Shown: piece by piece, positions 1-64,000 of the stretch
Numbering within the stretch: the stretch's first letter is position 1
Layout of the letters: each line of letters starts with the position of its first letter
IMG/VR virus record: IMGVR_UViG_3300037042_006682
Location: 97,209-161,208 of that record
Reading direction: 5' to 3' (one strand)
DNA from: a virus
DNA: 64,000 nt
Translations under genes and position numbers: made by a program
Notes under the pieces: generated by a model
Databases searched by the model: none
What the model was told of the DNA's origin: nothing
The model's input: only the letters and a program-made list of their open reading frames with translations

Positions 1-95
1 TGGATGCGCACCACGCACTCCTGCGCCACCGCCTGGATCCACCCGCTGGAGACATCCTCCGTCTGGAAGCTCAACCGATACCGCACAGGACTCAT
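1..95 (-). CDS. Hypothetical protein, 5' part only (runs off window)
   Basis: ATG at 93-95 overlaps the tmk stop (ATGA), with GGAGG upstream; frame MSPVRYRLSFQTEDV... stays open to the window edge. Confidence 0.5.
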   Translation of the reverse strand, partial: MSPVRYRLSFQTEDVSSGWIQAVAQECVVRI

Positions 96-796
96 CGCGT
101 TTCCTCCTGGTGCCGCGCGCACCGCGCCCACGCCTCCGGGGTCAGGCCCCGGTCGAGGTCCGCCCAGACCGCATCCTGCACCGCCTCGGCCGCCAGCGTC
201 CCGTCAACCCGCTTGACCACCCCCGTATCCAGCGCCACGTCCCACACGAAGCTGTGGTAGGCCGCGACGACCTTCTGGTGGAACGTCTGCTCCTCGAACC
301 GATCCGGCAAAAACCCGCGCGCCCGCACCCGTTGCCAGAACACCCCAGCGGGCCCGTCCAGGATGAACGTCATGTCCGGCGCCACCCACCACGGCACCTC
401 GGGCACCCCGTGATCCCGCGGCACCCCGGCCCGCACCTCGCGCGCCAGGGCCATCATCCGCTCCAAGTGCCCCCCCTCGGAGAGCCCCTGGTAGACCACC
501 GTCGAATGAAAGAACCGATCGCAGACCACGACTACGCCCTGCCGCAGCAGGGGGCGGATCACGTGCTCCACGTGCCAACAGCGGTCCGCCGCGAAGAGGT
601 GGGCGAGCCCCCGCCAACTGAGGTGCACGCCACCCCGCAGGTACTCCCGCAAGGTATGGCCGATCGGCCCGTGCGAGGGCTCTGCCGTCGCCTGCGCCGC
701 GATCCCCATCCCCTGTAGCCGAGCGACCAGCAGCGCGGTCTGCGTCGTGGTCCCCGCGCCATCCGCACCCTCGAATACGATGAACGGCGCTCTCAT
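92..796 (-). CDS. tmk: Thymidylate kinase
   Basis: FIVFEGADGAGTTTQ P-loop, EP, LFAADR, VVCDRF and PDxTFILD motifs. Confidence 0.93.
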   Translation of the reverse strand: MRAPFIVFEGADGAGTTTQTALLVARLQGMGIAAQATAEPSHGPIGHTLREYLRGGVHLSWRGLAHLFAADRCWHVEHVIRPLLRQGVVVVCDRFFHSTVVYQGLSEGGHLERMMALAREVRAGVPRDHGVPEVPWWVAPDMTFILDGPAGVFWQRVRARGFLPDRFEEQTFHQKVVAAYHSFVWDVALDTGVVKRVDGTLAAEAVQDAVWADLDRGLTPEAWARCARHQEETR

Positions 797-1497
797 TCGG
801 CCACCTCATCGGGCACGACACCGACGATGTCCACCTCGCTGAACAAGTCCACGGCGTCCCCGTGTTTGGCCCGCACGACACAGGCATTGAACAACGAAAT
901 GATGCGCACCTCCTGGGGTCCCTCGACCGCGCCCCGCTGCAACCACAGGACGCACATCCGCCCCTTATAGACCGCGTACTCGCTCATCTTCACCCACGCA
1001 AGCATCGCCGCGTCCATGTCCCCTCGTGGAATGCGGCACAGCGTGATCGACCGATTCCACGCACTCCCCGAGATCGGCGTCCGTGCCGTCGCCGTCTCCT
1101 CTTCGATGTGGACCGCCCTCATGGGAATGCGCGTCGGCCACGCCTCCCAGGCATCAAACGTCGTCGTCCCCTCGGGGGCCAGGTAGAGGTCGATCCGCGA
1201 GGGCACCATGCAAGACGGCACCCCCTCCTGAATGTCGCCCACTTCGGTCAACGCCAACGCCCACACCGGCTGACCAAACCCCACGAACCGCGCCTGTTCC
1301 GTCCGCTGACACGCCGCGATCCGCGCCGTGAGCCAGCGCCCCGTATAGACCGCTGCCCCGTGCTCCCACTCGCGGAACACGATCGTGTCCTCCGCCGCGT
1401 ACTGGCGGTCGTCGCCGAACCGGATCTCCAGCGTCTTCGCCCCGCGGGCGATCTCCACAAAATAGGCGCGCCAGATCTTCAACTCGTGCGTGATCAC
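793..1497 (-). CDS. ASCH/DUF3850-like domain protein with C-terminal extension
   Basis: GTG overlaps the MTase stop (GTGA); HELKIWxxYFxxIxxGxKTLEIR...D.IVFREW...YTGR motif. Confidence 0.75.
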   Translation of the reverse strand: MITHELKIWRAYFVEIARGAKTLEIRFGDDRQYAAEDTIVFREWEHGAAVYTGRWLTARIAACQRTEQARFVGFGQPVWALALTEVGDIQEGVPSCMVPSRIDLYLAPEGTTTFDAWEAWPTRIPMRAVHIEEETATARTPISGSAWNRSITLCRIPRGDMDAAMLAWVKMSEYAVYKGRMCVLWLQRGAVEGPQEVRIISLFNACVVRAKHGDAVDLFSEVDIVGVVPDEVAE

Positions 1498-2553
1498 AAC
1501 GGCAATACCTCCTGCGCCAGCCGCCGCGCGGCCACCGCACAAAACTGCTCCTCGCGCTCGATCCCGATCACGCGGCGCCCCAGCTCCTTGGCCGCGCGCA
1601 GCGTGGTCCCGCTCCCCATGAACGGGTCGAGCACGAGGTCCCCCTTGTGGCTGCTCACGCGCACCATCTGCTGGATCAGCGGCAGGGGCTTCTGCGTGGG
1701 GTGCTGCCGGTCGGTCTCCCCGCCGAACCGCCAGACCTCCCCCCATTGGTCGTGCTTCGTGAGGTTGAAGGGCCGGCGCAGGGCCTCGTACTCGCGCTTC
1801 AGCTCGTTGTACTCGCGGCGCAGCACGTCGGCCTCCCGCTGCAGCAGCGCGAGGTCGCGGTCCAGGGCGGGCTCCCCGTCCGCAGCCCGCGCCGCGTTGA
1901 ACAGCTCGCGCAGGCGCAGGTAGTGGGCCTCCGTGGGGAGGGCCCACTGCGAGCTGCTGAACCAGTGCCCCGCCATGTTGGTGTTGAGGGCGCGGTTCAC
2001 GTCCCCCCGCGAGAGCCCGGCCCGCGCGCGCTCCCCGTCGAGGTAGGCCCGGATGGGCTCGAAGATGCGCCCCCGCAGCTCGTCCTCGACCCGCGTGCGG
2101 TGCTCCTCGGCCCCCGGCCGGAGGCCCTCCCCGCGCTGCTCCGCGAAGACGATGCGCTCGTTGTTGCGCGTCCAGTAGGTCCGCAGCATCTCGAAGTCGA
2201 CCTGGCCGTTGGCCCCCGGCTTCTGCCACGTGATGTTCGCCAGCACGTGGAACTGCGCCCGCATCGCCACGTCGACCCGCGTCAGCATCTGCGGCGAGGT
2301 GAAGACGTAGAGGCTCCCCCGCAGCTCCAGGATGCCCCGCAGCAGGCCGAGCACCCCGTCGAGCCACGCGAGGAACGCGGCCTCCGTCTCCCACTGGTTG
2401 TCCCAGTCCTCCTCGACGACCCCGCAATAGGGGGGGGTCCGCGATGACGAGCTGCACGCTCGCCAGCTCCAGCTGCGGGAGCACCTCCTCGCAGGCCCCG
2501 CAGTAGATCGTGACCCCATTGCGCTCGTCGGCGTAGTACGGCGTCAGCGCCAT
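1494..2553 (-). pseudogene. Beta-class N6A/N4C DNA methyltransferase, frameshifted by one extra C in the DPPY codons (phase-variable OFF allele or sequence error)
   Basis: MALTPYY...LVIADPP in one frame continues as YCGVV...HPTQKP...VLDPFMGSGTT...GIERE in another; the junction is a C8 run where C7 gives DPPY. Confidence 0.85.
2430..2437. repeat. G8/C8 homopolymer at the MTase catalytic motif
   Basis: Plus strand caata-GGGGGGGG-tccgc. Confidence 0.95.
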
Positions 2554-2555
2554 CG

Positions 2556-3599
2556 TCAGAAGCCCTCCCAGAGCGCCCGCTGGCGGGGCTCCGCGGGGAG
2601 GCACCCCGGCGAGTACCAGATCGCCTCCTGGTCCTTCGTCTTGCTCGACCCATAGGTGGTCCGCAGGCGCTCCCAGCCCACGCAGTCCCACCCCGGCAGG
2701 TCGTAATCCCCGAGGTGCCCGCACAGCGCGACGCGGAGGTCCCCGTGCTCGCGGCACCACGCGATGACCCCCGCCACCACGCTGTCCGCGCGGTAGAGGT
2801 CCTCGTAGCCGTCATAGGGCGGGTCGAGGAACACCGCGGTCTCCTCCTTGCCATAGTAGCTGTTGAGGCAGCGGTCCCAGGCCCCATGCACGACCCGCAC
2901 GCGATTCAGGCGCGCCGCGAGCCGCCGCAGCCACTGCGCCGCCACCGCCCCGCTGGAGGTCCAGTGGTCGGGGCCCGCGCCGTCCTCGGCGATGTGCGTC
3001 TTCGAGGCGTAGCCCCGCCCCACGTCGTTGATCTGCGGGATCTGCCCCACGGCCTGCACGCCCCGCCCCAAGTTGTTGACGTGCGGGATCTTGCCCCCCG
3101 CCTGCACCCCCATGCCGGGGCTGCTCAGGAAGGGGATCTGCCCGCCCTCCACCGCGTCGCCCATGGGCCGCGTGCGCCACCAGTCCGCCCAGCCGCTGCC
3201 GATCCAGCAGCACTGCCCCCACATCCACCACCCCGCGACCTGCGCGTCCCCCGGCCACTCCGGGTCCTGCAGGGCCGCCCCGAGGCGCTCGCGCTGCGCC
3301 ATCAGCCAAACGTGCCGCGCCCCGAGGTCCACGTTGACCACCGGGTAGTCCGCCCACCGCGCGACCTCCGCGTGCTGGTTCACCACCGCCCGCCAGAAGT
3401 TCGCGATGAACCCGTTGGCGTCCCCGATGACCTCCAGCGCGGCCGGCCGCGGCGCCCCGAGGAGCATCGCCGCCGACCCGCAGAACGGCTCGATGTAGTG
3501 CTTGGGCCGCCCGAAGCGCGCCCAGACCTGCGTCACCACGTCCCGCTTGCCGCCGAAGTACGGAAAGGGGGCTACTAGGGGTTGTTCAACCACCGACAC
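2556..3599 (-). CDS. D12-class (Dam-like) N6-adenine DNA methyltransferase
   Basis: PFPYFGGK, YIEPFCGS, DAN..IANFW and VFLDPPY motifs in alpha-class order. Confidence 0.88.
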   Translation of the reverse strand: MSVVEQPLVAPFPYFGGKRDVVTQVWARFGRPKHYIEPFCGSAAMLLGAPRPAALEVIGDANGFIANFWRAVVNQHAEVARWADYPVVNVDLGARHVWLMAQRERLGAALQDPEWPGDAQVAGWWMWGQCCWIGSGWADWWRTRPMGDAVEGGQIPFLSSPGMGVQAGGKIPHVNNLGRGVQAVGQIPQINDVGRGYASKTHIAEDGAGPDHWTSSGAVAAQWLRRLAARLNRVRVVHGAWDRCLNSYYGKEETAVFLDPPYDGYEDLYRADSVVAGVIAWCREHGDLRVALCGHLGDYDLPGWDCVGWERLRTTYGSSKTKDQEAIWYSPGCLPAEPRQRALWEGF

Positions 3600-3614
3600 C
3601 TCCGGCCAACGCCA

Positions 3615-4418
3615 TCATCGCCGTCCCCGCGTCACGATGGCACCAGGCCCCGCCGCGAACAGCTCAAAGGCTATCGCATAGACCTGCCGCAGGAGGCCAG
3701 GGTGCTCGCCCGCATCCAGCGACTCCGCGAGGTCCAACACGCTCATCTCCGCGCGGTCCGCCCGCCGCTTGAGGTCCAGGTGGCAGCGGTCCCGCACCTC
3801 GCGATACAGGCGGTTCCAGGTCTCGCGGTAGTCCGCCCCCGTGAGCTGGCAGAACCCCCGCACCACCTGGTTGATCTGCATGCGCTCCGTCAGCTCCGGG
3901 GCCGGCAGGGCCGGTGCCGGGAGGGCCCGTAGCGCCTGATCGCCCGCCGCGGCGCGCGCCTCAATAGCGTCCACCCGCTGCGCCAACGCCGCCGTCTGGC
4001 GCTCCTGCTCAGCCAAGGCCTGCACCGACTCCAGCAACAGCTCGATCTGCGTCTTGGCCCGTCCCGCCACCGCGTATTGCCCCGTGCGCCGGATGCGCGG
4101 GAGCACCTCCCCCGCGATCCACTTCTGGAACGGAAGGGCCATCGGCTTGTCCGATCGGGCCAGGAAGAAATAGAGGCCCTGCTCGGAAAGGCAAAGGATT
4201 TCCTGCACTCCGCCAGGGGTCGGTATTGGATACCGCCCCTTCCACTCCTCCGGGATGTGGTCCGTCATGCGCTTGGCATTGTCTGCTGTCGATTCAGGAT
4301 ACCCCAGGGCCAACGCGACATCTCGCGCCACCCACCAGGGCTCGCCCTCGATCAGCTCGACGCGCACCGCCCGTTGCTCAAAATCAAACACCTGCACCAC
4401 CGCTTGCTGCTCGCTCAT
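3615..4418 (-). CDS. Bro-N domain antirepressor-like protein with coiled coil and C-terminal domain
   Basis: FDFEQRAVR..GEPWWVARDVALALGY..LSEQGLY..RSDKP.ALPFQKWIAGEVLPRIRRTGQY. Confidence 0.9.
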   Translation of the reverse strand: MSEQQAVVQVFDFEQRAVRVELIEGEPWWVARDVALALGYPESTADNAKRMTDHIPEEWKGRYPIPTPGGVQEILCLSEQGLYFFLARSDKPMALPFQKWIAGEVLPRIRRTGQYAVAGRAKTQIELLLESVQALAEQERQTAALAQRVDAIEARAAAGDQALRALPAPALPAPELTERMQINQVVRGFCQLTGADYRETWNRLYREVRDRCHLDLKRRADRAEMSVLDLAESLDAGEHPGLLRQVYAIAFELFAAGPGAIVTRGRR

Positions 4419-4470
4419 CGCTCCGCTCCTGGGCCCTCGCCCGCAACCGTCAGCCGTTCAACCGTTCAAC

Positions 4471-4794
4471 TCACCGCCGCCGCACGAGCCACGCGGGGAC
4501 CCCCTCGGGGCCCACCGGGGCGGCCGGGGCCGCGCTCCGCCGCTGCGCCTGCACCTGCGCCACCGCCTCATCAAGCGCCCGCAGCACCCCCTCGTGGGCC
4601 TCCACGAGCCCCAGTAGGCGCCCGCGCTCCGCCCGCAGCGCCACGAGGTCCCGCGCGAGGCCCTCCGCGAGGCAGGGCCAGCAGCGGTGCTGCCCCTCCA
4701 ACAGGACAGCCGCGCGCCCCCCGCAGGCCCCGCACTCCTCCCCCCGCAGGCCTACCCGCGTCCACCGCGGGCACTCCCCCGTCAAGAAGCCCAT
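4471..4794 (-). CDS. Small putative zinc-binding protein
   Basis: GGAGGTG RBS; CGAC...CWPC followed by a coiled coil. Confidence 0.65.
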   Translation of the reverse strand: MGFLTGECPRWTRVGLRGEECGACGGRAAVLLEGQHRCWPCLAEGLARDLVALRAERGRLLGLVEAHEGVLRALDEAVAQVQAQRRSAAPAAPVGPEGVPAWLVRRR

Positions 4795-5050
4795 ATCACC
4801 TCCCCTGCACCATGCCGCGCGGCCCGCCGCCCCCCGCCAGGGGCCGGGTTCACGGCCGGCACCCCCTCACATGGTGTGGTTCCCTGCCACCCCCAGCTAT
4901 TCTTCACCCTGAACCATTGGTTTCGCTGCATCTTGGAGGGGCCTGCGTGAGTTTTTAGGGGGCAGCAGGCCGCGCCGCACGCCGCGCCCCCACCCCGTTG
5001 CTGTGTCCACGTTCGCACCCCATCGGGCTACCACGGGGCCACCATGTTTG

Positions 5051-5293
5051 TCAACTTTCATCCTCCTCCCCCGCACTTTCCCCCGCCGCGCCCCGCGCCA
5101 CGAGCCGCACGCGCCCCCGCTGGGGCACCCACAGCATCGCCGCCGCCTTGGCCCCCGCCCGCCGATGCATGCTCACCCACCAGCCCTCCTCCCCGTCCAG
5201 CGCCCCCCGCGTCACCTCCACGCGCAGCCCCAGGAGGTCCGCCGCCATGCGCCGCACCACGCCCCAGCCCTCCCAGCCATCACCCAAAAACAT
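5051..5293 (-). CDS. Hypothetical protein
   Basis: GGAGG upstream; plausible composition; co-oriented with neighbours. Confidence 0.4.
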   Translation of the reverse strand: MFLGDGWEGWGVVRRMAADLLGLRVEVTRGALDGEEGWWVSMHRRAGAKAAAMLWVPQRGRVRLVARGAAGESAGEEDES

Positions 5294-5467
5294 CCATGCC
5301 TCCTCTCCGGACTGCCCCGCCCCATCCTACCACAGCCCTCCCCCAGGTTATCGCGCGAGACACGCGCGCGGCTTCATCCGCTTCGATCCTGCGCGATGTG
5401 GTCTGTTCTAGATCGATCTGGCCTTCCCCGAGCCCCGAGCCAAAGGCAGAGGACCCCTGTACCTTTA

Positions 5468-5515
5468 CGTCTTGTTCTTCGTCTTGTTCTTCGTCTTGTT
5501 CTTTGTCTTCGTCTT
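5468..5515 (+). repeat. Tandem repeat (CGTCTTGTTCTT)x3 plus one degenerate copy
   Basis: Read directly from the sequence. Confidence 0.95.
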
Positions 5516-5706
5516 AGATCTCGAGAGAGATCGCGCGGCCCTGCGCGCAGGGCGAAACTCCCGTAGGGAGTTGAGCTAAGACCCGCAAGGGATCCGGATC
5601 CGGAGATCCACGCGCTCTCCAAGGCGCGAAGACGCCCCCGATCGAACGCCCGTCGTCACGCGCGAGACAAAGGAGAATCCACGGGGTTCACGTAGATTCT
5701 TGAGGT

Positions 5707-5724
5707 TGCGTACGCGCGTACGCG
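5707..5724. promoter_or_regulatory. Alternating YR palindrome motif copy (TGCGTACGCGCGTACGCG)
   Basis: Matches the family consensus YGCGYA-YGCGCR-TRCGCR. Confidence 0.7.
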
Positions 5725-5935
5725 GATTCTAGGATTCACCTTAACTATGCACATCAAACGGCTCGACATCGCTTGTGAAATCTCGCAAGGGCACGCGAAG
5801 CATCCCATCTTGCCGCTTTGCCACTGCGTACGCAGGTTCGAGAATCTACTTTAACTATTGCGTGTAACCACCACGTAATCTCACAGCTATCGCCAAACGC
5901 GAGCGCCCACTGCGTACGCAACCTCGTGACTTTAC

Positions 5936-5954
5936 TTGAAGGATTGATACTCAA
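5936..5954. promoter_or_regulatory. Degenerate TTGAGTR-N5-YACTCAA inverted repeat
   Basis: TTGAAGG-attga-TACTCAA. Confidence 0.4.
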
Positions 5955-5975
5955 CTCCACGATTACACAAGGCAA

Positions 5976-6359
5976 TCACCGCTTTTTCCACTCATCCTCG
6001 TGGACAAAAGCACGCAGGATCGCGGCCACGCCCCCCTCGGCCTCCTCCGGGGGCACGCTGGTGCGCGCCTGCACCGCGGCCACCGCGCGCCCCACCCCGT
6101 CCCCCGCCGCGGCCAGCGCGTCCACCTGCACCTGCAGGGCATCCGCGCGCTCCCGGTGCTGCTTGAGGGCCGCCACCATGCCGAGGCGCGCCCGCTCCAG
6201 GGCCCCCACCTGGACCTCCGCCGCGACGAGGGCCTGCCCCAGCGCCGCGACCTCGCGCTCCACCCGCGCGAGCCCCGCCGTCAGCGCCCGCACGGTCCCC
6301 GCCAGCTCCGCGACCCGCGCCTCCACCCCCACCCACGAGGGCGCCCGCGGCGGCGTCAC
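5976..6359 (-). CDS. Coiled-coil hypothetical protein
   Basis: GTG overlapping the upstream stop (GTGA); heptad-rich helix. Confidence 0.65.
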   Translation of the reverse strand: MTPPRAPSWVGVEARVAELAGTVRALTAGLARVEREVAALGQALVAAEVQVGALERARLGMVAALKQHRERADALQVQVDALAAAGDGVGRAVAAVQARTSVPPEEAEGGVAAILRAFVHEDEWKKR

Positions 6360-6970
6360 GAGCGGCCCCGCACCCCCGCCCCGTCCGCCTCCGTCACCGT
6401 CTGGAACGAGGCCGTGATGGCCTCCCCGAGCGGCCCCTCGTCCCCCGCCATCGGCGGCGGCGCCACCGTGGGCACCGGGGGCGGCCCCAGCGGCGCGGGG
6501 ACCCCGCCCATGCGCACCACCCACGCGGCCAGCGCCACGGCCACCCCGTGCGCCGCCTGGCGCCACGACGTGGGGAGCGCCCCGAGCCCCAGCCCGAGCC
6601 CCCGCGCCACCGCCAGCAGCAGCGCCAGCCCGTGGACCCCCCACACCGCCCCGGCCTCGTGGCCATCGGCCCCGCGCACCCCGCCCCCCGTCGCCCCGAG
6701 GGGCCGGTGCCAGCGCGCGAGCCCCATCACCAGCGCCGGGGGGAGCCCCCCCGCCACCAGCGCGTCCACCGCGTAGATCCCATGGCCATCCGCCCCCACC
6801 ACGCGCAGGAGCCCCTCCACCGCCGCGCGGTCCAGGGCCTGGCGCCCCGCCGCCGCCCGCGTCCCCACGCGCGTCCCCAGCGCCGGCGTCCGCATCTGCC
6901 CCGCCAGCTCCGCCGCGGCCCCCGCCCGCGCCCCGTCCGGCCGCGTTGGCCGTCCCTGCTCGTCGCCCAT
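6356..6970 (-). CDS. Hypothetical protein
   Basis: Start moved to MGDEQ after a GGAGG RBS; the longer ORF start would run through a terminator and promoter. Confidence 0.6.
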   Translation of the reverse strand: MGDEQGRPTRPDGARAGAAAELAGQMRTPALGTRVGTRAAAGRQALDRAAVEGLLRVVGADGHGIYAVDALVAGGLPPALVMGLARWHRPLGATGGGVRGADGHEAGAVWGVHGLALLLAVARGLGLGLGALPTSWRQAAHGVAVALAAWVVRMGGVPAPLGPPPVPTVAPPPMAGDEGPLGEAITASFQTVTEADGAGVRGRS

Positions 6971-7003
6971 CACGCGCCTCCTCTGCTGGATCGTCTCTGG
7001 GGT

Positions 7004-7032
7004 ATTGTAGGCCGCCGCAGGGGCGCTATCAA
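7004..7032 (-). promoter_or_regulatory. Sigma70-type promoter TTGATA-N17-TACAAT
   Basis: Near-consensus -35 and -10 with a 17-bp spacer, upstream of the RBS of 6356-6970. Confidence 0.8.
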
Positions 7033-7037
7033 GGCGA

Positions 7038-7056
7038 CGCGCACGCGCATACGCAG
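7038..7056. promoter_or_regulatory. Alternating YR palindrome motif copy, 5 bp upstream of the -35
   Basis: CGCGCACGCGCATACGCAG. Confidence 0.7.
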
Positions 7057-7069
7057 GCACAACGCCACC

Positions 7070-7108
7070 AAAAAGAAGAGCCGCCGTGGTTGCACCCACG
7101 AGCGGCTC
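7070..7108 (-). terminator. Intrinsic terminator closing the structural/cargo operon
   Basis: GAGCCGC(T)CGTGG / CCACGGCGGCTC stem followed by TTCTTTTT. Confidence 0.85.
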
Positions 7109-7144
7109 GAGTCGGTCCAGGACAAACACAACGACCAGGGCCTT

Positions 7145-7621
7145 TTACCCCACCGCACCGCCGCGTGTCAAGCCCTCCACAAGCGCCCGCAGGCGCTGGC
7201 TCAGCGACCGGGCCTCGCCCTTCAGCGTCCATGGCCCCTCGAACTCCGCGCGCCTCTTGCCCACGAGCTTGTAGTACTTCGCGTCCTTCGCGGCGTGGTT
7301 CCGGTCCCGCTGGTGCCTCTGGATGTACTTGCGCCCGCGCGGCGTCTGCTGGTGCGGCTTCCGCCGCTTGAAGTACGGCAGCTTGGGCCCGTGGTGCAAC
7401 GCCGCGACCCCGCGCGCGATGGCGTGCGCCTTCGGGGCGTCCGAGCGCCGCGGGGGCGTCTTCTTCCGCAGCCCCCCCACGATCGCCACCACGGCGTGCC
7501 GCGTGTAGGGGTCCGCCGCCCGCGGCTTCTGCACCTTGATCGCGGCCCCCCCATGGGGCGTCTTCCCCTCGATCAGGGCCCGCAGGCGCGCGCTGAGCCG
7601 CTCCCCGCGCGTCAGCGCCAC
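7145..7621 (-). CDS. Highly basic protein bracketed by two LSxRLRAL(I/V)EG motifs; putative internal head protein
   Basis: GTG start; K/R/H-rich core; motif at both termini. Confidence 0.7.
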   Translation of the reverse strand: MALTRGERLSARLRALIEGKTPHGGAAIKVQKPRAADPYTRHAVVAIVGGLRKKTPPRRSDAPKAHAIARGVAALHHGPKLPYFKRRKPHQQTPRGRKYIQRHQRDRNHAAKDAKYYKLVGKRRAEFEGPWTLKGEARSLSQRLRALVEGLTRGGAVG

Positions 7622-7625
7622 GGCG

Positions 7626-7949
7626 TCAGAGGCTCCACGCATCCCAGACCGCCTCGAACTGCTTGTACGCCTCGGCCACGGCCGCCTGCGCCAGGAACAG
7701 CGTGTGGGCCTGCGTCGCCTCCCACGTGGCCTCGTAGTCCTTGCGCGGCACATCGACCTCGTAGTGCATCAGCGGGCGGATCCCCGCCATCTCCTCCCGC
7801 TTCGCCTTCAGCGCCCGCACCGCCTGAGCCAGGGCCTCGGCCGCCTTGAGGACGGGGTCCACCTTGGGCACCACCTTGCGGGCCTTGATGACCGCCTCGG
7901 GGACCTTTACCTCGTCCAACTGCCGGATCAGCGCCTTCATGCTCCTCAT
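7626..7949 (-). CDS. Leader-bearing hypothetical protein (MRSMKALIRQLDE)
   Basis: ATGA overlap; GGAGG RBS. Confidence 0.75.
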   Translation of the reverse strand: MRSMKALIRQLDEVKVPEAVIKARKVVPKVDPVLKAAEALAQAVRALKAKREEMAGIRPLMHYEVDVPRKDYEATWEATQAHTLFLAQAAVAEAYKQFEAVWDAWSL

Positions 7950-8305
7950 ACGGGCCTCCCCATCGCGAGTTCCCACGCGTCCGTCACGCCCCACTTGGCC
8001 TCGTCAATAGCGATCAGTTGCTCCTGGTACGCCGCCATCGCCTGGCGGTCCGCCCGGTCCAGCCCCTTGACCAGCTTGGCCAGGTCCGCGACCTCCTTGT
8101 CGAACCGCGCCACCGCCGCATGCACGCCCTTGAGCACGGCCTCCGTCGGCACGTGCATCTGCTGGTTCCGCTGGTCGATCTCGCGCCGCCGCGCCTCCTT
8201 CGACTGGAAGTCCCCCGGCGCCACCTCGCGCCGCCGCTGGACCCCCTCGATCACCGCGATCCGCCGCTTGACCCCCTCGATCACCGCGCTCATCCGCTGT
8301 GCCAT
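7946..8305 (-). CDS. Leader-bearing helical protein (MAQRMSAVIEG)
   Basis: GGAGGAG RBS; tight gene packing. Confidence 0.75.
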   Translation of the reverse strand: MAQRMSAVIEGVKRRIAVIEGVQRRREVAPGDFQSKEARRREIDQRNQQMHVPTEAVLKGVHAAVARFDKEVADLAKLVKGLDRADRQAMAAYQEQLIAIDEAKWGVTDAWELAMGRPV

Positions 8306-8307
8306 CG

Positions 8308-8652
8308 TCACTCCTCCGTGTCGGAGTGGGCCGCGCCGTGCGCGAACCCCACCTGGAATAGCAGCCCATCGACGGCCTTGTTCAGCGCGATCACGGCCGC
8401 CTGCATGCGGGGGTCCGTCGCCGGGCGGTCCAGCCCCTGGACCAGCTCCGCCACGCGCCCCGCCGCCTGCTGCAGCGCCGCCGCCTTGGCCCCCGCGGCC
8501 TGGCGCGCGTTGGCCACGCCCCGCGCGTCCTGCGGGGAGCGCCACGCCACCTGCATCCCGCTGGTGACCTGCCCCCAGTTCGCGGGCACGCCCTCGGCCA
8601 GCAGGCCCGAGGCGACCAGGCTCGCCTCGATCATCGTGCGCATGCGCGTCAT
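8308..8652 (-). CDS. Leader-bearing hypothetical protein (MTRMRTMIEA)
   Basis: AAGGAGG RBS. Confidence 0.75.
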   Translation of the reverse strand: MTRMRTMIEASLVASGLLAEGVPANWGQVTSGMQVAWRSPQDARGVANARQAAGAKAAALQQAAGRVAELVQGLDRPATDPRMQAAVIALNKAVDGLLFQVGFAHGAAHSDTEE

Positions 8653-8661
8653 GGCGCCTCC

Positions 8662-9051
8662 TTACTCGGTCGCACCCCTGAATTTCCATTCCTTCTTGGC
8701 GAAGTCGTACCACGCCTGTAGCAGCGTGATCCCATTGCTGCCGCCAGCCCTGTGCTCCCACGAAATATCCAGTGGGATCTGCATCATGTTGTGCTGGGCG
8801 CTGTAGTGCCCCGCGCCCTTCACGACCACCGTGCTCATCACGGCCTCGAAAACCCCCGCCTTGCCCACTAGCTCGTCGCTCTTCACGATCAAACGCCAGG
8901 GTCCAGCAGACGACAACTTGGCCGTCAACTTCACCGGCACCTTGAGGGCCTTGGAGACCTGCTGCTCCAGCGGCTTGATGTCGATCTCGTCCTCGCTCGG
9001 ACCCTCAGTGGCCTCGTGCAACCGCCCGATCAGGGTGCTCATCTTCTGCAT
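8662..9051 (-). CDS. Leader-bearing hypothetical protein (MQKMSTLIGRLHEA)
   Basis: GGAG RBS; globular composition. Confidence 0.8.
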   Translation of the reverse strand: MQKMSTLIGRLHEATEGPSEDEIDIKPLEQQVSKALKVPVKLTAKLSSAGPWRLIVKSDELVGKAGVFEAVMSTVVVKGAGHYSAQHNMMQIPLDISWEHRAGGSNGITLLQAWYDFAKKEWKFRGATE

Positions 9052-9119
9052 GGTATCTCCATTCTCAGGGGCGCCACCGGCGCCGCGTTTGCTACTTCGC
9101 GAGCCCCGCGCGCGCCGCC

Positions 9120-9641
9120 CTACGGCAGCACGTAAATGGTGCTGACCCCGCGCTTGCGCGCCTCCGCCTGGGCCGCCTTGACCGCCTCGGCATAGAGCAT
9201 GTTGCCGCCGGGGGCGAACGCCTCGTCCGACCGCATGTCCGGGTCCTGCGTGCCAATGCCGAACATCCAGTTGCCGCGCCCCTTCGGGGCCGCCCCGTGG
9301 TTGAAGCGGTACAGGTTGGTCTCCACGTTGACCTTGCCGGTCGCCTCTTCCAAGCGCCGGATCAGGCTCTGCATCTTCGTCATGGTGTCCTCACCCTTGA
9401 TGGCCCGCTCGTAGGCCGCATCTTTGCCATGGGCCGCCGCGTCGCGTCCATGCGCCCGGATCGCCCGCTTGCCCTTGGCCGTCTTGTGCTTCGTGCCGGG
9501 CTCGTAGTAGCCGGCCTTGTTCCCGCCCGCCTTGCAGATCGCGAAGGCCGCGCCCTTGTCCTTGCCACCCTTGGTGACGCCCGCCACGCAGTGCCGCATG
9601 TAGGCGTCCGCCCGCTCGATCAACGCTTGCATCGACTCCAT
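9120..9641 (-). CDS. Two-module leader-bearing protein with a probable internal start at 9383
   Basis: MESMQALIERA...; internal GAGGA-cacc-ATG giving MTKMQSLIRRLEEA. Confidence 0.8.
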   Translation of the reverse strand: MESMQALIERADAYMRHCVAGVTKGGKDKGAAFAICKAGGNKAGYYEPGTKHKTAKGKRAIRAHGRDAAAHGKDAAYERAIKGEDTMTKMQSLIRRLEEATGKVNVETNLYRFNHGAAPKGRGNWMFGIGTQDPDMRSDEAFAPGGNMLYAEAVKAAQAEARKRGVSTIYVLP

Positions 9642-9651
9642 GCTCGCCTAC

Positions 9652-10023
9652 TCACACGCTCGCCAGGATCCGCACGGGGACCGGGCTCGTCGGCGCCGTG
9701 GTCCCCGGCGTGCCGGGGCTCGTCACGCAGCAGCACGTGAGCCCCACCCCGAACGCCAGGCCCTCCGGCACCGCGAACGACCGCTTGACCGCCGCGGGGA
9801 CCATCAGCACGAGGTGCGGGTCCACGGACCCCGGCGCCGCGCTCACCGCGTTGTAGAACTTCACGTAGCTGGGGGCCCCCGCGTTGCCCGTGTTGTCGGC
9901 CTCCACGAGGTACAGCGTGCAGGGCGCCCCGAAGAGGTTGTTCTGCGCCGTCACGCCGAGGGCCGTGTCCACCGCGAGGCGGGTCGCGACCGGGTTCACC
10001 TGGGTACTGACTGCCATCACCAT
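9652..10023 (-). CDS. Small beta-rich protein, possible virion surface/decoration protein (no leader)
   Basis: GAGG RBS; A/T/V/G-rich sequence with YVKFYN...GLAFGVG. Confidence 0.7.
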   Translation of the reverse strand: MVMAVSTQVNPVATRLAVDTALGVTAQNNLFGAPCTLYLVEADNTGNAGAPSYVKFYNAVSAAPGSVDPHLVLMVPAAVKRSFAVPEGLAFGVGLTCCCVTSPGTPGTTAPTSPVPVRILASV

Positions 10024-10041
10024 GCTCGTCCTCGTTTCCTC

Positions 10042-10067
10042 GCGCTGCGCATGCGCATGCGCAGCGC
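10042..10067. promoter_or_regulatory. Perfect 26-bp palindrome GCGCTGCGCATGCGCATGCGCAGCGC (YR motif family)
   Basis: Intergenic, abutting a stop codon. Confidence 0.85.
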
Positions 10068-11440
10068 TACCTTACCACCGCGCCCCCCGCCCTGTCCGCA
10101 AACTCGCGCAGGAGGGCCCCGAGGCCCCCGTCAACCCCCTCGCTCTGTGCCGCCCGCCCCAGCGCCAGCGCCTCGAAGCGCGCCCGCTGCGGGCCCGTCA
10201 GCACCACGCCGTTATAGTCCCCCAGCACATAGGCCGCGAAGGTCTCCGCGAACTCCTCCACCGCCGACTCTGCCCCGTAGGCCGTCGGCGCGGGCACATA
10301 CCCCGCCTGCGGGCCCTCGCGCTCCTGGTCCGCCTTGCTGCGCGGGTCGAACCACGCCGCGAAGCGCGCCCGCGCCCCCGCCTTCATCACCTTGTACCAA
10401 TAGCGATGGCCTAGCTCGTGTACTGCGATCTCCGCCACCACATCGGGCGTCCACCACCCCTTTGGGTTCAGGACAATCTCCTCGCTCGTGTTGTAATGCC
10501 CCGCAACCTTAAAGTTCACCCCAGACTTAGCCTTCTTTAACGTAAGCGCACGCGCCACAGGACGCACAAAAATCTCCCCATACCACACGCCCCCCATCCC
10601 CCGCTGTACCAGCGCCCGCTGCGCCGCTTGCAACCCTGCATGCACAGCCCGCATTACACCTATGTTCACGCTGCGCTCCCCAACGGGCGCTCCCGCAATG
10701 TCATCGGATCGTGCCAGGGCACTCAAATCCACTTGTGCACCTGGATCTGTCACGACTTTCATGCGCCCTAGACTGTACTCTAGCGGCGGGGCCTCCGCGA
10801 CGACCGCGGCCGTGTTCGGCGAGACCTGCAACAGTTTAAGATAGGCGCGCAAGGCCGCCTGCACCTCGATGTCGACCGCCTTAACCGCATTGCCCTCGTT
10901 GCGCATCTCAAGCTGCCACGAGGTTAGCTCCCCCTCGTCCGTGGCCCCCGTTTGCGAGCGATTGCCCATGCGATCATTAAAGGCGCGCTTGGCCTCCGAA
11001 TCTGGATATTCTACATCGAACCATTGCTGCTCCCGCCCCATCATATTTTGTAGCGCCTTATGGGCTACATCCAGATGCGGCAAAACCCCCTGCTCCGGCG
11101 CCTTTGAAAGAGCATGCCCCGCCACACGGGCTGGCATCTTTAGCACGGCATAGGCTCCCGCTTTGTAAGGGCGCCGCTCCATCGCAGTAAGGGCCGCCTT
11201 CGCAACATCCTGCGGCACCGCTATCCCAGCCGCCCGCACCAAGGCATCCTTCAGCGCCGCGATCCGAGCCTGCCCCTCGGCAAACCACGCGAGCACCTGG
11301 CCGCGATCTTTAGGGTCGCGGATCTGCGCCACCGTGGCCGCGGCCTTCACCCACTGCCCCCACCACTTGCGGACCCCCGCCAGCCACGCCTTGGTGCCCG
11401 GCTCGGGGGCCGCCTCCAGCAGGGTCAGCAGCTCACGCAC
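10067..11440 (-). CDS. Leader-bearing protein with a C-terminal zincin-like metallopeptidase domain
   Basis: GTG start MRELLTLLEA; AVHELGH (HExxH) and downstream PTAYG...EEFAETF. Confidence 0.8.
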   Translation of the reverse strand: MRELLTLLEAAPEPGTKAWLAGVRKWWGQWVKAAATVAQIRDPKDRGQVLAWFAEGQARIAALKDALVRAAGIAVPQDVAKAALTAMERRPYKAGAYAVLKMPARVAGHALSKAPEQGVLPHLDVAHKALQNMMGREQQWFDVEYPDSEAKRAFNDRMGNRSQTGATDEGELTSWQLEMRNEGNAVKAVDIEVQAALRAYLKLLQVSPNTAAVVAEAPPLEYSLGRMKVVTDPGAQVDLSALARSDDIAGAPVGERSVNIGVMRAVHAGLQAAQRALVQRGMGGVWYGEIFVRPVARALTLKKAKSGVNFKVAGHYNTSEEIVLNPKGWWTPDVVAEIAVHELGHRYWYKVMKAGARARFAAWFDPRSKADQEREGPQAGYVPAPTAYGAESAVEEFAETFAAYVLGDYNGVVLTGPQRARFEALALGRAAQSEGVDGGLGALLREFADRAGGAVVR

Positions 11441-11828
11441 GGCGCACCTTCGCAGCCAGCGTACCGAGGGCGACCCCCCAGTCCGTCGCCGCGCTCGCCG
11501 CGCCCCGCAACCGCTGGTCCGCCGCCCGCACCGCGGCATCCTTCATCTGGTCCCCCGGCCAGAACAGCCCCATGCGGCCCAGCTCATAGCTCGTGGCTAG
11601 GGACCACACCTTCGCATCGTGCTTCTTCTTGACCAGGAGCACCTCGCGGTCAAAGCCCTCGACCCGCGCGTAGGCCCCCCAGTAGGAGCGCGCGGTCCCC
11701 GGCCGATCGCGCCCCATGATCCAGCCCTCCCACGTGATCGTCACGGGGCGCTTCGCCCCCGCCACCACCACGCGGACCGCGCCCGTGCCCTCGACCAGCG
11801 CCCGTAGGCGTGCGCTCAAGCAGGTCAT
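11433..11828 (-). CDS. Leader-bearing hypothetical protein (MTCLSARLRALVEG)
   Basis: GAGGAGG RBS. Confidence 0.75.
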   Translation of the reverse strand: MTCLSARLRALVEGTGAVRVVVAGAKRPVTITWEGWIMGRDRPGTARSYWGAYARVEGFDREVLLVKKKHDAKVWSLATSYELGRMGLFWPGDQMKDAAVRAADQRLRGAASAATDWGVALGTLAAKVRRA

Positions 11829-11838
11829 CGCGCCCTCC

Positions 11839-12696
11839 TCAGTCCATCGTGCTGAAGATGTGGTACGCCAGCTTCGCATCGGACAGCGCCTTGTACAGCT
11901 CGCGGAACGTCATGCGCTTGATGTCGCTGAGGTTCGCCTGCACCCACAGGTAAAAGGCCTTGATCGCCGTCTTCTTTGCCCCATAGGTCGGCGGCATGAT
12001 GATCGGCGTGTCGTCCCCCCCGTGGCCCGGCCGCGGCTTCTCCGACACGGAGAAGTCCGTCAGGGAGGCCTCCAGCGTGAAGGTCGGCGTCTCGACCTTG
12101 ATCTGCGCCCCCGCGGCGCCCTGCGCGGGCTCCACATCGACCCCGCGCGACGACCCCTCGGTGAACTTGACGCGGTCCGCATACGCGGCCTTCCCACTCT
12201 CGGCATCCCGCACCTGCGCCGCCGTCTCGCGCGCGATCTGCACGGCCTGCGCGTACCCCTTGGCCTTCGCAATCGCCTTCAAGCCAGCCTCTAGGATCGC
12301 CACCGCCTTGGCGCTAGCGAAGCCGTCGTTGCGCGGGTCGAACCCGCTGAGGGTGAACGAGGACACCGTCTTGCCGCGCTTGCCCGCGTTGGCGAGGTCC
12401 AGGACATGCAGGTTCGTCATGAAGCGGTGCAGGCGCATGCCGTTGCGCTCCACCGTCTGCGCCATGGGCACCCCCGCATTCTGGTCCACATAGAAGCGCT
12501 CGGGCGCCTCCGCCTTGGGCAGCGCCTGCTGCGTCGCCCCCTGGATCACCGCCGCCATGCCCTGCGCGGGGCTCGCCGGGGGCGCCGGGGGCGTCGCCAC
12601 CGTCTGCCCCTTGGGGTCCTTCCCGCCGGGCAGCACGCGCAGGGTCACGCCCGTCTTCGTCGTCGTCTCCACCCGCTCCAATAGCTGCCGCATCAT
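11839..12696 (-). CDS. Leader-bearing protein (MMRQLLERVE), probable paralog of the C-terminal domain of 12708-13793
   Basis: AAGGAG RBS; shared GKRxxxV and C-terminal helical pattern. Confidence 0.8.
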   Translation of the reverse strand: MMRQLLERVETTTKTGVTLRVLPGGKDPKGQTVATPPAPPASPAQGMAAVIQGATQQALPKAEAPERFYVDQNAGVPMAQTVERNGMRLHRFMTNLHVLDLANAGKRGKTVSSFTLSGFDPRNDGFASAKAVAILEAGLKAIAKAKGYAQAVQIARETAAQVRDAESGKAAYADRVKFTEGSSRGVDVEPAQGAAGAQIKVETPTFTLEASLTDFSVSEKPRPGHGGDDTPIIMPPTYGAKKTAIKAFYLWVQANLSDIKRMTFRELYKALSDAKLAYHIFSTMD

Positions 12697-12707
12697 GAGT
12701 CTGCTCC

Positions 12708-13793
12708 TTAGCTCCACGTCGAAGACGTGCCTTTACGGGCAATTTTATGATCGTCCAACCAGGCCCCTAAGTCCTTGTAGGCCACGCCCTTGAGGGCTGC
12801 GGGCTGCGCCTGCAGCAGCTTGAACAGCTTGGCCGCGGCACTCGGCCCCTTCTCCACGGTCCCCGTGTAGTAGGGGCTGCTCTGCTGGAAGTCGCTGTTC
12901 GGCGAGTAGGCGCGGAAGGTCTTCCACGTCACCTTGAGCGCGAAGTCCTTGCCGTCCACGACCAGCTCCGTGTCCCCGCCCTCGGGGGCCACGCGGCCCG
13001 CCGGCACGGCCTGTTCCCGCCAGCTCCCCTGCTGCTGCAGCCAGTCCGGCCGGTGTGCCCCCTCCCACTTCGCGATGACCGCGCCCTGCGCCTCGGCCAC
13101 CGCCTTCCCGACCTTGTCCTTGATCGCGTCGAAGCCGTCGCTGTCCGCGAGTTTGGCAAAATGCAGGATGTTCTGCGGGAGCATCGCGTCCCAGGCGCGC
13201 GCCATCTGCCCCCCGCGGTACCCCGTCCCCAGCTCGGCCACGCGCAGCTGGCGCTTCCCCTTCACGGGCAGCTCCTCCAGCCGGTAGCTCTCCCCGTAGT
13301 AGCCGATGGTGAGCCGCGCTCCCGCCCCTGTGAATACCATGGTGTCGTTGCTGCGCTTCTCCAGCTTCTCCAGCAGCACGCGCAGCGAGGCCTGCTGCGC
13401 CCCCTCGCTCCGCTCGCCCTGGCCCAGCGCACGGGAGGCCGCATCCTTCGGCGCGTACCCGTCCTTCTGCGCGGAGGCATACGCCTTCTGGAGGCGCTCC
13501 CACCACCCCGCCACGGCCTGCCCCGCTGCTGCCTCCGACTTAAAGGCCTGCCCCTGGAACATCGCCTCCCAGGTCGGCAGCCCCTTGCGATCGACACGCC
13601 ACGCCGTGCCCTCGTTGTTATCCTGAATGATCCGCACGGCTACGTCCACGGGGCCCACCTTGAAGGTCCGCCCGTAGGCCATCCGCTTGCCATCCGGGCT
13701 CGGGTGCTCCTCCCATCCCTTGAGGTAGAGCGCCTTCGCCTCCTTGTGTATGTCAAACTTCTCCAACAGGGTGTGTATCGTCGGGATAGTCAT
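12708..13793 (-). CDS. Two-domain leader-bearing protein (MTIPTIHTLLEK; internal SLRVLLEKLE)
   Basis: TGATG overlap; GGAGG RBS. Confidence 0.8.
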   Translation of the reverse strand: MTIPTIHTLLEKFDIHKEAKALYLKGWEEHPSPDGKRMAYGRTFKVGPVDVAVRIIQDNNEGTAWRVDRKGLPTWEAMFQGQAFKSEAAAGQAVAGWWERLQKAYASAQKDGYAPKDAASRALGQGERSEGAQQASLRVLLEKLEKRSNDTMVFTGAGARLTIGYYGESYRLEELPVKGKRQLRVAELGTGYRGGQMARAWDAMLPQNILHFAKLADSDGFDAIKDKVGKAVAEAQGAVIAKWEGAHRPDWLQQQGSWREQAVPAGRVAPEGGDTELVVDGKDFALKVTWKTFRAYSPNSDFQQSSPYYTGTVEKGPSAAAKLFKLLQAQPAALKGVAYKDLGAWLDDHKIARKGTSSTWS

Positions 13794-15397
13794 CACTTGC
13801 CTCCGTAGACCGCGTGGTCCGCCGCCTTGACGAGCAGCTTGCAAATCGCCTGATACTTGGGGTCGTGACCGCTCGATGGAATCGCGCGGCTCTCCGGGGC
13901 CACCTTCACCATCCCGCTCAGCATCCGCCCGAGGTACATCACGATCTCGGGATGCACCTTCTGCAGCTTCCCTACCGCCTCGCGTATCCAGTCGAGGTTG
14001 ACCTCCTCAGTCATCCCCCCCACCGCCTCGGTGAAGCCCTTGGGGTCCTTCAGGGCGATGTCGACCGTGCGCCCCATGCGCTGCTGCACCACCAGGAAGC
14101 GGTCCCCCTCGACCTCCTTGGCCACCGCCAGGAGGTAGTTCTGGTTCAGCGCCCGCTTGCCGTCCGCCGCCGCCATCAGGGCATCGTTCTTCTTCGCCGA
14201 CTGCCCGCTCGTCGTCGCGCTCGGGCTCGCCAGCAGCACGGCCTCCGCGGCCTGCGGGACCCCGCTGATCAGCTGCCAGCCCTTGCGCCCCTTCCAGAGC
14301 GTCACGAAGGCCTGGGAGTCCGCCGCCGGCCCGTGGTCCTTATTCACAAAGACCAACCACTCCTTGCTCGTGCCCTCCGCCCACGGGGCCATCCCCGCCC
14401 GGCGGAAGGCCGCCTTGGCCGCCCCCTCCAGCGTCCGCTCGCTGGGCGCGCGGTCCCCCGCCGCCTCGCCCATGGCCCCCGCCTTCTTGCGCGCGATCGT
14501 CCCGCACAAGGCCTTGGGATCGCTCACGCCCCCCTTGGCCTTCATGTACTTCACGCAGTTCCCAAACTTCTCCCCCTTGCGCCCCTTGAAGGCCCCCGTC
14601 TTCGGGTTGATGTACTTCGCGCTGAGCTGCTGCTGCTTCGACGCCTTCTTCTTCTTGGCCGCCGCCTCCATCAACGCCGCGACCCAGTGCCCCACGGCCT
14701 CGCTGGCCTCCTCGGCGTCCATCTCCTCGTCGTCGTCCTCGGGCCCCTCGCAGTCCTCGCAGGCCGCCCCGTCGCTCTCATCCCGCGCCTCGCAGGCCCG
14801 CGGCTCGCCCGTCACCGGGCACACACCCTCGTCGCCCATGTCCTCGCCCTCGTCCCCACCGTCCTCCTCGTCCTCGTCGTCCTCCACCGCCTCAAACCTC
14901 TTCGCCGCCGGCGCGAAGGCCTGCGTCGTGCTGAAGTACCGCTGCAGGATGAGATCCGCCATCTCGCGCCCGCTGATCCGCACCATGAGCAGGTACCAGT
15001 AGATCGGCATGTTCTCGGGCTGCGCCCGCATGAGCCGCGCCGCCTTCGGGGCCACCTTCGCGATGTTGCGCAGCGCCAGCTTGAACGCCTCGCGCGGCCG
15101 GTTCGCCAGCACGTCCTGCGCGTCCGCCATGTTGTCCGCCCCCAGCAGCGCGGGGAGGTCCTCGCGCGGGATCGCCTTCAGGAGCGCGCGCTGGTTGTCA
15201 AAGATCATGTTGGAGAGGTCCAGCTTCCCCTGGTCATCCTTCCACGCCGCCGGCGCGTCCTTCTCCCACATCCTGAGGATCTTGCTGCTCACCTTGAAGG
15301 CCCCCGGCCGCACCGGGGTGTCCTCGCCCGCCATCGCCATCGCCGCGGGGCCCGTCTGGCGCTCCATCAATGATCCCAACCGCTCGCTCAACCGCAT
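13793..15397 (-). CDS. Multi-module leader-bearing protein with acidic linker and basic Cys motif
   Basis: MRLSERLGSLMER; D/E-rich tract; AALMEA; FGNCV...ALC. Confidence 0.8.
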   Translation of the reverse strand: MRLSERLGSLMERQTGPAAMAMAGEDTPVRPGAFKVSSKILRMWEKDAPAAWKDDQGKLDLSNMIFDNQRALLKAIPREDLPALLGADNMADAQDVLANRPREAFKLALRNIAKVAPKAARLMRAQPENMPIYWYLLMVRISGREMADLILQRYFSTTQAFAPAAKRFEAVEDDEDEEDGGDEGEDMGDEGVCPVTGEPRACEARDESDGAACEDCEGPEDDDEEMDAEEASEAVGHWVAALMEAAAKKKKASKQQQLSAKYINPKTGAFKGRKGEKFGNCVKYMKAKGGVSDPKALCGTIARKKAGAMGEAAGDRAPSERTLEGAAKAAFRRAGMAPWAEGTSKEWLVFVNKDHGPAADSQAFVTLWKGRKGWQLISGVPQAAEAVLLASPSATTSGQSAKKNDALMAAADGKRALNQNYLLAVAKEVEGDRFLVVQQRMGRTVDIALKDPKGFTEAVGGMTEEVNLDWIREAVGKLQKVHPEIVMYLGRMLSGMVKVAPESRAIPSSGHDPKYQAICKLLVKAADHAVYGGK

Positions 15398-15423
15398 CGC
15401 TCGTCCCTCATTCCCTTGGTTAT

Positions 15424-15441
15424 CGCGCATGCGCATGCGCG
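15424..15441. promoter_or_regulatory. YR palindrome CGCGCATGCGCATGCGCG
   Basis: Intergenic between the stop at 15448 and the start at 15397. Confidence 0.8.
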
Positions 15442-15447
15442 GCTCGC

Positions 15448-16227
15448 TCATCTCTCGCCCGGCAGCGCGAAGTCCACCGGCACGCGCGCCGCCCGCAGGC
15501 CCGCCCGCAGCGCCGCGAGGTCCATCCCCGGCAGCGCCGCCGCGTGCTCGTCCACCCAGCGCGCGAACATCGTCCCCACCGCGTACTTGCCCGCGGCCCC
15601 CGTGCGGATCGCCACGTCCCGGCCATCCCACATGCGCAGGCTCACGGCTGGCCAGCTGTAGGACAGCACGAAGTCCTTCCCCCGCAGCTCCTCGCTGCTA
15701 TGCGCCAGCCCCACGGGCCGCCGCTGGCTCTCCTCAAAGGGCGTCCGCAGCGTGGCCGCCCCGTCGATCAGGAACCGCTCGGGGCCCTGGAGCCCGCGGT
15801 TCGCGGCCTCCGCCGCCGCCTGCACCCGCGCCCAGACGCGCGGCCACCCCGCCTCGCCGTAGGCCGCCCGCAGCGCCGCCCGGAAGCCCTCCACCGCCGC
15901 CTCGACCATGGCCCCCGCGCGCCCCGCCTCGACCCGCTGGGCATCGCGCGCCGCCCACTGCGCCTTCGTCAGCTTGCGCCCCCGCGGCGGGGCCGCCATG
16001 GGCACCCGCGGCGTCGCCGGCACGCTCACGCGCCCCACGTGCCCCAGCCCCGTGAGGTCCACCACGAGCACATCCACGAGGTCGCGCGGATACCGCGTGC
16101 CCTGCGCGCAGAACACCCGCACGTCGTCGACCGCCCAGCCCAGCTCGGCGTTCCACACGCTCTCCACGCTCGCGTTGTACCGGGTCCCCCGCTCGATCGC
16201 TTCCAGCAGTTGTCGCATCGCAGCCAC
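15448..16227 (-). CDS. Leader-bearing hypothetical protein (MAAMRQLLEAIE)
   Basis: GGAGG RBS; GTG start. Confidence 0.75.
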   Translation of the reverse strand: MAAMRQLLEAIERGTRYNASVESVWNAELGWAVDDVRVFCAQGTRYPRDLVDVLVVDLTGLGHVGRVSVPATPRVPMAAPPRGRKLTKAQWAARDAQRVEAGRAGAMVEAAVEGFRAALRAAYGEAGWPRVWARVQAAAEAANRGLQGPERFLIDGAATLRTPFEESQRRPVGLAHSSEELRGKDFVLSYSWPAVSLRMWDGRDVAIRTGAAGKYAVGTMFARWVDEHAAALPGMDLAALRAGLRAARVPVDFALPGER

Positions 16228-16275
16228 GTCTACCCTCCGGCAAGCGCGCGCCCCCTCTCGTCTGCTCGCTGATCG

Positions 16276-16304
16276 ACTCTACCGACCCGCCCGCCCCCTG
16301 CCAA
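16276..16304 (-). promoter_or_regulatory. Possible sigma70-type promoter TTGGCA-N17-TAGAGT
   Basis: 17-bp spacer; intergenic, upstream of the start at 16227. Confidence 0.5.
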
Positions 16305-16424
16305 GAAATCCCCACGCCCCGCTCGCGCTTTACCCCGCCGCGAGCCACGCGAGCACCGCCAGGACGAGCCCCGCCACGGCCAGCCCGATGAGCGCCGCGA
16401 GGGCCACGTCGCGCCCGCCCGGCC

Positions 16425-16739
16425 CTACGCCCACGCCGGCCCCACCGGGGGCTGCGAGATCGGCCCCTCGGCCGCCCCCGTCGCGCGCAGGGCCTCCGTG
16501 AGGGCCGCCACGCACAGCGCCACGTGCCGCCGCGTCGCCGCCGCATCCCGCCCCAGGCCCCCGGCCTCCGCGAGCTTCGCCAGCAGCGCCGCCGCATTGC
16601 GCACCGCCGCCCAGGCGTCCGCCGCCTCCGCGGGGTCCCCGCCCCGCTTGCCGTCCAGCAGCAGCCCCAGCGCCGCGCGCATCAGCGCGTTCGCCTCGGC
16701 CTCCGCCAGCGCCTCCATCCTCTCGATGAGCTGTTTCAT
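16425..16739 (-). CDS. Leader-bearing helical protein (MKQLIERMEALAE)
   Basis: Leader motif; tight gene packing. Confidence 0.7.
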   Translation of the reverse strand: MKQLIERMEALAEAEANALMRAALGLLLDGKRGGDPAEAADAWAAVRNAAALLAKLAEAGGLGRDAAATRRHVALCVAALTEALRATGAAEGPISQPPVGPAWA

Positions 16740-16749
16740 GGCCCCCAGC

Positions 16750-17055
16750 CTACCGCCGCGCGGGCCGCCCCGCAAGCTCGTCCCCCGCCCCCGATGGCAC
16801 GAGCCCCGCCGCCTCCGCCTTCTCCTGCAGCGCCTTGAGCGCGAACGCAAACAGCTCCGCCGGGGGATGTCCATAGGCCCGCCCCAGGGCCCGCGCGCGC
16901 TCCCAGGTGTCCCTCGTCACGAGCATCATCACCAGGTCGTCGTGCTGGAGGGCCTCATCCGGCCGCGGGTCGAGCTTGCCATCCTCGGCCCCCGCGATCT
17001 CCCGCTGCGGCCCCCCGCGCGGCCCCCCGCGCGCCTGTGCCCGCATCACCATCAA
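16750..17055 (-). CDS. Small hypothetical protein, possibly ribbon-helix-helix-like
   Basis: Overlaps the upstream stop; VMMLVTRDTWERARALG...PAELFAFAL strand-helix-helix pattern. Confidence 0.55.
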   Translation of the reverse strand: MMVMRAQARGGPRGGPQREIAGAEDGKLDPRPDEALQHDDLVMMLVTRDTWERARALGRAYGHPPAELFAFALKALQEKAEAAGLVPSGAGDELAGRPARR

Positions 17056-17810
17056 ATGGCCGTCTGGTCGAGCTTGCCAACGCCGTGCCCCGCCCCGTCC
17101 CAGGTCTTGTCGTCAAACTTGTACGGCGCCGCCCCGCTCCCCACCGCATCCTTCTGCCGCCCCACGTAGGCCACGCCCTTCATGGGCTGCTGCACCACCT
17201 GCCGGAACGTCAGGGCCACCGTGGCGAGCCGTGGCACGCCGTTCGCGAAGCAGAGGCTGTACGTCACGTCGCAGCCCGTCATCACCGCGAAGATCGCATC
17301 CCCGCCCTTCTCGTTCCAGTTAAGCCCCGGCGCGTGCAGGATCGCGATCGGCGGGGGGTACGCCTCCACGTGCGTCTCCCCCTGCGTGTACAGCGGGTAA
17401 CAGAACGCCCGCAGGTAGCGGATGGCCCCCGCGACGTCCGCGTTCCACCCCGGCGCGTCCGCCCCCTTCGTCATCCCAAAGGGGTCGAAGAGCTTCTCCA
17501 TCACCGTGCGGTCGCCCTCCGGCTTCATGAGCCGGCTCATGGTGACCTCGAACGAGATCGTGCGCCCCCCGTTGCTGCCCCACGTCGCGAGCGCGTGCGA
17601 GGCCCCAGGGATCTCGCTGAAGTTCCAGCCGATCTCGATCGTGTCGGAGATGCTCTCAGGCCAGTACTGGAAGGCGCGCTGCGGGAGCGCGGGCTTCCCC
17701 GCGTCCGCCGCCAGCGCGTCGATCCCGCACATGCTCATCCACGCCGGCTTCTCGCCGGTGGGCCCGTCCATGATAATGCTGGCGATGCCGCCGAAGACCC
17801 CGAGGGCCAT
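17052..17810 (-). CDS. Tail tube initiator / contractile-system tube-like baseplate protein
   Basis: FQYWPESISD..W..IPGASH..GRTISF..PPI..CDVTY..FxNGxPRxATVxLTF. Confidence 0.75.
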   Translation of the reverse strand: MALGVFGGIASIIMDGPTGEKPAWMSMCGIDALAADAGKPALPQRAFQYWPESISDTIEIGWNFSEIPGASHALATWGSNGGRTISFEVTMSRLMKPEGDRTVMEKLFDPFGMTKGADAPGWNADVAGAIRYLRAFCYPLYTQGETHVEAYPPPIAILHAPGLNWNEKGGDAIFAVMTGCDVTYSLCFANGVPRLATVALTFRQVVQQPMKGVAYVGRQKDAVGSGAAPYKFDDKTWDGAGHGVGKLDQTAI

Positions 17811-17836
17811 GGCCTACCTCCCGCGGCGCCCCGCGC

Positions 17837-18745
17837 TCAGTACTCGACCCCTAGCGCGTCATCCACCAACTTGGCTGTCCGCGCATCGAGCTTGCGTGCT
17901 AGCGTCCGCAGGGCCACGGGGGAATAACCCATCTTGCGCATCATGGGATTGGCCCGCTGCAGGAACATCTCCAGGGGGGTCCCCAATGCCTTGACCAGCG
18001 TCACGACCGGCTTGTCCAACCCGCCCCCCATCAAGGTCGTGAGCTTGTCCTGCAGCAACAGGGCATACACATAGGCCAACGCGGCCTCCGCGTCTTCTGG
18101 ATTCGTGTCCATCACGGCCTCCGCGACCGCCTTGCCCTTGCCGCCCGCCGCGCAGCCCCCCTCATCATCCGCCTTGGCCTTCCCCTTCCCCTTGGCCGCC
18201 TTCTTCTTGCCCTTGCGCCCTTCGTCGAGGATCGCCCGGAGCGACGCCAGCAGGGGGTCCGCCCCCTCCATCTCGGGCTCCGCGTCCGCCGCGCTGCCGT
18301 TGGGCTCCTCGGGCTCCAGGTCCTGCGCGCCCTCGTCCTCCAGGTCCGCGCCCTCGTCGCCCTCGGCGATGGCCCAGCCCACGGAGCCCTCCGCGTCGAT
18401 CGCCAGCATGGTCTCGTCGTCGAGCATGATCACGGCGCCCGGCGGGTCCTCATCCAGCGCCACCCCCACGACCTCGGCCGTGGTGTCCGCCGGCACCTCG
18501 ACGGCCTCGCCGTCCTCCGTGTACGCAATCGTGTCGCTGACCGCGACGAGGGGCACGCCCTCCTCCCAGCCCGCGAACAGGTCCCCCTCAGCCATCGCGT
18601 TGGGCTCCTCCGGCTCCAGGGCCTCCCCGTCGCCTTCAAACCCCGCGTCCACCATCTCGCCTTCGGCCTCCGCGCCCTCGCGCACCACGGCCACGGCCTC
18701 GCCCGCCTGCCCCTTCAGGGCCTCCATCAATGCTCGCATCGTCAT
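17837..18745 (-). CDS. Very acidic leader-bearing protein (MTMRALMEA), possible prohead core/scaffold-like
   Basis: GAGGAG RBS; E/D-rich, LEPEEPN twice, internal SLRAILDEG followed by a Lys-rich patch. Confidence 0.75.
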   Translation of the reverse strand: MTMRALMEALKGQAGEAVAVVREGAEAEGEMVDAGFEGDGEALEPEEPNAMAEGDLFAGWEEGVPLVAVSDTIAYTEDGEAVEVPADTTAEVVGVALDEDPPGAVIMLDDETMLAIDAEGSVGWAIAEGDEGADLEDEGAQDLEPEEPNGSAADAEPEMEGADPLLASLRAILDEGRKGKKKAAKGKGKAKADDEGGCAAGGKGKAVAEAVMDTNPEDAEAALAYVYALLLQDKLTTLMGGGLDKPVVTLVKALGTPLEMFLQRANPMMRKMGYSPVALRTLARKLDARTAKLVDDALGVEY

Positions 18746-18785
18746 CGCTCGATCTCCTCGTGCGGCCCGCAGCCGCGCTATGCCT

Positions 18786-18805
18786 GCGCTGCGCATGCGC
18801 AGCGC
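18786..18805. promoter_or_regulatory. YR palindrome GCGCTGCGCATGCGCAGCGC
   Basis: Intergenic, 4 bp after a stop. Confidence 0.8.
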
Positions 18806-18809
18806 CCGC

Positions 18810-19313
18810 CTACAGGGTCACCGTCACGTTGCGCTGCAACGACTTCTCCGAGGTCTTGATCACCTCGTCAAAGGTCACGTAAAACATCATGTTGTCCCCC
18901 GCATCGAACGCCGCCAGCTCGAACAGCGAGGGGCTGCCCCCCGTCCCATCGTCGTTCGCCTCAGCCGCGTCCAGCGCGCAGACCACCGTGAGCACGTTGT
19001 CCACCACGCTCACGGTCCCCGGCGCCAAGGGCTTGCAATAGTACCAGTTCTGCCCCACGCGCGTCCCCACGAGGGCCGTCCCCTCGCTCCCCGCCGGCGT
19101 GGGCCAGCCCGGCGGCACGGGGCACGCCGCGCCGCCCGCCGCCTGGATGTCCCCGTAGCTCGCCGCTGGCGCCGGCATCGCCGACCCCGAGGGCAGGTTC
19201 GCGCACCCCCACTTCACATAGCTGAGCTTCAGGGCGTCGAGCGGCGCGCCGTCCCGCGCCACCGCCGCGTACCGCTCCCGGTAGAGGTCCGTAAACACGC
19301 CTGCCGATGCCAT
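18810..19313 (-). CDS. Baseplate / tail-collar fibre-attachment protein
   Basis: C-terminal LFELAAFDxxDNMMFYVTF..IK pattern typical of tail-collar fibre N-terminal domains. Confidence 0.65.
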   Translation of the reverse strand: MASAGVFTDLYRERYAAVARDGAPLDALKLSYVKWGCANLPSGSAMPAPAASYGDIQAAGGAACPVPPGWPTPAGSEGTALVGTRVGQNWYYCKPLAPGTVSVVDNVLTVVCALDAAEANDDGTGGSPSLFELAAFDAGDNMMFYVTFDEVIKTSEKSLQRNVTVTL

Positions 19314-19325
19314 GCCGTCTCCTGT

Positions 19326-21764
19326 CTAGCGCGTGATCGTGAACGTGAAGCGCACCTCGCCGTTCGCCACCGCCGCCGTTGCCCTCGCCTGGAGCGTAAC
19401 CGCCCCCGCCCCGGCGAGCAAGGAAGTCAGGTCCACCGCGCCGCCGCCCGGCGCCACGCGCCACACCAGGTCGTCGTAGCCCGTGCGCACGTCGTCCAGG
19501 CCCCACGGGGTGTCCCCGTCCACGTCCACCCAGATCGACTGCTCCTCGCCGATCTCGTTGAGGTCGCCCCGCTGCTCCACCGTCAGGAGCACCTGCGTGG
19601 CCCCCGCGAGGTCCTCCACGTCGAAGGCGTGCGCCACCGTGGCCCCCGCCTCGACCGCCAACAGCACGTGCTGGCTCGTCAGCACGAGGGCCCCCGTCAC
19701 CGGCAGCACGTGCCCGTCCATCGGCAGCACGTCCGCGGGCCACCCCGGCGCATCGAAGGTCTCCGTGAACGGCAGCACCGTCACGAGGGTCTCCTGCAGC
19801 GCGCCCACCGCGAGGCCCGGCACCCCCATCCCGATCGCCGTCGTGTAGACCAGCGCGTACTCGCTCACCCGCACGTGGATCGGCACCAGCGTCGCCTCGA
19901 TCTTCGCGATGAGGCGCCGGACCGCCGCGTCCAGCGGGAGCCCAAACCCGAAATAGGTGTCCGCCCCCCAGGGCCCGCCCTGCGGCGTGATCTCCACCCG
20001 GATGCGGTTGCTCCGGCAGTACCCGCAATCCACCAGCAGCTCCGGCCAGTAGCGCACCGCCACGTCCGCCCCCAACGCCGGCGTGGGCGCCGCGGGGTCC
20101 TGCCCCACCACGACGTCCCAGTGCCACCGCAGGGGGTCCAGCGGGTCGACCCCCGTCCCCACCTCCGCATCGATCCACCACACGGCATCCCCCAGCGCCG
20201 GCGGCACGCCCCCCGCCCGGTCGTACACCGAGAGCCCGAAGACCCCCTTGCGCACCCCCCGGAAGTCCCCCAGGGCCTCCTTGAGGATCGACACCGTAAC
20301 CACGTGCCCCCCCATCAGGTTGTAGCCCGCGGCCTCCGCCGCCGTGAGGTCCCGCACCGCCACCACGCGCGCGGGGTCCCGCTCCGGGTGGGCATAGCCC
20401 TGCGCCACGTCCAGCGCGAAGGCGAGCCCCACGGAGAGCCCCGCCGGGGAGAAGTCCTCGTACAGGAAGCAATCGTCGATCAGCGTCTTCCAGCGATCCG
20501 CCTCCACGGCGTCCCGCCAGTCGTAGTACCGCACGTCCGCGTTGATGTCGTCGAACCGCACGGCCCGCGGCTCGATCGTCGTGTACCACTTGTCCCCCAC
20601 GTGATGCACCGCCGGCGCCGGCAGGAGCCCCGCGAACCCCGCGTCGCCCAGTAGGTGCAGGGGCCGCGCCGCCACCGCGAAGCCGCTCACCGCCCCGCGG
20701 ATCCGGTAGCTCTCCGCCGTGGCCTTCAGCCCGAAGAACTTGTGCGCGTGCGCGATCGTCGCGCGCTGCACGCTCTCCGGGTCGTTCGCATCGTTCTCAA
20801 ACCCAAAGTCCCGCGCCAGCACGTCCAGCAGGCTCGCGGGCCGCGCCGCCACGTAGTAGCCCGCCACCCGCCAGTCCGCCGTGATCGGCGTGGTCCCCCA
20901 CGGCAGGTCCCAGGTCCCCGTCCAATCGGGGCTCGCGAGCGCGCGCTCGTAGTCCACGGTCCCCCGCGCCTCCCCGAGGTCCGCCTCGCCCGTGCCGGGG
21001 TCCACGAAGTACAGCACGCCATAGCCATCGTAGGGGTCGTTCGGCACGTCCACCAGCGCCACGCGGTCCACCCACCAGGGGCTGCTGTACCACAGCACGA
21101 GCCCCGCCGCGGCCACCGTCAGGGGCCCCGACGTGTCCATGGGCCGCAGGCGCCAGGGCGCCCCCGGCAGGGCCACCGGCGGCGTCTGCGTGCCGTCCCC
21201 AGCCCCCACCGCCACGCCGTACTGCGTGGCCGGCCACAGCCCCAGGGGCACCCCCGCCACCCAGACCTCGTTCGCCTCGGACTGCGCGGGGGCCGCCGCG
21301 TCGAAGAGGCGCGTCCGCACGTTCACCACGCGGTAGCGCGCGCCCCCCCACTCTACCCACCACTGCGGGGCCACCCGGCTGATGGCCGCATAGGGCGCCC
21401 ACGCCACGCCGAAGGCCTCGTCCCCGTAGGGGAAGGCGCTCGCCAGCGCGGGCTCCCGCAGCACCACCACGGGGCCATGCGTCGCGTCCACCACCCACGT
21501 CGCGCTCTCAAAGTACAGCCACTCCTCGGTCCCGAGCCGCCCCCGCACCTGGAAGGGATCCCGCTGCGCCGGCAGCGCCGCGATCTGGTCGCGCACCGCC
21601 TCCAGCTCGTCCGCCCACGTCCCCAGCAAGCGCTGCAGGACGTCCCCCTGGCCCGCGTCCTCCGCCTGCCAGAGCTGCGGCACGTTGCCCCACAGCACGC
21701 GCCGCGCCCAGCTCCCCTGGCCGAAGCGCCCGCTACCAAATGGCTCGTTTCCAAAGGTCGGCAA
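19326..21764 (-). CDS. Baseplate wedge protein (P2 gpI / T4 gp7-like)
   Basis: LWGNVP..D..LQRLL; LLDVLARDFG..QRATI..LKAT; IEATLVPIHVR. Confidence 0.65.
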   Translation of the reverse strand: MPTFGNEPFGSGRFGQGSWARRVLWGNVPQLWQAEDAGQGDVLQRLLGTWADELEAVRDQIAALPAQRDPFQVRGRLGTEEWLYFESATWVVDATHGPVVVLREPALASAFPYGDEAFGVAWAPYAAISRVAPQWWVEWGGARYRVVNVRTRLFDAAAPAQSEANEVWVAGVPLGLWPATQYGVAVGAGDGTQTPPVALPGAPWRLRPMDTSGPLTVAAAGLVLWYSSPWWVDRVALVDVPNDPYDGYGVLYFVDPGTGEADLGEARGTVDYERALASPDWTGTWDLPWGTTPITADWRVAGYYVAARPASLLDVLARDFGFENDANDPESVQRATIAHAHKFFGLKATAESYRIRGAVSGFAVAARPLHLLGDAGFAGLLPAPAVHHVGDKWYTTIEPRAVRFDDINADVRYYDWRDAVEADRWKTLIDDCFLYEDFSPAGLSVGLAFALDVAQGYAHPERDPARVVAVRDLTAAEAAGYNLMGGHVVTVSILKEALGDFRGVRKGVFGLSVYDRAGGVPPALGDAVWWIDAEVGTGVDPLDPLRWHWDVVVGQDPAAPTPALGADVAVRYWPELLVDCGYCRSNRIRVEITPQGGPWGADTYFGFGLPLDAAVRRLIAKIEATLVPIHVRVSEYALVYTTAIGMGVPGLAVGALQETLVTVLPFTETFDAPGWPADVLPMDGHVLPVTGALVLTSQHVLLAVEAGATVAHAFDVEDLAGATQVLLTVEQRGDLNEIGEEQSIWVDVDGDTPWGLDDVRTGYDDLVWRVAPGGGAVDLTSLLAGAGAVTLQARATAAVANGEVRFTFTITR

Positions 21765-21772
21765 CGCCTACC

Positions 21773-22168
21773 TCACTGGGGGTGCGCCTGCAGCCACGCC
21801 GCGTGCGCCTTGGCAAAGGTCTCCGCCAGCGGCACCTCCACCGGCGCCCCCGAGGGCCACGCCGTCGCGCCCGCCACCATCTCTGCTGGAATCTGATCCG
21901 CCGTCACCCCCTTGGCAAAGCGCCCCGCCCCCACGAGCCACTGCATCACAGCCTTCGCCGCCCGCAATCGCTCACACGCCTCCTCGGGATACCCCGCAGG
22001 AAGCTCGCCATACACCATAATATCCGCCCGCCGCTTCTCACAGGCAGGGCAGAGGGGCGTCGCCACGACCCCGATGCCCACCGTCATGTCCGCCGCTGCA
22101 TACACCGTCGGCGCCCCGCACATGCACACGATCTCCACACCGTCAACTAGCAGCCGCTTGATCGACAT
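21773..22168 (-). CDS. Small Cys-containing hypothetical protein (possible fibre chaperone)
   Basis: GGAGG RBS; CMC and CPAC; follows a fibre gene. Confidence 0.7.
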   Translation of the reverse strand: MSIKRLLVDGVEIVCMCGAPTVYAAADMTVGIGVVATPLCPACEKRRADIMVYGELPAGYPEEACERLRAAKAVMQWLVGAGRFAKGVTADQIPAEMVAGATAWPSGAPVEVPLAETFAKAHAAWLQAHPQ

Positions 22169-22177
22169 CGCATCCTC

Positions 22178-24322
22178 CTACACGTAGGTCACTACGGCAC
22201 ATCCATGCCAATACGCAGACTCATAAACATCGAGGGTGTCCGTTTCTACAGTGGCCAATGCCCCAACGCCATCCCCCGGTATCCCTGTTCCCCCAACTAC
22301 CGTAGGCATAGCAGCGATGCGTATCTGCACCGTCCTCTCAAAGGTAATCGAAGCAACAAAACCGCGATAGGTCCGATGGATCTCCGAAAAGGCCACACAT
22401 GGTTGCGACAAGGCAGAAGGGTTGTAAAAACCAAACCCCAATGGCACGCACTCCACGCTGCCCCCGCCCACCACGATCGGCGAGAGATGGCCTGCGAGCA
22501 CCGAGTCCATCCACGAGATCGCAGTGTCCCAGCCTAGCAGCGCCCACCCCGTCGCATACCCCGACGACAAGCGACTCTTGTCGTACATCTGGAATCCGCC
22601 CAGCGCCGTGATCTCGAACATCTTGGCGTCAAAGTCGGTATCGTCCGGCCGCCACTTGCTCGTTGCCTGGTTCCAGTAGGCGTTCGTCGTGACCATGATG
22701 GCGCCCGCCCCGCCAAAGTAGATGCGCGACTTGATGGACGAGGTGCCCCCGCTCTCCCAGAGGAGCCCCAACGCATCCTGCCCCCCCACCCCTGGCTCGT
22801 ACGCGCTGGATAAGTAGGTGGTGTCGTTGCTCAGCGTCACCTGCCCGCCCGCCAGCGTCACGCCGCTGTCGAGCGTGAGGAGCCCCACCACGTTGGCGAT
22901 CAGCGCCGTGATGTTGAAGATCCCCCCGCCGATGTCGAACCCGCTGGCCCCGCCCACGTTCCCCACGCGCGTGTACGCGCTCCAGTTCGCCAGGTTGTTC
23001 CAGGCGAGCCCCCCGCTGAAGGCCCCGTGCTTCGCGAGCAGCATGGGCCCCATCTGGTTGTCGGAGCTGAGCCGCAGCATCGTCACCGAGGTCTGCGGCG
23101 CGACCGGCGCGCGGTGGAAGTTCCCCGCATTGAGGTACCCGCCCACGATCGCCGCGAAGCCCAGGGGCGAGCCCCAGTACAGCGTGATCGTCTGCCCCGT
23201 CACCAGCGAGTCATCCGTGATGCCGTGCGACCGCCAGATCTGGACCGCCCCGCTCGGCGCCGTCTCGGGGTCGATCTGCGGCACGCGGCCGTTGATCGCC
23301 CCCGTCAGGATCGCGATGGCCTCGGAGACGTTCTTGCTCGTGATGCTGGTGGGGTCCCCCGCGACGTCCCGCGTCGGGATGTCCTCGGCGTGCGGGAAAA
23401 CGTCGAACTCCTCCAGGAAGCGGTCGTCCGTGACGAGGTCCCGCACCGTGGCCCGCGTCCAGTACCACGCGGTCCCCGCCGGGGGCGCCGTGTCGCTCGT
23501 CTTCGTGAGGTCCAGCTTGATCCAGGGGTTCGTGACGAACCCCTCGCTGTCCGCCGTCGCCAGCGTCGTGGCCCCGCTGTCCGCATACAGCGACGCCACC
23601 GTGATGCGCCCGTGATCGTCCCCCACGTAGGGCCCCTGGAACCGGAAGCTCCCATCCCCCGCCCCCAACTGGACATAGCTCGATTTGATCGTCCACGCGC
23701 CGCCCCCCAAGGGGCAGTACACCTTGCCCGTGATCTGGAACACGGGGGGCGCCCCCGTGGGGGCCGCGAAGTTCACGTAGGCGCGCTTCACCGTCACGCG
23801 GTCCAACGACGCCGTCATGCGGTAGCAGCTCGCCGGCGTCGCCGACGTGCTGCGGTCGATGTAGCTGTCCAAGATCGTCGTCGCCCCCATCGGGATCGTG
23901 ATCTTGGCCAGGCGCACCGCGCTCCCGCTCGTGCTGGGCGCCGTGGTGTCCACGTAGAAGGCCCCGCTCGTGGGGGCCCCCGTCGCGTAGGTGCAGCTCA
24001 GGTACACGTAGTACGTCTTGGTGCTCGGCATCGTGCCGCCGCCCCCGGTGAACTGCCCACTAAGGTTCACCGCGACGTCCGTCGCGTAGCGCACCGCGAG
24101 GGCCGCCCCGCCGGTCTTCTCCACCCACAGGTAGAAACTATCCTGCTCCCCGTTGGGCGTGATCTTGACCGTCTGGGTGCCCTGCGCCATGACGTAGCCC
24201 CCCCGGTAGATGCCAGGGTCCAGCACCGCAAGCGCCTTGTTGATCCCCTCGGAGACATAGGTCTCGCGCCACCGCACCTTCATCTGCGCCTCGGGGATCA
24301 CGACCGTCTGTACTACCGCCAT
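22178..24322 (-). CDS. Tail fibre / receptor-binding protein
   Basis: G/T/S-rich; N-terminal baseplate-anchor-like region (YYVYL..VRLAKITIP..I..D); lower-GC C-terminal tip. Confidence 0.7.
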   Translation of the reverse strand: MAVVQTVVIPEAQMKVRWRETYVSEGINKALAVLDPGIYRGGYVMAQGTQTVKITPNGEQDSFYLWVEKTGGAALAVRYATDVAVNLSGQFTGGGGTMPSTKTYYVYLSCTYATGAPTSGAFYVDTTAPSTSGSAVRLAKITIPMGATTILDSYIDRSTSATPASCYRMTASLDRVTVKRAYVNFAAPTGAPPVFQITGKVYCPLGGGAWTIKSSYVQLGAGDGSFRFQGPYVGDDHGRITVASLYADSGATTLATADSEGFVTNPWIKLDLTKTSDTAPPAGTAWYWTRATVRDLVTDDRFLEEFDVFPHAEDIPTRDVAGDPTSITSKNVSEAIAILTGAINGRVPQIDPETAPSGAVQIWRSHGITDDSLVTGQTITLYWGSPLGFAAIVGGYLNAGNFHRAPVAPQTSVTMLRLSSDNQMGPMLLAKHGAFSGGLAWNNLANWSAYTRVGNVGGASGFDIGGGIFNITALIANVVGLLTLDSGVTLAGGQVTLSNDTTYLSSAYEPGVGGQDALGLLWESGGTSSIKSRIYFGGAGAIMVTTNAYWNQATSKWRPDDTDFDAKMFEITALGGFQMYDKSRLSSGYATGWALLGWDTAISWMDSVLAGHLSPIVVGGGSVECVPLGFGFYNPSALSQPCVAFSEIHRTYRGFVASITFERTVQIRIAAMPTVVGGTGIPGDGVGALATVETDTLDVYESAYWHGCAVVTYV

Positions 24323-24341
24323 GGCTTACCTACCTCGCTCG

Positions 24342-24361
24342 CTGCGTACGCGCGTACGCAG
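24342..24361. promoter_or_regulatory. Perfect YR palindrome CTGCGTACGCGCGTACGCAG
   Basis: Intergenic, 2 bp after a stop. Confidence 0.85.
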
Positions 24362-24363
24362 GG

Positions 24364-24861
24364 TCAGTCCTCTAGGATCCCACACTTGAAAAACACCAGC
24401 ATCGCCTCGGCATCGAGGATGCCGTCGGGGATCTCGGTCCGCTTGATCTTGTAGGGCTCGAAGTCGGTGGTGAGCCGGAGCAGCTCCTCCTCCTTCTTCG
24501 TCAACGCCTGCTCATCGATCTCCGCCTGGGGGTGCTCCTGACGGAGGGCCGCCTGGGCGATCTCCAGGGCGTCGGGATGCGCGATCTGATACCGGAAGGC
24601 CCCCGGCTGATCCATGATCGGCGTCCGCTTGGGCTCCCCCGCCGCCGTCTTCTCCGCGTGCGCCTCGACCAGCTTGTTCCGCGCCGTGCTGAACGCCTTC
24701 ATGGCCTCCGTGGGCTCGATCTGCTTCTTGAGATCCTCGATCGGCTTGTCGAGCTTCGCCCGATTCCGCGCGATGGCCCACGCCACATTCGTCACCTTGA
24801 CCGCACTGTGCCGCCGCAACGTCGCGTCGCACACCAACATCAACTCGTTCAACAACTGCAT
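24364..24861 (-). CDS. Helical hypothetical protein in the fibre region
   Basis: AAGGAG RBS; charged coiled-coil composition. Confidence 0.75.
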   Translation of the reverse strand: MQLLNELMLVCDATLRRHSAVKVTNVAWAIARNRAKLDKPIEDLKKQIEPTEAMKAFSTARNKLVEAHAEKTAAGEPKRTPIMDQPGAFRYQIAHPDALEIAQAALRQEHPQAEIDEQALTKKEEELLRLTTDFEPYKIKRTEIPDGILDAEAMLVFFKCGILED

Positions 24862-24900
24862 CGTCCTGCTCCTTCATTGGCCACGTTCAACCGTCCATCT

Positions 24901-24919
24901 TTGAGTGGTTCTTACTCAA
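24901..24919. promoter_or_regulatory. Inverted repeat TTGAGTG-N5-TACTCAA
   Basis: Intergenic; same motif at 40133 and 60779. Confidence 0.55.
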
Positions 24920-24973
24920 GCCACGCTACCACAGCCGATCGCCCCCCGCCAACCTTCCGCGCACCCATGCACG

Positions 24974-25228
24974 TCACGCCACGGGGATCTTCGCGATCTC
25001 CGCCTCGACCACCATGGCCTGCGCATCGAGCGCCGTGAGCTGCGCCTCCAGGCGGGGCTTCACGGTCCCCATCGCATAGGCCACCGCCACCGCGATGCGG
25101 TCCGGCTCCGTCGCCCCGAACACGAGCGCCTCGACCTGCTCCGTCGTCACGCCACCCCCGCCCATGCCCAAGTAATACTGCCGCAGCATCTCGTTCGCCC
25201 ACGCCTTCTGATCCGTTGTAAAGGCCAT
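24974..25228 (-). CDS. Small hypothetical protein with C-terminal coiled coil
   Basis: AGGAG RBS. Confidence 0.7.
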   Translation of the reverse strand: MAFTTDQKAWANEMLRQYYLGMGGGGVTTEQVEALVFGATEPDRIAVAVAYAMGTVKPRLEAQLTALDAQAMVVEAEIAKIPVA

Positions 25229-25243
25229 CCACGTGCTCCTGGG

Positions 25244-28200
25244 TTAGTACCGCGTGATCTGATTGGGCATCCGTGCGTCACACGGATCGGGGATGAAATT
25301 CTGCTTATACTTCGCCACCCCCACATGACACTGGAAGTTGCTGATCGATCCCGCCATCGACCGACTCGCCGCCTGCGCATCATTGAAAAACGTCGGGGTT
25401 GCCGACGAGGCCCCGACCAACGTCGTCGTCGTGACGCTCTCGGACATATAGCCATTCTTAAACATCTTCAACGAGGACCCACTGCGCACGACCGCGATAT
25501 GCGTCCACCCAATACCGAGAACCGACGAATTCACGGTCGCCGCCAAGGTCCGCGTAACATCGTACAACATCGCCTGGATGATTTTGCCTGTCGTCTGGAC
25601 AATCTGGAACCCATAGTTGTTGCCCCCCATCAAGGCGCATCCCCCCACCACGATCCCATACACCCCTGAACCGGGGGCACTCGTCAAGTGGACCCAAAAC
25701 TCAATCGTGAAGTCCCCCGCCCCCAACGACAGCGGCATCCGAATGGCCGTCTGTGGCACGACCTCTACACCAAACGCCACGACCCACCACGGCTGGCTCA
25801 TCGACCCGTTACATTCAATCTTTGGAGACGCTTTTACTGTCGGAGATACCTTGCGCGACCCATGCACCCAATGCTGGCACTCCGCCGTGTAGGCCCGGCG
25901 ATACTGATCCACCGTGGTCGGCGGCGTAAAGGCCCCCGTCCACAACGCCTTGCCCACAAAGATCCGCAACTGGTCGGCATACCCCGCCGTCGTCTCATTC
26001 GTCGTCCCATACGCTGCCCACCCCAACGCCACCCAATTTATGAGGGAGTAGTTCGACGCGACGACCTGCGAGCACACGGAAACCCCACCGACATACAGCG
26101 TGATCGTCGTTCCCACCCGCACTAACGCGACGTGCTGCCAGACATTCGCGATGCGCGACGTATACGAGGGCACCACGTACTGGACCGATCCGTTATAGAC
26201 GGAAAAACAGAAATAACCGCTAGTGTTGGTGTAAATCCGGATCGCCCCATATGTCTCCACCGAACTTAACGGCCAATTACACGAATTCACAAACAAATCG
26301 AATTCCGTTAAACTGTATGATCCTCTTGTCCAGAAATCGACCGTAAAATCCTGCGTACCAAAGACCGTCCCATTGACCGGCGTCGCGATCCACCCCGGTG
26401 TCGATAAAACATCATGACTGAATTCAGCCAGTGCAACACGATCATACGGCATCACCTGCGTCGTCCCCGTCAAAAACTCGGGTGACACCGAGGCAATACT
26501 ACCGCTATGCACGAAATCCCGCCGATCCGTCGGCGGCGTAAAACTGGTCGTCCACAAGGCCGTCCCCTTCAACACCTCAACACAGGCAATGGCCCCCAAG
26601 ATCAACTGCTGTCCCGACGGATTAGCCCCCCCACTATCTCCAATGGTAAAATACCCGGACATGTTGTCCCAATACTCGGTGCTCGATGTCTCGCTGCCCC
26701 CACTAACCCCGTCAATATAGACCGTCGTCGTCGTCCCACTGCGCACGATCGCCGCGTGATGCCAATTACCATCATTAAGCGTCACGCCTGCGCGGGAGGC
26801 CGTAATCGCGTGCTCCGTTGCCCCCGCATTGACCGCCTTCCATCCCAGTTGTGTCGCACTATTGATCGACAGACGGAACGCCACGCTCGTATTAGAAAGT
26901 GCCACACCACGGTTCAAAAGAATCTTAGGGTACGCCGTCCCCGCATAACGAAACCACAGGTGGATCGTGAAGGGGTCATTGGCTAGGTAATACTTGTTCC
27001 CCGTACCAGCTTCATAAATGGCTTCAAACTTTGTAAAGTCAAAGGCCGTCTGGACACAGCACGCCCGCGCCCCCGACTGGAAGGCGATCGCATACCCCAT
27101 GCCCCCAAAAGTGCGGTGCATCCGTTGATAGTTGGATGTCCCCCCCGTGCTGATCAGCCCCGCCGGACGCTCCGCCCGCCGGGCCATCGACCCCCCCGTA
27201 TTCGTCGCGACCGTCCCGCCCCTGACGGGCATCCCGCGATACTCGGACAAGGTTCCCCCCAAACTACCTGGGAAACTCATCCCATCGGGGCCAGCATCCA
27301 CCAGACGAAAGCCCAACCCCACCTCTACACTATTCCCACGCAGGAAGAACTTGACGTTGCTCATCTCCGCGTAGTCCGCCGTGGTCACCGGCGGCGTAAA
27401 GGGCGCCGTCCACCGCGCAGCGGCCGTGAACCGTATGTTCACCATCCTGCCATAATGGAACGCCGCCGACACACTACCCACCGTGAACGGTTGAGACGAA
27501 GACAGGCTCTGCCACGGCGTGGGTTGTGAACTGTATGCCGGTTCCACCCCGTTGACATACAACTTCCCCTGTCCCGCCCCCATCCCACTGCGCACAAAGG
27601 CCACATGCGTCCATTTACGTTGCGGCACCACTCCGGCCACAGAGACGACCGCATCCCCCGTTCCGCACGATAACGCCCCCGTTTTGGTCACCAGGAAAGA
27701 GTAATCGCTCGATCGACTGCAAATCTCGGTAATATATTGACTGGCATTATTCCACTCGCTGAACACCCAGGCATCCAACGTGTAATTCCCGTATCCTAGG
27801 TTAAACGGCGTGGTGCTACTCGTCTGGGCATACCATGTGGCTTCCAGGTGTTCCAATTGCTCTTCATCATCGACGAACACCACCGAACTGTTCTTACGCA
27901 ACATTTTTGTGGGCGGCGCGAAGTCCCCCGCATACAACGCCTGACCAATCGCAATGCGCAAACCAGCAATCTTGCCAAGAAAATAATTAACCGCTGTATA
28001 ATATCCAGTAAACTCCGCCGCTAACATCAATGGGGCACTTGTAAATTCCAAGACCGAGGAACCAATGCTAAAGGTCTCTGTCTTCCCATCAATGGCAAAC
28101 AACAGACTGCTACCCACACGACTGATCGCCACATGGTACCATCGAGACAACTCTAGCGTTACCGTACTATCCACAGTCACCGTCGCCCCTGACGCGGTTG

Positions 28201-29815
28201 AATACAGAAAGGCCAATCGGTAAATCGCCGCTTGTACCTTTAACGCCCAACCCATATACACAGACGCTTCCTGCATCGAAACAATGCACTTGCCGTATCC
28301 AGTGGCCAAAGACACCCAACATTCAATCGTAAAATCCTGTGACGTGATCACCATCTTTGAATACGGATTGTTATAGCGTGTTTTAGCCGTCCCCGTCGTC
28401 ACCGTCCACACCCGATCTGGTTTGGCCTTATCAAAGATGTTAACCCCCGATTGAATATAACCAAAATCCTGATCCCCCGGAATTAAAACCTTGGTATTCG
28501 CCGTAACGGTATAGGACGCCTCCGATGGCACGGTAAAACTGGTCCCCGTCCATAGTGCCGCGCCCAGGGTGACGCGAAAATACGACAGAAACAAAGAAGC
28601 AACATTGTAATAATTCCCACCTATGTAAACATCATACCCATTAAGATTTTTTATACTAACCGTGATCGCCTCATCCGTACCACACTGTACGCCATCCTGG
28701 AACATACGCAGGACATTCCCCGTACGCACCCACGCGACATGATGCCACGCACCATTCTGATTCGAGACAGGCGTCGTCTTTGTCACTGTCGTCGTATTAA
28801 TACCATCCGAACTATAAATAAAGGTCAAAGCGTTAGCACTAGCCCGACAGATCCAACACATCCCGCCCGACGCACCATACTTTGTGTACACCTCGTCCAC
28901 ATAAAATCTGATCCATACATCCACCGTAAAATCCGCACTGCCAAACGACAACTGCGTCCCACTGTCATTCCACCGCAACGACGCCCCGTCGATCCACAAA
29001 TACGGATTCGACGCGAAATCCTGTGTCCACGAATACGACGCATTCCCCTCCCACGTGCGCGCTTGGATCCCCCCCTGCCCCGTAACCAGGGCGGTCCCCA
29101 CGGGCGTCGGTACCATCTTGCTGATCGCATTGCCCACCGTGTCCAACGTCCAGTCATACCATGTCGCACACCCCGCTGGCCGAGGGGGGGGCACATTGCG
29201 CCGTGGCGGCGTGAACGCCGCTGTCCACAATGCCTTCCCCTTCACCACGCGCGTCCACCCCAGTTCCCCAGCAAAATACGTTGAACCATCGGTCCCGAGC
29301 CTAACCGAACCGGCGGTCGTCGTCGTCCCACTGGCCGTCTGGGTCCCGACCTGGACCCCATTCGCAAACAGTCGATGTACATTGCCACTGCGTGTAACGG
29401 CTACATGTGTCCATACGCCTGTGAGCAACGCATTATTCGTACTAGAAAAACTTACCAAATTCGTCACAACCGTCATCGCCTGATTAGCTGCCGTCGACAG
29501 TCTTAATGACTCAATATTACAGAAACACTGTACACCAATGCTATCCCGCATAACGTACAAATCAACCGTGTAATCCCCCGTGCCAAAATCCAACTGATAC
29601 CCGTAGGTGCTAGAATCAGTCAGCGTAGAACTCGTTCCATTGTATATCATCCCCTCTAGTGGCATCATTTTTTCAGTATTGATCTCTGTGTGCGAGACAC
29701 TGACATTCGTTCCCGTGTATGTATAACGCCGATTGCCCCGCGAGGGATTGAACGGGATCACGCAAGGCAACCCCCGTGGCACTTCCCGCGTCCACCGCTT
29801 TTGCCCACCCGGCAT
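25244..29815 (-). CDS. Large multi-LamG (concanavalin A-like lectin) virion protein
   Basis: Seven repeats of (D/N/P)(F/Y)T(V/I/L)xx(W/Y)...WxHxAxxRxG...FxxG/YxxG, most ending FTPP; lower GC. Confidence 0.85.
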   Translation of the reverse strand: MPGGQKRWTREVPRGLPCVIPFNPSRGNRRYTYTGTNVSVSHTEINTEKMMPLEGMIYNGTSSTLTDSSTYGYQLDFGTGDYTVDLYVMRDSIGVQCFCNIESLRLSTAANQAMTVVTNLVSFSSTNNALLTGVWTHVAVTRSGNVHRLFANGVQVGTQTASGTTTTAGSVRLGTDGSTYFAGELGWTRVVKGKALWTAAFTPPRRNVPPPRPAGCATWYDWTLDTVGNAISKMVPTPVGTALVTGQGGIQARTWEGNASYSWTQDFASNPYLWIDGASLRWNDSGTQLSFGSADFTVDVWIRFYVDEVYTKYGASGGMCWICRASANALTFIYSSDGINTTTVTKTTPVSNQNGAWHHVAWVRTGNVLRMFQDGVQCGTDEAITVSIKNLNGYDVYIGGNYYNVASLFLSYFRVTLGAALWTGTSFTVPSEASYTVTANTKVLIPGDQDFGYIQSGVNIFDKAKPDRVWTVTTGTAKTRYNNPYSKMVITSQDFTIECWVSLATGYGKCIVSMQEASVYMGWALKVQAAIYRLAFLYSTASGATVTVDSTVTLELSRWYHVAISRVGSSLLFAIDGKTETFSIGSSVLEFTSAPLMLAAEFTGYYTAVNYFLGKIAGLRIAIGQALYAGDFAPPTKMLRKNSSVVFVDDEEQLEHLEATWYAQTSSTTPFNLGYGNYTLDAWVFSEWNNASQYITEICSRSSDYSFLVTKTGALSCGTGDAVVSVAGVVPQRKWTHVAFVRSGMGAGQGKLYVNGVEPAYSSQPTPWQSLSSSQPFTVGSVSAAFHYGRMVNIRFTAAARWTAPFTPPVTTADYAEMSNVKFFLRGNSVEVGLGFRLVDAGPDGMSFPGSLGGTLSEYRGMPVRGGTVATNTGGSMARRAERPAGLISTGGTSNYQRMHRTFGGMGYAIAFQSGARACCVQTAFDFTKFEAIYEAGTGNKYYLANDPFTIHLWFRYAGTAYPKILLNRGVALSNTSVAFRLSINSATQLGWKAVNAGATEHAITASRAGVTLNDGNWHHAAIVRSGTTTTVYIDGVSGGSETSSTEYWDNMSGYFTIGDSGGANPSGQQLILGAIACVEVLKGTALWTTSFTPPTDRRDFVHSGSIASVSPEFLTGTTQVMPYDRVALAEFSHDVLSTPGWIATPVNGTVFGTQDFTVDFWTRGSYSLTEFDLFVNSCNWPLSSVETYGAIRIYTNTSGYFCFSVYNGSVQYVVPSYTSRIANVWQHVALVRVGTTITLYVGGVSVCSQVVASNYSLINWVALGWAAYGTTNETTAGYADQLRIFVGKALWTGAFTPPTTVDQYRRAYTAECQHWVHGSRKVSPTVKASPKIECNGSMSQPWWVVAFGVEVVPQTAIRMPLSLGAGDFTIEFWVHLTSAPGSGVYGIVVGGCALMGGNNYGFQIVQTTGKIIQAMLYDVTRTLAATVNSSVLGIGWTHIAVVRSGSSLKMFKNGYMSESVTTTTLVGASSATPTFFNDAQAASRSMAGSISNFQCHVGVAKYKQNFIPDPCDARMPNQITRY

Positions 29816-29818
29816 GGC

Positions 29819-32800
29819 CTACAGCACCACGAAGACGAGTTGCACGCTCGCCGTCAACGCATCGTCGTTGGTCCCCGCCGCATCCGTACTCAACTCGATC
29901 GCCTGGCCATTGGTGATCCCGTAGTTCGCCGTGCTGATGTCCACCGCCGACGAGACCCAGACCGTATTGCTCATGTCCCACCCGTTGTTCGAGTTCGCCG
30001 TGCCCACCTTGTTCCCGTTGACCACCGCATTGAGGCGCGGTTGCAACGTCCCCGTGTCCATGCTCTCGGTCTTGTGCACCACCCGCACACAATAGGCGGG
30101 GCCATGCTCCCAGCGCGCCCACTGCCCCATCACGTCCCACAACAGGGTCGTGCTCGCCACCGTCGCAAAGGCCCCGTCCAGGCGGAACTCTCGCAGGACC
30201 ACGTTGGAAAGCGCCGCGTATTCCAACTCGTCGTCATCGTTCGTCGTCATGGGCGCCCCGGCGATCGTCACCGTGCCCGTGCTGTACCCCGTCACGATCC
30301 CGTAGCGCCAGGTCCCCGCCGTCGCGCGATACCGCAGGGGCCGTCCCGCCACGAAGATCCCCTGGTTCGTCGCGTTGTCCGTCACCGTGAACGTGCTGTC
30401 TGCCGTCCGCGTGAACGGCGTCACCGCCGTCCAGGAACTCGCGCCTCCCCCACTGCTGCTCGCGGGCTGGTCGTACCACCCCTTGGTGCCCGAGGCGTTC
30501 GTCCCATAGAGCTTCGTGTTGCCCGGCGTCGCACTATCGTTGACGAGGTTGACCGTCGTGGTCCCCGTGATCGAGTGCTGGAAGGTGATCGGCGCCTGGT
30601 AGTCGGTCCCCGCCGATGCCGCACTAATGAGCCCCGCCGTCGCCTTGAGCAGGCCGCCCAGGGCCGTTGCCAACGTCGTGGTGCCCACCACCTCCACGTT
30701 CCCGTCCAGGTACGTGACCCCGTTGACCTCCAACCGGCCCGCCACGAGGAGGTCCGCGTCCGTGTTGAAGGTGTGCGAGGTCGTCCCGCTAAGGCCGATG
30801 CGCGCGTAACCCGTGCCCGCGCCCGCGAGGCTGAGGATCGTGTTGTTGTAGCTCGTGAGCTGCTGCGCGGTGCCCCGCAGGCTGACCGCCCCGTCGTCGC
30901 CCACGACCACCGTGGAGTCCTGCGCGCTCGTCCCCGTCGCACCGTTCCACCGCATGATGGCGTGGTCCGTGCTGCTGCCCACCCCCACCACGGCCCCATC
31001 CAGGTTCATCTGGATGATGTCCCAGTAGGCCCCCACCGTCGCGTGGTCCCCCGTGGGCGTGCTGTCCGTCGTGCAGACCATCATGTCGCCCGCCTCGACG
31101 TTCGGCCCACTCGCCCCGCCAATCTTGCCCGCCACGCTCACGCGGTAGGTGTCCCCCGCATCCGCTGCCGGATAGTTGGGGTTCGTCGAGCAGTTGAGCG
31201 CCCCCTTGTAGGTCATGGGGTCCGTCACGTCGACGCCGGCATTCTTCCAGACCGCCCCCGTGTACCACCGCACGTTCGTGCCGTCCCACTCCACGGTCCC
31301 CGCGAGGGCCGTCGCGTTCTGATGCGCCCCGATCACGATCGCCCCGTTACCGGAGCCATCCTTGAGGTGCAGGCGCTCGCCCGGCGCGGCCTGGCCGATG
31401 CCCGTGTAGCCCGACGCCTTGAGCTGGTAGATCGTCGCGACCGCCCAGGCCCCCGTGTCGTTGTAAATGATCTGCGTGTCCCCAGCGGGCGGCGCATGCG
31501 TGTGCGCGTCCAATGTCCCTAGGGCCGTCTGCACGTCCACATCCGTCCCACTGAGCTTGCCCGTGAACCCCGAGGCGACCACGGTGATCGCACTCGCGGG
31601 GTGCGCCCCGAGCAACTGCCGGTTCGTGAGGCTCTGGTGATCCGTCGCCACGTAGGTCCCCGACGAGACGACCGCCAGGCTGCGGAGGTCCTGCGCCTCC
31701 TCGTACGGCGTCGCGTCGTTGCGCAAGATCACGCGGAACAGGACCTTCATCTCCGCGAAGGGGAGGTTCGTCAGCGCGAGCTGGTCGTAGGCGTTGTTCG
31801 TGCGCGCAGCGGCGAGCGTGGTGTCCTTGCGCTGCCCCATGATCACGTAGATCGGGCACGTGGGGTCGTTCCCCACGAAGAACCAGTAGGCCACGTACTC
31901 GTTCGATCCCAACTCCGTCAGCGTCCCCGCGTTATCGTAGCAGAGGTTCGTGTTCTGGACGGTGTAGTAGTCCGTCCCCTTGGCCGTCCAGACCCAGTTC
32001 CCACTCGACCGCCGGAGGATGCGGCCCTGCGTCTGCTCCCCGATGACCATGCGCATATCCTCGTCGCGATATACGCCCTCGGTGATCGTGAAGGTCGTGT
32101 TGCCGAAGGTGCCCCCGAACCCGTTCACGTACCGCGCGCCCAGGCACTCGTGGAAATACTGGTGCGTGGCCCAGTCCATGACGAGCCCGTGGCGCTCCTC
32201 GCCGGGGCGCCCCTCGGCCAGTGTGCTGTTCCAGTACACCGTCTGGACGGGCACGATCCCGCCGTCGAGCGTCCAGGCCCCCGAGGACTTCTGGAGCACC
32301 CCGCTGGCGTCGAAGTAGATGTACCAGAGCCCCGTGGTGTCATCGAGCGTCACCGTCTGGGCCGCGCTCTTCGTGTACTTGTTGCCCTTCGTGTAGAAGT
32401 CGAAACTCGTCACGGTCGGGGCGATCGTGACCTCGCGCGTCGTCGCATTGAAACTGACCGTGGAATCCGTACGGTTGGGGAACCCCGTGGGCTCCGCCTG
32501 GAGCGTCGCAAACAGCGTCGAGGGCGTGTAGTCCCACGTGGCGTCCCCCCGCAAGAACTTGGTCGCGTCGTTCGGCGCGCGGGGCACGAGCCCGTGCATG
32601 CCCGTCGTCACGTCCGCCGTCGTCACGTTGCTGAGCGTCAGCGCCCCCTCGGCGATGGCCGATCCGTCCCCCCCGATGTGGTCGTGCGTGTCCCCGTTGG
32701 TCACGAGGCGGGCCGTAAGGTTGCTCTCCACCCCCGCGCTATCCAGCGTGAAGATCTCGGTCGCGCTACTGACTGCCTTCACGTAGATCCGCAGTTTGGT

Positions 32801-32971
32801 GGCGGCCGGGGTGCTGGGCTTCACGATCTCCGTCAGGCCGATCGACGTGGACGCCGTGACGGCCTCGGCCTCCGTCGCCCCGAGCGCCACCTCGTCCGCG
32901 CCCACGCGCCGCACCTCGGCATCGCCGCCGTACACCGTCTTGTTGTTCGCCGCATCGTGAATCAGCGCCAT
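29819..32971 (-). CDS. Tail fibre protein
   Basis: HGLVP..KFLRGDATW, HPASAI, VQTALGTLD and GDTYRVSVAG fibre modules. Confidence 0.75.
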   Translation of the reverse strand: MALIHDAANNKTVYGGDAEVRRVGADEVALGATEAEAVTASTSIGLTEIVKPSTPAATKLRIYVKAVSSATEIFTLDSAGVESNLTARLVTNGDTHDHIGGDGSAIAEGALTLSNVTTADVTTGMHGLVPRAPNDATKFLRGDATWDYTPSTLFATLQAEPTGFPNRTDSTVSFNATTREVTIAPTVTSFDFYTKGNKYTKSAAQTVTLDDTTGLWYIYFDASGVLQKSSGAWTLDGGIVPVQTVYWNSTLAEGRPGEERHGLVMDWATHQYFHECLGARYVNGFGGTFGNTTFTITEGVYRDEDMRMVIGEQTQGRILRRSSGNWVWTAKGTDYYTVQNTNLCYDNAGTLTELGSNEYVAYWFFVGNDPTCPIYVIMGQRKDTTLAAARTNNAYDQLALTNLPFAEMKVLFRVILRNDATPYEEAQDLRSLAVVSSGTYVATDHQSLTNRQLLGAHPASAITVVASGFTGKLSGTDVDVQTALGTLDAHTHAPPAGDTQIIYNDTGAWAVATIYQLKASGYTGIGQAAPGERLHLKDGSGNGAIVIGAHQNATALAGTVEWDGTNVRWYTGAVWKNAGVDVTDPMTYKGALNCSTNPNYPAADAGDTYRVSVAGKIGGASGPNVEAGDMMVCTTDSTPTGDHATVGAYWDIIQMNLDGAVVGVGSSTDHAIMRWNGATGTSAQDSTVVVGDDGAVSLRGTAQQLTSYNNTILSLAGAGTGYARIGLSGTTSHTFNTDADLLVAGRLEVNGVTYLDGNVEVVGTTTLATALGGLLKATAGLISAASAGTDYQAPITFQHSITGTTTVNLVNDSATPGNTKLYGTNASGTKGWYDQPASSSGGGASSWTAVTPFTRTADSTFTVTDNATNQGIFVAGRPLRYRATAGTWRYGIVTGYSTGTVTIAGAPMTTNDDDELEYAALSNVVLREFRLDGAFATVASTTLLWDVMGQWARWEHGPAYCVRVVHKTESMDTGTLQPRLNAVVNGNKVGTANSNNGWDMSNTVWVSSAVDISTANYGITNGQAIELSTDAAGTNDDALTASVQLVFVVL

Positions 32972-32986
32972 CGGTCAGTCCCTCTC

Positions 32987-33006
32987 CTGCGTATGCGCAT
33001 ACGCAG
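32987..33006. promoter_or_regulatory. Perfect YR palindrome CTGCGTATGCGCATACGCAG
   Basis: Intergenic, abutting the RBS. Confidence 0.85.
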
Positions 33007-33011
33007 CGTCG

Positions 33012-35921
33012 TCACGCGAAGGTGTGCTTGGTCGTCCAGGTGCCCGCGATCCGCTTCTCGACCACGAGGTCGTCCCCGGTGCGCCCCGTGCGCCACGACC
33101 CGTTCGTGGTCGGATCGCCGTAGTAGGTCCACGCATCGCTGGCGACCTCGATGTCCCCGCCCACGTCGAGCCGCGAGCTGGGCGCCGCCACGTTGATGCC
33201 GACCCGCTTGTTCGTATCGTCCCACACCCACTCCGAGGTCTCGGCGTAGGTCCACTTGGTGTTCCCGTTATCCCAGAAGAGGAGCTGCCCGGCCGCCGTG
33301 CCCGCATCCACCGTAGTGCCGCCCCCCGCCGCGATCCAACTGCACACGCCCGCTGTGGTCGCGCTGAGCACGTAGCCCGTCACGCCCGGCGCCGCCGCTG
33401 GGAGCGTCATCGTCCACGATCCCGCCGCGTCCGCCACCTTGAGCGTCACGGCGCCCGAGGTCGTGCCCAACAGGTCGATCCGGCCCGTCGCCCCGCCCGC
33501 CTTGCCGATCTGCACCACGCCTACATCCGTGATCCGCACGCGCTCGACCGAGGTCGCGGTGTCACTGGGCGTCGTGTTGAACGTCAGATGCCCGCCGTTC
33601 GCTCCAGAGGCCCAGGTCTGCGCCGCGAAGGCCCCGATCCACGCCGTCCCCCTGAATCCCGCCTCGTAACCGCAGAAATACAGGGCACCCAAGGCATCCC
33701 CGCTGGAGACCACCGAGGGCGACGCATCGCTCGTCCCGCGCGCCCGCCCTACCAACAAGGTCCCCTGATCGGACGCCGTGTTGCTAACCCCAAACACCGC
33801 CTGATAGGCGCTACCCACCCGCGTGAGCTGGAAATCAAACATCGGCGTGTAGGCGCCCATCCGCAACTTGTTGTCGCTGGTGAGCCGCATCCGCTCAACA
33901 AAGGCCCCTGCCCCACTCATCGTCGAGAAAACGATCCGCCCCGGCACGTAGATCCCTGACAGCGCCGCGTCGACCTCGAACCCGACACCGGACGACACGC
34001 GATAGCACGCTGAGGTGTTCGTGTTCCACCCATAGGCGTAGAACCCGCCCAAGGTATCCCCACTGGCAACCACCGTCTTAGAAGCGACCGTCCCGTTGCA
34101 GCGCAGGAACTCGTAGTAGGCCGCCCCCGCCGATGACTCATTGGCGATGCTGTTATAGCCCGCTGCCCCTGACACCACGAGGCGCCGGTTCTGGACCGCC
34201 CCCTCGATGATGGGATCCACCGTCGTGTTGATCTGCACGTAGCCCGCACTTGTGACCCGCACGCGCTCCACCGACGCGGCACTTCCCGTCGGCGTCGTCA
34301 AAATCCGCAGGTGGGATCCCGCCGCCGAGTTCGTGTACGCCTCGTCCGCGTATGCCTGGAGCGCCACCGGCAGCACCCACTGCGAGGTCCCGAACCCGAT
34401 AAAGGTGTACTGCCCGAGGAAGTCCCCGCTCTGCGTCGCCGTGGGGGCCAGCCGCGTCCCGCGCGTGTGCCCTGCGTAGTAGTACGCCCCGTGGGCGGCC
34501 GTGGCGGAGTGCACGATGTTCGCGATCTCGGTGATCACGCTCTCACGCGAAACCGTCAGCGGCCACTCTACCGAAGCTGGGCCGTTTCCGATGTTAAGGC
34601 CGTTGCTCGTAAACCGCGCCACTTCGGCCGAGGTCGCCGACCCCGAAAAACACGTATACACCGCGAGGTCCGAGCGAGCCGTACTGTTCGTGAATGCCTC
34701 TCGCGCTATCGCTCGGATCGAAACGGCATTGACCCATGTCGAGGCGCCATAGCCGCTGAAATACACCAACCCGATCACGTCATTCGTCTGGATCGCCGTC
34801 GGCGTCGCGAGGGATCCGCGCGAGCGATAGAGCCCCATCAACGTCGGGTCTGTGATCGAAGCCGTCAGCCCCAGGATGTGCACCTGGCCATCCCGCCGCA
34901 CATCCAACTGGGTCGCAGGCGCCGAGTGCCCGATCCCCAACCACTTGTTCGTGTTGTCCCAGAACAGGTTCGCGTCGGCGTTGAACGCCCCGCCCGTATT
35001 GAACTGCACCCACCCCGTGCTGCCCGCTGCTGCCGCCGCCACGGCCGCCCACGAGGTCACCCCGCTGCCGTTCGTCTTAAGGTAGTAACCATCCGTGCCG
35101 TTGGTAGCAGGGTACTGGAACGTCGTCGTCCCCGCCACTGCCGCCACTTGAACAGTGCATGTGCCCGAGGTCCCACCCGCCAAACTTAGGGATCCCGCTG
35201 TCGTCCCTGCCGTCCCCAGAGTCAACAGGGCAGCCGGTGCTGCATTGGCAATCCCAACCTTGCCATCGCCAGTAATCCGCACGCGCTCCGCGAAGGTCGT
35301 CCCGTCCAGCGTACTGATCGTGACGTGCGTCTTCTTCGCCGTCGTGCCGTCCGCCACCACCCCGATCTGCGCCCCCACGTAGTCCGCCCCCGCACTACGC
35401 CCTGAGATCGAGATGAGCCCTAAAGTGTCCCCCGTGTTGATGTCCGCTGGCGAGGCTGCCGTGCCCCGCGTCCGATGGAGCGCCAGGACCGCCGGGGCGT
35501 CCGCCGTCGCGCTGTAATTCCGCTGCTTGATCCCGCGCGCCCCCGCGCTCTCCGTCACCACATCGAAGTCGACCGTCGGCGTGCTCGTCCCGAGGCCCAC
35601 GCGACTGGTGCCATGGTCCCAATACAGCGTCGCCGCCCCGTTCACCGTCCCGCCATCGTTGAACTGGATCTGATGGTCGCTGCCGCCCGCCCCCGCCGCG
35701 TCCGTCGTGTAGGCGAGCCCCTTCCAGACCGCATTCGTGAAGACCTTAACCCGATCGACCGCCGTATCGTAGAAGCACATCCCCTCCTGGGGATCGCCCG
35801 TCCCGTCGCCCGCACTGTCCCACTTGTTCGCACGGATCCACGCCAGCACCGACCCCGTCCCGGTCTCCGTCGCGTACTCCCCCTGATAATGCTTCTGCCG
35901 GTAAGGATTCGTCAGGCCCAT
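33012..35921 (-). CDS. Tail fibre protein with five knob-like repeats
   Basis: Five copies of RxxG(T/S)...D.(L/I)G...E(R/V)xR(I/V/L/F)T; two QFNxGG motifs; VGI stems. Confidence 0.8.
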   Translation of the reverse strand: MGLTNPYRQKHYQGEYATETGTGSVLAWIRANKWDSAGDGTGDPQEGMCFYDTAVDRVKVFTNAVWKGLAYTTDAAGAGGSDHQIQFNDGGTVNGAATLYWDHGTSRVGLGTSTPTVDFDVVTESAGARGIKQRNYSATADAPAVLALHRTRGTAASPADINTGDTLGLISISGRSAGADYVGAQIGVVADGTTAKKTHVTISTLDGTTFAERVRITGDGKVGIANAAPAALLTLGTAGTTAGSLSLAGGTSGTCTVQVAAVAGTTTFQYPATNGTDGYYLKTNGSGVTSWAAVAAAAAGSTGWVQFNTGGAFNADANLFWDNTNKWLGIGHSAPATQLDVRRDGQVHILGLTASITDPTLMGLYRSRGSLATPTAIQTNDVIGLVYFSGYGASTWVNAVSIRAIAREAFTNSTARSDLAVYTCFSGSATSAEVARFTSNGLNIGNGPASVEWPLTVSRESVITEIANIVHSATAAHGAYYYAGHTRGTRLAPTATQSGDFLGQYTFIGFGTSQWVLPVALQAYADEAYTNSAAGSHLRILTTPTGSAASVERVRVTSAGYVQINTTVDPIIEGAVQNRRLVVSGAAGYNSIANESSAGAAYYEFLRCNGTVASKTVVASGDTLGGFYAYGWNTNTSACYRVSSGVGFEVDAALSGIYVPGRIVFSTMSGAGAFVERMRLTSDNKLRMGAYTPMFDFQLTRVGSAYQAVFGVSNTASDQGTLLVGRARGTSDASPSVVSSGDALGALYFCGYEAGFRGTAWIGAFAAQTWASGANGGHLTFNTTPSDTATSVERVRITDVGVVQIGKAGGATGRIDLLGTTSGAVTLKVADAAGSWTMTLPAAAPGVTGYVLSATTAGVCSWIAAGGGTTVDAGTAAGQLLFWDNGNTKWTYAETSEWVWDDTNKRVGINVAAPSSRLDVGGDIEVASDAWTYYGDPTTNGSWRTGRTGDDLVVEKRIAGTWTTKHTFA

Positions 35922-35972
35922 CGATCGCACCTCTCAGCGCCGCGCAGTCAGGCAGCTCTCTACATCGAGCCT

Positions 35973-36049
35973 AAAAGAGCCGAGGTGCCCCGCGTGCGCC
36001 TAGAGAGGGAGGGTCCAATTCCTGACCCCAAGCCCACGCGGGACACCTC
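35973..36049 (-). other. Long intergenic stem-loop with inner hairpin and short U tract (terminator or processing site)
   Basis: 15-bp arms 35982-35996 / 36035-36049; inner GGGTC/GACCC; followed by CTCTTTT. Confidence 0.55.
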
Positions 36050-36065
36050 CGCATCCGTTCCGATC

Positions 36066-37268
36066 TCAGACCACGAACCACACCGCCGCCGCCGCGATCC
36101 CCGCCGTCTTGCACACGTAGAGGATGTCGTTACTGGTGTCGAGGACGAACTCGCCCTTGACGCCCGCGACGTTGGTGTTCGGATTGCCCGCGTAGAACTG
36201 CATGGAGCGCACGCCGTCGCTGTCGACGACGAGGCCGCCCTTGGTCGCCACCGCCGCCGCGACCACCGCGAGCGCCGAGCCAGCGCCACCCGTGATGCCG
36301 TTCCCAGCCACGCCACTATTGAGCTGCGTGGCGGTGATCCCGCCGTTCTTGACGATGAGGGAGCCCGGCCCGGTGCCGCTCACGCCGATCGTGCTGTTGT
36401 CGTAGTTGACGCCGATGTCGTTGTTGCCCACCGTGATCCCGCCGGTATCCGCCGCGCCGACGTTCAGGGTGTTGCCGTCCTTCGTGAGGCCCGCGCCCGC
36501 GTTGATCTGTCCGGCGCCCGTGAACTGGACCCACACGGAGCCGCTGTACACGTAGCCCCAGTTCTCGTAGAGGCTGCCATCCGCGCTGACGATCACGGCG
36601 TCGGCATCGGCCGCCGCCACGAAGCTCCAGGCCGTCCCGCTGTACTGCGCGAACTTCTTGCCGTGCCCCGTGAAGGACCCCGCCGCCGTGCCGCTGAGAC
36701 CCGTGATGACCGCACGGGTGCCCGCCCCGATGGCCCCGAGATCCGTCCACACCGTGCCGCTGTACTCGTACATGTGGCCGTCGGTGTACAGGGTCGGGGT
36801 CTCCTCCCAGTTGTTGGCGATGTGCGTCTCGCCCTTGACGCCCGTCGGCACCACATGGCTGGTGTCCGCGTCACTGACGAGGTTGATCACCTTCACGGGC
36901 TGCTTCCACGCGAGGCCCGAGGCCACGCTGTCCACGTAGCCCTTGTTCGCGGCGTCGGTCGCATCATCGGGCGCGAGCAGCCCGGTGATCTTGTGGGTGT
37001 TCATGTCGATGGTGTAGGACCCCGCGCTGTTGCCCGCCGCCAACACGGAGGCCAAGGTCGGCGTGCTGGACGTGATGTCCGCCCACGCCGTGCCGTTCCA
37101 CACCATTACCCGCGCCGTCGCCGTGTTGAAGAACATGACGCCGAGGCCCACGCTAGCCCCGAGCGTGCCCCACCCGAGGGTGGTCTCGAAGAACGTGGTC
37201 GCTGCGCCACTGGTCGCGTGATCGCCGATGAATGCGTGCTGTCTGTACGGACTGGTAAACCCTGCCAT
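36066..37268 (-). CDS. Tail fibre protein
   Basis: DMNTHKITGL..P..DAANKGYVD..SGLAWK; WVQFTGAGQINAGAGLTKDGN. Confidence 0.8.
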   Translation of the reverse strand: MAGFTSPYRQHAFIGDHATSGAATTFFETTLGWGTLGASVGLGVMFFNTATARVMVWNGTAWADITSSTPTLASVLAAGNSAGSYTIDMNTHKITGLLAPDDATDAANKGYVDSVASGLAWKQPVKVINLVSDADTSHVVPTGVKGETHIANNWEETPTLYTDGHMYEYSGTVWTDLGAIGAGTRAVITGLSGTAAGSFTGHGKKFAQYSGTAWSFVAAADADAVIVSADGSLYENWGYVYSGSVWVQFTGAGQINAGAGLTKDGNTLNVGAADTGGITVGNNDIGVNYDNSTIGVSGTGPGSLIVKNGGITATQLNSGVAGNGITGGAGSALAVVAAAVATKGGLVVDSDGVRSMQFYAGNPNTNVAGVKGEFVLDTSNDILYVCKTAGIAAAAVWFVV

Positions 37269-37328
37269 CTGTGATCTCCTTGTGTCAGTGCGCCGGGTTT
37301 CCCGGTCGCCTTCGTTGGGGTCGCCGAC

Positions 37329-40118
37329 CTATTCGATGACCCACACCGTCCCGCCACTCGTGTTCAGCCAGAACATCCCGTTGGTGCTCTGGTAGTACAA
37401 CTGTCCCTGCACCCCCGTCACCGTGCCGTTCGGGTTCACCGCCCCCGTGAGCGTCCCCGGCGCGATGACCAACTGATCGATCGTCGCCAGCGCGTGCTGC
37501 ACCGTGGTATCCGCCGCTGTGAGATTGCGCGAGAAGGTCCCCGCCGCGACCCCGAGGTACGCCGCCTTGTCCGTAAACGTGTAGCCCGGCGCCGTGAGGT
37601 TGTCGAAGGTCGTCCCCGCCTGGAGGAGGGGCCGCGCACTGGGCGCATCGAACGCCACCTGCGCCGGGGCCGCCCCCGTCGCGCCGTCCCACCCGAACTT
37701 GTAGCTGCCCAGCGCACTCAACTCGCAATCGCTGAGCCCCTGGCCGTCCCCCGTGGGGCCGCCCAACTTGCCCGCGTAGCCGCCCGGCGTCCCGCGCGGA
37801 TGCACATCCCACCGGATCGCCCCACTGAGGATGGTCCCGCGCACCGCCTGGAGCTGCACGCACCCCCGCACGTCCTGGGCGAACTCGCACCCCCGCACCG
37901 TGAGCCACAGCATGTTCTCGGCCGTCAGCACCGTGGCCTCGCGCTCGCCACCGAGCACGCCCCCGCTGCCTACGCACCCATTGGCCACCACCTTGAGCGG
38001 TCCCGTCCGGCGGCCCGCCGTGAGCCCCCCGCTAGCCGCCGCGAGCACGCTACCATCGAGGCGCACCCCCTCGGCGATCAACGTACCCACCACGTCCCCC
38101 AGCGTCGCCGGGTTCGCGTTCTTGTACTCTAACCCCGCGAGGAGCCCCGCCTGGCGGGCCGTCCCCGTCGCGAGCACGCAGGCCAGGTGGTACGTCGTCA
38201 AACTCTGCCCGTACCAGTCCTCGGGGCGGTAGTACCACTGGACCAACCCACTGATGAGCCACCGATCGCCCACCACCGCGATGGTCCGCCGTCTGGGCAG
38301 CGTCACGGGACCGGCGTAGGTCCCCGGCGCGAGCACGAACTGCACTGGCACATCGAACTCGGCGAACGAGATCGGCGCCGCCACGGTCCCCACCGCGTGC
38401 GTCAACGTCTGGTAGGGCTTCTGGACCGTCCCGGTGCCCGTCGTGTCACTGCCGTTGTGCACGTCTACGTGGACGTTGCCGAACCCCGTGGGGATCGGTG
38501 CCCCACTGGGGCTCAGCGCATCGAGCGTCGCCAGGGCCTTCTGCACCGTGTCGTCCGCAGCGCTCAGGTTGCCCGAGAACCCCGCGCTATCCACGTGCGT
38601 GCCGAGCGCGCGCTCCGTGAAGGCGTAGCCCCGGCCGCCCGGCGTGGTCCCCGCGTCAAAGTTGTCGAACTGCGGCACGCCCCCGCTGGTCAGCGCGCGC
38701 CACGAGTAGCTGTCGCACCACACGGCCGCGGGCTCGTCCATCGTCGGGTCGGTCCCCGCATAGCCCGCTTGGAAGGTGCTCCCGTTGGCAGCTGTGTGCG
38801 CGAGCCCCGGCGCGGGGCCATCGATCCAGCCGCGCGCGTAGGCCGCCCCGCTCGGCTGCAGGGCGTGGCTCACCACGCCGAGCTGGCAGTGGTCAAGGGC
38901 CCGCAGGCGCACGTTGCCCAGCAGGCGCCACCCGCTGAAGTCGCTCCAGCTCGCCACGAGGTCGACCGCGTTGGGGCTCCACGCCGCCGCCGCAGGCTCC
39001 GCCTCGCCGAAGATGCAGAGGTAGGGGCTCGTGCCGTGCGTGTCGACGAATCGGCACCGCTCGACCGCCAAGGCCATCGTCCCGCAGGCATCACCCGCTG
39101 TTACCGACCCCGATGCCTGGTTCGTGATGCGCCCGTCCCGCCACTCGATCCCCGCCAGCACGAGGCGCTTCTGGGCGGGCATCGTCGCCCCCGCCCCGAC
39201 GTTCAGGTTGTAGGCGCGCAACTGGCCCAACATCCGCGCCGTCACCGCCATGCCAGCCTGCGCGCCACAAAGCACCCCCGCGTCGCCGTAGATCCCCACC
39301 GTGGGCTGGTCCGCCACGAGGTCGAGGCCCAGGCTCGCGTACTGCGTCGGGCTGATCCCCCACTCCAGATCGCCGCTGATCACGTAGGCGGCGCCCCGCA
39401 GGATCACCGCCTGGCGCCGCGGCAGCGTCACCGCCCCCGCATAGGTGCCCGGCGCGAGCACGAAGATCAGGGGCACCCGGAAGGCCTCTGCCGTCGCCGC
39501 CACGGGCTGCGCGTTCGCCGCCACCACCAGCGTCTTGTAGGGCTTCGCCGGCGTACCGTCCCCGCTCGTGTCGCTCCCGTACACCGCATCGACGTAGACC
39601 ACGCCGTAGCCGCCGGGGATCGTGCCCCCGCCGCCGCCGCCGCTGCCCGCATGGGCGAACAGCACCGCCGCGACGCCCGGCACCATCTTCGCCGCGTTCC
39701 ACCACGTGATGCTGTAGTCGCCGTTGACGTAGCCCAGCACGCGGTGGTCGGGGTCGATGGGGACGCCGTTCTGCCACAGCTCCAGGAGGACGGTGGTCTC
39801 CGTCGTGGATCCCGCGGGCACGCGCGCCACCACCAGCCAATCCGGCTGGAGGGTCAGGGGCACCGCGCTGCTGATAATCATGGTGGTCTGCAGGGTGCGG
39901 CTCACGAGCCGCGCATCCCCCGCCAACACCAGGCGAAAACCGCCGCCATGGGGCGCGATCGTCGCCTCGGGCAGATCCTGGAAGACCCACGCCGCGGCCT
40001 CCAGCTGCTCGAAGATCAACGCGTCGATGGCCACGGCAAAGTCGCTAAACTGGTGCCACCACCCCTGGGCGTTCTCGTTCGGGTAGGGGACCTTGAATCG
40101 CGGGGTCTTCGCCGGCAT
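37329..40118 (-). CDS. Fibre/spike protein: shared TPRFKxPYP N-terminal domain plus two duplicated beta-helix-like domains
   Basis: Two copies of VxVDxxxGSDTxGxGTxxKPYxTL..F.LAPGTYAGxVTLPRR; two copies of FSxNLxAADxTVQxALATxD. Confidence 0.75.
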   Translation of the reverse strand: MPAKTPRFKVPYPNENAQGWWHQFSDFAVAIDALIFEQLEAAAWVFQDLPEATIAPHGGGFRLVLAGDARLVSRTLQTTMIISSAVPLTLQPDWLVVARVPAGSTTETTVLLELWQNGVPIDPDHRVLGYVNGDYSITWWNAAKMVPGVAAVLFAHAGSGGGGGGTIPGGYGVVYVDAVYGSDTSGDGTPAKPYKTLVVAANAQPVAATAEAFRVPLIFVLAPGTYAGAVTLPRRQAVILRGAAYVISGDLEWGISPTQYASLGLDLVADQPTVGIYGDAGVLCGAQAGMAVTARMLGQLRAYNLNVGAGATMPAQKRLVLAGIEWRDGRITNQASGSVTAGDACGTMALAVERCRFVDTHGTSPYLCIFGEAEPAAAAWSPNAVDLVASWSDFSGWRLLGNVRLRALDHCQLGVVSHALQPSGAAYARGWIDGPAPGLAHTAANGSTFQAGYAGTDPTMDEPAAVWCDSYSWRALTSGGVPQFDNFDAGTTPGGRGYAFTERALGTHVDSAGFSGNLSAADDTVQKALATLDALSPSGAPIPTGFGNVHVDVHNGSDTTGTGTVQKPYQTLTHAVGTVAAPISFAEFDVPVQFVLAPGTYAGPVTLPRRRTIAVVGDRWLISGLVQWYYRPEDWYGQSLTTYHLACVLATGTARQAGLLAGLEYKNANPATLGDVVGTLIAEGVRLDGSVLAAASGGLTAGRRTGPLKVVANGCVGSGGVLGGEREATVLTAENMLWLTVRGCEFAQDVRGCVQLQAVRGTILSGAIRWDVHPRGTPGGYAGKLGGPTGDGQGLSDCELSALGSYKFGWDGATGAAPAQVAFDAPSARPLLQAGTTFDNLTAPGYTFTDKAAYLGVAAGTFSRNLTAADTTVQHALATIDQLVIAPGTLTGAVNPNGTVTGVQGQLYYQSTNGMFWLNTSGGTVWVIE

Positions 40119-40132
40119 CCGCCACCATCTCC

Positions 40133-40151
40133 TTGAGTGTCATCCACTCAA
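40133..40151. promoter_or_regulatory. Perfect inverted repeat TTGAGTG-N5-CACTCAA overlapping an RBS
   Basis: Overlaps the AAGGAG of 37329-40118. Confidence 0.6.
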
Positions 40152-40178
40152 AATAGGCTTCCCCCCCACACTACCCGA

Positions 40179-40445
40179 TCACGGCACCGCGCGCACGATT
40201 TGAGGCACCTCGCGGTTGGCCGGACCACTATCCGGCGGGCACGCGATCCCCTCGCCCGCCTGCACCAGCCCCCCCGACACGTACATGGCCCACCCCCCGA
40301 TCGTCCGCTCCACCCCCGCCGCATCCAACACCAGGGAGGTCGTCCCCGGCACGCCCTGCGGGGCCTCGGCATCCGTGGCCAGGGATGTCGTCCCCGGCAC
40401 GCCCTGCGCCATCCCCCCGAGCACCGCCACGTTGTAGCTCGCCAT
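40179..40445 (-). CDS. Small repeat protein (QGVPGTTSL x2; C-terminal REVP)
   Basis: GAGGTG RBS; 48-bp internal repeat. Confidence 0.7.
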   Translation of the reverse strand: MASYNVAVLGGMAQGVPGTTSLATDAEAPQGVPGTTSLVLDAAGVERTIGGWAMYVSGGLVQAGEGIACPPDSGPANREVPQIVRAVP

Positions 40446-40458
40446 CGCTCACCTCGCC

Positions 40459-40478
40459 CTGCGTACGCGCATGCGCAG
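40459..40478. promoter_or_regulatory. YR palindrome CTGCGTACGCGCATGCGCAG
   Basis: Intergenic, 2 bp after a stop. Confidence 0.8.
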
Positions 40479-40480
40479 CC

Positions 40481-41461
40481 TCACGGGATGGCCGGCTGGC
40501 TGCCATCCCATCCGATCAGCAGGTCGCCCATGACGATCCAGTCCCAGGGGTCGCCCGTCCCGCGCGCGTAGGCCCCGTCCGGCAGCACGCTCGGCGCCAG
40601 GTACATGTCCCAGGGCTCGCCCGGCTTGCCCCGCGACGCCGTGTTCTCCGAGATGAACCCCGTGGGCAGGAAGTTCCAGCACCCGTCCCCGTCCGGCCGG
40701 TTCAGCAGCGTCTCCGTGACGAGCCCGCCCTTCGCGGTCTCCCCGCTGAGCCGCAGCGTCGTCGTCGAGGCCGCCAGCGTCGTCTTGGGGCCCGCCGCCG
40801 CCGTCTGCACGAGGTTCGCGATCGTCGGCGCCTTCACGTACCCCACGTAGGGGTTCGTCCAGTACGCCTCGGGGTTCCGCGCCTTCTCGACCCACAGCAG
40901 CGCCTGCACCACCCCGCCGTTGCAGAGGAAGGCCCGCGTGCTCTGCCCATCCGCCGCCATGACCCGCAGCACGCCCCCGCTCCCCGTCGTGGGCAGCGCC
41001 GTGGGCAGGATCGCCCCCGCGAGCAGGGACACCGCATCGGTCGCCGTCGGCGCCGCCGTCGTACTACCGTCTGTGAATCCAGCGGCGGGCGAGATCGAGA
41101 TGTTCATGGATTGCCCCTGCGCCGACGCGATCGAGCAGTCGAGGAGGAGCTGGAGATAGCCCGGCGCCACCCCGACGTTCACCTGCTGAAGCACGATCCA
41201 GGAGCGCGCCCCGCTCGTCGCAAACGTGATCTTCGAGTAGTCCACCCAGCGGTCTAGCCCGTCGCTCACGCTGGCCGTCGCGCCGTCGCTCGATCCCCGC
41301 ACCGCCCAGGCATTCGGCCCCGCCTTGGCCCCATTGTTCCCGTACTGCAGGGCCTCCTTGAGGTCCCACCAGATCCACTTGTTCAGCGTCAGGATGTCGT
41401 ACGCCGCGCTCTGGTGGTAGAGCAGCTTCGCCACCCACGTCTTGGCCCGCGTCAGCGCCAT
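40481..41461 (-). CDS. Paralog 7 of the ~330-aa putative receptor-binding family
   Basis: KTW..W.V.GSSDG..DGLDRW..SWIVL..GFTDG..PTATD..GDLL..DG. Confidence 0.8.
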   Translation of the reverse strand: MALTRAKTWVAKLLYHQSAAYDILTLNKWIWWDLKEALQYGNNGAKAGPNAWAVRGSSDGATASVSDGLDRWVDYSKITFATSGARSWIVLQQVNVGVAPGYLQLLLDCSIASAQGQSMNISISPAAGFTDGSTTAAPTATDAVSLLAGAILPTALPTTGSGGVLRVMAADGQSTRAFLCNGGVVQALLWVEKARNPEAYWTNPYVGYVKAPTIANLVQTAAAGPKTTLAASTTTLRLSGETAKGGLVTETLLNRPDGDGCWNFLPTGFISENTASRGKPGEPWDMYLAPSVLPDGAYARGTGDPWDWIVMGDLLIGWDGSQPAIP

Positions 41462-41470
41462 CGCGCCCTC

Positions 41471-42502
41471 CTAGTCGAGCACGACGGCCCCGCCGTCGCT
41501 CGCGTGCATGATGTCCCCCACGACCACCCACTGGCGGGTCCCGTCGTTCGGGTAGTAGTCGCCGTTCGCCATGTTCTGATGCACCCAGTAGGCATCTGAT
41601 AAACGCCCCATATAGCCGATCGACTGCGCACACGTCCCCACGATCCCCACGGGGCTACACATCCAGTTGCCGTTCGGGTCCGCCCCACCCAAGATCGCCT
41701 GCTTGCCGAGGGCCCCCGCCGTTCCAAACCCGTCCGCGCTGAGGTAGGCCGGGATGCCCGACACGACTCCCGCGCGTGTGAACAGCCCAATGCTCGCCTC
41801 GTTCAGATTGGCATACGTCGGCGTCTCGCTGTACCCCGCCAAGCACGGCTTGTCCCACCACGTCTTCGCCGCCTGGGGCTTCTCAAAGCACCACATGTGC
41901 AGCGTCCCCATCGCGTTGGAGGAGAACAGGATCCGCGTCTTGCTACGATCCGCCGAACTGAGGATGTTGAACCCCCGCGCCGCATCGCCGTAGTACGAAA
42001 ACCCCGCGTTCAGGGTGGACAGCATCGGCACCTGGTCGCTCGCGGTGGGCCGCACCGTCACGCTCCCCCCCGTGAAGCCCGCGCCGTAAGACTCGATCAA
42101 CACGATGGGGTACATCATCGATTCGGATGTCATCTCGGGGGCCAGGTAGATCTGGTAGCCCGCCCCATCCGCGCTGATCGCCGTGTTCCGCAGCACAATC
42201 CACGACATCTTGCCAACATGCGGCGCATAGGTCCATGTCCCCGTCACGGCGTGCATGTCGATCCACCGATCGACGCCGTCCATGCCCGCCGTGACGTTCA
42301 CGCCATCCCACCCGCAACTCCCCACGACGGTCCACCCCACCGTCTTCAGGGCCTCCTTCAGCAGGTAGATCATCTTGCGCATCTGCCGGACCTGCGTGTA
42401 CTCCGTCGGTCCGCGCGGCACCGCCGATGGCAAGTTGGCCGTCCCAGCGGGCACCCCGCCATAGACCCGCGTCCACGTGAACTCACGCGCTGGCGCCGTC
42501 AT
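41471..42502 (-). CDS. Paralog 6 of the ~330-aa family
   Basis: GWTVVGSCG..GMDGVDRW..SWIVL..GFTGG..RPTASD..GDI. Confidence 0.8.
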   Translation of the reverse strand: MTAPAREFTWTRVYGGVPAGTANLPSAVPRGPTEYTQVRQMRKMIYLLKEALKTVGWTVVGSCGWDGVNVTAGMDGVDRWIDMHAVTGTWTYAPHVGKMSWIVLRNTAISADGAGYQIYLAPEMTSESMMYPIVLIESYGAGFTGGSVTVRPTASDQVPMLSTLNAGFSYYGDAARGFNILSSADRSKTRILFSSNAMGTLHMWCFEKPQAAKTWWDKPCLAGYSETPTYANLNEASIGLFTRAGVVSGIPAYLSADGFGTAGALGKQAILGGADPNGNWMCSPVGIVGTCAQSIGYMGRLSDAYWVHQNMANGDYYPNDGTRQWVVVGDIMHASDGGAVVLD

Positions 42503-42503
42503 C

Positions 42504-42731
42504 TCACACCTCCCGGCGCGGCCACCGCCGCGTCAAATAGGGCACCTCTCGAAGGATCTGCGCGTACCACGGGGGGCACGTCGCCCCGAGCGTCCCCTGC
42601 GCGGGATCCAGCGCGTAGCCCTCCATCCCCACCTGCGCCCCGCCCACCGCCGGGTCCACCCCATAGCTCGCGATCGTGAGCTGCGCCCCGCTGCTCGCGG
42701 GATCGACCGCATAGGCGTTCACGTTGGCCAT
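42504..42731 (-). CDS. Small repeat protein (Y(A/G)(V/L)DPA x3; C-terminal REVP)
   Basis: GAGGAGG RBS. Confidence 0.7.
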   Translation of the reverse strand: MANVNAYAVDPASSGAQLTIASYGVDPAVGGAQVGMEGYALDPAQGTLGATCPPWYAQILREVPYLTRRWPRREV

Positions 42732-42740
42732 CGCGCCTCC

Positions 42741-43778
42741 TCACGGCAGCATCAGGTGCGTGCCGTCCCACGGGACGATCATGTTGTAGAGGTTGATGAA
42801 CTGGCGCTCTCCCCCGCCCGTCGAGGCGATGTACTCGCCCAGCGGCATGCTCTGGGGCGCCAGCCACAGATCGAAAAACTCCCCGAGGCGCCCGCGCATC
42901 ACCGTCGAGCAACTGATGATGCCCGCTGGGGAGACCACCCACTCCCCGTTGAAGTCCGGCCGCTGCAGGGGCGCCTTGTTGATGATCCACCCGTAATAGA
43001 ACCCGCCGGGACCGATCCCCGAGATCCCCGTCCCCTCGGCCGTGAACCGCGCCGTGATCGGCGTGGCCCCTATGCGCGTCCGGAGGGGATCCCCGCCAAC
43101 CTCGCCCGCAAACCACGCCCACATCGTCTGGCTATACCCCGTGGCTACCGAAAACAGACACGGATTGGGCCACCAACTCACGGGATTCTTGACCTTCTCC
43201 ATGAAGATCAACGCCAGTGGCGGCCATCGCCCCACCTCAATGCCCCCGCCTTGCGAGAAGAATACCCGCGTGACCTCGCCATCCGTGCTCTTCACGCAAT
43301 TCACCCCCACCGTGTAGGGCAAGAATTGATTGGTCGACGTGTGCCAGACATTCAGCCACGTCACCTCATCACTGGCCGTCGGCCGCACGATCGTCGTGCC
43401 GCCCGCGAACCCCGCACTAAAACTTGCCACAAGGTTCGCGTACAACGCCGTGGTCACCTTCATGTCGATGAGGAGCTGGTAGTACCCCGGCGCGAGTCCC
43501 ATCGCGGGCTGCCGGAGGATGATCCAGGAGTGCGCCGCCGTCGTGCTAGCGATAATCTTGTTGTAGTCCGTCCAACGGTCCACCCCATCCATCCCGTAGG
43601 TGCTGCCGTCGCACGACCCCATAACCTCCCAAGCCCCCGGCCCCCCCTTGATGCCACCGCTGCCATATAACAGGGACTCCTTGAGCGCCCAGAGATTCCC
43701 CCTCGCGTTTCCCGTCTCAGAGGAGAACGACACCGACACCATCTTGGTGAAGTAGGTTTTGATCGCCGTCAGCGCCAT
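42741..43778 (-). CDS. Paralog 5 of the ~330-aa family
   Basis: Start MALTAIKTY after GAGGAGG; same motif set. Confidence 0.8.
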   Translation of the reverse strand: MALTAIKTYFTKMVSVSFSSETGNARGNLWALKESLLYGSGGIKGGPGAWEVMGSCDGSTYGMDGVDRWTDYNKIIASTTAAHSWIILRQPAMGLAPGYYQLLIDMKVTTALYANLVASFSAGFAGGTTIVRPTASDEVTWLNVWHTSTNQFLPYTVGVNCVKSTDGEVTRVFFSQGGGIEVGRWPPLALIFMEKVKNPVSWWPNPCLFSVATGYSQTMWAWFAGEVGGDPLRTRIGATPITARFTAEGTGISGIGPGGFYYGWIINKAPLQRPDFNGEWVVSPAGIISCSTVMRGRLGEFFDLWLAPQSMPLGEYIASTGGGERQFINLYNMIVPWDGTHLMLP

Positions 43779-43788
43779 ACCATCCTCC

Positions 43789-44850
43789 TCAGTCCAGCGG
43801 TACGGGGTTGCCGTCATTCGGCAACAACAGATCGCCGAACACGAAGAAATCGAAGGTCGCCGTCGGCAGGTACTCACCCGTTGCCATCGCTGCGGGCACA
43901 AACCAGAGATCCTCGCGCCGCCCAAACCACCCCGCAATCGCGCCGAACGCACTCACGCCCACACGCGTCGCGATCCAATTGCCCCCGCCGTCGACCGTCT
44001 GCGTGTAATCCAACTGGCCCAGCGCCGCCCGCTCGTAGTAGTTGTTCGCGCACCCCGTCGTCTCGGAGGTATTGGCCACCCCTGTCTGGTAGTCACCTAC
44101 CCGCGTGACCATGCGGGTCAGGGTATCCGTCTGGCCCCCCTGCAAAGAAAACGTCTCCGCCCGGTAGTATGCCCCCGCTACCGTCGCGATATATGGCTTG
44201 TCCCACCACGCTCGACGCCCCGCCACGGCCGCCACCTCGAAGCACCACACGTAATTCAGGTAATGATCCGCCCCCTCGTGGCATGTCATGCAGATCCGCG
44301 TCATCGTGTGATCGGTGGTCCACAGGCAATTAACACCCACTGTTGCAGTCGAACTAGAGTGCACCGCCGATCGATAGTATGCGTACTCCCCTTTATCCAA
44401 GATGACCTGCTCATCGCTCGCCGTCGGCCGCGCCGTCGTCGTCCCCCCCGTGAAGCCCCCGCCCCACGAGTCCACGAGCGTCATGCAATGCGTGTTGTTC
44501 ACCGTCGCATTGCACGCGATGCAGATCTGATAACCCTGCCCACTCGCGTTGATCGCCGTCTGGCGCAGCACGATCCACGAGAAATAGCCGCCCGTGGTCT
44601 CCGTCCAGCGCACCGCCACGGTATCCGGCCAACGGTCCACGCCATCCATGCCACTCGCCCAGACCGCCCCCACGTAGCCGCAACTCCCCACGACGGTCCA
44701 CCCCGCGCCGAGCAGCAGCGTCTTGATGGCCCACATGTTCGCGCGGTGCCCCGGCGAGAAGTTCGTCTGGCCCGCCTGTGCCACAGGCTTATCTGCTACC
44801 GTCACCTGGCGGTACGCCCGCTGCCACGTCTTCACCTTCGTGATCGCCAT
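43789..44850 (-). CDS. Paralog 4 of the ~330-aa family
   Basis: MAITKVKTW; same motif set. Confidence 0.8.
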   Translation of the reverse strand: MAITKVKTWQRAYRQVTVADKPVAQAGQTNFSPGHRANMWAIKTLLLGAGWTVVGSCGYVGAVWASGMDGVDRWPDTVAVRWTETTGGYFSWIVLRQTAINASGQGYQICIACNATVNNTHCMTLVDSWGGGFTGGTTTARPTASDEQVILDKGEYAYYRSAVHSSSTATVGVNCLWTTDHTMTRICMTCHEGADHYLNYVWCFEVAAVAGRRAWWDKPYIATVAGAYYRAETFSLQGGQTDTLTRMVTRVGDYQTGVANTSETTGCANNYYERAALGQLDYTQTVDGGGNWIATRVGVSAFGAIAGWFGRREDLWFVPAAMATGEYLPTATFDFFVFGDLLLPNDGNPVPLD

Positions 44851-44853
44851 CGC

Positions 44854-45816
44854 CTACACCTCGAAGCCCAGGCCGCGCAGGGCCACGTGGACCGTCACGG
44901 GGGTGGCCCCCGCGTTGCTGACCCGCCAGTAGAGGGTGCCCCCCGTGAGCCCCTCGATCCCAGCCGGGTTGCGGTCCACCCAGGGGCCGTCCACCGCCGG
45001 GTTCCACCGCGCCTCGACCCCCGCGTAACCGATCTGGTAGAGCAGGGTCGGCCCGCCCGTGAAGGCCGCGTCCCCCAGTTCGATGTCGACCGCCTCGGAG
45101 GCCCCCGCCGTCACCGTCGCCACGAGGCTGTAAAGGACCCCCTCGCCCACCCCGATGACGACCGCCCCCAGCGCCACCTCGCCGTTCGGCACGGCCGCCT
45201 CGAACGTCGCTGTCCAGCGCCGCGCATGCAGGTCCCCGTCGTCCAGGTGCTCGCGCACCTCCTGGGCCATCGACACGTGGGCGGTGCCCCCATCGCTGGA
45301 GAGCCCGCGCGCCCAGATCGCCTCCGTCGCCACGCCGCCCCCCGCGTGCGAGAAGAGCCGCGCGGTCTCCCCGACCGTCAGGACGCTCGCGTTCCACCAC
45401 GCGATCGAGGAGTCCGCCCGCACGTAGCCCAGCACGCGGTAGTCCGCCTCGATGGGCACCCCGTTCTGCCGCAGCTCCAGGGCCGTCGTCGCCGCGGCCC
45501 GCGCCCCGCTTGTCACGCGCACCACCACGACCCACCCCGGCACGAGGGCCAGGGGGCTCGCATAGCCAATGGTCACCTGCGTCTGGTAGGTGCGGCTCAG
45601 CGCGATGCAGGGCCCCAGCAGGCGCAGCTGATAGCCGCCCCCCGCGGCCTCGATCGTCGCCTCCGGCAGCGCCACGAAGGTCCACGCGTTGGCCTCCAGC
45701 CCCCCCAGCATGGCCGTGTCGATGCCCGTCGCGAAGTCCTGGAAGACCTCCCACCAGCTCTCCGCCGTGCTGCCCGGATAGGGGAACTTGAACCGTGGGG
45801 TCTCCTGGCGCGCCAT
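44854..45816 (-). CDS. Protein with the shared RQETPRFKxPYP N-terminal domain and a short C-terminal beta domain
   Basis: N-terminal ~155 aa alignable by eye to 49009-50652 and 37329-40118. Confidence 0.8.
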   Translation of the reverse strand: MARQETPRFKFPYPGSTAESWWEVFQDFATGIDTAMLGGLEANAWTFVALPEATIEAAGGGYQLRLLGPCIALSRTYQTQVTIGYASPLALVPGWVVVVRVTSGARAAATTALELRQNGVPIEADYRVLGYVRADSSIAWWNASVLTVGETARLFSHAGGGVATEAIWARGLSSDGGTAHVSMAQEVREHLDDGDLHARRWTATFEAAVPNGEVALGAVVIGVGEGVLYSLVATVTAGASEAVDIELGDAAFTGGPTLLYQIGYAGVEARWNPAVDGPWVDRNPAGIEGLTGGTLYWRVSNAGATPVTVHVALRGLGFEV

Positions 45817-45825
45817 CCTGTGTTC

Positions 45826-46005
45826 CTACTCCTCGGTCCTCGTGAGGATCCCGCCGTAGCCGCCCGCCTGGTTGATCGTCAACTCGACGGTGATCGGCGT
45901 GCCATCTTCGGTCGCCGTCGGATCCTCGGCGATCTGCGCCACGTACTCCGTCATGTAAAACGGCGGGAGCATCCCCGTAGGGATCCAACTGGTACGCGCG
46001 ACCAT
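45826..46005 (-). CDS. 59-aa hypothetical protein (not in the ORF track)
   Basis: GGAGGTG RBS; MVARTSWIPTGMLPPFY...TRTEE fills the gap exactly. Confidence 0.65.
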   Translation of the reverse strand: MVARTSWIPTGMLPPFYMTEYVAQIAEDPTATEDGTPITVELTINQAGGYGGILTRTEE

Positions 46006-46013
46006 GTCACCTC

Positions 46014-46928
46014 CTATAACACCAACGCGGTGCCGTCATTGCCTAGCACCATGTTGCCAATGACCACCTGTGTCTTGATGTCATTCCCAGGGCCAGGGAA
46101 GGTATCGCCCGTAAGCAACTGCGTCGGTGCCCACCAAGCATCCGCGCAATATCCATAAAGTCCTACGTTACCAACGCGATAGCCAGTCCCATAACAAACC
46201 ATAGGATGCAACGGCCACTTACCATCATTGTCCCCCGAGGCACCTACTGCGGTCGCAATTAAAGAATTTACAGAAAGGTAAATGGGCACTTTTAGACCAT
46301 CTACAATACAATATAAATAATCGTAATCACTCGCCAATGCTGTCTTTTCACTAACTGTCGCAAGATGCGGACTGGAAAACCACGCAGGGGGATCCACTGG
46401 ACGATCAAACATCATATATCCCTGAACCGTCGTAGGGCCGATGAACAGACGCGTACACTCAAAATCAGACGAATTAAAGACGTTAGCTGACAAGGTTGTC
46501 AACGCCGACGTCGCCTTCCACCACGTGTTAATCTGATAAGAAAAAGTCGATGTCGGTTTGTACTGTAACGACCCCCCCGTAAACCCCACCACGGAAATGT
46601 CACAATTGGCACGCTCTGTCGCCCCAGCCATAAAAAAATCAAACAACACCTGAAATCCCGTCGTGATGTGGTCATTCTGCAACACCACCCACGAATGATT
46701 AACGCCCGCTGCTCCACCAACAATATGCGCCGGAGTGTCCGCTGTAATATTATCCCCCGCACCAGCGGTATCCACCCCATTGCTAGAGGACACTACCGTC
46801 CAACCACAATTGGCAGCCAGGTGCTTGTAGATACGCTCAAACAAGATTTTGTGCGCATTTTGCGAGGAGGACCCCGTGGCCGTCAACCGCGTCTTCGTCC
46901 ACACCTTGCTATTGGAAATTTCAGCCAT
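46014..46928 (-). CDS. Paralog 3 of the ~330-aa family (low GC)
   Basis: MAEISNSKVW..GWTVVSSSNG..HSWVVL..GFTGG..KPT..GNMVLGNDG. Confidence 0.8.
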   Translation of the reverse strand: MAEISNSKVWTKTRLTATGSSSQNAHKILFERIYKHLAANCGWTVVSSSNGVDTAGAGDNITADTPAHIVGGAAGVNHSWVVLQNDHITTGFQVLFDFFMAGATERANCDISVVGFTGGSLQYKPTSTFSYQINTWWKATSALTTLSANVFNSSDFECTRLFIGPTTVQGYMMFDRPVDPPAWFSSPHLATVSEKTALASDYDYLYCIVDGLKVPIYLSVNSLIATAVGASGDNDGKWPLHPMVCYGTGYRVGNVGLYGYCADAWWAPTQLLTGDTFPGPGNDIKTQVVIGNMVLGNDGTALVL

Positions 46929-47985
46929 TAAACACCATACTCGTGCCATCGCTTCCCAAGAGCAGATCTCCGTGCGTGAACAAGCCCATATCAGAAAGCG
47001 TAGATGGCACATAAAAATAGGGCGCCAAGGATCCTTGGTTCGTCAACCCTCCACCCGTACCAGACCGATCCCTGAAAACATAAGAGATGAAATACAAATC
47101 AAACATCTGACCCAAAATACCTAAAACAGTCGCATGCCGCGAATAAGGGATCACTTGTGAAACACAAATCGAACCATCATGAAACACTCGGTTGCCCAAT
47201 ATACTATTGCTTTGCAGCGGACTCATCATGCTCACGGGTAAAGCCGCACCATGATAACACCGCGCAACCCCCAGCGCCGTCGGCGTTGAACACCAATAAT
47301 AGCTATCTGGTATTCGTCCACCGTGTGTATCTGTGCCCATCCAATTCCACACCGTCCCCGTTGTCCCCGATGGATACATGATCACGATATAGGGCACTGT
47401 GAGCCAAGGCGTCGGATCCTGGAGCTTCTCAAAAAACCATGGACCACATGACCCCACAAAACTACCAGTGCTATTGTGAAACAAGACCCGCGTGCACTCC
47501 CCGTCGGACGACGTGAGCACAATCGCACTGAGGGTCGACGTGGTCACATTGCAATAATCAAGATTCGTCAGCAAGGTTTGCTCGCTGCCCACCGCCGTGG
47601 GGCGCGTAGTCAACATGCCGTTGCTGTTGTATCCCTGGTGCGTAACGTACGCGCACATGTACTGCTTGTTCGTCGCCGTCGTATTAATCCACTCGAAGCA
47701 CACCGCAAAGTCTGGCGCAATGGCGGGATTCTTAAGCACGATCCACGAGTGCGCGGTTCCCGCCGCCGCGCAGTAGATGTCCGCTGGCACCTGGAGGTAA
47801 TCGGTCAGCAACCCCACTGAAACACGATTGCTCGACGCGACCACGGACCAGTATCCCGTCGCCACCATCGCGTTCTTGACACCAATGAAGGTCCGCGCCC
47901 ATACGTCCCCAATCGTCGGCGCCGTGGTTCCGACAAAGGGACTCAACCGCACCGACGCCCACGTCTTAACTAAGGTGATCGCCAT
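46921..47985 (-). CDS. Paralog 2 of the ~330-aa family (low GC)
   Basis: MAITLVKTW..WSVVASSN..HSWIVL..RPTA..GDLLLGSDG. Confidence 0.8.
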   Translation of the reverse strand: MAITLVKTWASVRLSPFVGTTAPTIGDVWARTFIGVKNAMVATGYWSVVASSNRVSVGLLTDYLQVPADIYCAAAGTAHSWIVLKNPAIAPDFAVCFEWINTTATNKQYMCAYVTHQGYNSNGMLTTRPTAVGSEQTLLTNLDYCNVTTSTLSAIVLTSSDGECTRVLFHNSTGSFVGSCGPWFFEKLQDPTPWLTVPYIVIMYPSGTTGTVWNWMGTDTHGGRIPDSYYWCSTPTALGVARCYHGAALPVSMMSPLQSNSILGNRVFHDGSICVSQVIPYSRHATVLGILGQMFDLYFISYVFRDRSGTGGGLTNQGSLAPYFYVPSTLSDMGLFTHGDLLLGSDGTSMVFNG

Positions 47986-48999
47986 TTAACACACCTTTAC
48001 GATGCCGTTGGGAGCCCCCGTGGCCATGCACCCCATACGAATCAACCCTACTGGATTGCCAACGGTGGCATACCGAAAACAAGCAGCATGCGTACAGGGA
48101 GCGGAGTACAAATCTACCGCTCTGCCTAAGACCCCCACGACACCGTTGGTATATCCCTCGTAAAAAATGGGATACAACAACGACGCCCCATTCGCGGATA
48201 CCCCACTGGCCATCGGCGTCCACCCCACCCATCGCGTATCCCCCATCATCGAACTCATCAACAAATTGATCATCCGGGATTCTACGACCGCCACACATCC
48301 ACGATACGACTGAGCTGGATTATATGTCCACCCGCCCCCCCCTGACATCACGCCGCTTACAGCCGCAAACGCGGCAAGGACAAAGGGATCGGTCCACACC
48401 GCGTGCACATTGGCCGGTCGCTCAAGCGTAATGACCGCACCGCCGTAGGAGGAAAAAAACCCGAAATCATCCCCGCAACTCCCACAATGCGTATTGAAAA
48501 AACGAAAACACTGGCTATCCGACGAATACAACAAGGTCGTCCCCGTACAATCTAGGACGACATCCACAAAATTGACATTGTCACGCACCGCCTCGACCCC
48601 ATTGGCCGTCGGACTCAACATGCGCGTCCCATTCATGGCATAGCCCTGCGCACACGCCCCAAACCGCGCATTGATACTATCCACCTGGCTGGTCGTCGGC
48701 CCGCGATCCAAAATCACCGAAAATCCCGGCATAAACGCCGCATTCTGCAACACCACCCATGAATGTGGTGTTCCCGCGATCCCATAAATCACATCCGACA
48801 CGCTGAGCCAGTAATCCCCTGCCCCCGTCCCCAGCACCGTCCCGTTGCTACTTTGCACTACCGACCATCCCGCCGACACCAACATCCGCTTCATGTTCAA
48901 CAACGTCGCTGCCGTACGCAGCAAAGTGGTTGTATGCGTCACCCAATCCGTCGGGATGGCCGCCGCAAGCCAGGTCTTCTTCAACGTGATCTGAGGCAC
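47986..48999 (-). CDS. Paralog 1 of the ~330-aa family (low GC)
   Basis: MPQITLKKTW..GWSVVQSSNG..HSWVVL. Confidence 0.8.
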   Translation of the reverse strand: MPQITLKKTWLAAAIPTDWVTHTTTLLRTAATLLNMKRMLVSAGWSVVQSSNGTVLGTGAGDYWLSVSDVIYGIAGTPHSWVVLQNAAFMPGFSVILDRGPTTSQVDSINARFGACAQGYAMNGTRMLSPTANGVEAVRDNVNFVDVVLDCTGTTLLYSSDSQCFRFFNTHCGSCGDDFGFFSSYGGAVITLERPANVHAVWTDPFVLAAFAAVSGVMSGGGGWTYNPAQSYRGCVAVVESRMINLLMSSMMGDTRWVGWTPMASGVSANGASLLYPIFYEGYTNGVVGVLGRAVDLYSAPCTHAACFRYATVGNPVGLIRMGCMATGAPNGIVKVC

Positions 49000-49008
49000 C
49001 GCACCCTC

Positions 49009-50652
49009 CTACTTGTTGTAGACCGCCCACCCGATCGCCAACCCCGCCTGGCCCGTCACGGTCACGCGCATGGTGTCATCCCCATCGTTGATCGCCAACG
49101 CGATGTCCCAGTCCGCCGTGCCCCCGCTGGCGTCCGTCTGGTCGACCACGGTGTAGATCGGCGTCACGCGCACCCACGACGACACCCCTGTGAGCGTCCG
49201 CGTCGCCACCGCCCGAATCTCCCACACCTTGGTCTTGTCGGTGATCGCCTCGCGGGCCACCGCCGTCAGCGCAAACGAGGTCACGGAGTTGCCGGTCAGC
49301 GCGTACCGCGTCGAGGACACCCCGCCGAGGAAGATCTCCGTCGGCGTGTTGCTCCCCGTGACGCCCGACCAGCAGAGGGACCCCGCGCCGATGTACGCCT
49401 TGTTGATCGCGTCGATGAGCGAGCTGCACGCGAAGATGAAGTCCAGGACCCCCGTGTTCGTCATCGGTAGGTTCGTCACTGGCCCGAACCCGCCCGTGTA
49501 GCGCCCATCCTCGAGCGTCATCTCGCCGTCGGCCTTGAGCGAAAGGTCTCCCCCTGCCGTCACATCAATCGCCGCGTCGGCAGCGATATTCATCGCCGCA
49601 CCCGACGTGAGGTCTAAGTCACCGGACGAGGTGGACAGATCTAACGTCGTCCCAGCCGAGACGCCGATCGCCCCCGAAGCTGCCGTGACGTTGATCCCCC
49701 CGCCCGCCGCCGTGAGATCAAGCACCCCATCCGAATAGATGTCCCGACTACCCGTGCCGCCCATCTCGAGCGCGTGCCCATCGGCATCGTTGTTCGTGAC
49801 CGTGACGGGCGCCCCACCGTCGGGGATCACGATCTCGTGGCCCAGGTCATACGCTTCCTGGAGCGACCCGCCGCCCCGCTGGAGCTTCCAGCGCCAATGC
49901 AGCAAGTCGGGGTCGTTCAGGAAGACCGCGTCCAGGAAGTCCCCCCGCACGTAGGCCGCCCAGCCCTCGACCGCGTGCTCGTGCTCCCATGCGGTGCCCG
50001 TCCACTCCACGATGTCGTTGACCAGGGCGCCCACCCCCCACCCCGCATGCACGGGGGCCGCCGCGTAATCGAGGATGTACCGATCCCCCACCGTGGGGCC
50101 CACCGGCGGCGGCGCCGTGGGGTCCACGATGGCCAGCACGCGGGGGCGCCGCACGCTGACCTCGCCCCCGCCCCCGCCCGCGAAGGCGAAGAGCTGGCGC
50201 GTCTCCCCCGGCGCGAGGACGCTCGCGTTCCACCACGCGATGCTGTAGTCGTCGCGCACGCAGCCCAACACGCGGTAGTCGGGGTTGACCGGCACGCCGT
50301 TCTGCCACAGCTCCAGGGCCGTCTCCGCGCTCGCCTTGGCCCCGCTCGTCACGCGGGCCACCACCATCCACGCCGGCGTCAGCGCCAGGGGCGTCGCGTG
50401 CGCGATCGTCAGGTAGCTCTGGAAGGTGCGGCTCGCCACCACGCAGGGGCCCAGCAGGCGCAACTGGTAGCCGCCCCCCGCGGCCTCCACCGTCGCCTCG
50501 GGCAGGGCCACGAAGGCCCAGGCGTTGCCCTCCATGACCCCCAGGAAGGTCGTGTCGATGCTCAGCGCGAAGTCCTGGAAGGTCTCCCACCAGCTCTGCG
50601 CCGTGTCCGTGGGGTAGGGCAGCTTGAACCGTGGGGTCTCCTGGCGTGACAT
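49009..50652 (-). CDS. Fibre protein: shared N-terminal domain, DUF2793-like module, beta-rich shaft
   Basis: RQETPRFKLPYP; PPxxPxxGDRYI..W..NDIVEWxGxxW..GW. Confidence 0.75.
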   Translation of the reverse strand: MSRQETPRFKLPYPTDTAQSWWETFQDFALSIDTTFLGVMEGNAWAFVALPEATVEAAGGGYQLRLLGPCVVASRTFQSYLTIAHATPLALTPAWMVVARVTSGAKASAETALELWQNGVPVNPDYRVLGCVRDDYSIAWWNASVLAPGETRQLFAFAGGGGGEVSVRRPRVLAIVDPTAPPPVGPTVGDRYILDYAAAPVHAGWGVGALVNDIVEWTGTAWEHEHAVEGWAAYVRGDFLDAVFLNDPDLLHWRWKLQRGGGSLQEAYDLGHEIVIPDGGAPVTVTNNDADGHALEMGGTGSRDIYSDGVLDLTAAGGGINVTAASGAIGVSAGTTLDLSTSSGDLDLTSGAAMNIAADAAIDVTAGGDLSLKADGEMTLEDGRYTGGFGPVTNLPMTNTGVLDFIFACSSLIDAINKAYIGAGSLCWSGVTGSNTPTEIFLGGVSSTRYALTGNSVTSFALTAVAREAITDKTKVWEIRAVATRTLTGVSSWVRVTPIYTVVDQTDASGGTADWDIALAINDGDDTMRVTVTGQAGLAIGWAVYNK

Positions 50653-52779
50653 TTACTTGATCTCGCTGAGCGCGAGCGTCCCGCGCTTGATGATGTAGCT
50701 CGCCGGGGTCATCACGTTGCCGTCCACGTCCACGAAGCCCTCGTGGCCCGGCGCCGCCAGCGTCACGTTCGCGTAATCCATGCCCTTCGTCGCCGCCTTG
50801 ATGGTGTCGTGCACGGTCTGCTTGTAGAGGGGCTGGTTGAAGTCGCGCCCCCGCAGGACCTCCAGCAGCGCCTGCTCGATGTCCGCGAGCACCTCGGCCG
50901 CCACGTAGCTCGGCAGCACCTTGACCGCCACCGCCACGTCCACCGGCACGAGCATCGCGCTGCCGTCCGTCACCTGCACGAGCTGCGTGACCTCCTTGAT
51001 CCCGTCGATGTAGGCCTGCATCCCGTAGATGAGGCCCGCCGCCGGCGCCACGTAGTCCCCGTCCCCGTTCACGCTCACGATGGGGACCTGCACGTAGTTC
51101 GCCTTGCAGTCCGCATCGAACAGCGTCGAGAGGTGCGCTTGGAGGTCGACGAGCACTGCGAGGATGTCCGCCTGGAGCTGCGCCGCGCTCCCCGGCAGGG
51201 GCGCGATGGCCTCGGCCGCGTTGCCCACCGCCGTCACGGCCGTGCCCGCGAGGCCCAGCAGCGTGGTCAGGTACTGCGCCATCGTGACCTGGCCCTCGCC
51301 CGTTGGCGTGAGCAGCTGCTGCATGGCGAACCCATAACCGTCGAGCTTGGTCGCCGCCGCCCCGCCGTTGCTGAGGCTCGTGCTGATCGTGCCCCCCTGC
51401 GCCGCCAGCGTCCGCGAGTAGTTCGCCAGCGTCGTGTCGCTGGGGTAGGTGGCCTTGATGTAGTTGTCGAGGTCCGTCAGCGTCGTGCCCATCGCCTTAT
51501 AGGCCGCGTCCCCCGTCGTCATCTCCACCTGGAGCTGCTGCGCCACCGCCCGCACGTTGGCCGCCTGGACCTCCAGGGCGCTCTTCAAGAACCCCATCTC
51601 GGCGAGAAGCACCTGCATCTCCGCGAGAATGCCCTGCGCCGTGACGATGTCCGCCGCCGCCGCCGCCTCGGCCGGGGCCACGAGCAGCAGGTAGTTCGCC
51701 AGATAGCCATCGATCCGCTCGCACTCCCCGACCAGGATCGCGTCCTCCTCGGAGGCCCGCACGTTGATCGCGTAGCCCTTCGCCACGCGCCCGTAGAGGG
51801 GGTCGGAGAACCCGTTGACCTGCGCCTGGTAGTCGGTCTGCGTGATGGCCGCCCCGCGCGCCGCAAAGGCGTAGGGGGCCAGCTTGCGGGCCTCATCTGG
51901 GGTCTCGGGGTCCGCCCCGCCGCTCGCCCCCAGCGGGTTCGTGCAGGCGATCTTGATGGCCGCCCCGCCGACGCTCAGCACGTCGGTCGCGCTCGCCACC
52001 GTGCCCGCCGCGGCCCGCCCCGTGGCCCCGTGGATCAGCGTGTACTGGATCTTCACATCCGACCCGGCCTCGGGGATGTTCCCCGCCACGCCATCCCCGC
52101 ACGCCACGGCCGGGGGGTCGTAGAGGTAGTCCACCTCGTACTGGTTCGTCTGCGCAAAATCGAGGAAGTCGTTCTCGGCCCACTCCGCGCCGTCGATCCA
52201 CACGCGCACGCTCCCCTGCGCGACCCAGATCCCGTTCGCGGGGTCCCCGCCCTGCATGCGGAAGCGCTGGTTCTGCGTCCCATCCCCCGTGTAGCCCACG
52301 GTCCGCGTGGTGCCCTCGCGGCACGCCACGGTGATCGTCGCGGTGCCCGGCGCGAGGAAGGTCGGCGCCACGGTCTCGAAGACCAACCCCGATGGCCCCG
52401 CAAAGCGGAACCCCGCCTGGAGCTGCGCGGGCGCCGGGATCGCCGGGGTGAACGTCAGGTCGAGATCGACCGTCGCCGCCGCCGCGGGCCGCATCTTGTA
52501 GCCGACCTGCTTGACCAGCTTGGCCACCGCGGAGTGCGTGCGCGCCGTGTCGAGGTAGCAGTCGCTCGCCACGCGGTCCATGTACCAGCAGAGCTGCCCC
52601 ACCGCGTTCGCCACGAGGTCGATGAGCATGATGCCCACGCTCGTCGAGGCGTAGTCGTTGTAGTCGCTCACGTATTCGACCTTGAGCCGCCGCAGCAGGC
52701 TGTCGAAGATCGAGGCGTAGTCCTTCGCCGCAAACTTTACGGCGTTCAGAGGCTTGCGGTCCGCTACGGGGACTCCCAT
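50653..52779 (-). CDS. Baseplate J / T4 gp6-like wedge protein with a long helical insertion
   Basis: KDYASI..LIDLVA..D..YLDTA..GYK; GDGxxGxIP; ASGGADPET..AITQTDY. Confidence 0.9.
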   Translation of the reverse strand: MGVPVADRKPLNAVKFAAKDYASIFDSLLRRLKVEYVSDYNDYASTSVGIMLIDLVANAVGQLCWYMDRVASDCYLDTARTHSAVAKLVKQVGYKMRPAAAATVDLDLTFTPAIPAPAQLQAGFRFAGPSGLVFETVAPTFLAPGTATITVACREGTTRTVGYTGDGTQNQRFRMQGGDPANGIWVAQGSVRVWIDGAEWAENDFLDFAQTNQYEVDYLYDPPAVACGDGVAGNIPEAGSDVKIQYTLIHGATGRAAAGTVASATDVLSVGGAAIKIACTNPLGASGGADPETPDEARKLAPYAFAARGAAITQTDYQAQVNGFSDPLYGRVAKGYAINVRASEEDAILVGECERIDGYLANYLLLVAPAEAAAAADIVTAQGILAEMQVLLAEMGFLKSALEVQAANVRAVAQQLQVEMTTGDAAYKAMGTTLTDLDNYIKATYPSDTTLANYSRTLAAQGGTISTSLSNGGAAATKLDGYGFAMQQLLTPTGEGQVTMAQYLTTLLGLAGTAVTAVGNAAEAIAPLPGSAAQLQADILAVLVDLQAHLSTLFDADCKANYVQVPIVSVNGDGDYVAPAAGLIYGMQAYIDGIKEVTQLVQVTDGSAMLVPVDVAVAVKVLPSYVAAEVLADIEQALLEVLRGRDFNQPLYKQTVHDTIKAATKGMDYANVTLAAPGHEGFVDVDGNVMTPASYIIKRGTLALSEIK

Positions 52780-52792
52780 CGTTAGCTCCTTC

Positions 52793-53209
52793 TCACGGCC
52801 CGGTCGGGGCGCCCTGGATCGGCACCTGCTGCTGGTACACCTGGTTGTTGATCCGGTACACCACGTCGAGCACGATCGCCGTGTCCTCCAGGCCCACGTC
52901 CTTGCCTGTCCGCGCCTCGACTGACAATACCTCAGCGCGGGGCTCGAACAAAGCGATGGCCCGCGCCGTCACGGCCCCCACGCGCGCCTGCGTGAGCGGA
53001 TCGAGGTTGTCAAAGACGAACGCCTGCACGCTCGTCCCGAGGGCCCCGCGCATCACGCGCTCCCCCACGCTCGTCGTCATGAGCGCCTTGATCGAGTTGA
53101 AGACCACGGCGTCCAGCCCCTGCACCATCATCGGGAAGGCCTGGCTCCCCACCCGGAAGGGGTACGCGATGCTCCGCAGCACCATCGGCGTCGTCGTCGG
53201 CACCGGCAT
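52793..53209 (-). CDS. gp25/GpW-like baseplate wedge protein
   Basis: IAYPF..SIKALMTTSVGERVMR..GT..FVFD..AIALFEPRA. Confidence 0.9.
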   Translation of the reverse strand: MPVPTTTPMVLRSIAYPFRVGSQAFPMMVQGLDAVVFNSIKALMTTSVGERVMRGALGTSVQAFVFDNLDPLTQARVGAVTARAIALFEPRAEVLSVEARTGKDVGLEDTAIVLDVVYRINNQVYQQQVPIQGAPTGP

Positions 53210-53367
53210 CAGACGGCCGCCTCGTCGGGGTCATCCAGGGGGCACGCCGGCAGCTTGGGCAGCTCCGGGATCTTGGGCAGCGCCGGGAGGTCGAAGGGGA
53301 GCCCCGGCATCGGGATCGCCAGCGCCGGCAGCGCCGGCAGGGGCGGGATCTTGCACTTGGTCGCCAT
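53209..53367 (-). CDS. 52-aa Pro/Leu-rich protein (not in the ORF track)
   Basis: GAGGAGG RBS; MATKCKIPPLPALPALAIPMPGLPFDLPALPKIPELPKLPACPLD...; TGATG overlap with gp25. Confidence 0.75.
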   Translation of the reverse strand: MATKCKIPPLPALPALAIPMPGLPFDLPALPKIPELPKLPACPLDDPDEAAV

Positions 53368-53379
53368 CGTCGTCCTCCT

Positions 53380-53398
53380 CGCGCATGCGCATACGCAG
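53380..53398. promoter_or_regulatory. YR motif CGCGCATGCGCATACGCAG
   Basis: Intergenic, abutting the RBS. Confidence 0.8.
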
Positions 53399-53403
53399 CG
53401 CCG

Positions 53404-54372
53404 TCACCCGATCGATACCACCTCGGACAGCTCCTTGTAGAGCATCGGCGGGGGGGTCGGCCCCGGCGTGCTGGGGGCCCCCGGCGCCGCACACATGTGC
53501 TGGTGGATCATCGACCACGCCAGGAACTTCATGCCCCGCACCGCGGGCTCGAACACCGGCCCGGCCCCGAGGCAGACCTTGCCCGCGTTCAGCCACGCCT
53601 TGCCCCCCGCCATCACCGTGGCATCCCCCGGCGCGCTCAGCGTCGCGGCCTTCCCGTCGAGCGCCAGCATGGCCCCACTCTGGTTCGCCAGCGTGATCTT
53701 GTCCTTGCCCAGCGTGAGCCACGCGAGCACCTGGTTGGTGTCGGGGTCCACGTTCATGATCGTGACGCTCGCGTTCTTCGCGTCGATCGCGAGGTGCGTG
53801 CCGCTCTCCGCCATGAGGAGGATCCCGCCGTCCTTGTCCAGCGTGATCACGCTCCCGCTCTCCACCCCGCTGCCGTCGCCCTTGGCCAGCGTGATGTGCA
53901 GGTCCTCGGGCTTGTCGCCGAACCGCAGGTAGTGCCCCGCAGGCGTCTTGAACCCCTTGCGGAAGGCCTCCCCGCTCGCTGTCAGGGCCGTCCCCGCGGC
54001 GTCCTTGGGCAGCCACCCCCCGAGGTACACGGGCACCGTCATGTCCCCGTGCTCGAACATCACCCACACGGCGTCCCCCACCTCGGGCGGCACGAAGAGG
54101 CCGTGCATCTGCCCCGCCGCCCCCTTCGCGAGCCCCGGCCAGCAGGGGAGCGCCCAGTAGCCCTTCGGCACCTCGGCCTCCGTCGCCATGCCCAGCGCCG
54201 GCACCTGGATGCGGCAGCGCCCCCGCTTCTCCTCGTCCTTGTTGTCGACGACGAGCCCCGTGTAGAGCCCGTAATAGCGGTTCGCGTGGTTCTCCAGGCC
54301 GTCCGCGTGGATCGCGTCCATCACGTAGCCCGCGGGGTCGTTCTTGCGGCGGCTGTCGGAGAGGTCGAACAT
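53404..54372 (-). CDS. Baseplate central spike (gp5/GpV/Vgr OB-fold)
   Basis: YYGLYTGLVVDNKD..RGRCRIQVP..WALP..PEVGDAVWVMFEHGD..PVYLG; C-terminal HQH. Confidence 0.92.
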   Translation of the reverse strand: MFDLSDSRRKNDPAGYVMDAIHADGLENHANRYYGLYTGLVVDNKDEEKRGRCRIQVPALGMATEAEVPKGYWALPCWPGLAKGAAGQMHGLFVPPEVGDAVWVMFEHGDMTVPVYLGGWLPKDAAGTALTASGEAFRKGFKTPAGHYLRFGDKPEDLHITLAKGDGSGVESGSVITLDKDGGILLMAESGTHLAIDAKNASVTIMNVDPDTNQVLAWLTLGKDKITLANQSGAMLALDGKAATLSAPGDATVMAGGKAWLNAGKVCLGAGPVFEPAVRGMKFLAWSMIHQHMCAAPGAPSTPGPTPPPMLYKELSEVVSIG

Positions 54373-54375
54373 CGT

Positions 54376-55788
54376 TCAGGCCTCCTTCATGGGCTGCGCC
54401 TGGGTCTGCGTCTGCGCCAGGTTGCTCGTCTGCGTGGAGCCCCACTTCACCAGCTCCAGCACCGTCTTCCAATCCCCCGGCGCGTAGTTGTGCGTGACCT
54501 TCCGCACCTGGTAAGTCGAATTCATCATCGAGCTGCACCCCGCCACCGTCACGGGCATCCCCGGCTGCACACTGGGCAGCCCCAGGGTCGTCACCGTAAG
54601 CACGATCGCCATGCGGTCCGCGGCCCCCACGCCCTGCGCCGCTAGCTCCGCCTGCGCCTTGGCCTTCTCCGCCCCGCTCGGCGCCGCCACGGCCCGCTTA
54701 GCGGGCACCCCCTTCTTACCACCAGGGTCGATCTTCGCATCGGCCTGCACCTCGCCGCGCTTGTCGTCCTGCGCCTCAGAGGCCACCGCGCTGCCCTTGG
54801 GGTCGGCCGGGCGCTCCATGTCCTTGGGCCACACCCACAAGGGATCCAGGACGATCCCCGTGTCCTTCTCGATCACCACCGCGCGCACCCCCGCCGTGGC
54901 CCCCGGCACGGGCACCGCATCCCACTTGCGGCCCTCCGCCCACATCGCGGCCCCCCCACTGAACGACACGTCCAAGATCGGGTACTGCGGGGGATCCGAC
55001 GAGGGATCAAAGAGCCCCCGCAGCACCAGCGCATACATCGGGGTCTGCGTCGCCGCATAGCCCTTGGGGTAATAAAAGACCGCCGGCTTGAACGTGCTCA
55101 CCGTCGCAATCGCGTTGCCGAAGTGAAAGTCCAGGTTGGCCATGCTGAGGATCCGCCGGATCGTCACCATGTGCGCCGTGGTCCCCGCCACGCCATAGGC
55201 CACTGACTCCAAGTCCTTGCCCCCCGCCTTCATCTGCTTCGACATCTCCTCCAGCTTTGCCGCCCCATCCCCCAACGGCACCATCGTGTAGCCGATCGCC
55301 CGTGCCGCCTCCTCCAGGATCTGCTTGGCGGAGTCCCCAAACATCCCGTCATCGGCCTTCACGTACGCGGCCTGCCGTGCATCCTGGTAGTTCGCCGTCA
55401 GGGACCCGCTCAGCTTGTCGCTGCTCAGCGCGAGCCCGTCCCCGCCCTTGCCCAGGAACCCCCCATAGTCGGCGGTCACCTCGGTAGCCGTCCCCGCGAG
55501 GTACCCCATGCGCGCCCGCACCTCGTTCAGCATGTCAAAGGCGCCCTGCTCCAGCAGGTAGATGCCCTCCTGGTAGGGGGCCTCAATGCCGATCGTGAGC
55601 CCCTCGTGCGTCCCCTCAAGGTCCTGCGTCACGCTCACCGAGGTCACGAAGGGGCCGCCCATCACGGCGTCGCTCGACGGGGCGTTCCCCGTGGGCCAGC
55701 GCCCCACGTCAAAGACCCACTCCTTGCCCGCCTTGTTGCGGATCTCCACCTGCGCGAAGGGGGCAAAGAAGTCTGCACTCCCCGCCAT
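54376..55788 (-). CDS. Baseplate hub (late control D / gp27-like)
   Basis: Position; GLPSVQPG..V.G..YQVRKVTH..WKTVLELV. Confidence 0.8.
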   Translation of the reverse strand: MAGSADFFAPFAQVEIRNKAGKEWVFDVGRWPTGNAPSSDAVMGGPFVTSVSVTQDLEGTHEGLTIGIEAPYQEGIYLLEQGAFDMLNEVRARMGYLAGTATEVTADYGGFLGKGGDGLALSSDKLSGSLTANYQDARQAAYVKADDGMFGDSAKQILEEAARAIGYTMVPLGDGAAKLEEMSKQMKAGGKDLESVAYGVAGTTAHMVTIRRILSMANLDFHFGNAIATVSTFKPAVFYYPKGYAATQTPMYALVLRGLFDPSSDPPQYPILDVSFSGGAAMWAEGRKWDAVPVPGATAGVRAVVIEKDTGIVLDPLWVWPKDMERPADPKGSAVASEAQDDKRGEVQADAKIDPGGKKGVPAKRAVAAPSGAEKAKAQAELAAQGVGAADRMAIVLTVTTLGLPSVQPGMPVTVAGCSSMMNSTYQVRKVTHNYAPGDWKTVLELVKWGSTQTSNLAQTQTQAQPMKEA

Positions 55789-56151
55789 CTAGCGCCCCCC
55801 CAGGATCCGGTTGCGCACGTAGTCCGCCGCCGGCACGTAGAGCGTCATTCCCGGATAGATCTCGTTGTCCGGCAGGTCGAGCCCGTTGCGCAGGGCGAGC
55901 ACCCACCACAGGGCCTCGTCCTGGTAGTACTCCAGCGCGATCTGGTCTAGCCGCTTGGCGCGCCCCTCGATCACCACCGCCGACTCGTGGTTGGCCACGT
56001 CCGGCAGCGCGGGGGGCTCGAACGGCGTGTAGAACCGCACGTAGGCGTCCGCCTCGCTGTCGAACACGTACTCCTCGGCCATGCGGCGCATGGGCGAGGA
56101 GACCGGCGCCTGGAGCGTCCGCAGCGTGTTGCCCTTCCCGAGATCCGCCAT
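55789..56151 (-). CDS. LysM-like / tail X baseplate protein
   Basis: RLDQIALEYYQD..LWWVLALRN..IYPGMTLYVP. Confidence 0.85.
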   Translation of the reverse strand: MADLGKGNTLRTLQAPVSSPMRRMAEEYVFDSEADAYVRFYTPFEPPALPDVANHESAVVIEGRAKRLDQIALEYYQDEALWWVLALRNGLDLPDNEIYPGMTLYVPAADYVRNRILGGR

Positions 56152-56159
56152 CGCCTACC

Positions 56160-59100
56160 TCACTTCGGCGGGGGCGCCGCCGCCCCGTTGCCCTGCGGGA
56201 TCTGCGCCCACCCGCTGCCCGCCCCCGGCGTCCAGCCCTTGAGCCCCGCCGTGTTGTCCTTGATCTCCGTGAGCACCTTGCGCGTCTCCACGCCATCCAG
56301 CACCACCGCGTTGATCACGCCGTAGAGCCCGCTCATGTCGAGGCTCGATTTGAGGACCTTCTTGTCGTCCTCGGTCAGGATGCCCGCGTACTGCGCCGTG
56401 ATCTTCCCGAAGATCTCCTGGTTGATCGGGCTGTTCTTGAACTCCTCCAAGGCCTTGGCCTGGAAGGCGTCGATCGCGAACACGGCTGACTGCTCCAGCA
56501 CCGTCGCGAAGCCCGTCTCGAAGGAGGCCTGCGCCCCCGTGATGCCGTCCATGAGGCACTCCAGGACGTTCGCGCCAGCGTCCCATAGCACGTAGCCCGA
56601 CAGCGGCCCCTCCTTCGGGGGGCTGTTGCCGAAGATCTGGTTGCCAATGCTCTTCGTGAAGGTGTCCCCCACGACCTTTGTCATCTGCGGCTCGGCCTCG
56701 ACCACCCCCTTGCCGACCTCGCCCAGGATCGTGATGCCCGCCGCCGCGGCCTTCGCGATCAGCTCCTGCGAGGGCCCCGCCACGCTCTGCCCATAGGCCT
56801 CGGCGAGCCGCACCTGCAAGTTGTTCGCCTGAATCATCATCTGGTCGATGTCGGCCTGGCCCTTGACGGCCCATGCCTTCTGCAGCGTGTCGAGCTGCTC
56901 GTACCGGAACTGGTCCTTGCGCTGCTGAACCTGCCACGGAGCGAAGGCCTTGTCTCCAAACGCGCCCGCCTGCTCCTGCGCCGCGGCCTTCTGCTCGATC
57001 TCCGCCGCCTGCATCTGGAAGGCTGGCACCGCCTGGACCTTGGCGAAGGTCGCCGCCATGCGGCCCATGTCGATCTTCTGCCCCGAGACCTCACTGACGT
57101 AATTGCTCCCCTTCAAACGCCCCGTCTCGCCCGCATAGTCCTTCTGAGTGCGCAACGCGTCCTTGAGCGCCCGGTCCATCTTGGTCACGTCGCCCGTGGT
57201 GCCCGTCCGCCCAAAGTCCTCGTTGATGTTCTGCCGGTCGATGCGCGTAGTCTCCTGAAGGCCCTTGACCTTCTTGTACTGCGCATCGATCTTCGCCGTG
57301 GCCTTGGCGATCTGCTCATCAAGCCCCTTGTTTAGGTAGTCAAACCACGCGTTGATCGCCACCACGCCGATCCCCGTGATAACCCCCGCGAGCCCGAGCA
57401 GACCGGGGCTTGCCTGGGCCGCGGCCCCGATCCCGTTGAACGCCAGGCCCAGGGCGCCCCCCACCACCTTCGTGATGATCATCCCCACGCCGGGGATCTG
57501 CGCGGCGAGGCCCCCGATCACCCCCACCATCGCGACCTTCCCGAGGAAGCCCGCGTTGTCCCACATCTTGCCGAAGAACTCCTTGAGCTTGGCGATCCCC
57601 TGGTCGATGGGGCCGCCCTCGCTCGTGAGGTAGGCCCACGCGTCCTCCCCCGCCTGCGCGATGGCCGGCCACACCGACTCCTTGAACCACTTCGTGAAGT
57701 CCGCCCACCCCGCCTTCACGTGCGGCACGATCTTGTCCCAGATCGCCCACGCCTGATCCTTGATCTTGATCCACAGGGGCTCGAACTGCTTCCAGATCTC
57801 GTCCCGCGTGGCCTGTGGCAGCATGAACCACCCCGCGATGCCCCCGACGATCCCCGCGAAGGGCCCCATGCCCAGGGTCTCCATGAGCGGCGCGATCGAC
57901 TCGCGGACCTTCCCCACGCCGTCCATCGCCAACTCCAGGCCGATCCCGAACTTCTGGGCGTCCTTGGTGTTCATCCCCATCTGCTTGCCGAAATGGAGCA
58001 TCACGCCCTTGGCGCCCATCTGGTCGAATACGGAGTACGCCTTGATGAGCGGCCCCCACGTGGCATCGCTGGCCATGGCCTTGGCCTGCTTGCCCATCTC
58101 CTTGTAGCTCGCGATCTCCTCCTTCACGAACCCCTTGACCTCGGGGCGCGTGATCGCGCGGATGCGCGTCTGGAACATCTCCTTGGCCATGTCGAGGCCC
58201 TCCTGCAGGGTGCGCCCGCTGGAGTAGGAGTCGTTCGCGAACTTCTTGAGGGCCCCATCCGCCTTGACCGTGGCCGTGCTCATCTTCTCCAGGGCCGTGG
58301 CCCCCTGCGTCGTGCTCATGGCCAGGTAGACCGCATTGCTACCGGCCTCCCCGAAGGTCTCCGTGAGGTCGCCAAGGACCGCAGCGTCGAGCTGCTTCCC
58401 GCTCTGCTGCGCGACCTTCATCCACTTGCCCATCTCGGCCATGCCGGCCGCGGAGTCCTGCGAGCCGAGGGCGATCATGCGCATCGCCTCCTCGGTCCCC
58501 ATCCCGAGGGCGCTGAGCTTCGTGAAGATGTCCGGCATCTCCCCGAGGCCGAGCTGCGCGCGCTCCACGGCCACCTGCCACTCCAGGAACTTGTTGGAGG
58601 TCTCCGAGGCCGCCTTCGAGGCCTCCTCCCCGCTGAGCCCCATCTGGTGATAGGCCCCCGCGAGACGCACCGAGGCCTGCACCGTGCCCTGGATCTCAGC
58701 CGCCGAGCGCATGTGCGTGGCCACCTGCTTAGCAAGGATCGTGTTGAGGCCGCCCATCTGCTCGCCCATCTGGGTGAACATCTGCGCGCCGATCCCGCCC
58801 TGGTTGCCCATGGCGACCATGTACTCCAAGGTCTGCTTGGCCTGCTTGCCCGTAAAGCCCCACGACGCCACGAGGTCCCCGCCCAGGGCCCCGAGCTGCT
58901 CCGTGGCCATGCCCGTGCCCTCGGCGAGCTTCACGAACTCCTGCGTGCTCATCCCCAGGGCATCGAACACGCTCTTCGAGGCCTCGCCCGCGTTGCGCAG
59001 GGCCCCCATCGTCTTGACCACGGTCTCCACGCCCACGTTCATGCCGTAGGCCATGCCGCTGGCCTGCCCCGTGAGCTTCTTCAGCTCCGCCCCCGTGACG

Positions 59101-59486
59101 CCCATCATCGCCAGGGCGGGCCGCGCCTGCTGCGCGTAGCTCGCCCCGATGCTCTCCATGCTGTTGCTGAGGTTGCCGCTGTCCTGCGTGAGGCTGCGGA
59201 CGCCACTCGCGATCGTCGAGAGGTTGAAGCTGTTGACGCGGTTCCTAACGCTATTGGAGAAGGCCCCCGCGAGGCCCTTGGCCATGCCCCCGACCCCCAG
59301 CGCCGCCTTGCCCGCGCCGCCCGCCACGGCCTTGAGGGCCCCCGCGAGCTTGCCCCCCGCCGCGAGGCCGTTCTGCGTGGCCAGCCCCTTGTTGATCTTG
59401 GTGATCGAGTCGAGCGCAGACCCCATGGCCCGGCCCATGCCGTCATCCCGCGCCCCGAAGCTAAAGGCGAACCCGAGCTTGGCCAT
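56160..59486 (-). CDS. Tail tape measure protein
   Basis: 1108 aa, A/G/M/K-rich and helical, Trp-periodic region, hydrophobic stretches, SPPKEGPLS; follows the chaperone. Confidence 0.9.
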   Translation of the reverse strand: MAKLGFAFSFGARDDGMGRAMGSALDSITKINKGLATQNGLAAGGKLAGALKAVAGGAGKAALGVGGMAKGLAGAFSNSVRNRVNSFNLSTIASGVRSLTQDSGNLSNSMESIGASYAQQARPALAMMGVTGAELKKLTGQASGMAYGMNVGVETVVKTMGALRNAGEASKSVFDALGMSTQEFVKLAEGTGMATEQLGALGGDLVASWGFTGKQAKQTLEYMVAMGNQGGIGAQMFTQMGEQMGGLNTILAKQVATHMRSAAEIQGTVQASVRLAGAYHQMGLSGEEASKAASETSNKFLEWQVAVERAQLGLGEMPDIFTKLSALGMGTEEAMRMIALGSQDSAAGMAEMGKWMKVAQQSGKQLDAAVLGDLTETFGEAGSNAVYLAMSTTQGATALEKMSTATVKADGALKKFANDSYSSGRTLQEGLDMAKEMFQTRIRAITRPEVKGFVKEEIASYKEMGKQAKAMASDATWGPLIKAYSVFDQMGAKGVMLHFGKQMGMNTKDAQKFGIGLELAMDGVGKVRESIAPLMETLGMGPFAGIVGGIAGWFMLPQATRDEIWKQFEPLWIKIKDQAWAIWDKIVPHVKAGWADFTKWFKESVWPAIAQAGEDAWAYLTSEGGPIDQGIAKLKEFFGKMWDNAGFLGKVAMVGVIGGLAAQIPGVGMIITKVVGGALGLAFNGIGAAAQASPGLLGLAGVITGIGVVAINAWFDYLNKGLDEQIAKATAKIDAQYKKVKGLQETTRIDRQNINEDFGRTGTTGDVTKMDRALKDALRTQKDYAGETGRLKGSNYVSEVSGQKIDMGRMAATFAKVQAVPAFQMQAAEIEQKAAAQEQAGAFGDKAFAPWQVQQRKDQFRYEQLDTLQKAWAVKGQADIDQMMIQANNLQVRLAEAYGQSVAGPSQELIAKAAAAGITILGEVGKGVVEAEPQMTKVVGDTFTKSIGNQIFGNSPPKEGPLSGYVLWDAGANVLECLMDGITGAQASFETGFATVLEQSAVFAIDAFQAKALEEFKNSPINQEIFGKITAQYAGILTEDDKKVLKSSLDMSGLYGVINAVVLDGVETRKVLTEIKDNTAGLKGWTPGAGSGWAQIPQGNGAAAPPPK

Positions 59487-59508
59487 CGCTATCCTCTTCG
59501 CCCCCGGT

Positions 59509-59527
59509 TGCGCATGCGCATGCGCAG
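59509..59527. promoter_or_regulatory. YR motif TGCGCATGCGCATGCGCAG
   Basis: Intergenic between the frameshift ORF stop and the tape measure start. Confidence 0.85.
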
Positions 59528-59532
59528 CGCGC

Positions 59533-59736
59533 CTACCGCCGTCGTCGCGCCCGCGCCGTGCTCGCCTCGCGCTGCCCCGCGCGCCGCTGCTCCATCTCCA
59601 TCTTCTCCCGCAGCAGCCGCTGGCGCCGGCTGTAGGGCATCGCCATCGCGTCGGTGTAGTTCAACCCCATGTGCTCGATGAGGGAGAACACATCCGACTC
59701 TAGCGCCCCGACGCTGCCGACGGGAAGAAAAAACCC
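59533..59736 (-). CDS. -1 frameshift extension of the tail assembly chaperone (GT-like)
   Basis: Slippery G GGT TTT at 59730-59736 leads into FFLPVGSVGALESDVFSL...AMAMPYSRR. Confidence 0.8.
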   Translation of the reverse strand, partial: GFFLPVGSVGALESDVFSLIEHMGLNYTDAMAMPYSRRQRLLREKMEMEQRRAGQREASTARARRRR

Positions 59737-60563
59737 GGCTGTGACACGTCCAGGCTCGCCGTCCACTCATGCTCGCACGCCGCGCACGCGAACTCCACCT
59801 TGTCATCGATCCCGCCCTCGCGCTCATCGAACGCCACCCGCAGGCGCTCGCGATCCCGCAGGGGCAGCGCCTTGAGCGCCCGGAGGGTCTCCGCCCACCC
59901 GCGCTCGCGGTCCAGGGGCCGCCCATCCACGTGCGTCACGCGGGCCGCCAGCGACAGCGTGGCGAGGTCATCATCGCTGCCCTTGCGCTTGCGCGCCGCC
60001 CACTCCTCGTCCTCCACCCCCATCACGCGCCACACCGCGGTGCGCCCGCTGGGGAGGGGCTCCTCGAAGATCCGCACCGCGCGATCCGGCATCGCCGTGA
60101 TCGCCAGCTCGCTGAGGTCCACCGCGAACGGGGCCTCCTTCCCGCACTTCGGGCAGCCCACCCGCATGTCGTAGAGGTCGCCCAGGGAGGCCCGCCGCAC
60201 CGCGATCAGCAGCACCGAGCGGTCCATCGAGGTCAAGACGTGCGCCACCCCCCGCAGGGCCCCGCGCCCCGTGAGGGTCCCCAGCTGCACCAGGCAGTTG
60301 CCGACCATGCGGTTCAACCGCGCAATCACCGGCCCCTTGCCCGCCAGGATGTCCTCCTCCGTGCCCGACATCTCCTGCACGATATACGTGAAGTGGATCT
60401 GGCCCTCCGCGTCGATGTGCCCGCACGGCAGCTCGCCGCCGATCGTCGCCGCGCGCGGGTCGTGCAGGTTCACGCCCGCCTTCCCCTGCTCGACCACAGG
60501 CGCCGGCGCCGGCCCCGTCTCCTGCTCCGCTGGCTGCTCTTCCACGTGCTGCTCCGTCATCAT
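59700..60563 (-). CDS. Tail assembly chaperone with two CxxC motifs
   Basis: LPCG..EM.G.EED; DRSVLL.AVRR; CPKC; CAAC; ends PGFFFP; directly upstream of the tape measure gene. Confidence 0.8.
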   Translation of the reverse strand: MMTEQHVEEQPAEQETGPAPAPVVEQGKAGVNLHDPRAATIGGELPCGHIDAEGQIHFTYIVQEMSGTEEDILAGKGPVIARLNRMVGNCLVQLGTLTGRGALRGVAHVLTSMDRSVLLIAVRRASLGDLYDMRVGCPKCGKEAPFAVDLSELAITAMPDRAVRIFEEPLPSGRTAVWRVMGVEDEEWAARKRKGSDDDLATLSLAARVTHVDGRPLDRERGWAETLRALKALPLRDRERLRVAFDEREGGIDDKVEFACAACEHEWTASLDVSQPGFFFPSAASGR

Positions 60564-60766
60564 GCTCCGCCTTCCGCTGGTTGCTTCTCCTCAGTCAACA
60601 TGGTCGGGGCCCCCACCGCCCGCATCCGCGCCTCGACCGCGCGCTCCTCCAGGCAGTACGCGTACATGCGCTCCCGCACCACGTCGGAGACCGTGCGCCC
60701 GGACCGCGCCGCGTGCCGCGTCAGCTCCTCGTAGATGTCCTGCTTGATCTCGACGTTTAACCGCAT
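60560..60766 (-). CDS. Ribbon-helix-helix (CopG/Arc-like) DNA-binding protein
   Basis: MRLNVEI..IYEEL..AARSGRTVSDVVRE; AAGGAG RBS. Confidence 0.85.
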   Translation of the reverse strand: MRLNVEIKQDIYEELTRHAARSGRTVSDVVRERMYAYCLEERAVEARMRAVGAPTMLTEEKQPAEGGA

Positions 60767-60778
60767 GGGTGGGGCTCC

Positions 60779-60797
60779 TTGTGTCGATCTTACTCAA
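60779..60797. promoter_or_regulatory. Degenerate inverted repeat TTGTGTC-N5-TACTCAA overlapping the RHH gene RBS
   Basis: Same family as 24901 and 40133; flanked by CC/GG. Confidence 0.5.
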
Positions 60798-60825
60798 GGC
60801 CCCCGCCGCCCGCAAGTTTGTGGGA

Positions 60826-61755
60826 TCAGGCGTCCTCGGGGGCGACCTCCGCCGCCACGAGGATGGCCGCCTCGCGCTCCACCTCAGCGTCCCCCTCGTC
60901 GATGTCGTACGCCACGTCGGGCGGGGCCGTCAGCGGGTCGCGGCCCTCCAGCACCGCCATCAGGAAGAACCGCCCGTAGAAGTACAGGCGCCCCTTGCCC
61001 GTGATGCGCGTGGTGCGGTCGATCACCGCGCTCCCCTCCTCCGTCTCGCGCACGTGCTCCACGATCACCATGATGCGCTGCTCGATGCTGCGCTGCGTGG
61101 GCTCATTGCGCCGGGGCCCCCGCTTGTGGACGAAGCCCTCCTCGCGCAGCCACGCGAAGAACACGTTCTGCCCCACACGCTTCCCCGTGCCCTGCGTGAT
61201 CGCCTTTGCGACCTGCCCCACGTAGTACGTGGTCGGGGAGTCCATCACGCTCGCCGCAAAGCTCACGAAGGGGGCCGAGCGCTCCCGGTAGCGCGCGAGC
61301 TGCTGCACCTGCGCCTCCGCCTCACGCCGCCCCTTGGCCTCCACGAGCCACGCCTCGGCGGAGGCGATCGGGTCGTTAAAGTCGGGCAGTCCCGGCGGCA
61401 CCGCGCCCGGCATTTCATACCGCCCCGTCTTGCGGATGCTGGGCAACACCTCCCCGGAGATCCACATCTGAAAAGGCAAGGCCCTTGGCTTATCGCTTCT
61501 CGCCAAAAAGAAATAGAGACCCTGCTCGGAAAGGCAAAGCATCTCGCGTATTCCCGCACTCGTCCCAAACGGTTTGGGACAACGCCACTGATCTGGAACT
61601 TTGGACATCAAACTGTTGATATCGCTGTTCGGCGAATACTCCAACACCTCAGCCACATCCTTCGCCACAAACCATGGTTCCCCTTCAATTACTTCAATCC
61701 GCACCTGATTGCCCTCGAACTCGAACGCCTTTGCGATCGCCCTCTCGTTGCTCAT
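60826..61755 (-). CDS. Bro-N plus ANT/KilAC antirepressor
   Basis: Start MSNER after AAGGAG; Bro-N motifs; GQNVFFAWLREEG..NEPTQRSIE..TTRITGKGRLYF. Confidence 0.92.
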   Translation of the reverse strand: MSNERAIAKAFEFEGNQVRIEVIEGEPWFVAKDVAEVLEYSPNSDINSLMSKVPDQWRCPKPFGTSAGIREMLCLSEQGLYFFLARSDKPRALPFQMWISGEVLPSIRKTGRYEMPGAVPPGLPDFNDPIASAEAWLVEAKGRREAEAQVQQLARYRERSAPFVSFAASVMDSPTTYYVGQVAKAITQGTGKRVGQNVFFAWLREEGFVHKRGPRRNEPTQRSIEQRIMVIVEHVRETEEGSAVIDRTTRITGKGRLYFYGRFFLMAVLEGRDPLTAPPDVAYDIDEGDAEVEREAAILVAAEVAPEDA

Positions 61756-61834
61756 TACCGTCTCCTTGTGTGTTAGGTGGCCCACCATGGCCACCGCGGC
61801 CACCCTAACACCACTCAGGCGAAATATCGACGAC

Positions 61835-61872
61835 AAAAAAAAATGGCCGCTGGTGATGGTGCACCAACGGCC
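61835..61872 (-). terminator. Intrinsic terminator upstream of the antirepressor
   Basis: GGCCGTTGGTG-caccat-CACCAGCGGCC-A-T9. Confidence 0.85.
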
Positions 61873-61967
61873 GGGCCAGCCTTGCGACTGTGGGGATCGT
61901 ACCCGCCTACATATCACAAAAATCTCGATCGTGCAGAAAAAAAAGACTAGGCCTGCGCCCCCGACTG

Positions 61968-63008
61968 CTACCGCGCGCGCCCCGCCGCCGCCTCACGGTC
62001 GATCGCGGATCCGCGCTTGGATAGCTCCGCCTCCGCGGCCTTCGCGCGTTGCTTAGCGCGCCCCGCCGCCGCCTCACGATCGATCGCCGACCCGCGCTTG
62101 GTCAGCTCCGCCTCCGCGGCCTTCGCGCGCTGCTTGCCCGCTGCCTTGGCCTTCAGGCGCGCCTTTGCCGCCGTGACGTCCCCCGCGGTGGGCGCCGCAG
62201 CTTTCTTCTTGGGACTCCGACTCGCGAGCGCCTTGGCCGCGTGCTTGCTCGGGCCCGTGCCCCCGCCCGCCCGGTGCGTGGCGATCAGCTTGAGGGCCGC
62301 CGCCGCCGCCTTGACCCGCTTCGCGTCCCCCCGCCCCATGCCCTGCTGCATCATGGAGAGGGCCCGCACCAGCTCCTTGTCGCCACCCTTGCGCGCCGCC
62401 TTCAGCGCCTTGCCCACCTTCGCAGTGGTCTCCTGCGCCTGCGCCGTCTGGTAGGCCGCGTGGACCGTGCGCGCGCTCGCCGCCACGCCCCGCCCCAACG
62501 TCTTGAGCCCGCGCCCCGTGGCCCGCAGGGCCTTGCCGAAGCGCGTCTTCATGAGCTGCTTGCCCTTCTTCTTGAGGGCCTTCTTGACCACCTTGAGCTT
62601 GTGCTTGCCCCGCCGCTTGAGGGCCGCCGCCTTGCCGCCCAGCACCGCGATCTTGTGCCGCATCTCGGGCGACATCGCGTCCTTGGCCGCGCCCCAGCCC
62701 TTCTTGGCCAGCTTCGCCGTGCCCTGGGCCGCCGCCTTGCCCACCGCGGCCCCCGCCCGGCCCAGCCCCTTGGCCGCCGCCTGGCCGAGGATGCCCGCCA
62801 TGCGCGCCCCCACGCCCTCGTCAAGTTGCTGGCCCGCCGGCGTCAGGGCCTCCACGCGCACGAGCCCCTTGCGCATGCGCATGCGCGCCCCGCGCCCCGG
62901 CAGCGCCCCCGCCGCCACGAGCCCCGGCCGGATCGTCCCCGGCCGTTTGCGGGGCATCCGGCTCCCCAACGGCACGGGGACCCCCGCCACGTTTGCGCTC
63001 GTGATCAC
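61968..63008 (-). CDS. Very basic K/A-rich (histone H1-like composition) protein, putative internal head protein
   Basis: GTGA overlap; QLDEG precedes the K/A-rich body; 27-aa C-terminal duplication. Confidence 0.75.
   Translation of the reverse strand: MITSANVAGVPVPLGSRMPRKRPGTIRPGLVAAGALPGRGARMRMRKGLVRVEALTPAGQQLDEGVGARMAGILGQAAAKGLGRAGAAVGKAAAQGTAKLAKKGWGAAKDAMSPEMRHKIAVLGGKAAALKRRGKHKLKVVKKALKKKGKQLMKTRFGKALRATGRGLKTLGRGVAASARTVHAAYQTAQAQETTAKVGKALKAARKGGDKELVRALSMMQQGMGRGDAKRVKAAAAALKLIATHRAGGGTGPSKHAAKALASRSPKKKAAAPTAGDVTAAKARLKAKAAGKQRAKAAEAELTKRGSAIDREAAAGRAKQRAKAAEAELSKRGSAIDREAAAGRAR
61976..62135. repeat. 81-bp tandem duplication (KQRAKAAEAELxKRGSAIDREAAAGRA x2)
   Basis: Period of 81 nt with mostly synonymous differences. 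Confidence 0.9.
62870..62887. promoter_or_regulatory. YR motif TGCGCATGCGCATGCGCG (intragenic)
   Basis: Full 18-bp match, read as RMRMR in the ORF. Confidence 0.6.
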
Positions 63009-63355
63009 GGGACGCCCTCAGCCCCGATCGGCTGTAGGACCACAATGGCCCCGCGCCGGTCGCGCTCCACGACGGCCCGCCAGCCGGCCTCGCGCTCGAA
63101 GCGCCGCGCCACCTGCCGCGCTACCGCCGCCGCGTCGTGCCCCTCCAGGACCGCCCGCAGGCCGCCCCCCTCCTCGACGAAGCGGCAGGCGCGGCCCTTG
63201 GTCGCGCGCTCCGCCTCCATGCGTAGGAGGCGCCCCACGCGCCGCTCCTCGGGGCCCAGCCCCGTCGACAGCACCGGGGCCACGGTCTCGTGGGCCCGCA
63301 CGGCCCGTGGGGTCGCCACGATCTCGCGCAGCTTCGATGATAGCCGTCCGCGCAT
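63005..63355 (-). CDS. Hypothetical protein with leader-like N-terminus (MRGRLSSKLREIV)
   Basis: GAGGTG RBS. Confidence 0.65.
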   Translation of the reverse strand: MRGRLSSKLREIVATPRAVRAHETVAPVLSTGLGPEERRVGRLLRMEAERATKGRACRFVEEGGGLRAVLEGHDAAAVARQVARRFEREAGWRAVVERDRRGAIVVLQPIGAEGVP

Positions 63356-63381
63356 GGTCACCTCGTGCGCCCGCAGGCGCG

Positions 63382-64000
63382 CTACTTCTTCGCCTTCGCC
63401 CGCCGCGCCAAGACGCCCTTCATCCCCTTCTTGGCCGACTTGCGGAACTTCCCGCTCTTCTTCGTCCAGCCGGGCCGCGCCGGGGACCCGCCCCAGGGCC
63501 CGCTCCCGTCCTGCGGGTAGAACACGTGCTTGCCCCCCACGGTGCGCCACACGCCCTTCTTGCCCGGCGGCTTCACGTTCCACACCTTGCCGCCCTTGCC
63601 GCTCGGCGTCGTGCTCCACCCCGGCGTCTTGTACTCCGCGAGGATGCCCGCCAGGGCCTCGCTCAGGCACCGCCCCCCGTAGGTGCGGGCCTCGTGCTTC
63701 TTCTTGCCCCGCCCAATGCCGGGGAGCCCGAGCTGGCCCTTCTGCGGCATCACGCCGCGGGCCGCGCGGAACTTCCCGCCCTTGCCCGCCCAGCCCGGCC
63801 GGAACGGCGCGCCGCCCCAGGGGCCCTCGGGGACGTCCCCGCCCGGCTTGTCCGGGAAGAAGAGGCGCTTGCCGTTGACCGTCACCCACCGCCCGTCGAC
63901 CGCGCCCTTGGGCCCCGGCATCGTGGCCTCGCCCCCGGCGCTCTTGCCGCTAGGGGCATCGCGGTCCTGCGCCATCTTCTTGCGCCGCAGCTGGCCCATC
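63382..64000 (-). CDS. Basic G/K/P-rich protein, 3' part, with two WxTVxGKxxF repeats
   Basis: RWVTVNGKRLFF..GPWGG.P.RPGW and VWRTVGGKHVFY..GPWGG.P.RPGW, separated by CLSEALAGILAE. Confidence 0.7.
   Translation of the reverse strand, partial: MGQLRRKKMAQDRDAPSGKSAGGEATMPGPKGAVDGRWVTVNGKRLFFPDKPGGDVPEGPWGGAPFRPGWAGKGGKFRAARGVMPQKGQLGLPGIGRGKKKHEARTYGGRCLSEALAGILAEYKTPGWSTTPSGKGGKVWNVKPPGKKGVWRTVGGKHVFYPQDGSGPWGGSPARPGWTKKSGKFRKSAKKGMKGVLARRAKAKK

Follow-up and report, generated by a model that had tools for sequence, protein, structure and literature searches.

The capsid targeting sequences of phage T4 are 10 to 20 residues long and are removed by gp21 after Glu (PMC9026906, PMC3012670, PMC5694885). 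Propeptides read from the T4 record NC_000866 are MEGLIEA in gp67, MAKINELLRE in gp24, MELITELFDE in Alt, MKTYQEFIAE in IPII and IPIII, and MLKEQLIAE in gp22. Phages phiKZ, 201phi2-1 and SPN3US have many head-internal proteins that are cleaved after Glu, some at several sites, and their inner-body and ejection proteins, processed by proteases related to gp21, include diverged proteins with identical N-termini (PMC5694885). The motif in these phages has a small residue two before Glu ((A/S/G)-x-E), the propeptides are often >100 residues long, and the proteins belong to paralogous families of jumbo phages.

We describe here an array of leader-bearing genes from a 161-kb metagenome contig that is a T4-superfamily phage; the array lies within the window, the whole stretch of 64,000 nucleotides that was analyzed, and is best explained as a hypervariable cargo locus. 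As in T4 IPI, IPII, IPIII and Alt, a short N-terminal putative propeptide with (L/I)-x-Glu precedes unrelated, often basic proteins; the S77 protease, Gp23 capsid and Gp20 portal are homologous to those of T4, and passengers vary among related phages in both. Unlike T4, with four tagged proteins, this phage has 18 tagged genes, mostly in one clustered array and known from sequence alone. Its tags, unlike those of the T4 internal proteins, also recur inside ORFs as module joints, pointing to polyproteins and to genes that split or fuse at the tag. Its leaders follow the consensus M-(R/K)-x-L-(I/L)-E, as against the IPII/IPIII sequence, and the closest real matches to them are the N-termini of gp67 and gp24, both of which are cut by gp21. 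However, gp67, gp68, gp22 and gp24 are conserved assembly proteins encoded beside the protease, whereas the proteins of the array are orphans that vary and are encoded 70 kb away from the head genes.

Membership among phiKZ-like inner-body proteins was considered and rejected: all leaders have a hydrophobic residue two before Glu and are short, and the passengers are unrelated, with paralogy in two pairs only. Encapsulin cargo-loading peptides, an analogy only, are likewise short portable peptides that send unrelated cargo into an HK97-fold shell, but they are usually C-terminal, are not removed and serve a non-viral compartment.

Polyvalent proteins of phages and conjugative elements, as reportedly defined by Iyer, Burroughs, Anand, de Souza and Aravind in 2017, are multi-domain proteins thought to be delivered together with DNA, often with a zincin-like metallopeptidase. 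The modules described here differ: rather than forming one giant protein, most are genes of their own or short fusions with a prohead-protease motif at their boundaries.

Leader form and enrichment

On the minus strand between window positions 7145 and 18745, 14 of 17 ORFs (Table 1) begin, at curated starts, with an amphipathic leader of the form M-(R/K)-x-L-(I/L/M/V)-E or LSxRLxxL(V/I/M)E; A2, A3 and A11 lack it. Four more leader-bearing genes lie at the other end of the contig, and the 18 together amount to 3.7 kb of protein, about 7% of the genome. The array is embedded in the baseplate/fibre module, away from the head genes, and A2 is a structural gene interposed in it, not cargo; A2 is 95% conserved in two related metagenome contigs with syntenic arrays (L015 and L016), with homologues also in the distant phages L014 and L033. 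Pfam and PHROGs searches of the passengers returned no match for any of them.

Table 1. Genes of the array, with coordinates given as window positions
Gene	Position	Strand	Length (aa)	Leader	Remarks
A1	17837..18745	-	302	MTMRALMEA	70% identical homologue with same leader in L015/L016
A2	17052..17810	-	252	none	Tail-tube/baseplate-tube-like structural gene; weak Pfam CIS_tube match
A3	16750..17052	-	~100	none	Conserved ORF
A4	16425..16739	-	104	MKQLIERMEA	90% identical homologue in L016
Hydrophobic ORF	16330..16434	-	34	none	Overlaps end of A4; conserved in relatives
A5	15448..16227	-	256-259	MRQLLEAIE	
A6	13793..15397	-	534	MRLSERLGSLME	Multi-module
A7	12708..13793	-	361	MTIPTIHTLLEK	Two modules
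A8	11839..12696	-	285	MMRQLLERVE	
A9	11433..11828	-	131	MTCLSARLRALVEG	
A10	10067..11440	-	457	(M)RELLTLLEA	GTG start; N-domain plus predicted zincin-type metallopeptidase domain
A11	9652..10023	-	123	none	Conserved small protein; by leader criterion not cargo
A12	9120..9641	-	173	MESMQALIERA	
A13	8662..9051	-	129	MQKMSTLIGRLHEA	
A14	8308..8652	-	114	MTRMRTMIEA	
A15	7946..8305	-	119	MAQRMSAVIEG	Followed by second copy, RRIAVIEG
A16	7626..7949	-	107	MRSMKALIRQLDE	
A17	7145..7642	-	158-165	..RLSARLRALIEG	pI 11.7

The initial annotation had listed 14 starts, all of which fall where minus-strand ORFs of the high-GC3 coding frame start; its positions were right, but in several genes the best start codon lies 1 to 4 codons upstream of the first residue quoted (for example, MTMRALMEA at 18745, MRLSERLG at 15397 and MTIPTIH at 13793). 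The array it proposed is real, with its count of about 13 proteins now revised to 14 in the array plus four elsewhere on the contig. The leader ending, given there as (L/I)xE, does have the form hydrophobic-x-Glu, but the residue two before Glu may also be M or V. Passengers described as unrelated proved so in all-against-all BLASTP, except for a basic module shared by A12 and A17 and for the pair B1/B2. The statement that tail and fibre genes lack the motif holds for the window, where no baseplate or fibre gene carries the leader.

Enrichment over non-array genes, for which the same annotation had proposed a test, was borne out with start codons picked automatically and blind to the motif: a leader regular expression matched within the first 16 residues of 10/17 array ORFs and 5/169 other ORFs (Fisher p = 4.5e-9), and three of the five non-array matches form a second small cluster at genome positions 308 to 1838. 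The a priori T4 site, [LI]xE, occurred in 8/17 array and 26/169 other ORFs (p = 0.004, automatic starts). Hydrophobic-x-E was found within the first 8 to 20 residues of 14/17 array ORFs and four further ORFs, while strict [LI]xE was present in 8 to 10 of 17 (automatic starts), the remainder having M or V two before Glu. The median helical hydrophobic moment was 0.57 for leaders versus 0.39 for other N-termini (p = 4e-5). A position matrix built from the leaders of other phages was noisy, with three of its top five matches in this proteome being array N-termini. Within cargo, [LI]xE occurs at 0.72 of the shuffle expectation, compared with 1.39 in the other proteins of the phage; the cargo depletion (16 observed, 22 expected by shuffling) has P = 0.09 alone and is significant only against the genome-wide excess. 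The motif is short, and with four residues (L, I, M, V) accepted two before Glu it is looser than the textbook rule for T4.

Head genes on the same contig

As the initial annotation had noted, the window holds neither a protease nor a capsid gene; both lie about 70 kb away, elsewhere on the contig. The search for a prohead protease that it suggested recovered a gp21-type S77 protease (Pfam E = 1.5e-10; PHROG 207, head maturation protease, E = 8.5e-34), whose gene is interrupted by an intein, so its predicted activity presumes splicing. After in silico intein removal, the protease aligned to T4 gp21 with ELDHP opposite ELNHP and GVSSRGFGS opposite GVSSRGLGS, both catalytic motifs (His and Ser) being conserved. 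Also encoded on the contig are a Gp20 portal and a capsid protein of the Gp23 family (E = 8.5e-63). No cultured T4-like phage has a capsid protein more than 32% identical to this one, in which KWGQLLEG matches the T4 KWKPLLEG. Its propeptide contains the candidate sites LLE-33, ILLE-52 and NLSE-63; the latter two lie close to the equivalent of the T4 Glu65 cut, position 52 being about four residues from it, an equivalence that is positional only. The protease and neighboring core candidates contain many such sites. The candidate capsid sites aside, each testable sequence-level prediction of the capsid-targeting and prohead-protease reading came out as expected.

Internal copies, cassette exchange and the proposed function of the leader

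Five internal motif copies reported earlier are present, at residues 90-100 of A12, 136-146 of A7, 239-246 of A6, 168-176 of A1 and 140-150 of A17. A1 runs from a very acidic N-terminal half through an internal SLRAILDEG to a Lys-rich patch and a C-terminal domain. In A12, a basic module is followed by MQSLIRRLEEA and a second module, and in A17 a basic module is followed by LSQRLRALVEG, an orphan copy of the leader that lies 8 residues ahead of the stop. Of the five copies, those in A1 and A6 are not among the demonstrated homology breakpoints.

Where cargo has been exchanged, split or fused between this phage and L015 or L016, the change falls precisely on the leader motif; leaders are kept and passengers exchanged, the replaced cassettes being bracketed by 99% identical flanks. 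The two A7 modules are joined at SLRVLLEKLEK (residue 136), and residues 137-361 correspond to a stand-alone 226-aa gene of L015 that starts MMRQLLEKLEK (83% identity). The A12 leader and basic module recur within a 365-aa three-module protein of L016. Residues 18-150 of A17 equal residues 250-384 of a 499-aa L016 protein, which has a further module after its second motif, where A17 nearly ends. In both of these longer L016 proteins the motif marks the limits of the shared modules. The internal joints of A6 are AALMEA and (M/L)GEA; its leader is invariant in seven homologues, among which modules are inserted, dropped or replaced at the (M/L)GEA joints and at the leader.

By sequence and by analogy with T4, the array probably consists of capsid-targeting and protease-site tags on fast-turning proteins that are packaged in the head and injected, some as polyproteins. 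A 7- to 15-residue amphipathic helix ending in hydrophobic-x-Glu would precede each cargo protein or fused module. The N-terminal leader would dock cargo onto the scaffolding core during prohead assembly, as the T4 capsid targeting sequence does, and the gp21-type serine protease of the phage would then cut after the leader Glu, removing the leader and separating fused modules. Mature cargo, comprising very basic proteins, acidic/basic mosaics and a predicted zinc metallopeptidase, would remain beside the DNA inside the head and reach the host cell on infection. Targeting, cleavage, virion presence and injection are all proposed for the array proteins by analogy. Because the tag would be portable and the joints cut, recombination could swap, split or fuse cargo at the leader without loss of function, and such a recombination-tolerant tag would account for how quickly cargo turns over between near-identical phages. 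The principle itself has its precedent in T4, of whose internal-protein practice this array would be a much enlarged version.

It is unlikely that hydrophobic-x-Glu is only a cut joint or propeptide, with head incorporation set by other features, or with processed proteins that are not kept in the head or not injected. The copies found where modules join need be no more than cleavage sites, and within the T4 capsid targeting sequence the determinants of targeting can be separated from those of cleavage (PMC9026906); against this, conservation extends over the whole leader, on unrelated passengers as well as in relatives, and takes in residues 4-8 upstream of Glu, and the leader is amphipathic like the T4 sequence. 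The position of the array among baseplate and fibre genes, its enclosed tube-like gene and its small hydrophobic ORF would suit a leader that addresses proteins to the tail-tube lumen, baseplate or membrane instead of the head core. Such an address is decidedly unlikely, since none of the identified tail or baseplate proteins carries the leader, its form is common to the capsid propeptide and the T4 head-core proteins, and it has no signal-peptide-like hydrophobic stretch; the leader-bearing T4 gene alt, which encodes a head protein, likewise adjoins baseplate-tube genes 48 and 54.

Since cassette exchange between 99% identical flanks takes place precisely at the leaders, leader DNA very likely serves as a recombination site. 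That the shared start is nothing but a nucleic-acid feature (a scar of recombination or cassette insertion, or an element for translation initiation) without any peptide role is nevertheless very unlikely: leaders differ synonymously (Leu as CTG, TTG, CTA or CTC; Glu as GAG or GAA), the peptide pattern persists across phages with 54-68% GC, and the motif stays in frame inside long ORFs, so that protein-level conservation with free synonymous change is largely seen already. Descent of the genes from one ancestor, with only the N-terminus kept, could account for their tandem order and for the passenger similarity of A12 with A17 and of B1 with B2, but we judge it highly improbable: no other pair is similar beyond the leader, passengers range from 78 to 534 aa, one of them belongs to a widespread putative zincin family, and orthologous passengers carry different leader variants (n15, L015 versus L016). 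Systems in which a modifying enzyme (RiPP-like, or a radical-SAM partner) recognizes the leader are likewise marked by one N-terminal tag on small proteins that are otherwise unrelated. Such a system is barely conceivable here, as the tag closes with the motif at which a protease encoded by the phage would cut, and it recurs at polyprotein joints; a search for Radical_SAM across the contig gave no match.

The A10 family and the wider phage branch

In addition to the capsid-targeting reading of the array itself, we raise tentatively, as possible but doubtful, that a large uncultured branch of the T4 superfamily employs the site of its prohead protease as a universal plug-in joint, with any tagged module being loaded, cut free and injected, and the array being a rapidly exchangeable effector arsenal. 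If so, the phage would hold an arsenal of host-takeover or anti-defense effectors far larger than that of T4, including a conserved injected zinc protease, and this arsenal would evolve through recombination at the tag.

The A10 domain is, as predicted from sequence and model, a zincin-type (HExxH plus Glu) metallopeptidase. It contains HELGH ... E395, and H341, E342, H345 and E395 are invariant across 40 sequences. The family has 307 homologues, relatives match Peptidase_Mx and SprT-like, and the fold matches of the predicted model are all zincins but weak (best E = 0.018). The zincin domain is found in proteins of up to 2727 aa. In many uncultured phages, A10-family homologues begin with similar leaders 10 to 20 residues before the first conserved block, and long forms of these homologues have hydrophobic-x-E-E just upstream of that block. 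S77 is encoded in all four records with a full-length A10 homologue, and the S77-positive relatives L025, L029, L030 and L033 have their own neighbor genes sharing leaders.

Head genes and the leader-bearing array

The window (GC content, 67%; all genes on the minus strand) forms the terminal 64 kb of an IMG/VR virus contig of 161,208 bp (estimated completeness, 88%). No tRNA genes were found in the window, and its array had no nucleotide match among GenBank phages (megablast). The initial annotation had proposed a capsid-targeted, protease-processed cargo system, an idea that needs a gp21-type protease, and such a gene was located on the same contig, together with a T4-type portal and a Gp23 major capsid protein (≤32% identity to that of any cultured phage). 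The S77 domain of the protease is interrupted by an insertion of ~390 amino acids directly after ELDHP; with the insertion removed in silico, the protein aligned along its length with T4 gp21 (NC_000866), pairing ELDHP with T4 ELNHP and GVSSRGFGS with T4 GVSSRGLGS, where the catalytic His and Ser reside. Because of these three genes, the phage is placed by homology in the T4 superfamily and carries the enzyme that the cargo idea requires. The C-extein of the protease had no match among PDB sequences (phmmer), and a search of the contig for another Gp23-like vertex gene (gp24-type) found none. The protease ends in a 360-aa coiled-coil extension, rich in L-x-E sites, which may be a fused scaffold.

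Open reading frames (ORFs) were called by third-position GC, with predicted starts picked solely from the ribosome-binding site and the type of start codon. Downstream of baseplate wedge and hub proteins and fibre-like proteins, the array comprised 17 ORFs (A1 to A17) and one 34-aa hydrophobic ORF. A leader, meaning a short amphipathic N-terminal tag ending in hydrophobic-x-Glu, began 14 of the 17, and was lacking from A2 (tube-like), A3, and A11. Three variants of it were interchangeable: M-(R/K/Q)-x-L-(I/L/M)-E, a spaced L-I-x-x-L-x-E, and a longer LSxRL(R/G)xL(V/I/M)E. All 14 leader positions and five internal copies of the motif reported from the sequence alone were correct. The predicted enrichment was also borne out: with motif-blind starts, the leader pattern fell within the first 16 residues of 10/17 array ORFs and 5/169 other ORFs (P = 4.5e-9), and the a priori T4 site [LI]xE in 8/17 and 26/169, respectively (P = 0.004). 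Three of the five outside matches, and a fourth with a longer search window, lay in a second small cluster at the opposite contig end. Leaders were amphipathic (median helical hydrophobic moment, 0.57 versus 0.39; P = 4e-5), and that of A10 was helical in the predicted A10 structure. Neither Pfam nor PHROGs assigned a family to the array ORFs or to the three ORFs scanned among the four in the small cluster, except for a weak tube-like match of A2.

The 18 tagged proteins total 3,732 residues. Past the first 22 residues, they held 16 [LI]xE sites, where per-protein shuffling gave an expectation of 22.2 (ratio, 0.72), a depletion not significant alone (P = 0.09), whereas the phage's other proteins held 331 against 238.6 (ratio, 1.39). 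Relative to this genome-wide excess, cargo has about half the usual density, as would suit proteins that have to withstand a protease of such specificity.

The leader of A15 is a tandem duplicate. Outside the array, a 52-aa ORF just upstream of a 1108-aa protein may be one more small gene with a leader. The 34-aa ORF, strongly hydrophobic, is possibly a small membrane protein inside the array.

Features of the contig and of related loci (window, positions in the 64-kb stretch; genome, contig numbering)
Feature	Location	Strand	Remarks
T4-type portal	outside window, same contig		Pfam Portal_T4, E = 1e-42; carries intein
Gp23 major capsid protein	outside window, same contig		E = 8.5e-63
Prohead protease, 921 aa, Peptidase_S77 domain	genome 24437-27202 (protease locus L004, 5437-8202)	-	Pfam E = 1.5e-10; PHROG head maturation protease E = 8.5e-34
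Second small leader cluster	genome 308-1838		
Array, A1 to A17	window 7145-18745	-	
A17 end	window 7145-7200	-	orphan leader copy LSQRLRALVEG 8 residues before stop
A15	window 7946-8305	-	..SAVIEG, 4 residues, then ..IAVIEG
34-aa ORF	window 16330-16434	-	overlaps A4 end; conserved in L015 and L016 (8957-9061)
A2, tube-like	window 17052-17810	-	FQYWPES motif
Genes with the A2 motif	L014 9881-10600; L033 1039-1770		very distant phages (39.5% and 61% GC)
499-aa leader-bearing polyprotein	L016 17516-19015	+	HELCHH in first module
52-aa ORF	window 59533-59691	-	starts MFSLIEH
1523-aa ORF	window 25244-29815	-	53-57% GC
Second low-GC island	window ~46-49 kb		
Paralogous gene, downstream of array	window 3615-4418	-	N-terminus ..FEFEG..VR.E.IEGEPW
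Paralogous gene, near far end of window	window 60826-61755	-	near-identical N-terminus

Exchange of proposed cargo among relatives and the putative A10 peptidase

A6 had nine metagenomic homologues; in an alignment of seven, the leader was the best-conserved part, and modules had been gained, lost, or swapped at three kinds of site: the leader, an internal V-x-A-L-(M/V)-E-A, and (M/L)-G-E-A joints. An additional module in one homologue was flanked on both sides by MGEAA, and another homologue had the leader joined directly to the second module. A metagenome scan recovered L015 and L016, two contigs that share the gene order of the window from the fibre genes through the array. Compared with each other, these contigs had wholly different cassettes between stretches of 99% identity. 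Genes were split and fused between these contigs and the window. Residues 137 to 361 of A7 form a stand-alone 226-aa gene in L015 that starts MMRQLLEKLEK (SLRVLLEKLEK inside A7), while the A12 leader and basic module lie in L016 within a 365-aa three-module protein, whose third module stands alone in L015 as a gene with its own leader. In L016, the A17 basic module is part of a 499-aa protein, where it comes after P-M-A-E-G (A-L-I-E-G in A17) and is followed by LRMLVEG and a further 115-aa module; with its orphan leader copy, the window's A17 looks, from this alignment, like a truncated polyprotein. All locatable homology breakpoints coincided with a hydrophobic-x-Glu motif, and one passenger (n15) carried a different leader form in each contig. 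Both would be expected if the joint is cut, since one gene or two then give the same products.

The A6 alignment and the neighboring 790-aa baseplate-region protein found no related locus in viral contigs, and A2 found only a distant phage (39.5% GC) without a leader array beside the gene. A2 shares its FQYWPES motif with genes of two very distant phages and, across this broader group, seems to represent a core gene for the baseplate or tube.

A10 had 307 homologues in the representative library. Its C-terminal half contains an invariant HExxH and a downstream Glu, longer relatives match Peptidase_Mx and SprT-like, and the best PDB matches of the predicted structure (pLDDT, 80) were all zincin metallopeptidases, albeit weak ones. 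These similarities and the model identify A10 as a putative zincin-type metallopeptidase cargo. In many different uncultured phages, A10 homologues had 10 to 25 leader-like residues (e.g., ..ALLER, ..QLVERE, MRNLIES, and MRALIRQLEE) before the first conserved block, W-x-x-G-h-R-K-W-W (h, hydrophobic), and in long forms the upstream modules end h-x-E-E at the leader position. Of two Gibbs runs on the family's N termini, one settled on the start of the conserved domain, not the leader, and the other gave a noisy matrix of little weight. No member was found in cultured phages, beyond one partial match in an uncultured record.

An S77 protease was present in all four IMG/VR records with a full-length A10 homologue and in five further records matching its C-terminal half only; jumbo-phage records with the zincin domain alone mostly lacked a match to the Pfam S77 model. 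In four S77-positive loci (L025, L029, L030, and L033), neighboring genes had common, lineage-specific leaders ending h-x-E, and L033 kept an A2-type tube gene nearby. Two relatives of 58% GC (L022 and L024) had the same leaders as the window. The first module of the 499-aa L016 polyprotein contains a second HExxH-type motif and, judging by that motif, may be a second metallopeptidase-like cargo in this clade.

Comparison with T4 and alternative readings

In T4, it is textbook knowledge that variable internal proteins carry a portable propeptide for capsid targeting. Proteins known to be cut by gp21 begin, in the T4 record, MEGLIEA (gp67), MAKINELLRE (gp24), MELITELFDE (Alt), MKTYQEFIAE (IPII and IPIII), MLKEQLIAE (gp22), and ..QLLIE (gp21 itself). 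The leaders described here match these in length, polarity pattern, and end, with the gp67 start coming close to being one of them. T4 propeptides of 10 to 20 residues direct proteins to the scaffolding core and are cut off after Glu, and the T-even internal proteins are a diverse set in which the targeting sequence alone is conserved (PMC9026906, PMC3012670, PMC5694885). A 2022 review suggested that the portable propeptide lets T4-like phages load various proteins (PMC9026906). The principle is known; what differs is scale (18 tagged genes, ~22 modules), clustering in one hyperplastic array, reuse of the motif at internal joints, where genes are documented to have split and fused, and a distinct leader consensus in a deep, uncultured, high-GC branch. 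The capsid propeptide was inspected for the LxE site: the capsid protein, which has KWGQLLEG where T4 gp23 has KWKPLLEG, contains candidate sites in ILLE (last residue, 52) and NLSE (last residue, 63), near but not exactly at the equivalent of the T4 Glu65 cut (~residue 48 in the BLASTP register).

Several other readings of the leader were weighed. A nucleic-acid feature would fit the cassette swaps, but leader copies differ at synonymous codon positions, which argues for conservation at the peptide level, and the motif is conserved across GC contents and recurs as in-frame internal copies. Common descent of the tagged genes as paralogues was rejected, as passengers have nothing in common beyond the leader, save a basic module of A12 and A17 and the pair B1/B2. 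Were the leader a tag for a modifying enzyme, a partner might be encoded nearby, but a radical-SAM enzyme was sought in the contig and not found.

The leader might instead address proteins to a destination other than the head; against this, none of the tail proteins carries it. The position of the array among baseplate genes, around a tube-like gene, is no argument against the head, because T4 alt, itself a tagged gene, directly follows the baseplate-tube genes 48 and 54. A motif serving cleavage only would be a weaker form of the favored reading, in which, by analogy with T4, the tagged proteins would be packaged, cleaved, and injected.

Injected virion proteins act ahead of any phage gene expression and are prime candidates for roles in anti-defence and host takeover; T4 IPI, for example, counters restriction (PMC3012670). 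Should the tag work as proposed, the locus names ~20 candidate injected effectors of unknown fold from an uncultured phage lineage, reveals how cargo is exchanged (through swapped cassettes and through fusions where the joint is cut), and provides phage engineering with another capsid-targeting tag, distinct in sequence, for packaging proteins. Virion cargo in metagenomic T4-like phages could then be recognized by a simple bioinformatic rule, namely a leader that ends in the protease motif of the phage itself.

Other features of the window

The 1523-aa ORF, of low GC content in a 67% GC genome and lying among fibre-like genes, was probably acquired recently, as a gene for host recognition; one further low-GC island was observed. 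Two paralogous genes have near-identical N termini that recall Bro-N or antirepressor domains.
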